Shown one piece after another: positions 1-64,000 of a stretch of 64,000 nt of DNA. Each line of letters opens with the position of its first letter. The first letter of the stretch is position 1. The translations under genes were made by a program, and so were the position numbers. The stretch is taken from positions 6,079,241 to 6,143,240 of the forward strand of contig OZ316899.1 of NCBI GenBank assembly GCA_973895155.1. The letters are read 5' to 3'. Origin of the DNA: Marsupella aquatica. Its lineage: Eukaryota; Plantae; Marchantiophyta. Under the pieces are notes generated by a model that saw only the letters and a program-made list of their open reading frames with translations, searched no databases and was not told where the DNA came from.

Positions 1-870
1 CTTCTCCTTGGCCAGGGTTGCCTCCTCTTCTTCCCTGAGTCGCTCCTGAAACTCCTGTGCCGTTTGTTTTATCCCGTCAAATCTCGGGGGAGCAACATCT
101 GGTGGGGGAGACTTGGGGCTGCTCTACTGGGTGGGGTCCCCTCAAACTACTCTAGGAAGCATGGGGATGAAATGGCCACAGGTCCTTACTCCTGGGACAT
201 GATGGTCCGACCCGTAGCCGGAGTCGTCATTGCCGTAGTCCTCCACCACCTCCTCCCCGACTTGGACTACTGGCTCCCCCCGTTCTTCTCCTGATCTTGC
301 TGCAAACGTGGCCCCCTGCCAAACACAGCTCACGGGTCCTGGTTCCTCCTCTGGCTTTTAGGCTGATCTCTCCTTCTCCCTATCATGACCAGGAGCTTTG
401 GGCTGCTCTCCCTCGGCTTCTGGACTCGCGGCTCCCACATACATTCAAACCCCCAGCTCGTGTTCCGGCATCCTTCTTTCCTTAGCTCCGGTAAAGGGGT
501 TTTCCCTTGTGAGTCGGCTTAGGCCTACCTCTTGAGCAGTGTCTTGTACCGGTGCCATTGCCGTTGCAACCCTCTTTTCCTTTTCCAGCAATTTCAGAAG
601 ATTCTGCATGCTTGGTTGCTGCATCGGCAAGTTTTCCGTCCTTGGCCTAAACCCTTGCTCGATCGTAGGACTGCTGGGCTGGTTGGGTTTCTCTGCTGCC
701 GGCCTCTAGTCCAAAACCTCCTTTGGTGCCCTTGCCTGCAGGGGAAGTACTAGGGCAAAGATCTGACTTCGGGCATACCGGCACAACAGCGGCATGTGAT
801 AGCCAAGCCGAGACACACTTCCCTTGCCAATCACCTGTTGTTCCTCCTTCAAGATCTTCTTCAGTTGGAT
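1..870 (-). pseudogene. Inverted fragment of the LTR-encoded gene of a family-C-related gypsy LTR (continues off window start)
   Basis: Minus-strand translation QLKKILKEEQQVIGKGSVSRLGYHMPLLCRYARSQIF matches 32701-32820 (+). The reverse complement of 1-30 matches ~1031-1060. It is a diverged copy, not identical. Confidence 0.85.
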
Positions 871-876
871 CACCCA

Positions 877-2658
877 ACCTGCGGCCGTTTTATCCCCACA
901 CTTCCAAGAGTGGTGCGTGGGGATCCACAACATCAGAAGAGCCCAGAGTCTCCCCCACTGGACATACCTCCTCCAAATTACGATGAGAGACAATAGGCTG
1001 ATCACGAGTTGCAGCGGCAATTCAGTGAACTGGAGGAAGCAACCCTGGCCAAGGAGAAGGATTTTCCAGGTAGAGGATGGCCAGAGGACATTTGGCGTCT
1101 TGCAGGGACTCAAGTCGGGCCTTTGCCCATGTTTGATGAGATACTGAGGGCGGCTTGGGAAAGAAGGCCGCATTGGGAGATGTTGGCATCTCCTAACCAC
1201 TGCACCTATGCATGTTCCAAAACCCTGGAGTATGGGAGGATGTGCGGGCTACTTGCCCTTGACATCTTTGGGGTAGAATTGGAGATGGGGCCTTTCATCC
1301 ACAAAGAGATGTTGGAGAAAAGCCGGTTGGAGTACGCACTGGCCTTGGAGAGGATGAAGAAAGAGGAAGTCATTTGGTGGCTAAGAGAGAAGGAAGCCAA
1401 GTCCGGAGATTTAAAGGCGGCCAAGCAGGCCCAGGACAAGCTACGATTTAGGAAGCATGAGATAAGCACCATGCAAGGGCAACTAGCCCAGACTCAGGAA
1501 GATTTGGCCAAAGCCCTCAAGGAGAACGAGAAGTGGCAGTAGGAGCTGAAGAAGGCAGAGGTAGCTCACATAATGGCCTGCAACAAAGCCATGACCGAGG
1601 CCTAGAGGAAGGAGCGAGCAGTGAAGGATGGGATCGAAGAATGCCGCAAGGCCCTCCATCAAAAGAAAGGCAAACTTGATGAGACCTACAGGGGCATCAA
1701 CAAGTTAAAAAGAAGACCTTGAGGACCTATCGGCCAACTTTCAAGCCGAGCTACGTAAGAAGGATGACATGCTTGATCAAACCTATGAGAAAATGAATAA
1801 GATCGAGTTTGATGTCGTCCATGAGCTCAACGCGGAGCTAAAAGCAACCCAAGAGGAGAGGGCGGCCTTACGAAAGGAGTTGGACGAGAACATAGCAAAG
1901 TTGGAGCAAGCCCGTGGGGATTTAGATGAGACCCTGGTGGAATTGGAGGACGCCACCCAGAAAATAGAAAATCTGCAGAGGCGGGCGGACAACCAAACTG
2001 AGCGATTGAAGAAGCAGTCCGAGGAACTAAATTGGCTGGCGCAACAAGTGAACCCCCGGTGGTGGCAACAGGGTTGCACAGCGTGGTACTGACTGAGCAA
2101 CAAGCCATTGTACCCTCACCTTTGCCGAAAGTAAGTGGCAAGGGGAAGGCACCAGCTGCTTGGGAGGGGAAGGACAAGAAGGGGAAGCCTTCTCGGTCAG
2201 GGAGCCACACCGTTTGTCAGGCCACCATGGTTGAGGTGGAGAGCATGGCATCGGCCTTATGCAAGGTTGTGGTTGTCAAGGAAGCAGTCCTGGAGGTAGG
2301 CCAAGAAGACTGGTTGGGGGAGGCCATGACAAGCACTGACTCAAGGTTGCCAACCATTGATCAGCATCAACCGCAACCTTGGGAGGATGAGACAACCCAA
2401 CTCATAGAACGAGCCTATGAGGAGGACCACTACGGCAGGGTAGCCGAGGCCAAGAGGGACAGTACAGAAGTAGTAGGGGTGAAACCCCCACTAGCCAAAG
2501 CCGGGCAGGCCAAGACCAAAGTAAGGATGGGGCCCGATCACGCCAAAGATAGGTTGACCCAGTTAGGAGCGGGTAACTTGTCAGAGGACAAGAAGCCTAC
2601 ATTGGCCGCCTAGGAAGGATTGGGGGCGTCAATTGAGGACCAGCCACCAGCGTTGTGA
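877..2658 (+). pseudogene. 3' half of the LTR-encoded coiled-coil protein gene (family C, 5' LTR copy)
   Basis: ORFs 1009-1542, 1769-2092 and 2032-2613 join through stops and frameshifts. Motif EYGRMCGLLALDIFGVELE is followed by a heptad-rich region. Ends EDQPPAL*, like family B DSDLPPVI*. Confidence 0.8.
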
Positions 2659-3145
2659 CGATGTAAGGGTGTCGTCCCTTTTAGAGAGGGCGGACGTGGA
2701 GGTAGGAGGCATGAGTGGGCAGAGCGGGTGCGGACCTCCAGATTTAGGATTAGGATCAGGACCAAGAAGCGGCCCTGACACTTAGATTAGTGGGATTGCA
2801 GATCCACTAGTAAGAGCAACACTTGTCCTCTTGCCCCGCTGTACATAGGTAGATTCCACTTAGAGGTAGATTTGGCTTACGCAACAAGGAAATAGGTAGG
2901 TACGCTGCCAGGATAAATACCTGGGCAGCGGGGACCATAGGGCCTTCTTCTTAAGTAAGTTTTTAGTGCACCAGCAAGGCTGGAATCAATTAGTAAAGAG
3001 AAGCTCTCGGTTAGTTATGCTGTGACCCTTGTGTAAATTCATGTTTCCTCATACCTAAGAGCTAACTAGAGTTGGCCTTTAGGCTTAGTTCGCAGGCCTT
3101 GTGTATGAGAAGTACTCCTTGTATGGCAATGGCATGGCATACCTT

Positions 3146-4103
3146 CCTTTGAAATGATTTTTTTTATAAAGATAAAGGCGGCCGCAAAAGCCCCACGGCC
3201 AGGGCAAACAGACAGCCAAACAGGCCACAAACCAGGACCCCAATCAACAAGGGGACCAAAGCAACAATGTGAAAACAAGCACATGGGGGCCAAAGCAACA
3301 GTGTGAAAAGGCCCAATACAATAAGAGCAGCACTGAAAGCAGCCCTTGCGGCAAGCAGCTCATAAGCCAGATGTGATACGGCCGCAGCCGTGTCGTATCC
3401 AGTTCCTACGAAGGGCATCAATCCATGTTTTGGCTCTAAGGATGCGGGTACCTTTCCGGCCCGGAGGAAGCCCCCGGCTAGCCACATAAAGGTTATCAGC
3501 CGTCTCCGAGAGAACCAGGCCCAAGTCAAAGACTCTACTGCCACCAGCCTAGAACATGTGCATGTTCCGGCCCAGCCAGATAGACCACAAGATCTGATAC
3601 AAGATAAAAAGCTTTGCAACATGGGCAGGGTCTTTCCCAAAAGCAACATCTAGCAAAGGCAGCAAACCCTGCCCAAACGACAAACAGAGTACACACAGGA
3701 ATGATTGGCATAACCGCCAACAGCAATCATCATGGACGCAGAAAACAAATAGGTGAGGGATGGTCTCCACCGTGCCATTGCAAAGCTTGCAGTCCCCGTT
3801 GCTCATCTCCAAATGCAGTGCCCGCGCACCAGTAAAAAGGCCACCTACAATAATGCGCCAGATAAACGTCTTGCCTCTAGTCGGCAAGTCAGAACTCCAA
3901 AGCTGAGACCAGACAGAGCCCCATTCACTCTCAGAGCGTGCCACAGACCAAATGTGGTTCCACCGAGAGAAAACATAGATTTGTGGCCTCAAAAATTGGT
4001 AGACACGGCAATTAGCAATCTTGAAGTCCTTCAAATTCTTAGGCTTGTCTACCCACCGCCACTATTTGGCATAGAGGAAGCAGTCAAACCTGTGAGCACG
4101 TGA
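3146..4103 (-). mobile_element. 5'-truncated L1-type LINE (ORF2 C-terminal zf-RVT region and 3' UTR)
   Basis: Flanked by a 14-bp TSD GCATGGCATACCTT (3132-3145 and 4104-4117). ORF 3549-4034 (RGKTFIWRIIVGGLFTGAR...CKLC...ETIPHLF) is homologous to the LINE at 50583-52097. Confidence 0.92.
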
Positions 4104-4510
4104 GCATGGCATACCTTAGTCAGTAGAAGTCATCTTTCTAATTGTGTGTCGCATCAACTTGTGTGAAGATTGCCCACATCAACCAAAGAGAGAAAGGAAG
4201 TTTAGAAGCAGGAAGAGTTGGATGTGTTGAGCTGAGAGGGATCTTAGCTGCTACCCAAGCCAATGGGGCATCATTTCGGGGGCGGAATCCAAACAAACCT
4301 GAAGGGAGACCGATGGAAAAGAGTAAGGAGAGGCCTAGAGTAGGCCGGATGCATATCTCATGACCCGATGAAGGATATGTCTAGTATATGTGGTTAAGAA
4401 GTAGAGAGGAGTTAGCAACGTCCCATGCCAATAAACCGCGGAACCGGTGGGAATCGGCTTGTTAAGGGAGGGTTCTTGGGGTTAGAGAGCCATGGGACGT
4501 GCCACATTTT

Positions 4511-4528
4511 TGGCGCTAGATGGAGGGG
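4511..4528 (+). promoter_or_regulatory. Primer-binding site, tRNA-Asn-like
   Basis: TGGCGCTAGATGGAGGGG is complementary, with one mismatch, to the 3' end of plant cytosolic tRNA-Asn (...CCCCTCCTTCTAGCGCCA). It lies 4 nt after the LTR end. Confidence 0.8.
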
Positions 4529-4576
4529 GCATTTCTTAAGCCGTGAGATATGGATCTAGGTAAAGAAGTGTAGGTA

Positions 4577-7094
4577 ATGACTGAACCTACACCGAGGAAG
4601 GAAAGAGCGATACAACGGGAGAGAGCTCTTTGCAGCAGATCACCAGGTGGCAGGAAACACAGCGAATGAGAGGGGCTGATAGAGCTAGTAGCTCCATAAT
4701 AGAGAGTGGTGTTGAGGAGGAGGAACAAAGGATCAGTTACCTGGAGTCCGTTCAATTCAAGCGTTAGCTCCCCAACAGAGAGCACGGGGGAACTAGAGGC
4801 ATGACCAGGAGAGAGGGGAGGAACCAGTTTGAGCCAACGGTCGCGCATCCATTACAAAGATTTCATGGCAGAGGAGACGAGGATCTTGATGAATGGTTGG
4901 ATGATTTCAAAGGGACGGCTGCAGCAAATGGAGAGTCGGCCATTAGGATGCAGATCCTTCCCGGTTTGTTCAAAGGTGAGGCAAGACCGTGGTACAAGGC
5001 ACTAGACGCTGAGGAGCAGGGCAATTGGGAACTCTTCAAATCATTGTTTGTCAAGGAGTTTTGACCCATTGGAACCTCAGAATTGGCTGTACTGAAGTTA
5101 GGATGACTTTGGTTCAAGGAGAACAAGTCCTTCCGGAAGTTCTTACAATGCTTCCAAAAGCTGGTAAGACAAAAAAAGACCAATGCATCGGAAGGTATGC
5201 AACTTCAATGGTTAGTAAATGCGTTACCACAGAAGATGAGCTTTGCAATTAGGAAGGAGAACCCGGAGACCTTAGCCGATGCAATTAGAGATATCCATTT
5301 ATATATTAATGCACATATCACCAGCCTGAAGAAACAATTCAAATCAGGGAGCTCATCATTTGATGAAGGATCAAACAAGAAGAAGAAGAAGAAGAAGAAT
5401 TCCAAGAAGTCGAGAAGTGACAACTCAAGCTCAGATAGTGAAAGTAGCAAGAGTGAGTCCTCTTCTAGCTCAGAGGAAGAAAAATCTAGGAAAAAGAAAG
5501 TCAGAAGGAGGAAGTTGAAGGTCAAAATAGAGACTAACCCTCCAGCCCCGAATAACCTCATAGCTCTTACTGACCAACTGCGGGCTATCATAGTAGAGGC
5601 TAAGCCAAAGAAGAAGGTAGTAGTCAAGGACAGCTCTATATGGTGTGCTTTATGTTATAAGACCGGACACCACAAAGATGCATGTCCTAACCCAAACTCT
5701 AGTCATGTCCGGAAAGTTACCAAGACCAGAAAAAATTAGGGAGAAGTAGAGTACTTCCTAGGGGATGCGGCTAATAGCATTTTTGGCATCAGCGAGACAA
5801 GAGCACAGGATCTGGCCGATCGCCCGGCATCCCTCTGGTCGGGATTAAGAAATAACCCAGGTGAAAATCCATCTATAGCTCCTAGGTCAAATGTACAGAG
5901 ATTTGCGGCATGCTATAACTGTGGTCAACCTGGACATTTTGCTAGAGAGTGCCCAAACGCAAGGAAACAGGGTAATGGGCAACCAACTCAGTTGTGTATG
6001 GGATGCCGTCAAGAGGGCCACATGCTGGGACAATGCCCCACTTGGTTGGTAGAATTGGCCGCTAATCAAAAACTCCTGCCGGTCAAGGTCCTGCCACCGG
6101 GCACAACACCAGGTGGAATTCAAATTAATCACATTGAACTGGGATGGCAGACAGATGCCGAGGCCGAATTTGGACCATCCGATGACGAGGTTGAGGCCTT
6201 ATCAACATTCTCAAAAGAAGAACTAGACCATGGCTGCTACCGGGTTTCTACTCATTCAACAAGAAGGAAGGAAAGGTGGGATGGTTTGGCCAAGAACAAG
6301 GGGGAGACCAAGGAGGAAGGGTCGACTCTTCATCAACATCAATGGAGGGAGAAGGAAGGGCACCAAAAACTCAAGTAAGCCCTAAGCCTACCAGTGATCC
6401 CAAACCTTCACAAGATAGTGATTTCAACAAGATCACCCCAAGCTATTCTACCCGTCCATTACGGCTAGTGTTAAGGAACAACTTCAAGAATTAGAGACGC
6501 TAGAGAATATCGAAGCTATAGCCAAGGATGTCAAGAGGGCCAAAGCGCTGTTTGTGGAACCTAGCGTTCAACAACAAGGCAAAGCCAAGAGAGAGAAATT
6601 GCCAAAAGAGAAACCCATAGTTCCCTATGACTTGGCTAAAGATGTACTAGAATCTAGAGTCTTGGCAATAGCAGGTCAACTTTTAAGGAATAGCCCGTAC
6701 TTCCAAAAACAATTAAGGAAGGCAATCCTAGGCAAACCAAGATTACCCAAGGTAGTACCCGATCCAACGTGTTGATGATAGAAGAAGATCAAGGAGCCCC
6801 AGCACTACCATTAATGATCCAGGGAGAATTATTGCTATGTGTACCCATCGATAGAGGATCAGGGGTATGTATTATGATTGATTCAACCGCAATTGGATGG
6901 GGGTTAACACCAGAGAGTACTGGAAGAGTGTTAAACATGGCCAATGGCTATCAGGTCATTCCCATGGGAGTCCTCACCGACATCAAAACTTAAATAGGAG
7001 GAGTCTTGTTCAGTATGATCAACTATGTGGTAATGAGGCCGGTGAACCCTACATCATTCCGCCTACTGATTGGCAGGCCGTGGCTCTACATAGC
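4577..7094 (+). pseudogene. gag: Family C gag (three CCHC knuckles) and aspartic protease N-terminal part, disrupted
   Basis: FHGRGDEDLDEWLDDF gag motif, a Ser/Lys-rich tract, knuckles CALCYKTGHHKDAC / CYNCGQPGHFAREC / CMGCRQEGHMLGQC, and protease ID[R]GSG ... LLIGRPWLY. Multiple stops and frameshifts; cut by element A at 7095. Confidence 0.88.
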
Positions 7095-7453
7095 TGTGAC
7101 GCCGCCGGTATGGCGGTTAATGAGTGATTCGGTCTAACTGCGCTCGGCACGCGCGTTAGGAGTGTCTTAGACCGCTATTATTAGCACAACGACAGTATTT
7201 AGGTAATCATTATGGGTAGGATATCATTAGGCAATAAGGGGGAATTCAGGTTCGGACTGGCGGCTGGTCGCTATTTGCACACCCGGGTTACGAGCGTGGA
7301 GGGGCCCCTCCCTCGGGTCCGTATAACAAACTTAAGGAAGCGGCCACTGACACGCGCTGACTCAGACTGGCGGAGTGGCCGGCACACCACAAGCGTGAAC
7401 GGTTCAGCCTATGGGCGTCGAGGAGACGTCGGGGGATCGACAAGCGCTCAAGG

Positions 7454-7460
7454 TATAAAA
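7454..7460 (+). promoter_or_regulatory. Candidate TATA box upstream of the LTR-encoded gene
   Basis: GGTATAAAAGGGG lies ~105 nt upstream of ATG 7562 and is conserved at 17549 and, in the diverged solo LTR, at 27237. Confidence 0.6.
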
Positions 7461-7561
7461 GGGGAGCCAACCCTTTGTAGTGCACCAGTCCATCAGTCCA
7501 CGCGCCAGCTTCGACCCCAACTCTCTCGTTCGCTCTAAGTCGCCACTACTATCTCCTCTGA

Positions 7562-10197
7562 ATGTCGCACATGATCCTCTCCAGCTCGGCCATTTGATTC
7601 TGGACGCAGTTCCTATCTACCGGGAGGCACTTGGCCGACTCATTGAAACATGCCAACCCGCGCCGATACGAAATCGAACGCGAGTACGAGCGAGCCATCC
7701 GCCTAGCAGGACGACACCACTACATCCTTAACTTTGACTACCCGTCTCAGAGCAAGCTTTACCGACCAGCAAAGGTATCCGGGTACTTCTTCAACGGAGA
7801 CAAATATATCGGGTTCTGGGAAGCATTGCTTCGGCTTCCGGACGAGGTCTTCAATATCCCGGGTACGATCGACTTGCAGCGACATCACTTCGACCACATC
7901 CCTGCTCAGGTTCGGGCTATCATCAACAGCGAGTCCAGCACTACCCGTTCGACAAGGTCGTCTGCCCTCGCTTCGGAGAACTTCTACCAGCACCTACAGA
8001 GCTTCATAGGAGCTCGGCCAACAACCAACATGACCAACTCAGTTGTACCCGTACCCATACCCGTACAACCTCAGGCTCAGCTTCAGCTTCAGCCTCAGCC
8101 GCAGCCTAGCCAAACCCCACCACCGATCGCCCAGCCAGCACAAGTACGCTCCGTCATCAACGCTGTGGATCTTAGCGATGACGACGAGGCTACCCTACCC
8201 TTGACCAGGCGGCCCAGAGGAACAAGCGCTCAGGGGCCGATACTATATCGTCCCCACCCCCTGCTCTGACCCCAGGAGCGGCCCCGACAGACAACATGGT
8301 GACCGTGGCCGACCTGGGCCCGTTACTAACGGCAGTAGCACTACCCAGGCCCGATCGGGAGGATGGGGAGGTGTCACCTTCCCCAAGCCAGTCACGGGGG
8401 AAGAAGAGGAAGGAATCCGCCACTGCATCCGGGTTACCATTGGCCACGGTAGCCGTGGCCAAGGTGATGATGCACCGCATGGGGGAAAACGTTCACAAAA
8501 ACATCCTCCATCCCAAGCATACGGTGTACCTGAAGACTCAGGGATTCGAGCACCTCGCCTCCCTCCCCTAGAACACTTGCAGGTACTACGGGGAGGACAT
8601 GACGGAGTTCGTCAGGAATTATGACGACGCGCGTCAACATACTCAGCTACGGGGAAGGAGTATGTCCCTCACGGAAGAACGGCTCAGGATGATCTTCGGG
8701 TTACCCGAAGGTGACCATCGAGTCGAATCACGGGCTCCCGGGGGCAAGGGAGCCAAGTACCAATCTTCAAGTTTTCCCTCAGAGGGAGCAGTGGACAACG
8801 GGTTCGTGATGAAAACCTGCCTCATCCCCGAGATAGCTGAGCGACTGGAGTTCCAGAGGTACGGCCTCCACATGATGGAACCCCGGGGGGAGATCTCTGT
8901 CGCCCAGGTTATCCAGGTCGAGAACTATCGACCTAGGAGGTGGGCGTCGTACTTCGCTAAGAAATTCCATGAAGAGATGGAGCGGCGAAGGAAGACGCTA
9001 TACATTGGCGGGAAGGCGTATTTCGCTAGCCACATCGAGATCATTCTTGAGTGGTACGCCCGGTTTGATCGACGAACCCTTCCCCGTGTCAACGTTACAA
9101 AGCTGGTCCCAGCTAGGTGGGTTTTCCCGGCCTTGGAGAGACGGCCCCAGCCCGAGGCCCGAAGTCCAGCGGACACGCCAGCTTCACCCACCCCACCTCC
9201 ACAAGTAGCTGTAGTCGTAACCGAGGAGGTGCCGGATGGGTCGGGTGTCGCAACCGTTGATGCGACCCAACAGGCCGGGCTAAGTACAGAAGTCGGTACG
9301 GCGGAGGTCTTACCCGAGCCCGGTTCTCCCAAAGACCCACCGGTGGCTATTCCGGAGAACCGGACATTGCTACAGGAGGACGCTCCAGCCCCTTCCAACG
9401 TTACGTCCCCAGGGCTGGACGTCACTGCCCCGGCCCCCGCGCGTGTGGACGTCTGCCCGTGCCCAACTCCGGACAGGCACAACCTGGACCACCCGGAACT
9501 CTTCGTACCGGGTACATTTCTGAACGGGCTTCTGGGAGATTTCTCTCATCAAATTGCCCGGGATACCGGGGAGTTCATGGCCCGGAAGGTAGCCTGTTTC
9601 TTCAATCAGGAGTTGGTTGCCGCAGTAAAGGCAGGTCGGGCCCAGTCAGAGGCCCTTCAGAGGATAGAGCGGTACCGGGTGGAGTCCGTGTACCTAAAGA
9701 ACGAAGTTGCGGCTCAAGAGGCTGAGCTTCGGCAACTACGACCCAAGGTTGCAGCCGCCGATGAGTTGTTAGCAAAGGCGCACGCTCTTACCGCCCTAGC
9801 CGAACAGGCCAAAGCTGGGAACGAAGCCGAGATTACACGACTCCGGAACCAGATTGACAGTTTGAAGAATCAAACTGTCACCTAGCAGAAAGACCTGGAG
9901 GAGGCCGAGGAACGGGCCCAGCGGGACACGGCGGAGATAGCCACGCTGCAGGCCGAGGTGGCGCGGCTCCAAACCGAGGTCGAGAAGCAGGACCAGCTGG
10001 CGGGTAAACTGACAAGTGACGCCCAGCAGTTGGAGGAGGCTTGTCAGGAGGCAGCGGAGGAGACGGACGCGGCGAGGCGAGAGAACGAATCTCTGCTGGA
10101 CCAGGTCCAGCTCCTCAAGGCGGACAATGACAGGCTTCGAAGGCAGCGGGATGGCCGCTCCCATTCAGGTGGCTCTGGCAAGCGTGCCAGGCATTAG
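7562..10197 (+). pseudogene. LTR-encoded protein, family A (novel N-terminal domain + Transposase_32/PMD-like domain + coiled coil), ~880 aa reconstructed
   Basis: ATG 7562 is in frame with ORF 7631-8269. One frameshift near 8250 leads into 8296-8571 / 8599-9885 / 9958-10197, which share one frame and are separated by TGG>TAG stops. The 3' LTR copy reads through the 9885 stop. Confidence 0.8.
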
Positions 10198-11117
10198 CGG
10201 TGGAGTAGGAATAGAGTAGGATTAGGACTAGCTTAGTCAGGCTCTTGGGACAGGCACCTGCCTTAGGTACAGCTTCGCTGCCGTGCTGTCCAGCCTGCAT
10301 AGATTAGGATCTTCTAATAAGACACAGCCGTTTCCGGCCTGACTGTCAGCTTAGTTAGGACCGTAGTCAGTGAATCTTCGGCGAGAGGACACCCCGTCCC
10401 TCGGCCCTTAGTATTTAGTGCACCCCTCGGTAGAGTCGAGGGGGGGGGGGGTTTTAGTTGCAAAGTTGGGCGTCCGCGGTATGTGCGGGGAGTCCCGACC
10501 TCTGGGAATGAAAGAGTACCAAGGGGAGGGGGTAGGACTAAGCTCGCCGGGCGAGTGCGAGTGCGGAGCCGGGCTCCGTTGTAGTGTGCACCCTCGGCCT
10601 TGAACCTGTTCATTCCGGGGCTGTCGGGTCAACTAAGTGTACGCATATGTTCCCTTTGTAGTAAAATCCTTTCCCATCATTTTCCTTCGTGTAAATCGAG
10701 ATTGTATGCATGTGTGCGTGTATGTGTGTGGGTTTCTCGTATATGGGTGGCAGCGCCAGGCCGAACGCACTACCCGAGACGTGCACAGGGTGCAGCCTGC
10801 GGGTAAGTCGTTGCGAGCACGGGTTGAGGACCTGTATCATCGAATCTGGATCGAAGGCGGACAGCACGAAGGCTTAGAAGTCCTTAAGCCGGGGTCGATC
10901 CTGCTATCGACTAAGGTACGTTCCGGGGGCGGAACACAAACCATACCTAGGAGGTGTCTGTATTTAGCAGTATGTGCACTTAGCGCTAGTTTACAAGAAT
11001 AAGGTGCATTACGTGCTTCCCTTCCTGCCCGAACCCTCAGATTTACGAGGGATGTGCCCGTCTAAGCTGAAGTCTGAGTTAAGGCCGCAGCCGATGACGT
11101 GACATAGCCTTTGTTTT

Positions 11118-11135
11118 TGGCGCTAGATGGAGGGG
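11118..11135 (+). promoter_or_regulatory. Primer-binding site, tRNA-Asn-like
   Basis: TGGCGCTAGATGGAGGGG, identical to the PBS of families B and C. Confidence 0.8.
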
Positions 11136-11228
11136 GCACTCTACATATCGTAGAGGGGAGACATGTGCGTATTCACCTAGGCAGGATACATCAGGACGTA
11201 GTACTAACCATCGCATTTATATGAGTAA

Positions 11229-14200
11229 ATGCCCGTCACTCGTTCTCAAGCAGCTTACTTGAGGAGATTGACCAGCGAACGAGAAAGTGCAACCACGACA
11301 AGTTCCAATTCTTCAGACTCGGAAGACTCGCACTCGCCCCGACATATGAACATACCCCCGGGACCTTCGGGGTCCGGTTCGACCGGTCCTCCTGCGGTTC
11401 CACCGCCACCACCACCACCACCTATGGCAGCCGCTCCACCGATGGCCCGCGCTGCTCAAGCTCCTCCACAAATATCGCAACGATCGCGATTTCATTATCG
11501 ACCTTTCAAGGGGCGTCATGGGGATGATCCGGATGAATGGTTGGATGAGTTTGAAGCCACTGCCAAAGCTAATGGGGAAGATGCCATTAAGCTAACCGTC
11601 CTCCCGGGAGTGATGCGGGGAGAAGCTCGTCCATGGTACAACTCGTTGCCACCCGGGACTACATGGGCACAATTCCAAGCTGCATTGCTGCAGGAGTTTC
11701 GTGCCATTGGATCGGAACAGCATTCTCTATTAAAGATTGGCCAGCTTCGCATGGGAAAGAAGGAGTCCCTGCGGAAGTTCATTCAGAAGTTTCAGAAACT
11801 TGCGGCCAAGATCCGGCCCAGGCCGGGAGACGCGCTCCAGCTTACATGGTTCCTTCATGGTTTGCCCACGAATATGCAATTTTGGGTACGCCAGAATAAT
11901 CCGATTTCAATGCAGGCGGCCATAGCGTGCGCCGAAACTTACCGGGAGTCCACCTATAACTCCCGGCGGAGCCAGCGAGCACGCCGCAAGAAGGGTAAGT
12001 ACGAGACCTTCAGTGACAGTGACTCCGAATCGGACGACGAGAGGAAGAAGAAACGCAAGAAGAAAAAGAAACATCGTTCGACCTCGTCCAGCTCGGAGAC
12101 GGAATCCAGTTCAGATTTAGCTTCAAGCACCGGATCCTCTACCTCCAGTTCATCAGGAAGCGACTCGGAGAGCGAAAGCCGGAGCAAAAAGAAGAAGAGA
12201 CGAGTGAAGAAGGAGGGGAAGATCAAACCCCAGGCGCGAAGAACGATACCAGATCCAAAGGCTGCCGAAGCAGACAAGCTGAACGAAATCATGGATCGAC
12301 TCAAAGCACTGTCAGTACATCTTGCGGAAAAGCCGGTGAAGAAGAAGAAGCCATCTGAGATTCGAGCCCATGCGTGGTGTTCAAAGTGCTTCCAATCCGG
12401 CCATGTGGTGCAGGAATGCCCAAGGTGGAAGAATCGAGTTCACCAAGTAGAGCTGGATGATGTTGACAACCCGGGTCCCGAATCGGAGTCCACAGAGTAT
12501 TTCTTTGAGGACCCTCCTGATTCCGTGTACCAGATTTCAACGGTAGGTCCGCGTAATTTAGCGGGTAGAACTGCGTACCCCTACCCAAACAATGGCCGGA
12601 GTTTCCAGGTTATCAGTAACCCGAGCATCCCTCCTAAGCCAGGGATTTGGCGATCCCCGGTTTGTTATAACTGTGAAAAGCCAGGACACTTTGCAAGGGA
12701 ATGCACCGAACCAAGACGTCAGGGAGATGGCCGAGGCACCCCACTATGTCAAGTCTGCAAAACGGAGGCTCATTCCACGGCCAACTGTCCGTTGGTAATC
12801 GCTGCTCGAACGAGCGCAGCTAGACCGGCCCAGGCTGGACCGGCCACGAGCGATGCAGTCGTCCAAATGATTGCTGTAGAATGGCAAGATGACAACACCG
12901 AGTGGGTGAATTTGGTGGATGTAGCAGAGCACCCTGATCCATTGGATGAGGCCGAGTGCTACCGAGTGTCGACAAGGGCCAAACGGAAGGAAGAGAAGAC
13001 GGAGGAGAAACGAAGGAAAAAGCAAGATACTACTCCGGTGCAGCCAGCGATAGATATACCCCCAGAGAAGGACAATGACTACCGACGGGACGACCCGAAG
13101 CTATTTTTCCCCCGCATCAAAGAATTGGTAAAGAAACAGCTGGAGGCCTACGAAGCTCGGGAATACCAGAAGGCAATCGATAAGGACATCAAAGCAGCCG
13201 AGACCGCCCGGCGCCAGGAGCAAGAGGAGCAAGAAAAGCAAGAGGAAGCCAAGCTGCAGCCGAAAGAGGATAAAAAGGAGAACTACGATATTAAGGAAGA
13301 CGTGAAGAGTTGCCCGGTTACAGCGACGGTGGGGCAACTGCTGCAGAATAACCCACAGTACAGACGGCAACTAAGGGAGTTGCTCATGGGTCGCTGAAGG
13401 AGGAGACTACCCCGAGTTGGGATCGCGGACTGCAACATGATATGCGAGGACCTTGGAGCGCCGGACATCTCGATCGAAATTAATAATTGTACCATCAAGA
13501 TGGTTCTTGTAGACGGAGGAGCGGGAGTCAACATCATGACTGAAGAAACGTCAGTCAAGTTAGGATACCTCACGTATCAACCCACAGCCCGAGCTATCAG
13601 ATTAGCAAACGGGGCAAGGGTCCTCCCATTAGGCACGCTCACACGAGTGCTCACTCTGGTGGGAGGGGTGGAGTTCTATCTCAACTTCCTAGTTATGAGG
13701 CCGGTTCGTCCCTCCTCTTACCCGGTTCTTCTAGGCAGGCCATGGCTGTACGGTGGCCGCGTAGTCACGGATTGGGGAAAGAAGGAGCTACGGTTCGGGG
13801 AACCCACCGTACGGGTATCATGGGCAATGGACGATTATCAAGGAGAAACCCCACAAGGACCCGAGGAATATGATTCGGAGACCTCGGAGGAAGAGGAACT
13901 CAATATGATTGAACTCATCTCGTCCCTGTCCGAGGAAGATGTCTTCGGAGTTGAAGCAACCTGCAAAACACATCTCCTAAATTACCCGAGGGCTGCCATT
14001 GAGTCCACCCCAAGCACATCTACTGCCGGGGATGAGGAAACGCACGAACAACTCGTCGAGACGGAGGACACGGCTCCAGCTAAGCAGGGAGCCGAGGCTG
14101 CTTCTACCGTTGAAGAGCCTCGTGACCACGAACCAGCCCAACAACCGCCCGAGGCTGAAAACTCGAGACCGAGACATAAGAAACGAGTCTCATGGGTTCC

Positions 14201-17200
14201 GTCCATTCCGCAATTGGAGGAAGTAACTCCAATCCCAAGACCAATCCCGGTTCCACCCATGTACGGAGGAGTTCGGTTAGCCGAGCTTGATGTGAGCCTG
14301 GACCCGAGCCTGCGAAACCAGGTTGAAGTCATCAGGAAGGAGCACTACCGGAAGTACACCATTGGGATGGACAAATCTTTTAACCTGGGCCACGCTCTGA
14401 CAGGGGAGGCTGAAAAATCCATCCAAGCTTTGCTCAAGGAATATGAAGATGTGTTTGCATGGAGTCATCATGATTTAACAGGCGTCTCCCCCGAGTTGGG
14501 AGAACACACGATCGATCTGAACCTAGGAGCCCATGCGGTACGGCAGCGACAACGTCGCATGAACCCGAGGTACTCCATCTTAGTGAAGGAGGAAATTGAT
14601 CGTCTCCTCGCCGCCGATATCATCTACCTGGTAATGGCCAGCGACTGGGTCTCTCCCATTGTCATTGTACCAAAGAAGGGAGGTACGGATGGAAAACCTA
14701 AGATTCGTATTTGTCAAGACTACCATAAGCTGAACGACGCAACCCGCAAAGACCATTACCCATTACCATTCACAGATATGGTTCTAGATATGGTAGCCCG
14801 AAATGAAATCTATACATTTCTTGACGGGTATTCAGGTTATAACCAAATCTGGATTCGCCTCGCGGATCAGCTCAAAACAACTTTCACTACGGAGTGGGGG
14901 ACTTTCGCATTTCGGAGGATGCCTTTCGGTCTGTGTAACGCCCCGGCCATGTTTCAGCGCCTGATGATGAATATCTTCCACAATTTCCTACGAGAATTTC
15001 TGGAGATATTTATCGATGACTTTGCCATCTTCGGAACCGTTGCCATGCACCCCGAACACCTCAGACGAACGTTGCAACGATGCCGAGATGTCAACCTCAA
15101 ACTACATCCCGCCAAATGCTTCTTCGGGGTAGAGGAGGGGGTGTTACTCGGGCATCGTGTGTCCAAACGGGGCATTGAGGTGGACCAAGAGAAAGTTGCG
15201 GCCTGGATGGCAGTGGTGTTCCCCGTGGATCAAAAAGCAGTACGATCCTTCTTGGGCTGCGTAGGGTATTACCGTCGGTTCATTAAAGATTTTGCTAAAA
15301 TAGCTTTGCCCCTAACAGAGATGATGAAAAAGGATGCGGTGATCGAGGAGACCCCAAGGAGACGGGTTGCTTTCGAAGAACTCCGTAAAAGACTCACCAT
15401 CGCACCTATCATGGTCACTCCAGACTGGAACAAGGAGTTCCACGTGTATGTCGACGTGTCAGGGTTCTGTATCGGGTCTATGCTTAGTCAGCTTGATACA
15501 GACGGACGCGATCACCCCATCTACTTCGCTAGCCGACAATTATTCACAGCCAAAAAAAATTATTCCCCCACGGATTGAGAGGCACTGGGCATAATCTACT
15601 CATGTAAGAAGTTCCGGCACTATCTGCTCGGCTACAAGGTCATCTTCCACACGGATCACGACAGCCTGAAGTACATGGTCAACAAAGCAGACGTAACGGG
15701 ACGGATAGCCCGTTGGGTGCTACTTCTCCAGGAATTTAACTACGAAGTTCGGGTTCGGCCAGGAAAGGCACACCTCAATGCCGACTTCTTTTCACGGCTG
15801 GACGGCGTACCAGTCGATCAGCCAATTGATGATATTTTTCCGGATGAGGAGTTGTTCCACGTAGGGGAGGGGACACCAACGTGGTACGGCTCGATAATCA
15901 CCTTCCTTTTAACAGGCCGCATCCCTGACGGCATCAATCAGGAGGCCGCCGCTGTGTTTCTACGGAAAGCCGGGCCTTACGTCATGGTACAGGGTCACCT
16001 ACATAAGGAAGGAGTTAATGGGAAGTTACGACGCTGCTTGGAGTATAAGGAGACGCTTATCGTGATGCGGGCCTTGCATGAAGAAGAAACTGGAGGCCAT
16101 TTCGCGGCGGTCACGACAGCCCGAAAGATTCTGGACTCGGGGTATTGGTGGTCGACGTTGCATCGGGATGTACAGCGCTTCATTAAGGGCTGTGACCTGT
16201 GTCAGCGGGCTGGGGCCCCGAGACGGGCTCATCATCACCCGCTCACATCTGTGCTTCCATTGGCACCATTCAAAAAATGGGGAATTGATTATATCGGGCC
16301 GTTTACTCCCGTTACCCGAAGGCGAAGATGCAGGTACATCCTACTAGCTATTGATTACTCCACCAAGTGGGTCGAAGCGCGGACTACGGTAAAGGACGAT
16401 GCCGCAACCAGTGCCAGATTCTTACACGAACAGATTTTCACCCGATTCGGCCCGCCCTTAGAATTGGTAAGCGACCGTGGAACCCACTTCCTCAATGACA
16501 CCGTAGCCCAGCTTACGGAGCGTTACCTAGTCAAGCACCGCAAGACTACCCCGTATCATCCTTAAGCCAACGGGATGGCGGAGAGAGCAAATGGTATCAT
16601 TGGGAAGATCCTCAACAAAACTGTAGCTGCGCACAAAACGGATTGGGATGATAAGTTGTACGCAGCGGTGTACTCGTATAATCTCGCTTACAAAACTACT
16701 ACGAGTCACAGCCCGTACTTTCTCGTGTTCGGCCAACATTCGTTGGTGCCCGTCGAGTTTGAAATACACACTCCACGAGTCAGCATTCGGGATCGCTTAC
16801 CTGAATCTGAAAGTTCGTCAGACCGAGCTTATCAGATTGAAGCCTTGGAAGAAGCACGGCTACTAGCAGCTCGACACGCCGTGAAGAAACAGGCAACTTC
16901 GAAGAAGCAGCACGACAAAGGACTACGAAGGGTCGACGTCGTGGCAGGCGATCGAGTCCTTCTGTACGATAGTAGGTACATGCAGTTTCCAGGGAAGCTT
17001 CATACCCGGTGGTTAGGGCCCTTCCTTGTCAATCAGATCTACCGTAACGGATCTTTAGAGCTTGCGACGTATGCCGGCGATTTACTCCCCACGCAAATCA
17101 GCTACGATCGTGTAAAAAAGTACCACCATCAAGATGACGACGCCGAGAATGGTGTTCGCGAGGACGCTTCACAATTAAGCAGGGAGCTATGTGATGCCGC

Positions 17201-17222
17201 CGGTACGGCGGTTAATGAGTGA
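11229..17222 (+). pseudogene. gag-pol: Family A gag-pol polyprotein (gag, 3 CCHC, PR, RT, RNase H, INT), single frame with three premature stops
   Basis: ORFs 11229-13397, 13437-15578, 15675-16565 and 16575-17222 are all in one frame. Motifs: VDGGAG (PR), LDGYSGYNQI/FIDD (RT), GGHF...CDLCQ, WGIDY, SDRG (INT), FPGKLHTRWLGPF (Athila-like GPF). No chromodomain; the stop lies inside the 3' LTR. Confidence 0.95.
17173..17189 (+). promoter_or_regulatory. Polypurine-tract region of element A
   Basis: AATTAAGCAGGGAGCTA lies immediately before the 3' LTR TG. The equivalent AATTAAGTGGGGAGCTA precedes 31281. Confidence 0.75.
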
Positions 17223-20200
17223 TTCGGTCTAACTGCGCTCGGCACGCGCGTTAGGAGTGTCTTAGACCGCTATTATTAGCATAACGACAGTATTTAGGTA
17301 ATCATTATGGGTAGGATATCATTAGGCAATAAGGGGGAATTCAGGTTCGGACTGGCGGTTGGTCGCTATTCGCACACCCGGGTTACGAGCGTGGAGGGGC
17401 CCCTCCCTCGGGTCCGTATAACGAACTTAAGGAAGCGGCCACTGACACGCGCTGACTCAGACCGGCGGAGTGGCCGGCACACCACAAGCGTGAACGGTTC
17501 AACCTATGGGCGTCGAGGAGACGTCAGGGGATCGACAAGCGCTCAAGGTATAAAAGGGGAGCCAACCCTTTGTAGTGCACCAGTCCATCAGTCCACGCGC
17601 CAGCTTCGACCCCAACTCTCTCGTTCGCTCTAAGTCGCCACTACTATCTCCTCTGAATGTCGCACACGATCCTCTCCAGCTCGGCCATTCGATTCTGGAC
17701 GCAGTTCCTATCTACCGGGAGGCACTTGGCCGACTCATTGAAACACGCCAACCCGCGCCGATACGAAATCGAACACGAGTACGAGCGAGCCATCCGCCTA
17801 GCAGGATGACACCACTACATCCTTAACTTTGACTACCCATCTCAGAGCGAGCTTTACCGACCAGCAGAGGTATCCGGGTACTTCTTCAACGGAGACAAAT
17901 ATATGGGGTTTTGGGAAGCATTGCTTCGGCTTCCGGACGAGGTCTTCAATATCCCGGGTACGATCGACTTGCAGCGACATCACTTTGACCACATCCCTGC
18001 TCAAGTTCGGGCTATCATCAACAGCGAGTCCAGCACTACCCGTTCGACAAGGTCGTCTGCCCTCGCTTCGGAGAACTTCTACCAGCACCTACAGAGCTTC
18101 ATAGGAGCTCAGCCAACAACCAACATGACCAACTCAGTTGTACCCATACCCGTACCCATACAACCTCAGGCTCAGCTTCAGCTTCAGCCTCAGCCGCAGC
18201 CTAGCCAAACCCCACCACCGATCGCCCAGCCAGCACAAGTTCGTCAGGAATTATGACGACGCGCGTCAACATACTCGGCTACGGGGAAGGAGTATGTCCC
18301 TCACGGAAGAACGGCTCAGGATGATCTTTGGGTTACCCGAAGGTGACCATCGAGTCGAATCACGGGCTCCCGGGGGCAAGGGAGCCAAGTACCAATCTTC
18401 AATTTCTCCCTCAGAGGGAGCAGTGGACAACGGGTTCGTGATGAAAACCTGCCTCATCCCCGAGATAGCTGAGCGACTGGAGTTCCAGAGGTACGGCCTC
18501 CACATGATGGAACCCCGGGGGGAGATCTCTGCCGCCCAGGTTATCCAGGTCGAGAACTATCGACCTAGGAGGTGGGCGTCGTACTTCGCTAAGAAATTCC
18601 ATGAAGAGATGGAGCGGCGAAGGAAGACGCTATACATTGGCGGGAAGGCGTATTTCGCTAGCCACATCGAGATCATTCTTGAGTGGTACGCCCGGTTTGA
18701 TCGACGAACCCTTCCCCGTGTCAACGTTACAAAGCTGGTCCCAGCTAGGTGGGTTTTCCCGGCCTTGGAGAGACGGCCCCAGCCCGAGGCCCGAAGTCCA
18801 GCGGACACGCCAACTTCACCCACCCCACCTCCACAAGTAGCTATAGTCGTAACCGAGGAGGTACCGGATGGGTCGGGTGTCGCAACCGTTGATGCGACCC
18901 AACAGGCCGGGCTAAGTACAGAAGTCGGTACGGCGGAGGTCTTACCCGAGCCCGGTTCTCCCAAAGACCCACCGGTGGCTATTCCGGAGAACCGGACATT
19001 GCTACAGGAGGACGCTCCAGCCCCTTCCAACGTTACGTCCCCAGGGCTGGACGTCACTGCCCCGGCCCCCGCGCGTGTGGACGTCTGCCCGTGCCCAACT
19101 CCGGACAGGCACAACCTGGACCACTCGGAACTCTTCGTACCGGGTACATTTCTGAACGGGCTTCTGGGAGATTTCTCTCATCAAATTGCCCGGGATACCG
19201 GGGAGTTCATGGCCCGGAAGGTAGCCTGTTTCTTCAATCAGGAGTTGGTTGCCGCAGTAAAGGCGGGTCGGGCCCAGTCAGAGGCCCTTCTGAGGATAGA
19301 GCGGTACCGGGTGGAGTCCGTGTACCTAAAGAACGAAGTTGCGGCTCAAGAGGCTGAGCTTCGGCAACTACGACCCAAGGTTGCAGCCACCGATGAGTTG
19401 TTAGCAAAGGCGCACGCTCTTACCGCCCTAGCCGAACAGGCCAAAGCTGGGAACGAAGCCGAGATTACACGACTCCGGAACCAGATTGATAGTTTGAAGA
19501 ATCAAACTGTCACCTGGCAGAAAGACCTGGAGGAGGCCGAGGAACGGGCCCAGCGGGACACGGCGGAGATAGCCACGCTGCAGGCCGAGGTGGCGCGGCT
19601 CCAAACCGAGGTCGAGAAGCAGGACCAGCTGGCGGGTAAACTGACAAGTGACGCCCAGCAGTTGGAGGAGGCTTGTCAGGAGGCAGCGGAGGAGACGGAT
19701 GCGGCGAGGCGAGAGAACGAATCTCTGCTGGACCAGGTCCAGCTCCTCAAGGCGGACAATGACAGGCTTCGAAGGCAGTGGGATGGCCGCTCCCATTCAG
19801 GTGGCTCTGGCAAGCGTGCCAGGCATTAGCGGCGGAGTAGGAATAGAGTAGGATTAGGACTAGCTTAGTCAGGCTCTTGGGACAGGCACCTGCCTTAGGT
19901 ACAGCTTCGCTGCCGTGCTGTCCAGCCTGCATAGATTAGGATCTTCTAATAAGACAGCCGTTTCCGGCCTGACTGTCAGCTTAGTTAGGACCGTAGTCAG
20001 TGAATCTTCGGCGAGAGGACACCCCGTCCCTCGGCCCTTAGTATTTAGTGCACCCCTCGGTAGAGTCGAGGGGGGGGGGTTTTAGTTGCAAAGTTGGCGT
20101 CCGCGGTATGTGCGGGGAGTCCCGACCTCTGGGAATGAAAGAGTACCAAGGGGAGGGGGTAGGATTAAGCTCGTCGGGCAAGTGCGGAGCCGGGCTCCGT

Positions 20201-20579
20201 TGTAGTGTGCACCCTTGGCCTTGAACCTGTTCATTCCGGGGCTGTCGGGTCAACTAAGTGTACGCATATGTTCCCTTTGTAGTAAAATCCTTCCCCATCA
20301 TTCTCCTTCGTGTAAATCGAGATTGTATGCATGTGCGCATGTATGTGTGTGGGTTTCTCGTATATGGGTGGCAGCGCCAGGCCGAACGCACTACCCGAGA
20401 CGTGCACAGGGTGCAGCCTGCGGGTAAGTGGTTGCGAGCACGGGTTGAGGACCTGTATCATCGAATCTGGATCAAAGGCGGACAGCACGAAGGCTTAGAA
20501 GTCCTTAAGCCGGGGTCGATCCTGCTATCGACTAAGGTACGTTCCGGCGGCGGAACACAAACCATACCTAGGAGGTGTC
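17190..20579 (+). repeat. Family A 3' LTR with a 463-bp internal deletion and ~145-bp 3' truncation
   Basis: Colinear with 7095-10958. 8146-8608 is missing at 18240/18241. Stops at GGAGGTGTC and joins host RT. Confidence 0.93.
17657..19829 (+). pseudogene. Second copy of the LTR-encoded gene (family A, 3' LTR)
   Basis: MSHTILSSSAIRFWTQF... start at 17657, a stop at ~17807, an internal deletion, then open frame 18138-19829 through the whole coiled coil. Confidence 0.82.
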
Positions 20580-21677
20580 ATGACTACTTGAGAAAGTTCA
20601 TGGAGATTTTCATTGACGATTTTGCAGTGTTTGGGAAAGCATCAAAACATGCTAAATACCTCAAGAAGACTTTCATGAGATGTAGGGAGGTGAGCCTCAA
20701 ATTACACCCTAATAAATGTTTCTTTGGGGTAATGGAGGGGGTGCTACTCAGTCACAAGGTATCAAAGAAAGGTATTGAGATTGACAAGGGCAAACTAGTA
20801 GTATGGTTGGATATCATGTAACCTAAGAACATAAAGGACATTCGATCCTTCTTGGGATGCATTGGCTATTATCGTAGATTCATCAAAGATTTTGCCAAAC
20901 TAGCATTACCTTTGACAAATACGCTCAAAGCAAGAGCAGACTTCAAACCCACACCAGAGAGAGTGACAACAGTAATTGCATTGAAAGAGATGCTAGTTGA
21001 GGCCCCAGTCATGATAGCACCAGACTGGAACAAGGAATTTCATGTCTTTGTAGATGTTTCAGGCTTCTGTATCGGTTTGCTACAAAGTCAGTTAGATGAG
21101 AAAGGAAGAGACCATCCCATATACTATGCAAGCCGCCAGCTTGCCAATGTCGAGAGAAACTACTCAACCACAGAAAGGGAAGCTTTAGGAGTCATTTACT
21201 CTTGCAAAAAGTTTAGGCATTATCTACTAGGTTATAAGGTAATCTTTCATACCGATCATGAAAGTTTAAAGTACCTAGTGAATAAACCAGATCTTACGGG
21301 CAGAGTGGCAAGATGGATATTGCTATTATAGGAATTTGACTATGAGTTAAAAATCAAGCTAGGGAAACTACATGCCAATGCCGACTTCTTAATTTTCAAG
21401 AATTGCAGGTCAACCAGCTACGGACTGCATCAACGATCGATTTCCAAACAAAGAGCTATTCATAGTGGAAGTAACGGATACCTGGTACCCCGACATATTA
21501 CAATTTCTCAGTACATCAAGATTAGAAGCAGGGGTAAGCAGGGAACAAGCCGCAATTTTTTTACAAAAGGCCAGACAGTATCAGTGCATTAAAGGCATCT
21601 TACACAGGCATGGAGTCAATGGAAAAATTCAAAGGTGTTTGGAACAGGGCAAAGTGAAGCAGGTCTTACACGCTATG
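20580..21677 (+). pseudogene. pol: Family C pol: RT C-terminal half, RNase H, integrase N-terminus
   Basis: HDYLRKFMEIFIDDF, GYYRRFIKDF, FVDVSG, NYSTTEREALG, HTDH. Interrupted at VLHAM by element B. Confidence 0.92.
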
Positions 21678-24600
21678 TGTGATGTCGTGCCAGGATCACG
21701 AAGTACATAGTTAAGCCTAAAATAATGGCTAAATAAAGATTAGGTAGATATAATTAGGGAGTTATAAGGATCAAAGCCGATTGCAATATGTTCGAGGGAA
21801 ATTGTGATGGGATCTAATCCAACGGTCGCGATTAAGTGGGATTAGGGTTATGACCTAATCAGGGCTTGATCAGGTAAGCCATCAGGAGGCGGCTTCGTAG
21901 GGAGGGGACCGACACTCTGTACACTAGTGCAATTGCTTGTTCGATCAACCTAGGGAGGTGGAATCAGCTGCCGATCGATCGGAGGAGGTGGTTTGGGAAA
22001 TTGCGCAAGTTCTTGGCATTCGGTGGAATGAACACGGTGAATCAGGCAAGGAAGTTTTGGGGTTGTTTGCTTGAAGAAGCAAGGCAGCTGATACCTATGT
22101 ATGAAGACGTTGAGCCGGAGCGCGCAGCCAGAGAACGAGCAGAGCTTGCATGATTGTGGGGAATTCACAAATCGGCATTCGTAGATACGGAGGAGGTGTT
22201 GGAAAAGTTCTCGTAGATCAGGGAGGCAATCAAGAATGCCAGGCAACCACTTTGGGAATTGAAGGGTCACACTGCGAAGTGGACAAAGGCAGCTATTCTT
22301 GGGGAGTATTCAGGCGCTGAAGAGATGAAGTGCAAGGGAGTTTTGGCATCTGCAACTCCAGCAAAGCGAACTAGGTCGAAGAGACCAATCAAGATAGAAT
22401 CCGGGCCAATTAGAGATCGGGCTGTAGAAGATAAAAACATGACAGGGTGGGCGAACAGGTTACCTACCGATTTACAATTACAGTTCGCAAGAGATGAGGA
22501 TGAGGTCTTCAGTGCCGTTCAGGATAACAAATATGCAAGATATATGAATGACACTGGGTTGGAGGGCTTTGTCAGGTTGTCCTGGAGAATGGTAGACATA
22601 CCGGATGAGGATCTGTTGGACTTCGTGGGATGTTGGGAGGCTTCTTCCAACACAACGCTACTGTATAGAAAGGTGTTTGAATTAACACCTGCGCTTATCA
22701 AAGCCGTGTTCGCTTTACCAACAGGAAGGAAGACAGAGGTGGAGCAGAGGAAGACGTTGCCAGACGACCAGTTCAGGTCATTTCCAGGGCCTTCCACTAA
22801 GAATGGGTTTTTCAGGAATCAATGTACCAACCCACATATAGGGCAGCTGATTGATTTCCTGAGAGTCACATTGCATTGTACCTTGCCGAGAGCAGAAATC
22901 GGCAAAGCCCAGGTATTTTTGGTAGAGAATATCGATGCAAGCCGAGACTACAACGACTATCTCTTAATGTAGTTGAAGAAGGCATTAAACGCAGAGAAGC
23001 AGAGCATTGGGGAGGGAGCGGTATCCAGACTAGGGTACCATCTACAATTACTTTGCCGATATGCAAGAAGCCAGTCTTTTGCACCAGTGTTGCCTATATA
23101 GGAGCGGATGCAGATCACTGCACCACTTCAGGAGGTGGAGGAGGACGAGGAGCCTCTAAACATACGACGCCACGGGAGGAGGTCGACAACACAGGCAACA
23201 CGAGAACGGGAGCATTCCCCTATCAAGGAGCCAGAGGTAGTAACATATGATGTAGTGAGAAATCCGTTACGCCGGCCTACTCGCAATAATCCATATGCAG
23301 GCATCCAGTTGGTCGAGAGGAAGATGACTACCGAAGAGAGAAAGAAATATGACAAGCAAATGGATTCGGAGATAGATGAGGAGGTAAGCCGAGGCCAGGA
23401 GAGACCGGTAGTAAAAGCTTCTAATAGAGCCCAAGTGAACGGACCCGTGGAGGAAGGTCAACCAGCAGCAGCCCAACAATTTTCAGAGGAAGAGATCGGG
23501 GGCTTTGGAGGAGAGGCCGGCATGTTAGGTAGTCAGGTTAATGTGGATGATTACGACGACGACTATGTCGATCACGGGGAGAGGCCGGTACCAGGAGTTA
23601 GAACGATGGGAAGGTTTTGTAGAAGACTTCCCGCGGTCTTCTATGGCAAACTGGAGGACCAAAAAACGCCAGAATCTCCTCCACCAGATGTGACGCCATT
23701 GGAATTCGACAAGATGAAGGAAGCTGAAGCCGGGCTACATGAGAAGATTAAGGAGTGGGGGGCCCGAAATGCAGAACACGAATGCCAGCTACCAGGAGGA
23801 GAGTGTCCGGAAGGAATAAGACGGCTTAGTGAGAGGCAAGCCGAACCTCTCACTGACTTTGATCAATTACGGGCAGAAGCTTGGGAGTACAACCTCGATG
23901 GCAGATGCCAGTATCACCTGGGAGGTCAAACTATGCAAGAAATCGGGCTAAGGAGTATGGAGACATGTGTGGACTCTTAGCCTTAGAAATCTTCGGCAAC
24001 GAGTTGGAATCCGGGCCATTTCTTAGAAAGGAAATGGCTGATCAGACGAGACTGGAGGAGGCAATGACATTGGAGCGATTGAAAAAGGAGGAAGTAATCG
24101 CTCGGCTTTGCTCCATGGAGGCCGAAGTTGCTAAGACGAAGTCTGGTCAACCAACTCAGCAAGGTCTCTTGGCTAGGCAGCAGGAATTGGAAGTGGCAAA
24201 CAACCAATTGGAAAACTACCAATTGGATAACCAGCAGATCAAGGAAAAGTTGACAAAGATAGAGTTGGAGTTAGCCGATTCAAAAGTAGAAGTACAGGGT
24301 TTAAATGGCCAAGTTGAGAGGCTCAGAAAGACGGCTAAGGAGCAAGCCACCCAGAGCGAGAAGACCTTGGCAGAAGCCCAAAGGAAGTATGATAAGTTAC
24401 TCGACTGGTTGGAGGCCATGCGTGAGAAGCATGATGACGCCATGTGCACGGCGGCCAATGATCACCTAAACCGGGTTCAACAGATACGCAAGGAGCTTCA
24501 AGAGGAGCTAACCAGGACAAAGCAGGCATGGACGAACGAGGTCACAAAACTGGAAGGTATCAACGACTCCTTGAAAGCAGTCGTAGATAAGCAAGAGTTG

Positions 24601-26259
24601 GAGATCCTGCAGATCTTAAATGAGGAGCTGAAGACGGCCAGGGCCAAGATACTACGGCTTAACGATGAAGTTGGAGACGTATCTCAGGAATTGGAGGAGG
24701 CCAAGGATAAGATGATCGGGTTGCAGAGGCGTGCCAACAATCAAACGCATAAATTGAAGAAGTATGCCAAAGCGGGATATGGGTCACCAACTGAAAGGCT
24801 TCCCCATCAGTAGTATGGTAGGCAGAAATATAGTGAAGCCGAAGCCGAAGCCAAGCTCCCCGTTGTCAAGCGTGACTGGGGGCAAAGCCATGCAGTTGGT
24901 GGCAGACTTGGCAAAGACGTTCATGGGGCCAGGCGATAATAAAGTTAAGGCCCTTAAAGCCACTCCGGAGGAAGTCGAGAGCATGGCCGCTCACATTTGT
25001 GGTACTGTGGTACTGTGGCCCTGAAGGCAGTTGTGGTAGAGGTAAGTACTACGGATCAACTTGGAGCTGCGGTAACAGGTTTAGACGATGGTACTGCTTC
25101 TATGGACGCACAAAACGTGAAGCCGTGGGTTATCAAGATCGAGCGCATCGAGGAAAAGGCTTGGATTGAGGAAGTTAAGGCAAAGGCTCTCCAAGCCGTT
25201 TCCCAGGAGGATGCGGATGCCGATGCCGAGACCAAGGCCGGGGCCGACAAACCAGAAGCCAAAGTCGAGGAAGCCGAAGGGGTCAGGCCGGGGCTGATGG
25301 CAGGAGAAGGTGCAGAGTCGGAAGATTCGGACTTACCCCCGGTCATCTGACAATTAAGGAGGGCCAGTCATCGGTTGGAAGGAGGACGTGGCGGCAAGAG
25401 AAGGGCTTGGGCCAGAAGGGCGCGGCCGTTGTAGGATGGGACAGGGCAAGTAGCGCCCTGTCGGCTTAGGTAGTAGTAGATGCTCGGTTCACACAGGGTT
25501 CCGGGCTATTCAAGTTTTTAGGTGATAGTTTTTTGGTAGGATTATCGCGGTGGAAGGCCGTGTGTGGTGGTTAGGATTTCCGTTTGTTTTTTCCTGAATA
25601 CGCTGCAAGGATAAAAACCTGGGTAGCGTGGCTTCGGGGGGCTTTTTCTTAGTCAAGGCTTTAGTGTTAATCTGTATTGTTGTGAGCACAGGAAGCTCTC
25701 GGCTAAATCTAGACCACAGGGTATCAATAAACCACCAGTTCCCTTGGATTTCTGAGCAATTGTTTGAATTGAGTTGGCCTCGTTGCATAGTTCGCAGATT
25801 CTTGCCATCCAAGAAATTGAGTGTTATGATATTTGTTGCTTGATCGATTTAAGTCAGATAGGGTGAACTGTTGAACAAAATACAATCGCATTGTCTTGAT
25901 TGGAAACTGCCCAATCAAACTCTGAGAGAAAAGTGAGGATTGAGAGTGTTAGTCGGTGAAGTGTGGGTTGAGTCAGTCTGAAAAAGACCTTCAGCCGGCT
26001 TAAGAAATTAAGCCGTAGAGGTACATTCCGGGGGCGGAATACAAATATACCTGAAGCAGTTAAAGAGGAATTAGGTGTCTCAGTTGTGCACAATTCACAA
26101 GCCCAGTGAAAGAATCGGTCCGGTAAGTGTGGATCGAAGGAGAGTATCGCGTTTCCAAGCCGAATAGTTGCCATAAGGCAAGAGGACGGACATTAACAAG
26201 TGGTTTATGATCGGTTGAGGGTAGTTCTTGGGGTTAGAGGTCTTGGGAAACGTGCCACA
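21678..26259 (+). repeat. Family B LTR, 4582 bp, gene-bearing
   Basis: Ends GGGAAACGTGCCACA followed by TTTT and the PBS at 26264. The terminal segment is repeated at 26488-26534. Confidence 0.9.
22028..25350 (+). pseudogene. LTR-encoded protein, family B, ~1100 aa reconstructed
   Basis: ATG 22028 MNTVNQARKFWGCLL..., ORFs 22259-22972, 23108-23980, 23881-24813 and 24764-25350. Homologous along its length to the family C copy (FRSFPGPSTKNG, EYG.MCGLLAL.IFG.ELE). Confidence 0.82.
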
Positions 26260-26263
26260 TTTT

Positions 26264-26281
26264 TGGCGCTAGATGGAGGGG
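26264..26281 (+). promoter_or_regulatory. Primer-binding site, tRNA-Asn-like
   Basis: TGGCGCTAGATGGAGGGG, 4 nt after the family B LTR. Confidence 0.8.
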
Positions 26282-26539
26282 GCATTCTTACTTGTGAATT
26301 GTTTGTTGCGCAGAGTTAGGTGATGAACGAATTCACACCACGAGAAGAGCGAGCAACACTAAGGGAAGAAGCGCAGTTGCAGCAAATTGCAAGGTGGCAA
26401 GAGTCGAAGAGGGTGAAGACTGCAATCGGCAACGACGGTTCACGAAGTACTTTTGGAGGGGAATTGGAAACCGTGGAAGGGGATCTATTGAGGATAGTTC
26501 TTGGGGTTAGAGGGGTCTTGGGAAACGTGCCACACTATG

Positions 26540-26876
26540 CATGGAGAAGAAGCCGGGGGACATTTTGCACCAGTAACCACGTCTAAAAAGATTTCAGATG
26601 CCGGCTATTGGTGGCCAACCTTACATAAGGATGTACACCTTTTCATCAAGCAATGTGATCCTTGCCAGAGAGCAGGAGGGCCAAGGGCGGCCACTAGACA
26701 TCCACTACACCCCATTCTACCTCTGGCACCATTGGAGAAGTGGGGTGTTGATTACATTGGGCCCCTGAAACCCTTAACTCATCCTCGAAGAAATAAATAC
26801 ATCATCTTGGCTACGGATTATGCAACTAAGTGGGTGGAAGCTAGGCCAACAACAAAGGACGATGCAGTCACCAAGG
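26540..26876 (+). pseudogene. pol: Family C integrase segment (HHCC zinc finger to core)
   Basis: HGEEAGGHF...CDPCQ...KWGVDYIGP...DYATKWVEA. Confidence 0.92.
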
Positions 26877-29800
26877 TGTGACGCCGCCGGTACGGCAGGT
26901 AATGAGTGATTCGGCCTAACCGCACTTAGCATGCGCGTTAGGGGGTATCTTAGACCGTAATTATTAGAGTAATGACAATATTTAGGTAGCCATTATGAGT
27001 AGGAAATCATTAGTCAATAAGGGGCATTCGTGTTCGGGCCGGCGGCGGGTCGCCATTCGCACGCCTGGGTTGCGAGCGTGTAATGGGCCCCTCCCTCGGG
27101 TCCGTATAACAAACTCCGGGAGGTGGCCACTGACACGCGCTGACCCGGACTGGTGGAGTGGCCGGTACACTGCAAGCATGAAAGGCTCAGCCTATAAGCG
27201 ACGAGGAGGCATCGGGCGACCGAAAAGCTCTTAGGGTATAAAAAGGGGGTTGATCCTTTGCAGTGCACCAGTTCTTCAGTCCACGCGCTAGCTTTGACCC
27301 CAGTTCTCTTGACCATCCTTAGTCACCTTCTATCTCCTCTGAATGTCGCACATGATCCTTTCCAGTTTGGCCATACGATTATGGATGCAGTTCCTGTCTA
27401 TCGGAGGGCACTTGGCCGACTCATTAAAACACGCCAACCCGCGCCGATACAAAATTGAACGCAAGTATGAGAGAGCCATCCGCCTAGCAGGCCGAGACCA
27501 CTATCTCCTTAACTTTGATTACCCGTCCCAGAGCAAGCTTTACCGACCCAAAGAAATATCAGGGTACTTCTTCGATGGGGGCAAATACATTGGCTTCTAG
27601 GAGGCATTGCTTTGGCTTCCGGACTCGGTCTTCACTATCCCGAGCACAATCCACTTACAGTGGCACCACTTTGACCACATCCCCGCTTGGGTCCAAGCTA
27701 TCATCAATAGCAACTTCAACACTACCCGGTCGACAAGGCCGTCTATACTTGCTTTGGAAAACCTCCACCGGCACCTGCAGAACTTCATGGCAACTATACC
27801 ATCAATGACCGGTGCCAGCCCACCCGAGCGTGTGCCCGTACCCGCACCAACACCTCCTTGGCCGAGCCGATTCCCACCACCGGTCGCACCACCTCTCCAA
27901 GTACGATCCGTGGTGAATGCGGTGAATATTAGCTCCAAAGACAAGGAGGCTCATCCTCCTCTGAATCGACGGCCGTGGGGTACGACTCAACAGGCTATCT
28001 GACAACCCAAGGGTTTGAGCACCTCGCCTCTCTCCCTTGGAATGGAAGCAGGTACTACGGGCAGGATATGACGGAGTTCATTCAGAACTTCGACAAGGCC
28101 CGCCAACAAACCCGAGCGCACGGGAGAGTGATGTGTCTCAATGAGGCACGTTTGAAGATGATTTTTGGCCTACCCGAGGGGATAAACCGGGTAGAGTCGC
28201 GGGCTCCTAGGGGCAAGGGAGCTAAATACCAGTCTTCTAGCTTCCTGACCAAGGGAGCAGTGGACAACGGATTCTTGATGAGGACGTGCCTCATCCCGGA
28301 GGTAGCAGAACACCTGGAGTTCCAGCGGTATGCCCTCCATATGATGGAACCACGGGTCAAAATATCCGCCGCCCAGGTCATACAAGTAGAGAACTTTCAG
28401 CCTAGGAAGTGGGCGTCCTTTTTCGTTAAGAAGTTCCATGAAGAGATGGAGCGGAGAAGGAAGACCTTGTACCTTGGCAGAAAGGCGTACTTTGCGAGCC
28501 ACATCGAGATTATCATCGAATGGTACACCCGTTTTGACTGCCGAAGCCTTCTCTGTTGCAACAAAACGGAGTTGACTCCGTCAAAGTGGGTATTCCCGGT
28601 TCAGGAGAGGCGACCGCAGCCCAAAGCCTGGCAGCCGCAGTACCGGCTTTTCTGGCTTTGCAACCAGCCACTACCGCCCCCACCAAGCATACCCATGGAC
28701 GCAGTTATCGCAACCTTGGAAGCGATCAACCGGGTCAACGCAATCGAAGCCAGGCCGGCTGAGGCTTGACCCAAAACCAACACTACGGTGGCCGAGGAGA
28801 TTCCGCTACCCCCCACGGCCGTGCAAGAGAATCGACTGGTGGAACCAGCCCCTTCGACCGACTTACCTCAAGGGCTGGATGTTTCCACTCCTACTCCCTT
28901 GCGGGCTGGGGTCTGCCCGTGCCCAAATCTAGATGGACATAGTCTGGACTATCCGGAACTCTTTGTGTCGGGCACGTTTCTGAACGGGTTGTTGGGGGAT
29001 TTCTTGCAACAGATCTCACGGGATACCGGGGAATACATGGCACGGAAGGTGGCCTACTTCTTCAACCAGGAGTTGGTTGCGGCTGTAAAGGCAGGACATG
29101 CGCAGGCAGAGACAGCGCAGAGAATAGAGCAATACCGGGTTGAGTCTACCTACCTCATGGACGAAGTGGCAGCCCTGGAGACTGAACTCCAGCAACTGCG
29201 GCCTCAGGTAACGGCCATGGAGGATCAGGTTGCCGAGGCCAGAGCCCGGGCAGCCTTAGCAAAACAGGCCGGGCTCGGAAAGGACTCCGAGATAGCACGG
29301 CTTTGGACCAAGATCGATGGGTTGAAAGGACAAGCCGTCATTTGGCAGAAGTATCTGGAGGAAGCTGACTCTCGGTCTTAGCGGGACGCAGCCAAGATTG
29401 ACACCCTAAAGACAGAGGTGGTACGACTTCAAGGAGAAGCCATGAAGCAGGCCCAGTTGGTGGATAAGCTTACGAGCAACGTCCAGCAACTAGAGGAGGC
29501 ATGTCAGGAGGCCACGGAAGAGACGGACATGGCAAAGCGTGAGAACAAATCTCTGCTGGACCAGGTCCAACTACTCAAGCAGGATACTGATAGGCTCAGG
29601 AGACAGCGGGATAGTCACTCCCACTTGGGAGGCTCTGGCAAGCGTGCCAGGCATTAGCGGCGGAATAGGATTAAAATAAAGTTAGGAGTAGCCAAATTAG
29701 GCTATAGGGACAAGCGCTTGCCCTAGTTAAAGCAGCACTGCCATACTATCCAGCCTGCATAGATTAGGATCTTCTAATAAGACAAGCCGTTTTCCGGCCT

Positions 29801-30508
29801 AACAGCCAGCTTAGTTAGGATCTTAGTTAGCAAACCTACAGGTTTGAGGTAGAGGTAGGGGGTTTTTTAGTCTCATAGTTGGGCATCTGCGGTATGTGCG
29901 GGGAGTCCCGACCTCTGTGAGTGAAAGAGTACCAAGGGGAGGGGGTAGGACTAAGCTTGCTGGGCGAGTGCGGAGCCGGGCTCCGTTATAGGGTACACCC
30001 TCAGCCTTGGACCTGTTCATTCGAGAGCTTTTAGGTCAACTAAGTGTACGTGTATGTCCCCTATGTAGTAAAATCCTTTCCCATTATTTCCTTCGTGTAA
30101 ATCGAGATTGTATGCTTGTGTGTGTGCATATGTGTGTATCTCGTGTATGGGTGCCAACGCTTGGCCGAACGCACTACCCGAGCCATGCACGGGGTACAGC
30201 TTGCGGGTAAGTGGTTGCGAGCATGGGTTGAGTAACCGTATCATTGAATCTGGATCAAAGGCGGATAGCACGAAGGCTTAATAGCCCGTAAGCCGGGGTC
30301 GATCTTGCTATTGACTAAGGTACGTTCTAGTTGCGGAACACAAACCATACCTAGGAGGTGTTCGTAAATAATAGTAGACGCTCTTAGCGCTAGTTCACGT
30401 GAGTTAGGTGCATTCCGTGCTTCCCTCCTTGTCTAGACCCTCATATTTTCAAAGGATGTGCCTGTCTAAGCCAAAGCCCGGGTTAAGGCCTAGGCTGACG
30501 ACGTGACA
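26877..30508 (+). mobile_element. Solo LTR of a family A relative, 3632 bp, gene-bearing
   Basis: TGTGACGCCG...GACGTGACA colinear with 7095-11104. Flanks CAAGG / CACGA are each one change from a CACGG TSD. Removing it restores the integrase frame (KDDAVT...FMYEKIF). Confidence 0.92.
27343..29657 (+). pseudogene. LTR-encoded gene in the solo LTR
   Basis: ORFs 27343-27600, 27607-28002, 27975-28769, 28788-29381 and 29418-29657 are homologous to 7562-10197, with many third-position changes. Confidence 0.85.
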
Positions 30509-30513
30509 CACGA

Positions 30514-31292
30514 CTTGGTTTATGTATGAGAAAATCTTTACAAGGTATGGAGCACCCCTAGAATTAGTAAGTGATAGGGGAACTCATTTCTTGAATGATA
30601 TAGTCAACCGTTTAAATGAGCAATACCTAGTACGTCATCGGCCTACCACCCCTTACCACCCAAAGGCAAATGGGCTAACCAAACGAGCGAATGGCATCAT
30701 TGTTAAAATCTTAAACAAAATAGTGGCCCAAAACAAAATTGATTGGGATGACAAATTGTTTGCTGTTGTCTTTGCTTACAATTTAGCCTACAAGTCCACC
30801 ACCGGCCATACACCCTTCTTTTTAACCTTTGGACAGGAAGCGTTAGTACCCATACAACTTGAGATTCCTACATTTCAGGTTACAATTAAGGAGAGATTGT
30901 CAGAGGAAGAAAGCTTAATAGAGCAAGGATAAAAATTACAGGCCGTAGAAGAGGAAAGAATGATTTCAGCAGAAAGAGTAGAACATAGACAAAATACCAT
31001 GAAGCAACAATACGACAAAAAGTTGAAACCAGTTAGTATCCAGACCGGAGACCTAGTATTACTCTATGACAATAGGTATAGTAAGTTCCCAGGTAAACTT
31101 TACACTCCGTGGCTAGGACCCTTTAGGGTAAACATGAAGTTCTCCAATGGGTCTGTCCATTTGGCTAACAGCACAGGGGAAGTATACCTGGTTTGCGTAC
31201 ACTATGACCGCCTAAAGAGATACTACATGGACAAGGATGAGGTTGTTTGCGAGGACGCTTCACAATTAAGTGGGGAGCTATGTGATGCCTAG
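30514..31292 (+). pseudogene. pol: Family C integrase core and C-terminus
   Basis: LVSDRGTHF, PYHPKANG, FPGKLYTPWLGPF. Runs into the PPT and 3' LTR. Confidence 0.92.
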
Positions 31293-34200
31293 CCAGGAAT
31301 CACTAGGCTGTGTAAAAGGTAAAACCGGGTGGTATACAATAAATCCACTAGTGTAAGGAGGAAAAGACGATAAAACCATACACAATTAAGGGTATGTATG
31401 GAAACCGAGCCAAGGCCAAGAGTAAGAGGAGTAACGGCCACTAAGGGTCGCGATTAGGGTTAAGGCACGTTAATGCTAGCGGCTGTTGGTAATCAGTAAT
31501 AAAAAAGCAGCGCAGGCCGGAGGGGGGTAAGGGAGGTTCACCCAAGAGTGGCGGCTCATATTTGCACCTTGATCAAACAGAGTGCAAGCAGAAGCCAATG
31601 ACTATCAGCTGCAAAGGAGAACACGGGGGCATAAGTAGCTACCGAGCAACAACGGAGGGAATGAGCAACATCAATCAAGCGGCACATTTCTGGGGATGCA
31701 TGTTTGAACGGGCAAGTGAGTACGTTGGGACCTACAAGGAGGAAGAATCAGAAAGAGCAACCCGCGAGCAACAAGAGCTTGCTTGGTTGTGGGAATTGCA
31801 GAAGTCGGCCTTCTTAGGAGGAGAGTTCATCAAGGCTGAATTCCTGTGGACACCTACTGCCAATGAGCTTGACAATCTTCTAATTCAAGACAACAAAATT
31901 TTCTGCATCAGGCAGACCATCAACAACTGCAATGACAAAAATTGGGACCTAAAGGGTTGCACGGTGGCATGGACGAAAGCAACAGTGTTGGGAGAATCAT
32001 CAGGAGCGGCTGAAATGAAGAGAAAGATGGCCAACAACAAAGAAAACACACCGGCCAAGAGGATGAGGTCAACAATATCAAGAAAGCCGGCCAAACAAGG
32101 GAACCAGAGCAAGGAGGGAGCCGAGGAACCAGAAGTTGACCCAGTCAATGTTGTCCCTACCCAAGATGACACCTAGAAGGGCTGGGCAACAATGATACCA
32201 CCGGCAGTGCAGCTACAATTTGCACGAGATGAGGATGCATGCTTCACAGCCATGCAGACCAACAAGTATCAAGGCTTCATGGCCGGATCAGGCTTAGAGA
32301 CCTTTGTTAGATTGTTGTGGCTGAAGCCGAAGGTGCCAGAGTCAGACTTATTGAAATTCATGGGATCATGGGACCACGAGTCCAGCTCAACCAAGATCTA
32401 CAAGGGGGACTTCTATCTCACCTCCAAAGTGATTGCCGAAGTATTTGGCTTGCCGATGGGTAACAAGGTTAAGGTAGAAACCCGGAAGAACTTGCCGGAC
32501 AAGGAGTTTAGATCATTCCCCGGGCCATCAACAAAGAATGGCTTGTTCCGCAACACCTGCACCAACCCGCATATTGGAGAAATGATCAATTTCTTGCGGG
32601 TGACAATGCATTGCAACTTGCCGAGGCCGGAGATTGGCAAAGCACAAGTTTATCTGGCAGAGAGGCCAGACCCAAGCCGGGACTACAACGGGTACCTCCT
32701 CAACCAACTAAGGAAGATACTAAAGGAGGAACAATAGGTGATCAGCCAAGGGAGCGTGTCCCGACTGGGTTATCACATGCCGTTGTTGTGCCGCTATGCC
32801 CGGAGTCAAATCTTTGCCCCAATCCTTCCCCTACAGGCAAGAGCGCCAGAAGAGGAGTCGGAGCCGAGGCCAACAACAAAGAAGCCCGACCACCCGGCAG
32901 CCCCACAATAGCTCAAATCTTTTGGCAAACGCCGGAACCCAAGTCGATGCAACAATCGGCCATACATAGCTTTCTACAGATACTAAAGAAGGAAAAGGCA
33001 GCATTAGCACCAGAGGCAGAAGTAGCACGCACCGCAGGAACCGCTAGAGGAGAACCCATGGCCGGGGCCGTGAAGAGAAGCAGGTCGGAAAAAGAGCCGA
33101 GAGTACGGAGGTATGTAGGAGACTCCAGTTCAGAATCCAAGGGAGATGGACCCAGGGTTCCCGTCCTGTGAAGGAAAGCAAAGGCTGGGTGCGGGAGCAT
33201 AGGAGCAAGCCGCATGCATGCATAGTTCCCGACCGGGATGTCGGGTTTGCGGCTAGTCTTAGAGAGGATCCACAGGCACCAGGATGCCTGGAAGCCAGGG
33301 AGCACGTGGAGGAATACCACAAGGACTTGGGTTACGGGTCAGATCGCTTGGTACTAGGGGTGCGGACCTGCGGCCATTTTATCCCCACACTTCCAAGAGT
33401 GGTGCGTGGGGATCCACAACATCAGAAGAGCCCAAAGTCTCCCCCACCGGACATACCTCCTCCAAATTATGATGAGAGACAACAGGCCAATCACGAGTTG
33501 CAACGGCAATTCAGTGACCTAGAGGAAGCAACCCTAGCCAAGGAGAAGGATTTTCCAGGCTGAGGATGGCCGGAGGACATTCGGTGTCTTGCAGGGACTC
33601 AAGCCGGCCTTTGCCCACGTTTGATGAGATACGGAGGGCGGCTTGGGAAAGAAGGTCGCGTTGGGAGATGTCGGCATCTCCTAACCACTCCACCCATGCA
33701 CGTTCCAGAGCCCTAGAGTATGGGAGGATGTGCGGGCTACTTGCCCTCGACATCTTTGGGGTAGAATTGGAGACGGGGCCTTTTGTCCACAAAGAGATAT
33801 TGGAGAAAATCTGGTTGGAGTACGCACTGGCCTTGGAGAGGATGAAGAAGGAGGAAGTCATCCGGCGGCTAAGAGAGAATGAAGCCAAGGCCGGAGATTT
33901 AAAGGCGGACAAGCAGGCCCAGGACAAGCTACGATTTAGGAAGCATGAGATAAGCATCATGCAAGGGCAACTAGCCCAAACTCAGGAAGATTTGGCCGAA
34001 GCCCTCAAGGAGAAGGAGAAGTGGAAGCAGGAAGGAGAAGTGGAAGCAGGAGCTGAAGAAGGCATAGGCAGCTCACATAATGGCCTGCAACAAAGCCATG
34101 ACCGAGGCCCAGAGGAAGGAGCGGGCACTGAAGGATGAGATTGAAGAATGCCGCAAGGCCCTCCATCAGAAGAAAGGCAAACTTGATGAGACCTACAGGG

Positions 34201-34942
34201 GCATTGACAAGTTGAAAAGAAGACCTTGAGGACCTGTCGGCCAACTTTCAAGCCAAGCTACGTAAGAAGGATGACATGCTCGATCAAACCTACAAGAAAA
34301 TGAATAAGATCAAGTTTGATGTTGTCCATGAGCTCAACGCGGAGCTGAAAGCAACCCAAAAGGAGAGGGCGGCCTTACGGAAGGAGTTGGACAAGAACAT
34401 AGCAGAGTTGGAGCAAGCCCATGGGGATTTAGACGAGACCCTGGTGGAATTGGAGGACGCCACCCAAAAAATAGAAAATCTGCAGAGGCGGGCGGACAAC
34501 CAAACTGAGCGGTTGAAGAAGCAATTTGAGGAGCTAAATCGGCTGGCCGCAACAAGTGGACCCCCGGTGGTGGCAACAGGGTTGCAAGGCGTGGTACTGT
34601 TTGAGCTACAAGCCGTGGTACCCTCACCTTTGCCGAAAGTAAGTGGCAAGGGGAAGGCACCAGCTGCTTGGGAGGGGAAGGACAAAAAGCGGAAGCCTTC
34701 TGGGTCAGGGAGCCATACCGTTTGTCAGGCCACCATGGCTGAGGTGGAGAGCATGGCACCGGCCTTATGCAAGGTTGTGACTGTCAAGGAAGCAGTCCTG
34801 GAGGTAGGCCAACAAGACCGGTTGGGGGAGGCCATGACAGGCACTGACTCAAGGTTGCCAACCATTGATCGGCATCAACCGCAACCTTGGGAGGACGAGA
34901 CAACCCGACTCGTAGAACGAGCCTATGAGGAGGACCACTACG
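31281..34942 (+). repeat. Family C 3' LTR, interrupted at 34942
   Basis: Starts TGTGATGCC after the PPT. Similarity to the 5' LTR stops abruptly after GACCACTACG. Confidence 0.88.
31661..34942 (+). pseudogene. LTR-encoded protein, family C, 3' LTR copy
   Basis: ATG 31661 MSNINQAAHFWGCMF... ORFs 31562-32176 and 32192-32737 share a frame; then 33168-33563, 33566-34138 and 34276 onward. Confidence 0.82.
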
Positions 34943-35123
34943 CCCTGGGCCCTCACTCTATGTATATTAAGTGTACCCCCTGTGACCGGAGCCCTCTTGC
35001 CTACCCCTTCTTAGTATTTTTTCCTTCATTTACATTATCCTTATTATATCTAAAAAATTAATTTCTGATAATTTTTGGCACCCTTAAGTGCATTATAAAA
35101 CTGATAAAATCTATATTTAAAAA

Positions 35124-35281
35124 TGTTGTAAGGTATAGAACAACTGATTCTTCATTCCCTTCCATATCCTTACATATAGGCTATCGAATAGCCAGGCGGT
35201 TAGACAGTTAATGTGGTCTAACCTGAGTAGGCGTAAACCTAGTTAACCTCATGTATGGTCTGGTTAACTCAGGTTACAACA
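35124..35281 (-). repeat. Copia 3' LTR (158 bp)
   Basis: Three substitutions versus 41243-41400. Followed on + by CTCCCCC (PPT on the minus strand). Confidence 0.95.
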
Positions 35282-36299
35282 CTCCCCCTTGGGTGTAACA
35301 TGATCTGGGGAGGAATGTTGCACCCACCTCTAGCCTACTCTAAATGTGAAATGTGTATTCTGAGGTTTGTGGTTTGGGGGGAATGTAACCTCATTAAAAC
35401 CCCCCTCCTTTCTTGCTGGGGGGAAAGAGTGTTACCATTCCATCCCTAAAAACCTTAGAATCATGGTTAAGTTATGAGTAATCAAATGATTAGAGTTAAA
35501 GTTGTGTAAGGATGTCATATGCTATGTAACGGTATTGGAACTAGGAAAGACCTAAATGTCTCGTATGAGTTTCAAAAGTGAGAGAATTTGCGTGGCGATT
35601 TTTGGTGGTTGTAGTAGCGAGGTTTTTGGTGTTGTCTGCTACAGAGTGAGGGTCGTCTCGAAGGAATGCACATCGCAGAAGTGTCTCTTTTGTAGTTTCG
35701 GCATTCTGTTGCTTCGAAGATCTTGAATGTGCTTTGGTTGGGTGGAGGGCGGACTCGTGTCTGAGATGATCGATGTTCGCTGCTCGGTTTCTTCACGTTA
35801 GATGGTTGACGCGCGTTGTGGTCCTGGTCGTCTGTTAGATGTCGAGGGGCAATGGACTCAACTTTCTTCCTGAAGAAGTGGTGCAGGGCCTAGGCGTGTT
35901 CGTCACAAGGTTGATGGTTTTCGGTGGGAGGTGTCTGCAGCTGCATTGTTGGTGGTCGTTCTTTCTGAGGTCGGGCGATTCTTCTTTGTTCAGTTTGCTT
36001 TTGTGCGATGGGAGTGTCGGGGAGCGGATGTGGCGAACTGTGGCCGATAAGATTTGTTCCCGACTGCTTTACAGGCGAGGTTGCGCATTGCTCCCCCTGA
36101 GTCATTCACTTTTGTGGCTCTCTTATAGTCATTCATTTTGTCATGTTGGCGCAGCTGCCGTTTCTTGTAGATGTCTGTTGTGATCTTTGTTCGAGATCTG
36201 TTCGACTGAGGTGAGTTGGTCCGAGCTTCGCGGTGTAGTCTACGGATCGAGGTCTCCCCCTGAGCAAAACGAGCGCAGCCATTGTAAGTATAAGTGTGT

Positions 36300-39200
36300 T
36301 TAATTTTGTAGTTCAGTTAAGGTCCGTAGACCTACTGAAATGGCATGTTGCTTATGTAATGCAGGAGGTAGGGATTTGGTAAACATATCGGCAATGTTCT
36401 TTGAGCTTTGTATCCATTTGACTTGAATACTACTGCCTTGCTATTCATGCGTAAAGAAGAACTTAGGAGCAATGTGTTTGGTGCGATCTCCCTTGATAAA
36501 GCCTGCTTGAATTTGTTCAACGCAGGCTCGGTTATCTTCATGGATTTCTGTCGGTGTTGACAGTGTAGGTATGCCGGTATTCTCATGAATGTGATTGATA
36601 ACGTTGCGTAGCCAGATACACTCCCTGCTTGACTCATAGAGAGCTATGATCTTTGAATGGTTTGACGATGTCGTGGTTAGTGTCTGCTTGCAGCTTCGCC
36701 ATGAAATGGCTGTCTCGCCCATCAGGAAAACGTACCCTGTCTGGGACTTGGCGTCCTCAGGGTCTGAAAGGTAACCTGCATCAGCATACCCAGTGAGCAA
36801 ATAATTAGTATTTGATGGGTAGAATAGTCCCAGATCCATGGTACCAGCTAGGTAGCGGAAAATGCGCTTTATGCCGTTCCAATGCCTAATAGTTGGCTTG
36901 GCACTGTGGTGTGCCAGTAAATTTACTGCAAAGGCTATGTCGGGCCTTGTCTGGTTCGAAAGGAACATCAAGACACCTATAGCAGATAGGTATGGCTTTT
37001 CTGGGCCAAGTAGTGGCTCTGTTTCGCTCCTCTTCCGGAAGAGATCCTTTTCTTTGTCAAGTGAGCGAATGTCCATGGGAGATCTGACTGCAGTGGCTTT
37101 GTCCATGTTAAATTGCCTTAGTATCTTCTTGAGGTATGTGGACTGATGCAGTAGAATGCCATTATGCAGGTGCTCAAATTGCAGGCCTAGGCAGAAAGAA
37201 GTCTGACCAAGGTCGCGCATCTCAAAGGCCTTTTTCAGTAATGTAATAGTTTCAGTCAGAATCTTTTTAGTTCCGAACAGGTTCAGATCATCTACATAGA
37301 TGGCTACAATAATGAATTCTTTGTTCTCCCGCTTCAGAAATAAGCAGGGTGCTATATCAGCATTCTGAAATCCCATAGCTTGCATCTCGGCCTTAAATCA
37401 TTTGTACCATGTCAGGCCGCTTTGCTTAAGGCCATACAGTGATCTTAGCACCTGTACTGCGAATCTAGTTCTCCGGGTGGTGTCCCTCTGATTCGGTGTA
37501 GGAGCTTTGAGGGCTATCTTGGCTGCAGTCTTGTGGAGTATTGCTGAATTTGTGTGTTCGAATGTTTCCGGCTGATTTCGGGTTGCTGCAGTATGGAGTT
37601 GTTTCCCTTTGCTGTGGTATGCGACTCGTTTCACCAATTTTGGGGGGGCCTCCATGTATATAACTTTGTCTAAGTGTCCGTATAAATACGCTGTCACAAT
37701 ATCCATTTGATGCATGGATAAGTGATGGCATTGTGAAAATGTAATGAGGTATCTGTAGGTAATGACATCCATTACCGGGGAGTATGTTAGGTCATAGTCC
37801 CTGCCGGGGACTTGAGTAAATCCTCTGGCCACCAATCTGGCCTTATGCCATGTCACATCACCTTTCGCATTTCTTTTCTTGACTAAGGTCCATTTATAGC
37901 CAATGAGATGGGCTTCAGGTTCAGCTATTGTGATCGGTCCGAATACTTGGCGAGCTATGAGGGAGTCCAGTTCTAAGTGAATGGCCTGTTCCCATTCAGG
38001 CCAGTCAGGTTGGGCCTCAGCTTCTTTGATTGTGCGGGGGTCCGGCTGTTCGTCGTCGATCTGCTGTGCTATATGAAATGCAAATTGTTCGTCTATAGTA
38101 GTGTGCTCTCTGTCCCATACATGCCCAGTTCTTCCGTAGTTGATTGAGATCTCGGCATTGTCTTCTGGTACATTGGATTGACTGGGAGTTGGGTCCCTGG
38201 TGGATGTACTGGGTACAGGTGTTGGAGCAGCTCTACGCTGTCGTGGTTGTCTGTCAACAGCTCCCAGTGGGCAGCCTCTCTTTGCTTTCGGGGCTGTTGT
38301 TGTTGCTGGTGTGGTATCCATTTGGATTCTGGATGGTGCATTTGCTGCTGGGATATGAGAGCGTGTCACCTGGGCGGCATCTGTGAAGGAGTCTGGTAGA
38401 TGTTCTACCATCCTTGCTAAGTGTAAAGTTCGTTGTACTTCAGTGTCCGCGTGACTGTCCCTGGGGTCGTTCCAGAATCCTGCGTCAATTTGCCAAGTCA
38501 GTTGGGAGTTTTTCTCTGTGTCGTGTTGCTTCGTATGTAGGTTGGGGAATATATCTTCATAAAAGTGGCAATCTACAAAGCGTGCTTTGAAGACATCAGA
38601 GGTTGTGGGTTCCATATATCTAATAATGGAGGCTGAGTCAAAGCCTATGTATATCCCTGGGTGTCTCTGGGGGCCCATCTTGGTTCTCTTAGGTCCGAGG
38701 GTGGGTACCATTACCTTACAGCCGAATGTTCTCAGGTGAGAGACATTTGGTATGGTCCCTAGTGCTAGATGATGTGGGGTAAAGGAATTAAAGGATGATG
38801 GTCTGTAGCTGAGTAGTGCAGCAGAGTGGAGAATGGCATGGCCCCAGGCAGCTGTTGGTAGGTTCGACTGCATTAGGAGGGGCCTAGCAATCATCTGTAA
38901 TCGTTTGATCAGGGATTCAGCTATTCCGTTCTGAAAATGAACATGGGGCACTGGGTACTGTACATCTATGCCAGTCGCCCGGCAGTAATCTTCAAACGTT
39001 TTGGAGGTAAATTCTCCGGCATTGTCCACTCTGAGTGTTTTGATCTGGTGTTCGGGAAATTGTGCTCTCAGTTTTAGTATGTGCGCTAGGAGTCAGGAAA
39101 ATACCAGGTTTCTTGTGGATAATAAAGATATTTGACTCCATTTGGTTGATGCGTCTATGACCGCCAGGAAAAATCGGAATGGGCCGTTGGGGGGGTCGAT

Positions 39201-40901
39201 CGGCCCACATACATCGGCGTGTATGCGCTCCAGGAAGTGGGGGATTTGGCGCTCAATTTTGGGTGGTGAGGGACGGATTATGAGCTTGCCCTGTGAGCAG
39301 GCTAAACAAGGGGCTTTTATGGACGTAGGGTGGACAGTGTCCGGTATGCCATGAGTTTCTCTGATAAGTTTCTGGAACATTGTTGTTCCCGGGTGGCCCA
39401 GTCTCCTGTGCCAGATCTCGGTAAGTGTGCCTTGGAGTGTTCCAGTATAGAAACTGTGGATTTCAGTAGTGTAGCAACCGGGGGGTGATGCTCTCAGGAT
39501 CTCTCTGATCTTGGTATTTATTGGTTCCCCCGAGGTGATGTACAAGACTTCCCGTCCTTGTTGAGTGCCAGTCTTAATATGTAACTTGTTAGCACGGATA
39601 TCCCCAAAGCTTAGCAAGTTTCTGGTTGCCTTTGGGGCGTATATCGCTGACTCCACATGAATTATTGTCCCCCGGGGTAGGGTGACCAATGCTGGTCCAA
39701 ATCCCTCTTCCAATTGATGCTGGCCCATAATCGTTGTAAGTTTTCTTTGTGATGGTGTAATTTGCTTGAAGTATTCTTTGTGCTTGAAAATGGAATGTGA
39801 TGTACCACTGTCTACTATGCAGTGAGAAGAATTGTCTTTTATATTAGAATCAGATGTGATGTTTAATGTGACCATATGTACAGATGGTATGATCTTCGTA
39901 GATTCTAAAAAGGTCCCATACGTCTCAGGTTCATTTTGTGCAGTGCTCTTCTTGTATAGTTGCACCAGGTGTGCGGGTGTATGGCAGAATTTTTGAATGT
40001 GGCCTTTAGTGCCACAACGAAAACAGGTAGAGGGGTTTTCGTATTTATCTCTTTGAGTGCTTTGTTGTTGATTTGTCCTCGCTCGGTGTTGATAGTTGCC
40101 TTGCTGCCAATTGTTTCTGGAGTTATCGCCGGTGTTTTGGTATCTTCCCCTGGATCTGCCTCTGAAGTTGTTGCTTCTGCCTCCACGTCCTCTGAAAGAG
40201 CTGCCTCGGCCTCTGTATGTGGTTCTCCCCCTGAAACTGCCTCGACCACGGTAAGATGAGCCCTCTCCCCTCTGGGTTGTAACATAGTGGGATTCTGAAT
40301 TTGTGACTGGAGGGAGAGTACCAGGGGGTCGTTTTGGGGAATTCTGTAATAGCAATAGCTGGTGCTTTTCAGCCAGGAGCATATGGGCAATCAACTCGGA
40401 GTATTGGGTGAATCGCATATTGCGATATTGGGTAGAGAGGATGAGATTTGTAGAGTGAAGGGTAGAGAGCGTTTTCTCAATCTGTTCGTCATCATTAACG
40501 GGGTGGCCACATATGGCCAATTGGGATACAATCCAAAATAATTCGCAATTGTAATCCGCGATTGTTTTATGGTCCTGGACCCGGAGATTTATCCAATCGT
40601 GTCTGGCCGCAGGCAGGTGTATGGTACGCGTGTGGTCGAAGCGTGATTGAAGTGCGTCCCAAAGGACGCTCGGATTATATTCGTTCATGTACTGTTGCTT
40701 CAAGGAGTCACTCAAATGGTGTCGAATTAGTATCAATGCCTGCGCTTTTTGCTGAAGTGTTTGGCCATTGTCAGTTATTACTGTATCCTGTAGATTCTTT
40801 GAAGTTAGGTGAGCTTCAGCATCGAGCGTCCAGGACAGGTAGTTGGCACCATCGATGCTGAGTGGTTGGAATAAGAGTTTCTCCATAGAATTCTTTGACA
40901 T
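36300..40901 (-). pseudogene. gag-pol: Copia gag-PR-INT-RT-RNase H polyprotein, one frame with three premature stops
   Basis: ORFs 39093-40952, 37398-39029 and 36441-37385 share a frame that continues to TAA at 36300. Motifs CFRCGTKGHIQKFC, VDSGTS, WHRRLGH, SLYGLKQSG, YVDD, GYADA. Confidence 0.95.
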
Positions 40902-41225
40902 ATTGCAAGATTCTAGTGGTATAATTTCTTGTTGGTAAGCACAAGGTTGCAATTATATTTTGGGTGTTGAATCTCAATTTCATTCCATTGTTGAAATTTG
41001 GGAAAGAGGAAATGGAATTGCAAATTGTAGTTGGTAAATTGTAATTTCTTATCTCAATTGTCCAATTTGTCCAATGTGTAATCTTGATTTATAACATTCC
41101 ATCCCCCTTGATTGATCTAGCCACCGCTGCACCTTTGCCTGCCATTAATCCTTTCCTAAGAGGTTGCCAATCTATCTCAAGAGAAGAAAAAGTGAGGTAA
41201 TTTTAAAAAAATTTGATTCAAATCA

Positions 41226-41242
41226 GCATCGTGCTGATAACG
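41226..41242 (-). promoter_or_regulatory. Copia PBS complementary to the 5' half (anticodon arm) of tRNA-Ile
   Basis: Plus strand GCATCGTGCTGATAACG resembles plant tRNA-Ile GCGTCGTGCTAATAACG. It abuts the 5' LTR and has no TGG. Confidence 0.75.
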
Positions 41243-41400
41243 TGTTGTAAGGTATACAACAACTGATTCTTCATTCCCTTCCATATCCTTACATATAGGC
41301 TATCGAATAGCCAGGCGGTTAGACAGTTAATGTGGTCTAACCTGAGTAGACGTAAACCTAGTTAACCTCATGTATGGTCTGGTTAACTCGGGTTACAACA
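41243..41400 (-). repeat. Copia 5' LTR (158 bp)
   Basis: Direct repeat of 35124-35281. Confidence 0.95.
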
Positions 41401-41666
41401 AAAAACACATTCAGGAATTATATGTAAAAAACCCCAAGATAGGGTTAACTTACAAGATACAAGATACAAAAAATTTCAAAATGATGATGCTTACAGCGGG
41501 ACCCCAGTGGGGCATACAATAATGCATACAATGCATATATGTTTTACCAGTCTGGCTAAACTGGTATAGGCAAGACTGGGCAAGATAGGTGGGCAGTAGA
41601 AACACCCACACAAGCATGGGCACCACTTGCACAGGGCCTGCACGGTACATTGGCCTGGAGAGACTA

Positions 41667-42410
41667 TTACAAACTTAACGAGATTACAAACCAGATAGCT
41701 AAGATACAACTAATGTAGGTGCAGGTGTAGGTACTAACAGAAGGACTCACTTGGGACACTAAAGTCAGTGGGTGTCCCCCAACTACAGAATGGGCTACAG
41801 AACTATCATCACACAAATTGAACAGAATCTCATCAAAATCAACCTCATCCCCATCCTCATCATCATTTGTAGGCGAGTTTGTAGGACAACAGATTGCAGG
41901 CCACCCAAGAGGCAATCCAGCTCGCCAAAATATTTGTTGCAGGAAGTGTGTTGGTACAACACTAGTCATCAAATTGGAATCCAAACCAGGAACAATTTTA
42001 AAGAACCCCTCTAGTCTCGCCTCCATTGGGGCCTCCACACCTGTCACTTCTAATACACGAACCTCATCTGAGACAACATGTTCACCTCCACACCCATGAA
42101 CTGGACTCCCGATTGGGCTAAGAAGAAGCCCACAGGATCCATTTGTCTGCACGTCATTCTCCATGTTGCTCCATTTTGCTTCATCATCAATCCTATGCAA
42201 TTCAGGATCCTTTGTTGTTGCCACTTGACTTAGAATTGAATTCACAGGCCCGACCACAGGCTCCAAGCAATTATTGCAAGTAGCAATCATGTACCTGTTA
42301 GAAGCCATTCTAGCACGCAAATCAAACTGATCCAATAGTAGACCAAGGAAGCACGTATCAATAGCAGTAGGAATATCAGAGTTTGAATTACAAGTACAAT
42401 CGCCATACAT
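41667..42410 (-). CDS. Hypothetical ORF (247 aa) downstream of the P-like transposase, same strand
   Basis: Open frame with an acidic patch and no recognisable domain. Exon boundaries uncertain. Confidence 0.35.
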   Translation of the reverse strand: MYGDCTCNSNSDIPTAIDTCFLGLLLDQFDLRARMASNRYMIATCNNCLEPVVGPVNSILSQVATTKDPELHRIDDEAKWSNMENDVQTNGSCGLLLSPIGSPVHGCGGEHVVSDEVRVLEVTGVEAPMEARLEGFFKIVPGLDSNLMTSVVPTHFLQQIFWRAGLPLGWPAICCPTNSPTNDDEDGDEVDFDEILFNLCDDSSVAHSVVGGHPLTLVSQVSPSVSTYTCTYISCILAIWFVISLSL

Positions 42411-42527
42411 ACTACACTACATTTAAAAATTGGTATCCTACCAATACAAAGTTGTAGCAAGCTCAAACTAAGTATGTAACCATCAGATGATACACACTTT
42501 GGTGTAGCCTTACCCAAATGATGATAA

Positions 42528-43669
42528 TTACACAATCTTGCTTGTGACAAAATTGTCCAGAGTAGTTACATCATCTGGATGCAACTTGAAGACTGTTGGG
42601 TACAGTGGATCAACTGTAAAATGCACTGTTGATATCACACAATCCAGGTCAATGGACTATGGATCTACCATATTGTAGGCAAATTTGTGCTTACTGCTCC
42701 CAATCGGAGTAAACCAATTGAAAACCACTTGACAACAGTCTTCAGCACTAGGCCTATCAAGCAAATCTAATGCTTCCCTAGACCTGGCTAAATTATTTCC
42801 ATATTTTCTATGGATGCTTTGCACTCTCCCAATCCACCAGACATACTTTCCCCCATAAATAGAAGAAACCTGTACAGGTTCACCTCTTGGCCTCTTTGAT
42901 GTTTGACTGCTTGGCTCTGCCAACCTCTTTCCTTTTCCCTTCCCTTTATTACTTTGTGATAACGCCACTGTGTTCCTGGTGGTCCTAGTCACCTGCTCAC
43001 TTTCATCAAGAAAAAACACTCCACAGTCACTGCCTACTGTCATGAACATAGTTTGAACACCTTCCCGAATGTTTGGTTTGTCCACTAAATTGTTGAAGTA
43101 AATACTTTGTCGTACACGGGTCAAGCGATCCTTACTAAGAAGAGGGTTCCTAACTAATTGACTAACCAATGTGCTCTTGTAGATCTGTCGATCTTGGTAA
43201 CTTACAGTTGGTTTCACATCCTTTCTTGGTGCCCCATACAACAGGTCAGAATGCAGAATGTTCATAGTAGCGGACACTTGAGCGCACGCTATCTCTATGT
43301 CCTCACCAGTGAAGACCTCAGGAATAGCCTCCTCTTCAACAGGAGCAGAAGCTGATTCACCTTCTTGCGCAACTACTACACCCTCTTTCACAACAGCAGC
43401 GGATGATTCACCTTCATTTGCAACCACTACACCCAATCTTGGACGCAAAGAATCATCCAAAGAAGATACCAAAGTATCCACATTGATATCACACCATCCA
43501 CCAAACTTTACCCCTTTTGCTTCAATCTTCCAAGGCGTTTTCCACCAGACCTGGTCCCTGCAAGATGTGGAGGGATTCATCTCTAACTCAATTGCAGCAC
43601 CTTGGGCCAATACAAAGCCCTCCTGTAGAGGTTTCACGATTTCTGCATTACTCTCAATTCCAGTATAAT
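42528..43669 (-). pseudogene. C-terminal part of the P-like transposase
   Basis: Removing the CACTA and one AAT copy joins ADHMN (60609) in frame to YTGIESNAEIVK. The frame continues through a TAG at 42657 to TAA at 42528. Confidence 0.8.
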
Positions 43670-43679
43670 CACTACTACA

Positions 43680-44150
43680 TATTGGCCCCTTTTGCGAAGC
43701 TTTTTTTTTACGTCGGGATGGTCTTGCGATGTCATCGACTTCAGATATTTTGTGATCAAACACGCATCACAATAAACCATGCTCAAAGGTTCGCAACATA
43801 GTGTTGCGAAGCTAAATACCTCGCAATTTGTTTGAGATTGGATTGAATTCGCAACTCTTTCAGATACTATTTGTCTCGCAAAGTATTTGTGGATCCGCGA
43901 CCATCGCGACTGCATTTGGATCTCTTTTGTTTCATAATTTAGCGATAATAATGTACTCAAATATATCTTGTGAACCTATTAGCTTCGCACAATATTGTGA
44001 AGTATAAATAGTTGCAAGTTACCGAAGCCAGTTGATTCGCAAAGTTGAGAACCCATTGGCATCACAATTACCGATGGTGTGTTATTCACAAAGTGTTCAG
44101 AAGTTGCTTCTTGACAAGCTTGAAAATGTTTTGCAAAGAGAGTTGTTTGA
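43680..44150. repeat. CACTA left subterminal repeats (TCGCAA/TTGCGA motif)
   Basis: Repeated TCGCAA / TTGCGA in both orientations. Confidence 0.75.
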
Positions 44151-44424
44151 AAAGTTTGTAGAATGGAAATGTTTGAGAGAGTTTCTTTACAAGATGGAGA
44201 ATGCATGTGTTTAGGTTACAGCTAGGGTTTTCAAAAAGGTGGCATGCATGAGGATAGCTTTGGAAACGGCTAGGGTTGCATATATAACAGTGAGATGAAA
44301 TTTCAAAGTCCAATTAAGTGTTTGTAAAACAAAAGAAGAAAATTAATATGTTAATATAAATAAAACCATGATAGTTAGTTTAGGGTCAAATTCTGGGCCC
44401 ACAACAAGTTTTACTACTAGTGCA

Positions 44425-47400
44425 TCAAACCTGGTCCTCATCCTCTCCTCCATTTGACACAATAATAACGTCAGGTTTTTCCGAGATAATGGAACGGGAC
44501 CATGGCACATACGGTATAACAACTGACCACTCTGGGTCTGGTGGGTACGGAATATAGAAACACTACTCAAGGTGACTTGGGAATGTAAATGGTTCAGATG
44601 TTTGCCAATGAGATGGTTGAAAGCTAGTTGCTGATGTCTTCAATCGAGTAAACCCACACTCATCAAGAAGTACCGTGCGATTATCACCAACCAGGTGAAT
44701 TTTGAACCACTTACACTTGAAGACATACTCTTCAAATTTGGAATCGGCATCATAGGATATGATCAAGATCTCCTCAATCTTCCCATAATGAGGCACCACA
44801 TCTCTGATCACATTAGTGTCATGACAGCTACTTTGTGAATCTTCATGAACTGCCCTTGAACTCCACAATCAAAAGTTCTTCCCCTCTTCTCATCAAGGTC
44901 AGAAATCCTAAAATGCCTCCCTTGTGTCCACATTGCTGTTCTGGTCTGAACAAGTCTTAAAGGACCATGAACAATTGTTTGAACCTCAGGAGTCATATCT
45001 GGAAAATGTGATACATTCTCACCTTGGGCCACCATAGCATCCAACTGAAGTACTTTCTCCTTCATATACTCAAGGAACTTTGGAAAGATCCTTGGGCGAC
45101 GACTCTCCCTCTTTGCATCCTCATGAAACTCTCTCCAATCTTCCATCACATTGTTGTTACTCAACATGAAAGTACTAACCTGTGTCAACTCCGTTGCGGT
45201 TAGTAAGCGTGTTTTTTTTGCACCTGTTAAACGGTCCTCCTCCACTTCCCTCTCTTCCATCCAAGTGCGTGGACAACTAGGATCAATGGTAGCTAAGATG
45301 TTACTACAATAAAACATACTCTCAGCTGCCAAGTATCCAGTTGCCATGCTCCCCTCCACTCGTGCACGGTTCCGTACATAAGCCTTTAACACGGCCATAT
45401 ACCTTTCCAGCCAATACATCCACCTACAATGCACTGGACCGGCAATGGCAACCTCCCTCACAAGATGAACGAGAAGATGCACTTGACAGTCAAAGAAGGA
45501 AGGAGGGAGGGCCTTCTCCAACTTGCATACCACCTCTGCTGCCAATACCTCCATCCGTGGTATCTCTTCTTCATATATTTCCTTTGAGCATATCCATCTC
45601 AACAAAGTGCCCAGTGACCAAAGGGCGTCTTGCACTTCTTCACTCCCCAAACCTATGATTGCCACAGGAAGTATATGTTGTAGTAAACGATGATAGTCAT
45701 GTGTCTTGAGATACATTGGCCATTTATGACTGTCCTCCATCCCAAAAGCCTTACGTAGATTGGCACCATAGCCTGTAGGAAACCGCATCTGCCCTATGCG
45801 TTGTCGAAACTCTCTTCTTTCACCAACACTCAAAACCCATGGAGCTGAAGGACGATATTCCATCCCTGTGGATTCATCAACTGTTATCCATACATCTGGA
45901 TGTCGTTCTAGATCCTAGCATGCCTCCCTAAAATTAATGTTCTTTTCCCCATAAAAGTGCTTGATCAAAGCCTTCCCAACATTTCCCTCTATATGCATGG
46001 GGTCTAACAAGTGATGAATCTTCAACTCAGGCCAATAGGGCAAAGTGACCAGTATACTCTACCTTGTCAATCCACTACCATCAAATCCCATGGCATCTTC
46101 AGGGTCTGCCACCCTATCAGCTATGGATTTCCAATACAAAAATGTTGTGCGGTCAGGTATCTCACGCTCATCACCATTGATCATGTCAAAGTCTGAAAAC
46201 AAAAGGGGGTCAGACCTCATGTGATGCCCAAGTGGAAGAAACTTGGTATGACCAAGGTAGATTATCTTGTGCAGCCATTTTGAGTACTTGGCCATATCGT
46301 GAAGGCTTGGACCACAAGTGGAGCATGCCTTGTACCCTTGAGTTTGGAACCCAGAAACAAACCCAAACCCTGCTCACAAAATAACATTCTCAATTAGAGT
46401 CAAAGGAATTGAAAAGTTCATGTACATAGAATTAAAGAGGGACTTCCTTCCAAACAAACTTGATCTCCAATACATGAAAAAAATACAAATCCATACCACT
46501 CACCTGGATAGTCATGCATGGTCCACATAATGATTCCCTTCAATTGGAAGACACGTGGTAACCCTCCTGTAGTTGTCCAACCATCATATGCCCATACACC
46601 CCCCCATAATTTATGGAGTTCCCCAACCAAGAGTGCCAAGTAGGTGTCCATGTTTTTTACCTTAGATGGACCTGGGATAATCAATGATAGCAATAAGAAT
46701 CCCTTTTTCATGGACAACCATGGGGGAAGGTTGTAATTCATAACAACCACCGGCCAAACCAAAGTAGGGCGCCCTTTCCCTCCAAGGGAGTGTGGGCTCA
46801 CCCCATCTGATGCCAACCCCAACCTCACATGATGAGGGTCACGTGCAAACTTTGGCCATTGTGACTCCACATGCTTGTGAGCAGGGGAATCAACTGGCAA
46901 CCGCATGACACCGGCCTCTGATCGATGTGTCTTATGCCATACCATCAATTCTGCCAAGTCAGAACATCGGTACATGTGCAACAATCGAGGAATAATAGGA
47001 AACCAACGAACAACTTTTCTAGGCACCTTTGAGGTCAACATGTTGGTTTCATATCGAGGCTCTTGACAAATTGGACACTCAGTTGCGCTGGCATTGGTCT
47101 CATGATAGAGAATGCAGTCATTCACACAAGCATAAATGATATGGTATTCCATGCCAATGGATGATAGAACCCTCTTTGCCTCCTTCCAAGTTCCTGGCAA
47201 CACATTTTCACTGGGTAACAAGAGATCATGGCAAATTGCAAACAAATCCGATAGTAGCGCATTGCTTGCCTTGTGTTTTGCCTGAAGATTCATCAATGCC
47301 AAGATGGCAGATAGTCTATTCAAACGAGCACCCCCATAAATAGGTGTTCTAGCATGTGCCTCAGCTTCTTCCCATTGTTTTTGTCCTTCAGGTGTACATT

Positions 47401-49003
47401 GAGGCCTTGGATCATGTGCAACATTTGGTGGAGGATCTCCTTCATTGGGTGGGACACCTCCTTCACCACCAATGTCTACACCAAACCAATCTGTCATGAA
47501 GTCATCCATGGCTGACTCTTGGTCTTGCATGACCTCATAATCTGTCCAAGGTGCCCCTTCATCTGGACTGTCATTATCATTGTCACTTGATGAGGAATCT
47601 GCTGATGATGTTTCCCCGTCTTGTGGCAAGCCCATTTCTTGATATGTAGCTCTCAACCTCCTTGGCAACATATCTTGACTAGGCCGCACATTCTATAGAC
47701 AATACAATAAAGCATTCACAATGAAATTAACTCCAAATATAGTAGTGCTCGAAACATATTATTAACAATATAAAAAGAACATGTCATTACAAAACATACA
47801 TTCACATACGATGAACGTATAATACATGTCCCTAAAGTAATCCTAATCCCATTCATAATGTGTAAACAACTCCTCTCCAGCCAGAATGGTCCTATTAGCT
47901 ACAACTAGACAATGGTCATGATGATATCTCTGCCCATAAGGGGCTGGAGGGGGACCATCAACAAAAACCCATTCACAGTTTTTCCTACGCTTAGGTCGGG
48001 TCCCCACAGTACTGTTGATGAAACCGGCAATATTCCCACTACGGATGGGATCACCATCAATTATACGCTGGTCACAATACTTTCTGGTGCAACCATCAAA
48101 AGTATCCATGTCCAATGCATAAGTCTTCCACTCAGGGTGTTGAACAAGGATCATGTTCCAATGTCTCCTCTTGTAAATGGGTCCACCATACGGGAACAAC
48201 GTTGGTCCATCCAAAGAGCGCCCTTTTCCACCCATATCATCCACAATAATATCCTGAAAGAGAAAATCCCATACCCATGCCTCTCCCCTAGGGCCGAACT
48301 CTTGACAACCCAACGTCTTCCCCAAACTTCTATCTCCTCACCATAGGTTATATCACATGGCAAACCAAGGCACTCCGGATTCCAATCCTTTATGATAGGA
48401 ACACATTTCCCTGTGAAGGTACAAGGGCCCCATCTACCATCAACCCTACAAGTGTACTGATCCACTTCCCCTCTAGGCTATCTTTTTGAATTTTTTTTCC
48501 CTCTTGTAACAATACCGTCACCCTAAATTGTCCCAACACTACCTTGCCCTGCTGCCACTAAACGAAAAGCTTGTGAAAGTGCCAAGCCTATAGCATCTAG
48601 AACTCCTTGTGAGAGAACATAGGGTGTTGGTGTAGTGGGTGTAGGCCTACTGGATACCTATAGGAAGAAATGGAACCAAGTGAGTGTGATGAACCTCCCA
48701 AATTTTATTTTATGCTACCTAGCAAGATTTACAAAATAAAATGGAAATCACAATAAGTTTACAACTCACCATACGGGATGAAGAAGCTCCCGGTGTAAGA
48801 TCTCGATGTTGGCCATATTGAGCAATGTGCTCCACACATACATATGACTTTTGGACAACCATCCCCACACATTTTTTACAACCACAAAGTTGGCGTGGTG
48901 GACCACTAGGTCGACGTACGGTTGGTTCAGACTGAGGAGGAGGACGACTTTCTTCATCGGAAGAGGAATCTGATGTGGTGGAAGTTGTAGAGGATGAAGA
49001 CAT
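44425..49003 (-). pseudogene. tnpD: CACTA TnpD/Tnp2-type transposase (Transposase_21, DUF4218, DUF4216-like); exons ~49003-48770, 47692-46504, 46369-44425
   Basis: CGCKKC...EHI..YG N-terminal finger, ACVNDCILY, CPIC, GLASDG, YNLPPW, HDYPG, LDPMH, KTHDYH, WMYWLER, FKCKW. GT-AG introns keep frame. Several stops and one frameshift. Confidence 0.92.
47843..48657 (-). pseudogene. SET-domain exon inside the first TnpD intron
   Basis: HGYGIF, PYGG, IDG...GNIAGFINS, ANRTILAGEELFTHY are SET hallmark motifs. AG acceptor at 48658-48659. Two TAG stops and a frameshift near 48260. Confidence 0.82.
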
Positions 49004-49436
49004 CTGACAAGTATAGCAATTGGAAGGCGATTAGTAAAAACTTCACCAAAACCATCATTGATAATCCCTACCTAAACATATTAAAAAGAATTGACAGAAA
49101 AATACCTTTATGAGACCCGGGCTTAGCAATGCCTTGACGGATCTTGTGGCTCAAATTTCATGAACCAAATCTGGAAGGAGGGGAAAATCTGCCAATATAC
49201 AATGAATTAGGCCATGCCTTATGGTGAACCAGAAAAAAAGGATGATAGATTGTAACCCTCCATATTTACAACAATGACTAGAAATGCATGAGAAAACGTT
49301 ATACCTTTCAGATGCCCGGGCTCTCACAAGGCATTATCATGCATTAGCCAAAACTTTAAAAAACATGGGGAAGTGCCCTACAACACCAAAGAGTTTTCCA
49401 CTCCATGTTAATGAGATAGAGAAAGAAATATAAGTA

Positions 49437-49870
49437 ACCCAAACCCTACCCTAAACCCAAACCATGAAATGAAACCTTCATTAAAACCTAACCCAAATCC
49501 CTCAATCACCCTAAACCCTTACCCTCACCCTAACCAATACCCAAATCCCTCATTAAAAATTCAAACCTTTACCCTAAACCCAAACCCCTACCCTAAACCC
49601 AAACCATGAAATGAAACCCTTCATTAAAACCTAACCCAAATCCCTCAATCACCCTAAACCCTTACCCTTATCCTAACCAATACCCAAAACCCTCATTAAA
49701 ACTTCAAACCTTTACCCTAAACCCAAACCCCTACCCTAAACCCAAACCATGAAATGAAACCCTTCATTAAAACCTAACCAAAATCCCTCAAGCACCCTAA
49801 ACCCTTACCCTTATCCTAACCAATACCCAAATCCCTCATTAAAAATTCAAACCTTTACCCTAAACCCAAC
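49437..49870 (+). repeat. Three ~143-bp tandem units rich in CCCTAAA-like motifs, with degenerate extension to 50319 and 57238-57480
   Basis: CCATGAAATGAAACC recurs at 49462, 49604 and 49747. Strong C/A strand bias. Confidence 0.85.
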
Positions 49871-50582
49871 CCAAATCCCCCAATTACATATAAAACCCTT
49901 ACCCTATCTATACCTTACTTTACCTATATAGGCCAACCCCCACCCCTATAGTTATTCTAAACTTCACCCTAACCCCTAAATTGAGGCCCTTTTTTAAAAC
50001 TTAAGCAAAAATTGTACCCCCTCAATTAGAACCAAATCCAACCCTATATCATGTTACACCCCAACCCAAACACTTACATTAGAAACCCAACCCCTTTAAA
50101 AAAACCACAATTAAACCCCCCAACTAAAAACCAAACCCAATCCCTTTAAAAAACAACCACAATTCAACCCCTCAACTAAACCCAAACCCAACCCCTGTAA
50201 TTACTCACAACCTAATGCAAACCTCTACCTTGAACCCTAAGCCAAACCCATTAATTTAAACCCTAAGCCAAACCCATTAATTTAATTCAACCCTTTTATT
50301 CCAACCTAACCCAAGTTTTCCTTGGAATGGGAACATTTTTATAATTTTTGGTTCCCCCGTGAAAAGCCCCACGGGGAGGGCAAACAGACAGACCAGAAGG
50401 CCAGACCAAGCGACATAAAACAAAGCCGAACACACAGCGCACAGGCACACATCACCAGCGCATATCCCACAGCCCCCCGACCACCAAACAGTGGAAAAGG
50501 GAAAATCAATCACCAACACAAGCCCAAGCCCAACATAAGAGGGCATCCAACAGTCAGATCATCCAGGAAGCCACGGTCCCCC

Positions 50583-53500
50583 TCAAGCAAAAGAATTGAC
50601 AGCAATGCTGCCACTGCCTAGCCAAACCCTACGCAGGTCATCCATCCATGCCTTTGCCCGAATCAGGCAGGTGCACTTCCTGCCCGGGGGGCAGCGCCGA
50701 CTAACAGCAAAAGCGTTCTCCGCTGCCTCATTCAGAACAAGTCCCAAGTCAAACACCCGTCTCCCCCCCACCTGAAACATGTGAGTGTTCCTTCCCGTCC
50801 AGAGTCGCCACAGAATATGGTGCAAGACGAAGATCCGGGCCACTTGCACAGGCTCCTTCCCGCAGGCCGCCTCTAAAAGAGCCATCAGACCTCGTCCCAT
50901 TGGCAAGCCTAGAATCTGCAACGAATCCTGACAGAGTAGCCAGCAACGGACCGCATGTGTACAGTGGAAGAACACGTGGGGGATCGTCTCCAGCCATCCT
51001 TTGCAAAGCTTGCAATCTCCATTACTCACCTCCATTCTGAGCGCACGTGCCCCAGTGAAAAGGCCCCCTACAATAATCCTCCACACAAAGGTCTTGCCTC
51101 TAATCGGAAGATCAGACCCCCAAAGCTTAGCCCAACACATATTCCAGCGCATCTCAGGCCAGGACAGTGACCAGATCCGATTGAGGCGGTCATGGGATGC
51201 AGTCTTAGGCCTTAAGAAATCATACACTCTACAATTCTCGATTCTGAAGTCCTTCAGCGGCTCCGGTCTGTCTGTCCATCTCCACTGCTTGGCATACAAG
51301 TAGTATTCAGATCGGCAATTGTCTGCCCGCCAAAGGCACTCCAAGAACGAACGAGCCATCGTTCGATGCTCATCAGAAAAGCCACGCATATTGTGCCATC
51401 GTAGCGGTAGGTCCTTCCAACATCCATCCTCCGTCGACCATCCATCACCAATAGACCTCAATCCCAGCCTGCCACAAATCGCAGCAATCTCTACGAGGGC
51501 TTTATTTGGAAGGGAATTGAAGCCCACCATACACCTGAGGGTATCCATGATGCTCCACCGGGAAGGCGGCCCCGTCCGTCCAGGATCGAAGAATAAGTGG
51601 GCTCTCACTAGCTCCCAGCTTCTCCAGAGACCTGTCGTGTAGGGGAGCCCACTAAATGAACGAGGCGTGCACAGTAGCAGCCGGTCCTGGAAGGAGTATC
51701 CATTTTGCCTAATAATTTTGTAGTTCGTCCACCCCATCAATTTCAGGTTGGCTGCCAACATCCTAGACCATTCCGTCTCAGGCGCGTTAAGTGCCTTAGT
51801 GAACCATTGAGAGAGTAATGCATCAGAGTGACTACGGAAGTCCCGGAATCCCAGCCCCCCTTCCACACGTGGCAAAGCCATCCGATCCCAGGCCACCAGG
51901 GGGACCTTCCGTCCTCCAGTGGCATTATATCCCCATAAAACTCCCTGCTCAGAGCAATCATCTTCTTCGCCAGGCCTACAGATGCCTTGCAATACATTAC
52001 ATGGTAGATCGGGATAGCAAGTAGTACCTGTTTGACCAGTAGTGAACGGCCAGTAAAAGAAAGAAGTTTGTTGGACCAAACAGAAAGTCTGGCACAAATC
52101 TTATCCAAACAGAATTTGTGCAGTTGTTCCGTGCTCAAACTCTCCCCAAAAGGTGCCCCCAGGTATTTCTGTATCTCACCTCTTCGGCTGATAAGGCAGC
52201 CTGTGTTGTTCAGCCACTCTGGGATCCTTTCCAATGCCAATGGGATCACAACGGATTTCTTCAGATTCAGTCGCGCCCCACTAGCCATCTCATAGCATTC
52301 TAGAGCAGTGGTTGCTTCCTCAAAGGCACGCTCTGTGGCCGGGATAAACATCCCAACATCATCCGCAAACAGTCTATAGCAGATAGTGAATCCAGGGGTG
52401 ATCTGCAGTCCACAAAGTCGGCCCTCCGCCATCTCAGTATCGAGAAAGTCCATAAGAGGTTGCGTGGAGATGACAAACAACAATGGTGACAGTGGACAGC
52501 CCTGTCTTACCCCTCGTTTAAGCTCAAATGTGTTTGATAGTAATCCGTTCACCAAGGCCCTGGAAGATGCCTGTGCTAGCAGGGCCCTGACCAGCATAGT
52601 GAAGCGTCCGCTGATGCCCAGTAGGTGCATGCATTCCCATAAGTAGTCATGTGAAACACGGTCAAAGGCCTTCTCGAAATCCAGTTTTAGGAACAATGCC
52701 TCTCTCCTCTTGTTGTGCACCCAGTCACATGTAAGCCAGGCTAAGGAAATATTTTCAAGAATGTGTCTTCCAGGTATAAATCCAGTCTGTTGCGGGCTAA
52801 TAATCATGTGTAGAATCGGTTTGAGTCGTATAGCGAGGATCTTGGCAATGAGCTTGTATATAGTATTTAACATTGTCAAAGGGCGCCAGTCCCTTAAAAA
52901 CCGTTTATCAGGTTTCTTGGGTATGAACTTCACAATTCCTTCACAGATTCCAACGTCCAAAGCCCCCGTAAGCCAGAACTCCTGTATCATATCCACCAGA
53001 TCTTGCCCGAGAAACTCCCAGCATGCTCTGTAGACCTCAGCTGTCATGCCATCCGGTCCCGGCGTTTTATCACAAGGCAGGAGCCACAGCACCTCCTTCA
53101 CCTCCTGGTATGACGGGAGTCTCTCCATCCTCAAATTCTCCGCTCCAGAGAGTGCAAACCTCGTGTTGCCAAGCAGTCTGTCTCTAGCCACACGAACCTC
53201 TTCCAACTCCGCTTCCAATCGCGGCTCAGGCGAGTATAATGTTTGGCAGAACCTTTCTACCTCCTTCAGGATTTCTCCAGGGTCAGCTACTGTACTCCCG
53301 TCCTCCCTATTCAGGGAAGGCATGGACTCACGAGATCGCTTAGCCCTCACTGTAGCAAAGAAAAACTTTGTTGACTCGTCTCCTTCACTTAACCACTTAA
53401 TTCTGGCTAGCCGTCGTCCTCTGTGTGCTTCCTCCAACTCTGAAGCATGTAGAGTGTCTTCCGCGTCCATGAACTCTGCAATGTCTCCCTCTGAATGGTG

Positions 53501-54502
53501 TTCTATAATGGCCATCTTAAGAACTCGCAACTGAGCTCGCTGAGCTGCCATCTCCATCTCAGTTGTCCTTGGTTGGGCTTGAATTTCCTTCAATGTTTGA
53601 CGCATTTTCCAGCTGCCCTTAGCAAAGCGCAGCCGCGGGTCCACAAAATCTCCTCGTCCCACCCTCCAAGCAGCCTCCAACCGCAGAATGTCCTCCCTTC
53701 TCCGCAGAAACGCCGGGTTGGCCATGAAGAGACGCACTTTGCCTCTCTCCACCGTCTCTGTCAGTCCAGAGAGCTGCACATTCAACATAACAGGATCATG
53801 ATCCGAAAGGGCTGAGCCCCCGTCATGCAGGAGTTCCACCTCACGAAGCCATTCTCCCCTTTCACTAACATAAATCCTGTCGAGTCGAGACTGTGACATC
53901 TCTCCATTCCGATTCCTTCTCCACGTGAAGCGCGGGCCAGCAGCTCCTCCCCTAATGTCCCACGCGTCTGTCAAATTAAATCTCATCTTCAAGAATCTCC
54001 AAAAATCAGCCTCTCTACCGCGGATCAGCGGCGATGTACCAGTCGAGTCCGTTCTGCGTTCCGTCATATTGAAGTCACCACACAGCACCCAGTCATTGTG
54101 TGGTAGCATCACCTTTAGATCATTCCATAGCAGAGCTCTTAGTCTAGCTGAATTGGGAGCATATATACACGCAACTCCGAAGGTCACCGCTCCCTTCTCG
54201 ATCACAGCCCATACCGTCCTTCCCATATCCAGTGTTCCCGAGCCCACCACCCTCAGCTCAGGGTGTACCAGTAGTGCCGTTCCTCCCTTTCCCTCCTCCG
54301 GCTCAGAAGAAAAGTGCTGATATGATGGGAGAATAGCCCGCAGAGCCATATCAAGTCTAAATTGATCAGCTTTCACTTCTTGAAGGGCCAGAATCCCCAG
54401 CGGTACCTTCAGCGATCTTACCCAATTCTTAACAATATGCTTACGGTTAGGCTCACAAAGTCCACAAATGTTCCAGGATGCCACCCTGAGCCTTCCGTCC
54501 AT
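50583..54502 (-). pseudogene. LINE ORF2: APE endonuclease, reverse transcriptase, zf-RVT; one frameshift near 51950
   Basis: SWNICG, LQE, GDFN, RLDR, SDH (APE); PGPDG, KLDFEKAFD, GVRQGCPLSP, FADD, KYLG (RT); CKLC...ETIPHVFFHC. Confidence 0.95.
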
Positions 54503-54556
54503 CCTCCTACTATGCCAAAATTATATCCTGGCACAACCACCCCCCATCCTTGCGTC

Positions 54557-56722
54557 TCATAGTCTATTCCGTCCCCCGGGAGACATCCCCGTCACATCGC
54601 GACCCATAGGTCCACTCAAATATCCATTAATAGAGCCAGCAGGAGAGACACGCATGGGGGATGCTATATGCGCCACTCCACCGCCAAAAGGAGCATTCCC
54701 CTGGACCCTCGCATCACAATCGCTCCCTCTAGGAATGGTGAGCAGCAGTCGCTTGTGCATTGTAATCCCGTCCGCACTTCCTACATCAGACATGGCACCA
54801 CGTGAGAATCTAATTGATCTTTGCTTCTTAGCCTCACCATTGGCCTTCTCAGTCCTTTCAGAGGGCGGTGTGCGAAGTTCTTGCTTGCGGGCTCTAGCTT
54901 TGAATTTGCTGTGTGAAATATAAGCTTCATATTCAGACATCTCCGCATCAGATTCTTCGTGAAAGGAGAAGGTCTCATCATTTCCATCACGCGAATTGGG
55001 AGTAGTAAGGGCTTCAATTCCTTGTTCCACTGAATTTCTCTAAGTAGTCCGTCGCCCAATTGACGGGACAACGACAGCCAGTAGTGGAATCCTGGCAGCC
55101 TCTGTGTCTTGTGAGTCCTCCATGCAGACAGCCCGCCCAGGCATCAAGAGAAAATCAGCACTTCTCTCCCTGGTTCCCGAAGAGAAAGCCGCCACCCGCA
55201 AATCCGGGTTCTCCCGCAGCAGCGGCCCCGAGTCCCGCCCAGCCATCTCCCCAGGAACCGGACTAACAATTAGCAACTCCACCTGAGCGATATCCTCCTC
55301 CACTGAAAAGGGTACCTCCAGCACAGGAGGCACCATGGCTCCCCGAAAAATAGCACGTGCTTCAGCATTTTCTTTAGCCCTCAACACCTCCTCCTGATCA
55401 GCCTCAGAGTGTCTCTCATCATCTTTCTCGTCCGGCGGGTCCGCTCCCGTCCGTAGAGCACCGGCAGTCTCCAAGATTACTTTACATTCACGGGCCAGGT
55501 GACCTCTTTGGTTGCATCGAAAGCAGTGATAGGGGATATTTTTAAACGTCACCGGTTGCCAGATAATAATGTCATCACGAATTCGAATCTTCACACTGGC
55601 AGGGACTTCCCTGTCCGTGTCCCAAAGGATGCAAGCCCGATCGTGGGGATATGAACTGAATTCGTTCCCCTGAATGTAGTACAGCAGAGTCCCTAGAGAG
55701 CACGCAATCTTTCTTCTACAGCCCTCTAGTGCAAGGTCCCTAAACGGTATCTCAATCCACACTGGGAGCTTCGTGAAGTTCTCACATTTAACATCAAAGG
55801 ATGGATCCCATGGGAACGTGTATATAAATCGTCTCTCCATAAACCATGGTGCATAGTTGAGTGCCAGATCCCTGTGATTAGGATCCTCAAACACTATCAT
55901 GTAAAAGTTCTTCCCTACGAATTTAACCTGAAGTACCGGCCATCCCTCCTGGTTTGTCATCACTTCGTCTACCCATGCTCTAAAATCATTGAGGAGCGGC
56001 GTTCTTCCCGTGAAGTAGCATATGAGAGCGCAATTATATAGTTGTCTCACATTACGAGCTGCTTCCGGTAGGTTCCATTCCACTTCTGCAAAGAGTCTCT
56101 TGTCAAGATCACCTTTGGACCTGATCGCAATCTCGCGCAGGATCTTGATACACTCTTCAGATTCGTCATCCTCCACGGGCGCGTCCTGCATCTCCACATT
56201 TTCTTGTGGCACCTCACTCCCCACCATTGCATCCTGGTTAACCTCATACGCCCCTCTTCCAATTGTTCCACGCCCCCAGTGCAGAGCTTCGCCTTCCTTC
56301 TCCCCTGCTCCATCCCCCTCCTGCAGGTTCTGAGGCAATTCCATTCCACTCACCGACTGCACCTTAGGTCCAGGTCCATTCACCGGACGCTCATTCCCAT
56401 TCAAGTAATACAACTGAGATCTGGCCGCAGTTGTCTCCCCCAAATTCGGGTCGTTCCTCCCAGAGCGCGCATCTTGCGCAGAGAATCCAATAGCAGGTCC
56501 ACTGACCATAACACCCCGCGCAGGTGATCGCCCCACAGCTTCACCGGGTATCCCCCCCACCTCAAGCCTTGCAGCAGGCTCCCCTTGTGTCCTCCGATCT
56601 ACTCGTCCACCAGCTAAGCGTCCCCCCCTCGTGCTCCTGCGGCTCGAGGGTCCATAATAGTCTATCCCCTGTTCCTCCATGATACAAGTGGCCTTCCTTG
56701 ACTCTACAGCCTTTGCATCCAA
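54557..56722 (-). pseudogene. LINE ORF1 (DUF4283-like RRM region + CCHC knuckle), one in-frame stop at 55040
   Basis: APWF, PVWIEIP, CFRCNQRGHLAREC. 54557-55030 is in the same frame. True start uncertain. Confidence 0.88.
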
Positions 56723-57789
56723 TTAGGAATAAAATAGTCAAGGTCTTCTTGTACTCACCAGAAGATTCGACGATGGCTCGAAGTCCCGCTGCCACTCCAC
56801 ACCTCCTCGTCTCCAAGGCGCACCAAGGTCAGTCCTTCTTCTCACCGCTGTGTATGCCCGCCCATCCTTCTATTCGCAGGTTACGACGTTGAAACAGCTC
56901 TCAGCTCGTCCCTATTCTCTCTCCTCTCGCTGCCAAACCTTCATACAGAATCGTCTCACCACTCCATCCCAGGTTATGAGAAACGGAGAGTGGCATCAAA
57001 AAGTCTCCACGCCATGAATGAATAAGCCACGATTGTCGAGGACGTCCCACTGTCCCGTGCTCCTTTGATCCTCTTCAGCTAAAAGGCCTTCCCTCACACC
57101 TCCGTAAGCGATTACCTCCCATCAAGTCCCCGCAGCACCTCCCCTCTGGAAGAGACCATTCTTGGTCACATCAACCAGCCAGCACAACCACATACGGAAA
57201 ATTGATCCTCCCAATCCCATCTACCATCAGTCCGCTTACCTAACCCAAGTTTTAACCCCCTTAATTAAACAAAATACTCCTAGATTAAAACCAAATATAA
57301 ACCTAACCTTTAATTAAACCCAAACCTTTGTTAACTTATATTCTAGTTATCCTTACAACCCAAACATCCATTGACACCCCTTCCATGTTAACTTATGGGC
57401 ACTTAACATACCTTAAATGTCGTTTGACAAACCTTAATAGCCGTTTGACACCCCAAAGTGTTTTCCAACCCTAAACCGATAAGACCTACCTCGCAAATTA
57501 TTTCACAAGTTAGAGAATCTTTTTGCAAACCTCCGGCCTTCGCACTTACTTCGCAAAAACAGAGGCCGAGAACAATTTGTTGGGTCTTCTGCGGGTTGCG
57601 ATGGCCTTGCGAAGGGAATAGATTCGGAAGTGCCTCGCAATTTCCCATGCGTATGTCATTGCAAACCCATTTTTGAACAGCGTAAACATCGGCGGGAGCT
57701 CGCATTCGGGCTCATTTCAGTTTTTGAGCGAGACGAGAAGGGCCGGGGCGCACGCGACAGGACGAGGGAGACGGTGAGAGAGGGGAGCC

Positions 57790-59824
57790 ATGGCTACCGG
57801 TGAGGGGAGTGGAGGGCAAGGTGGTAGTGGTAGTGGTAGTGGCAATGGGGGAAATCCAGAGAAAGAGAAGAATGCCTGGGCAGACTTAGTGGCCCAACAT
57901 CTCAGTGCTGCACAATTGGGAGAAGTGAATCTCAATTCTCCAGCAGGGCTTGCCTCTTTGAGTGCCATTCTTAGACAGGTTTTGCAAACTGGGATTGTAG
58001 CAGGACAAGCTACTAGAGAGGGGGAGGAGAGGGCCGCAGCTGAAGAGAAGGCTAGAGAGAAAAAAAGGAAGAGAGAGGAAAGAACTAAGTCGGGAGTTGC
58101 CTCTCCTCAAGCCCTAGAGAAGCAAAAGAGAAGAGAGGAGAGAGATTCAATTCGAAAACAGAGGGAGGAGCAACGTCAAAAAGAGGAAGCAAGAAAAAAA
58201 CTTCCATTCATTGCCTTGGAGACGAGTGGGACTCCAACTGAGCTAGCGTATGCAGGGGCTAAGAGCACAATCAAGCAGATTATCACAAGCAATTTCTCAC
58301 GAGGCATGCAGTGGGGGAAGATTGAGAAGGCAGAGCGAAAGAGGGTCATCAACCAAATCAAGGATGCATTTCGCAATGGGCCTGACATAGATGAGCAATG
58401 GTTGGCAGATAAGATTTCAAATTCTATGTCTAAATGCGATACCATGATAGGATGAAGATTAGAGCCCACCTGAAAGACTTGAGATCATACAGGAACTTGC
58501 ACAGACCCCTCCACTTCACCGAGGACATCTGGAATTAGTTTTACAAGATTGAGGTGCAAATTAAGGCTCTTCACGAGTTGGAAGAGTGGAAGGGCAATCT
58601 AGATCGAGCCTTGAAAGCAAAGGAGGCCGGAAAGCTCCCCCCTGACCACGACCTGAAGCCACTTGAGCAGAAGGTAGCTGAGATGCAGAAGGTGGCCGAC
58701 CAAGAGGGAAAGCCACCCAAGCGTTTCACAGATGCAGCCAAACGAGTGAAATCCACCCCCAATCCAGTCCACAAGTTGGGTCAAGGCGGGCTCCCCGACC
58801 TCAAGTCACACTTTGTGAGTGCCTCTTGCTCCTCCCTAACCTCTCTATTCCTTTCAGAGTTGTGCAATGCAAGTGAATGATATCCCCGAATGTTCTTGCT
58901 GTTGTGCATGCTTGCTTGGTTACTAGTTTAGGGCAACTCTGACACTTAGAATTTTTGGCAAATTTTTGAAAACTCTCGGGAACACAGTTTGCAAAGGTGT
59001 TGCGATGCACATTTGTTCGCAAACCCCTCGCAAAGTCTATCATGGACTTTTTCCATTTCAATTTTCCGATGCCTTTGTGAACAAATGCGCATTGCAAACT
59101 CCATCGCAACGCCTTCGCAAAAAATGTGGTTTGCAAGTTGCCATGCTTATAGGTTCGCAAATTTGAATTTTAAATTTTTTTGGGGTCGTGTTTAGTAGTT
59201 GAGGATTTAGGCGTCACTTGTGGCTATAGGGTATGCTTAAGGGCAAATTTAACCAATTTTAATTGGTTTTATGCATGGCAGTATCGGAGGTACAAAAGGA
59301 AGATATCAAAAAAGCATATTGAGGTGGCGATAGAGCATGGACGAAAGTACCTCTTTGCGATGGTAGATGCCGAGTTGGCTACTGTAAGTGTCTAAGTGTG
59401 AACCATATGATTAGCATGCGAACATTGTGAGTGACCCTTTATGTCTTGCGGAAACTAATGATATGTAATGGATGCAGGATTTGGATGAGCCTGAGGGGTC
59501 GGGTGCTGATGTGAGCAGTAGTGATGACGATGAGGGGGCTACTCCTGGTACTAGTGGTGCTCGGGGGGGGAGTAGTCGTGAGGTAGGTTCTTCCCACCGT
59601 GGTAGTGGTGGTAGTCGTGTGTCATCAGCACACGTTGATGACCAGGGGTAGGAGGAGGACCCTGAGGATGAGGAGGAGGAGCAGGAGGGGCAGGAGGAGC
59701 CAGAGGAGCAGCAGGAGCAGGAGCGCCAACGGCCATCACCCGTCACCAACAGGATCCCCGGAAGGATAAGGGCAAGAAGCCAGCCAAGAAGCCAACCAAG
59801 AGGAGCCGCAAGAGCCCATTCTAG
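57790..59824 (+). pseudogene. CACTA second gene, TnpA/Transposase_24-like; approximate exons 57790-58814, 59282-59383, 59478-59824
   Basis: Inside the TIRs. RP....DIW..F and HKLGQGG motifs are reminiscent of Ptta/En/Spm proteins. GTGAG/GTAAG donors, acidic and basic C-terminal tail, frameshift near 58440. Confidence 0.6.
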
Positions 59825-60039
59825 TTATTTTGTAGAGATACATGCATGAGAGTGACTTGTCATGTCGGAGCTTAGGGTAGGAAGAGGCAACATAGGTTTA
59901 GAAGGGCGGACCTAGCATCAGATATTTCCCCCCTCTTGTCCATGTATAGGGTTCTTTGAAGCCCTATCATTTTGTTCATGCTTTTCCATTTTATAAAACA
60001 ACAATTTTGCCTTCCACATTGGGTCCCAAGGAAAACCCT

Positions 60040-60600
60040 CGCAAATAATGTATTGAATCCTCTGTGATCATAATTTTGCAAACCCTTTAAGAACTCATTC
60101 CCATCGCACAATATAAACCCCAAGGCATCGCACTTTTTGAGTCAATTAACTTCAGAACTTCAGATCCAAATATGTCGGGTTTTTGTGATACTTCTAGGAT
60201 CGCACTTTCCTAATCGAAACCGTTCACAAACTTCTGAAATCACTGGTATCGCTCTTTGTCATACAATCCCCATCAAAACAATTGAACCAGTATCTTTCGC
60301 AATTATGATGTGATGGTAAATCCTTCTCTAATATCGACGCCCGCGCAGGACGTGTGCGTGTATGTTTGCGAACCTTATGCGATGTATAATGGATCGCACA
60401 AGTATTGAATCTTGCGAACCTCTCAGCTTTGCAGTTTGCCATGGTGTTGCAATGCCGTTGTGATGGTCCACGTGCGAAGTTATTAGGTTCGCAAAGTGCA
60501 AAGGTGGTGCGATGCGCGTATGTTTGCAATGGCTTGAATTATGAAAATCAGGGGCTTGTTAGTTGCGATGAGATTGTCTTCGCAAAACCGGTCGATAGTG
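60040..60600. repeat. CACTA right subterminal repeats (TCGCAA/TTGCGA motif)
   Basis: Same motif as the left end, in both orientations. Confidence 0.75.
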
Positions 60601-60608
60601 TTGTAGTG

Positions 60609-63600
60609 AATTCATATGATCTGCCTCCCTATGATTGGCTACCGGATGAAGATCCATTAAGATGGTTGAGTGTTTCTTATGGCTCTTCCCAGCACCCATC
60701 ATTCCCTCAGCCAGATCCATTGCAACCAATTGGTTCAGATTTGTAGCACAGTCCACTAATTCTGCTATGTCATAGCTTCGCTCATTGCCCCTCATGCCTC
60801 CTACCTTGGAGAAGAACTGTTTGCAAGCATCTGACCCTATTAGGTACAAAGGCACTGGAAGATGTCTGAAATTATCCCTAAACTGGATTATCAAGAGGAC
60901 TACAAAATGAACAGACATTTGAATGTCAAGGAAAGTTTGCATGGGTATGCAATTTTTGGAAAAGGTTATCCGTTGAGTGTTTCCCCCCACTGCATGGTTC
61001 CCATGAAAACACCACAGACGCCAAAGCCTCAAAAAGAAGCCCACTTTTGCACACAACACAATCCGCTCTCGCAAAGTGAGTCTAGTATTCATAAATATGT
61101 CCAAATAATCTGCACATATTCGAGTGTAAACCTCTGTCCCAAGAGATAAGCTCTATTCTTGCATCCAAACGCATCCGCAATGCCCTTAGTGTCTGACTCA
61201 CTTTTTGGCTACAGAGCCTTTGTGCACTAGCCCAGTTTTGCCTATCAGTCCGTTTTATGTCAACCTTATTCAAACCATGCTCACTTACATCATATAACTC
61301 CTCTAGGTGTATTAGGTGACTCAAATTTGCCATTTGTGATCCTAACTTCAAAGTAGGATCCTGGAAGTAGAATCCAATGGATTCACTAGCTTTTTCCCAT
61401 TGTGAATATAATCTTGACCGTGTAGCCCCATAGAGTGTATTAATGGTGTATCAGTGGTCATTGAATGTGTCAGTTGCCAACCTTCCCACCTGAGGTTTTG
61501 TCTTGGGCCTGGTATGCCTCTCCCTACATAATCCTGCAACATGAGCTTTCTCCTTCAAGAATCTCCATCACTTGCATGCCCCAAGATAGGACCCACATTC
61601 TCAAGGCAATGAGTAGTCCACAAGTCCTCTACTTCCACCCACCCACTTCTAACCCAATGAGCATCAAATTTATTGCATGTTGTACTGGCCACAACACGCA
61701 AGTGAGGAAACCCTTCAGCTAGGGGACTCACTATGATACACCTTGCTTGATGCCCTACGATGGAATTACCAAAAGCGTCAACAATGTTGTTGAAGCCACC
61801 TTCTCCTTCCCCCACTGGTATCTCCAGCCCAACCTTACATTCATGGTTGACTTTGCGACCGCAAAACCCTATGAGTGTATCATGTTTTGGCAACCATCTA
61901 CAAGCAACGGCAGAACTGCCCTTACATTCAATGCTCACACATAACTCTACAATTTTGAATGACAGAATGGCAGACCATCATTACCCAAGAGATAAAAGGA
62001 AGAACAAAGCACCTGACTGTTCGCTTTACACAGGTTTCATCCTCTGCCAAATAGCAAGGTATAGGCCCTGATATGTTCAGTCAAGTATTGATTTGTGAGT
62101 ACACCTCAGCAATAAACTGGAACTGCTCAGCATGGACACCAACTCGAAATACTATCATACCTCTCTTGTCTCATTGTAGGGTGTTTAGACTAGGGCCTAT
62201 TCCATTACTCGCAAGGCAATCAACAACGCGCCGACCACCATGCAAGAATAGTGTCTGGCACAAAAGCTTTGTTCCTGGCTTAAACCTATATCCCTCCTTG
62301 CTCTTGTTTAGGTTAGAAGCTATGTCTGATAACATATCCCATAGAGCACCTCTTCCACCGAATGCACCATTTTTATGTGCCAAAACTATGGATTGGAAAA
62401 ACTTGAACACTGCCACTTTATTAGGCTCTTGATAGTGAAGACACACTTCACTGATACTTGGGATCCGAAACTTCATCTTTACCACTTTATGAAAAAGCAT
62501 TCTCTCTGTTCTCTGCATAGTCAACATCCATTTCTTGTATGTCCTGGCTTGAATGTGCAGCTTAGAAACTGTTAAGTAACCTATCCGACGACCCTTACCA
62601 GTCCCTCTTATCCCTCTTTTCTCAGGCGCCTTGAACTCTCTACGCACTCGTGCTCGAAAGTCCTCCTCCTTGGTAATGCTAAAACACTTCTCACATGTTA
62701 GGTCTTCAAAGCCAAGCCCTTCATCTGATACCCTACTACAGTCAGAATGTTGAAATGTACCAATGATGGTACAAAGCTTACCACTATCCACACACAAGAC
62801 CTCTTGGTTCACAATAGGCTCTGTGGACCACACTGCTCCATTTCTTAAGGGATCATCTAACATTCCCTTGATTGGCCTAGTCTGACCACCAACCTTGACC
62901 ACATCACGCCATAGTCCCCAACACAGCAATGAAAAGGGTTCAATGGTACCTCTATCCGAACTGCTCGAGGCACCTGGATTCGACCTCCGGGTCAAAAACC
63001 CGTTGATTGTCCTTTGTTTCACATCCCTCCCATCTGCAGTACGGGGTCTTCCCGACCGTCCTGACAGTACAGGATCACCTCTCGCAGACTTCTGACTTCT
63101 TGCCACATAAGTAACATGACCACCACTGTCAATATGGGTTTGAAGGTTGGATTCCAAATTATGTTGCTTTGGGACCAATGTAAGAGTGTCTATATAAAAA
63201 TTGCAGAGAATTTTGAATTTCAGAAGCTGCAAGGGCTCCTTCTCCTGATCACCTATGACTATAAATGTCTCCCGCCCAACCAAGACTCTTTGTGAATCAT
63301 TGGCCTTCTCGACAATTTTCAAATGTTGCTCAAGTGTGGCTCTATCAGTCAATGTATTTGCTTGAGCCCTCCTGGCAATCTTGTTAGTGTCAACTTGCTC
63401 ACCCCTGTTCTGTGCCACATGAGATACATGCTTTGCTGAACGCAAGTGCTTGCTCTTGTAGTTGGTGAAGGCATTACTAATGGTAGTCCTATCCATCAAT
63501 CCCTTGGCGCACCCATCCTGACGAGTGTCACACTCTAAACATTCAAGTTGCCCACGGACCTGGTTGTCTTTGTCCCATGTGCTGGCCCTCCATTTGTGGT

Positions 63601-64000
63601 GACCACATTTAATGAACTCCATGTGACTCTTCAATTTTTCCACATTTGACAACCAGATTTGTTTGACCTCTTTTGTCATTAACTCTGACTCAAACCTAAT
63701 GTGGGGGTCAACCTCTTGCACTGGTGCTACAATAGGATGTGGTTCTACCTGTTCTACGTGGATCCCGGCTAGGATGTCACGCTGAACCTGGTCTACCTGG
63801 ATCCCGACCTGGATATGAGGTTCTTCAGTAATGGGAGAATTAATCCAGTCTAGACTCTCTGTCCAGGTCGGTCCATTAGAGGCATTGCTGCTCACTAGGA
63901 CTTGTGGCACCCCTGTAGGCCCATTACGGACAGGATCATTCATAGGTCCGTTGGTGACCGGATGACAATGATCTTTCCGCCACAATCTTCCAACCGATTG
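60609..64000 (-). pseudogene. P-element-like DDE transposase, N-terminal and catalytic part (intron 61898-62012; open at the window end)
   Basis: Motif order LAEDET - HASDGD - QDYIH (DxxH) - DRQNWASAQRL - SDAC[K]QFFS parallels P/THAP9 transposases. Two CxxC...HxxxxxH-like fingers lie N-terminally. Stops at 62171 and 61555 and frameshifts. Confidence 0.72.

Follow-up and report, generated by a model that had tools for sequence, protein, structure and literature searches.

The nearest described systems to the one reported here are the gypsy elements of the Ogre/Tat/Athila (OTA) group that carry an extra ORF: Ogre (ORF1, with PMD), Retand (with Transposase_28) and rice Retrosat2 (ORF0). In OTA elements this ORF is internal: it follows the PBS and precedes gag, or it follows pol and precedes the PPT. 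Their LTRs are, by description, non-coding. In reviews, extra ORFs are assigned solely to the region that the two LTRs enclose (PMC7264820, PMC6431247), and full-text phrase searches returned no description of ORFs within the LTRs of plant elements.

A second comparison is with VANC21 (DUF1985), which is encoded by the Arabidopsis Mutator-like DNA transposon VANDAL21, binds motifs of its own transposon and removes methylation (PMC5735166). A preprint reports that PMD-C and the DUF1985 domain of VANC are structurally similar and that PMD-C host proteins counteract silencing (10.1101/2024.09.27.615353). Like VANC21, the protein described below is transposon-encoded, appears to share its fold and has conserved domains split by variable or disordered regions. 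VANC21, however, comes from an angiosperm DNA transposon, has no detectable sequence similarity to our protein and targets dense motif arrays, none of which we saw in the LTRs studied here.

Retroviral genes can lie in or overlap the LTR, as do MMTV sag in U3 and HIV nef overlapping U3. As in our elements, a coding gene in the terminal repeat is hence present twice in the provirus; unlike ours, these genes belong to animal retroviruses, encode unrelated proteins and are expressed from spliced or LTR-internal transcripts.

We analysed a window of 64,000 nucleotides from the liverwort Marsupella aquatica (assembly GCA_973895155.1, contig OZ316899.1, positions 6,079,241 to 6,143,240). Like OTA elements, the elements found there are Ty3/gypsy elements whose LTRs are very long and which have no chromodomain match. 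They likewise have an accessory ORF in sense orientation ahead of gag, whose domain probably falls in the PMD-type fold group (PMC6317226, PMC3485330, PMC7264820). In contrast to OTA elements, the ORF precedes the PBS and follows the PPT, which puts it inside the LTR, and no Pfam PMD, Transposase_28 or Transposase_32 model reaches its threshold on it.

Results

The gene-bearing repeats are LTRs

The repeats that bear the gene are true LTRs of three Ty3/gypsy families of liverwort type (A with its relative A', B and C) and span 3.6-4.6 kb (Table 1). Their termini are TG..CA, and direct repeats enclose gag-pol. A PBS-like motif follows the repeat end by 4-13 nt in A, B and C. Its full 21 nt were read in A, B and the family C element H, and its first 16 nt (TGGCGCTAGATGGAGG) occur three times in the window, each time just past a repeat end, against 0.01 occurrences expected. 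The same 16-nt motif lies upstream of gag in the Calypogeia fissa elements L002 and L003. ARAGORN found no tRNA matching the motif in the window. Purine tracts precede the 3' LTRs of A and of H, and the target duplication is a perfect 5 bp at the B unit (the 3' LTR of A is cut). With termini, PBS-like motif, PPT, 5-bp duplication and a solo LTR in place, the choice between LTRs and segmental duplications that the sequence-only reading had posed falls to LTRs. In three of four runs the summed contig depth was ~5-6x higher on the LTR than on gag and changed in a step near 11136; this is soft evidence, drawn from assembled contigs of public runs.

Table 1. Features of the gene-bearing elements (window coordinates).
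Feature	Position	Strand	Details
Inverted piece of C-related LTR gene	1..871	-	homology to C-type gene
5' LTR of H (family C)	877..4506	+	lacks first ~2.1 kb; terminates GTGCCACA
5' LTR of element A	7095..11104	+	4010 bp; TGTGAC...GTGACA ends
TATAAAA box	7454..7460	+	~105 nt 5' of LTR gene ATG; kept in A' at 27237
LTR gene copy A5	7562..10197	+	N-terminal 'FW' domain, linker, central domain, linker, coiled coil
Putative VANC/PMD-like central domain of A5	~8458-9100	+
Coiled coil of A5	~9600-10194	+
Non-coding block	10296..10324	+	~120 nt past stop; identical in A and A'; AATAAG at 10316
PBS-like motif TGGCGCTAGATGGAGGGGGCA	11118..11138	+	starts 13 nt past A LTR end
gag and pol of element A	11229..17222	+	gag 11229-13397, pol 13437-17222
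Polypurine tract AAGCAGGGAG	17177..17186	+	3 nt 5' of A 3' LTR
3' LTR of element A	17190..20579	+	gene copy 17657-19829
Family B LTR	21678..26259	+	4582 bp; TGTGATG...GTGCCACA; gene 22028-25350
B remainder	26264..26534	+	PBS 26264-26284; ~195 bp leader; last 53 bp of 3' LTR (26482-26534)
Solo LTR A'	26877..30508	+	3632 bp; gene 27343-29657
3' LTR of H (family C)	31281..34942	+	follows PPT AAGTGGGGAG; cut at 34942; gene from 31661

Element A has inserted into host element H, within the region that encodes the protease. The two repeats of A are 97.6-98.4% identical; the 3' one has lost 461 bp internally and breaks off at 20579, the point at which the host RT resumes. The gag and pol genes encode Retrotrans_gag, zf-CCHC, PR, RVT_1, RNase H and integrase domains, and the internal region (11229-17222) contains no extra ORF and no chromodomain match. 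Directly past the purine tract, the pol reading frame enters the 3' repeat by 33 nt, which bears out for A the earlier claim that pol runs straight into PPT and LTR with no internal extra-ORF region. The PPT/LTR junction is also present as a loose end at 7095 in contigs of run X4. At the other side the gag ATG comes just 124 bp after the 5' repeat, and no ORF lies between PBS and gag, the Ogre/Tat position.

The solo LTR A', ~82% identical to A in nucleotide sequence, sits in the H integrase and splits the protein between residues 245 and 249. Its flanks, CAAGG and CACGA, form a degenerate duplication (3/5 matching), and deleting the LTR together with 5 bp re-establishes the reading frame of the host. 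The unit at 21678-26534 does hold the 4582-bp B LTR that had been described, but it also contains a PBS, a leader and the end of a 3' LTR: it is an internally deleted element bounded by a perfect CTATG duplication (21673-21677 and 26535-26539). In the 5' LTR of H, 877-2658 corresponds to the C-terminal part of the gene, and the PBS follows at 4511-4531. The stretch 1-870, previously listed as a sense-strand gene, is a minus-strand fragment of a C-type gene.

A single sense gene occupies most of each LTR

Homologous protein-coding stretches of ~880-1100 codons lie on the + strand of the LTRs of A, A', B and C, at the places given by the sequence-only reading. In each LTR a single sense gene takes up about two thirds of the length, and in A it ends 920 bp upstream of the PBS. 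The product has an N-terminal domain, a disordered linker, a globular domain of ~180 residues, a second linker and a C-terminal coiled coil. What the window does not contain is an intact ORF, since every copy is broken. The A5 copy has in-frame stops at 7595, 8569 and 9883 and a frameshift near 8232, and the B and C copies have several frameshifts each. Most contigs from public runs show a different letter at 7595 or a different length near 8232, so at least two of the breaks are private to A5.

The gene shows the divergence pattern of purifying selection

Comparison of A5 with A' over 729 codons gave pS 0.61, pN 0.19 and omega 0.17, with a strong synonymous excess (binomial p = 2e-46) and divergences of 0.229, 0.191 and 0.457 at codon positions 1, 2 and 3. 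The 5' and 3' LTRs of one element, by comparison, diverge nearly neutrally (omega 0.6; 10 synonymous to 19 non-synonymous changes, p = 0.14). These patterns indicate that the LTR gene was kept by purifying selection while the families diverged; a dN/dS of about 1, named beforehand as the outcome that would speak against the gene, was not what we found. We regard the LTR layout together with selection on the gene as close to certain.

Between families the products are only ~25% identical, and the alignment of the central domain has 27 invariant columns. A profile search recovered 61 homologous proteins (best 9e-31); all those with a named source come from liverworts, either Calypogeia fissa or Riccia sorocarpa. 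L002 and L003 from C. fissa have the order LTR start, gene, PBS, gag-pol, and then the repeat again with the gene N-terminus. Judged from these sequences, the residence of a selected gene in the LTR predates the split of the families and is common to two liverwort genera. In the Riccia proteins the domain adjoins DDE_Tnp_4. A single-sequence search with the A3 gene piece found no match in a set of 5.8 billion proteins, and the homologue P0042 as query recovered itself and one relative only, with no bridge to PMD or Transposase_32. The Logan contig L004 (homologue P0016) contains no pol, PBS or poly(A) tail and therefore has no bearing on transcripts.

The central domain resembles VANC21 at the level of fold

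Two AlphaFold models were confident over the central domain (pLDDT 81 overall, with residues 1-183 mostly >90, and 88). The only solved structure matching both models above Z 5 was 9lnk_A, VANC21 bound to DNA. The first model aligned to it over 186 residues (Z 6.5, rmsd 4.3; next chain Z 2.6) and the second over 168 (Z 6.9, rmsd 4.0; next chain Z 2.0), scores of 6.5-6.9 being middling on the search tool's own scale. The N-terminal domain and the C-terminal coiled coil did not match the VANC21 chain in searches. For one homologue only, P0070, an Atlas model had structural neighbours in Transposase_32 at TM 0.70 and in PMD at TM 0.63-0.68. An Atlas feature search with P0070 also returned a DUF1985 cluster at 0.86, which serves as a lead only.

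At the sequence level no family reached its Pfam gathering threshold, PMD, Transposase_32 and Transposase_28 included. Three distant homologues scored 11.8-17 bits on profile positions 16-87 of Transposase_32 (PF20167), for which the gathering score is 45 bits; PMD (PF10536) had no match up to E = 1-5 in the window pieces or in 32 homologues, and DUF1985 (PF09331) none in window pieces or homologues. Sequence profiles against the PDB returned coiled-coil noise only, so that no solved structure, VANC21 included, was matched, and Foldseek against the PDB gave nothing below E 0.001. Foldseek against BFVD returned one viral protein at E 0.006. The proposed PMD-like reading of the protein thus stands as a matter of fold, through VANC21 and the P0070 neighbours, and not as a Pfam assignment. 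On these models the globular domain probably belongs to the PMD / Transposase_32 / DUF1985 (VANC) fold group.

Transcription signals and transcript layout

The TATA box upstream of the gene in A and A' has no counterpart there in families B and C or in L002 and L003; the sole TATA of L002 lies 86 bp before the PBS. The AATAAG at 10316 is a possible poly(A) signal. We considered TATA and poly(A)-like hexamers as a guide to U3, R and U5, and they did not decide between placements. The gene could lie in U3 as its own cassette, in a long R, where termination would give the gene mRNA and read-through the genomic RNA, or in U5 as a first cistron. We consider placement in U3 and placement in R/U5 evenly balanced.

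Discussion

A possible role for the LTR protein

The match to VANC21, together with the PMD and Transposase_32 neighbours, makes an anti-silencing or DNA-targeting role a reasonable inference; a shared fold alone does not establish a shared function. The LTR protein would most likely bind DNA or chromatin, would oligomerise via its coiled coil and would act on the element's own LTRs, keeping them transcribed as an anti-silencing or activator factor. We put forward this role tentatively, at somewhat under an even chance. Searches of the non-coding parts of the LTRs gave no tandem arrays or enriched 7-9-mers. Taken as a whole, the explanation that we lean towards, by a little more than an even chance, is a selected LTR-resident gene for a VANC/PMD-fold protein that would work as a DNA- or chromatin-binding anti-silencing or activator factor.

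With the gene inside the repeat, reverse transcription duplicates it, so that each element has two copies and each solo LTR keeps one; the solo LTR A' does retain a gene copy. A bolder version, which we think unlikely, is that each LTR, the many solo ones included, is a self-contained promoter-gene-terminator unit whose VANC/PMD-fold protein would bind the unusually conserved non-coding ends of its own LTR family and protect them from silencing; the conserved LTR ends measure 470 bp on the 5' side and 640 bp on the 3' side. On this version the family would have a dispersed, multi-copy supply of activator that outlives the loss of the remainder of the element.

Alternative explanations

The protein might instead be an accessory to replication or integration, either a chromatin tether steering integration or a nucleic-acid or particle-assembly factor, with the fold and coiled coil acting on cDNA or the target site. 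Architecture and selection would be equally expected of such a factor, PMD or Transposase_28 extra ORFs are common in Ogre and Retand with no shown role (PMC6317226), and the LTRs lack VANC-style motif arrays. Yet the one relative among solved structures is an anti-silencing factor, host PMD-C proteins work against silencing (10.1101/2024.09.27.615353), and no feature at this locus is specific to integration; we consider an accessory function somewhat unlikely.

Much less probable is a decaying passenger: a single capture would have brought a host or DNA-transposon gene into an LTR, where it would be carried along without benefit to the element. The broken state of every copy in the window and the DDE_Tnp_4 neighbour in Riccia would fit such an origin, but a useless gene does not account for an omega of 0.17 between subfamilies against ~0.6 between the LTRs of one element, for the same gene position in three families with such divergent proteins and in another genus, or for A5 breaks that are private to that copy. 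Finally, the repeats might not be LTRs at all, the gene being an internal ORF that precedes gag, as in Ogre, and its apparent duplication the product of tandem or recombined elements. Truncation of the 3' copy in A, which leaves its own target duplication uncheckable, gives this idea some room. The tandem-element explanation is contradicted by the position of the PBS, downstream of the gene in every family, by A', which ends exactly at the repeat termini within an integrase, and by the B unit, which finishes with the same LTR terminus and a perfect 5-bp duplication, and we give it hardly any credence. The selected, LTR-resident gene with a possible anti-silencing or activator function remains the reading that we prefer.

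Implications

Plant retrotransposon LTRs are regarded as control regions that do not code for protein. Annotation of repeats such as these changes because solo LTRs become gene copies. The layout also raises a mechanistic question for both reverse transcription and transcription, as it implies either that strong-stop DNA or the R region extends over several kb, or that the gene is nested within U3. The probable fold would connect LTR retrotransposons of an early-diverging land-plant lineage with the PMD/VANC fold group. The known members of that group act against silencing, and the link opens to direct testing the idea that a retrotransposon carries an anti-silencing factor.

Results

Positions 1–35000 comprise one old gypsy element, H, whose LTRs belong to family C, together with three later insertions, as resolved by self-comparison of the window and by tblastn with the proteins of element A (see the table). 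Element A, itself a gypsy element, inserted at 7095 within the H protease. The H integrase is interrupted twice: by a 4857-bp unit of the third LTR family, B (21678–26534), at a position aligning to residue 134 of the integrase-region ORF of A (15675–16565), and by a 3632-bp unit akin to the LTR of A, here A′ (26877–30508), between residues 245 and 249 of that ORF. At 20579, a deletion fuses the 3′ LTR of A, without its last ~530 bp, straight to the H RT, and ~410 codons of H are missing at this junction between protease and RT. The H 3′ LTR is cut by unrelated AT-rich DNA (34943–36400), beyond which lie three long minus-strand ORFs of 314, 543 and 619 aa (36441–40952). Within the H 5′ LTR, 3186–3911 is 67% similar to 50362–51134; a nested insertion may be the source of this repeat and would account for the greater-than-expected length of that copy. 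A short tandem duplication (96% identity) is present at 49436–49872.

Features of the nested elements and of the gene within their LTRs (window positions)
Feature	Positions	Orientation
H 5′ LTR	present 877–4506	
H gag	5551–6736	
H protease	6775–7089	
H RT and RNase H	20579–21677	
H integrase	26537–26872 and 30519–31289	
H 3′ LTR	from 31281, cut at 34942	
LTR gene stretches	7562–10197, 17657–19829, 27343–29657, 22028–25350, 31661–34942, 877–2658	sense
Non-coding ends compared, A	7095–7561 and 10470–11104	
Non-coding ends compared, A′	26877–27342 and 29885–30508	

The 4-kb repeats are LTRs. Those of element A (7095–11104 and 17190–20579) are 97.6–98.4% identical, start with TGTGAC, end with GTGACA and enclose gag and pol with the usual Pfam domains. 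Pol extends 33 nt into the 3′ repeat, just beyond the purine tract AAGCAGGGAG, and a PBS-like motif, TGGCGCTAGATGGAGGGGGCA, sits 13 nt past the end of the 5′ repeat. The 16-nt core of this motif occurs three times in the window (0.01 expected by chance), in all cases directly after a repeat end: at 11118 in A, at 26264 in family B and at 4511 in H, where the motif follows GTGCCACA by four nt.

The B unit is more than a plain solo LTR: a 4582-bp LTR is followed by TTTT, the PBS, a leader of ~195 bp and the terminal 53 bp of a 3′ LTR. This make-up and the perfect CTATG duplication on both sides identify it as an element with an internal deletion, in which the 4.6-kb repeat stops exactly at the expected LTR end. 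A′ shares its termini with A and is a true solo LTR, flanked by CAAGG and CACGA; the host integrase frame is restored once the LTR and five bases are taken out. In three of four public sequencing runs, contig depth on 7197–11136 was ~5–6 times that on the gag region, depths rough enough to lend LTR status soft support only, and in one run the PPT-to-LTR junction appeared as an alternative sequence left of 7095. Contigs of two runs, X1 and X2, join 10284 back to 7093, going back 3192 bases; one LTR nested in another, or a rearranged copy, may account for this joint.

Each LTR holds a homologous sense coding stretch beginning 350–470 bp from the LTR start. None of the copies in the window has a start-to-stop open frame: the copy in the 5′ LTR of A (A5) is interrupted by stops at 7595, 8569 and 9883 and shifts frame near 8232, that in the 3′ LTR (A3) has a 461-bp deletion, and the B and C copies have several frameshifts. 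At 7595 and near 8232, most public-run contigs differ in letter or length from the window copy, so at least these two breaks look private to A5. As previously described, the translations open with an "FW" region at the N terminus, which a low-complexity linker connects to the central domain; a second linker, a short G..F..EL-type motif and the C-terminal region follow. For the proposed C-terminal coiled coil we obtained weak Pfam matches only. Aligned across A, A′, B and C, the central domain has 27 invariant columns, with 24–28% identity between A and B/C. Positions 1–870, earlier read as a further sense frame, belong to a fragment of a C-type gene that lies inverted, on the minus strand (1–871). 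This fragment abuts the sense-oriented H 5′ LTR at 877 (+), both arms cover the equivalent of ~33366–33548, and the junction at 871/877 looks like an inverted-duplication junction.

The dN/dS check proposed for the gene returned an omega of 0.17 between A5 and A′ (729 aligned codons, compared without joining across breaks; pS 0.61, pN 0.19), with an excess of synonymous changes (binomial p = 2e-46) and divergences of 0.229, 0.191 and 0.457 at codon positions 1, 2 and 3. The two LTRs of element A differ by 10 synonymous and 19 non-synonymous changes (omega 0.6, p = 0.14), and those of H show a marginal synonymous excess (omega 0.63, p = 0.04); such near-neutral values are expected because divergence between the two LTRs of an element begins with its insertion. 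Between B and C, pN is 0.34 and synonymous sites are saturated. The non-coding ends of A and A′ (5′ 470 bp, 3′ 640 bp) are 82–90% identical, far above the synonymous sites of the gene, reflecting either strong sequence constraint (promoter, leader or protein target) or exchange between subfamilies.

Neither the window pieces nor 32 homologues matched any Pfam family above threshold; in three distant homologues, sub-threshold Transposase_32 matches fell on one shared section of the profile. AlphaFold models of the central domain are confident over the domain itself for both A′ (pLDDT 81 overall, most of residues 1–183 above 90) and C (pLDDT 88). Foldseek found no match in the PDB. When each model was structurally aligned to 48,161 chains in an exhaustive search, a single outlier stood out, both times the DNA complex of VANC21, the DUF1985 anti-silencing protein of Arabidopsis VANDAL21 (9lnk_A). 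One model aligned over 186 residues (Z 6.5, rmsd 4.3; next chain 2.6) and the other over 168 (Z 6.9, rmsd 4.0; next chain 2.0). Although such Z scores are of intermediate size on an absolute scale, no other chain stands out, the alignment spans the entire domain, and the result is repeated with two sequences that share ~25% identity. For a homologous protein, P0070, the ESM Atlas model has Transposase_32 (TM 0.70) and PMD clusters (TM 0.63–0.68) as structural neighbours, and a search by features returned a DUF1985 cluster (0.86). The PMD-C domain of MAIL1 is reported to resemble the VANC DUF1985 domain (preprint 10.1101/2024.09.27.615353). On the strength of these model-based matches and this resemblance, we place the central domain in the PMD/Transposase_32/DUF1985 fold group, as its own family by sequence.

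A search with the central-domain profile recovered 61 proteins among 1.84 billion representatives (best 9e-31), and all named matches were from the liverworts Calypogeia fissa or Riccia sorocarpa. Two C. fissa loci have the same layout. In L002, a repeat from 9016 carries the gene (10001–11893), followed by an identical PBS at 14151 and gag-pol to 20430; the repeat returns from 20413, bringing the start of the gene. In L003, the LTR from 8738 carries the gene (9539–11890), with the PBS at 13656, the 3′ LTR from 19927, and additionally a second pol end and then a third type of the gene. Hence this layout predates the families described here and is not confined to one genome. In a further C. fissa locus (L001, 5782–10001), a homologous gene begins ~4.2 kb past the pol end, a distance far exceeding that in the other elements, which may reflect a longer LTR or an insertion. 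In two predicted R. sorocarpa proteins (P0048 and P0057), the central domain is preceded by a DDE_Tnp_4 fragment (PIF/Harbinger-type); the domain family may also travel with DNA transposons, or the gene models may be merged.

Discussion

Termini, PBS-like motif, PPT, CTATG duplication and the solo LTR A′ confirm the observation that a sense gene resides inside genuine giant LTRs of families A, B and C. Its interpretation as a relocated, PMD-like accessory gene is partly supported: kinship with PMD/Transposase_32 is supported at the level of fold (9lnk_A and the Atlas neighbours) and unsupported at the level of sequence, where no Pfam family exceeded threshold.

Because the gene is positioned between PPT and PBS, it is duplicated by reverse transcription, and a solo LTR keeps a copy. 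A and A′ have in common a TATAAAA box ~105 nt upstream of the ATG and a perfectly conserved block containing AATAAG ~120 nt past the stop, motifs that fit a putative self-contained cassette. They also have in common an AT-rich TATA-like site ~140 nt before the LTR end. In L002, the sole TATA lies 86 bp before the PBS, a placement that would suit a gene in U3 with the genomic-RNA promoter on its 3′ side. If an extra ORF had once been internal, displacement of the PBS or of the PPT beyond it would presumably suffice to place it in the LTR.

Extra ORFs with PMD, Transposase_28 or Athila ORF-1 are known from OTA gypsy elements (PMC6317226, PMC3485330), where they lie in the internal region, whereas the liverwort gene lies inside the LTR. 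Neither a review of additional ORFs (PMC7264820) nor one of giant transposons (PMC6431247) mentions a gene inside an LTR, and literature phrase searches found none. Liverwort Tat elements without an additional RNase H have been described (PMC13468544). VANC21 removes DNA methylation and binds to short motifs within the non-coding DNA of the transposon that encodes it (PMC5735166); motif arrays of this kind were not found in the LTRs analysed here. We regard the system as an accessory gene, presumably relocated into the LTR, whose product represents a family new by sequence within the PMD/VANC fold group.
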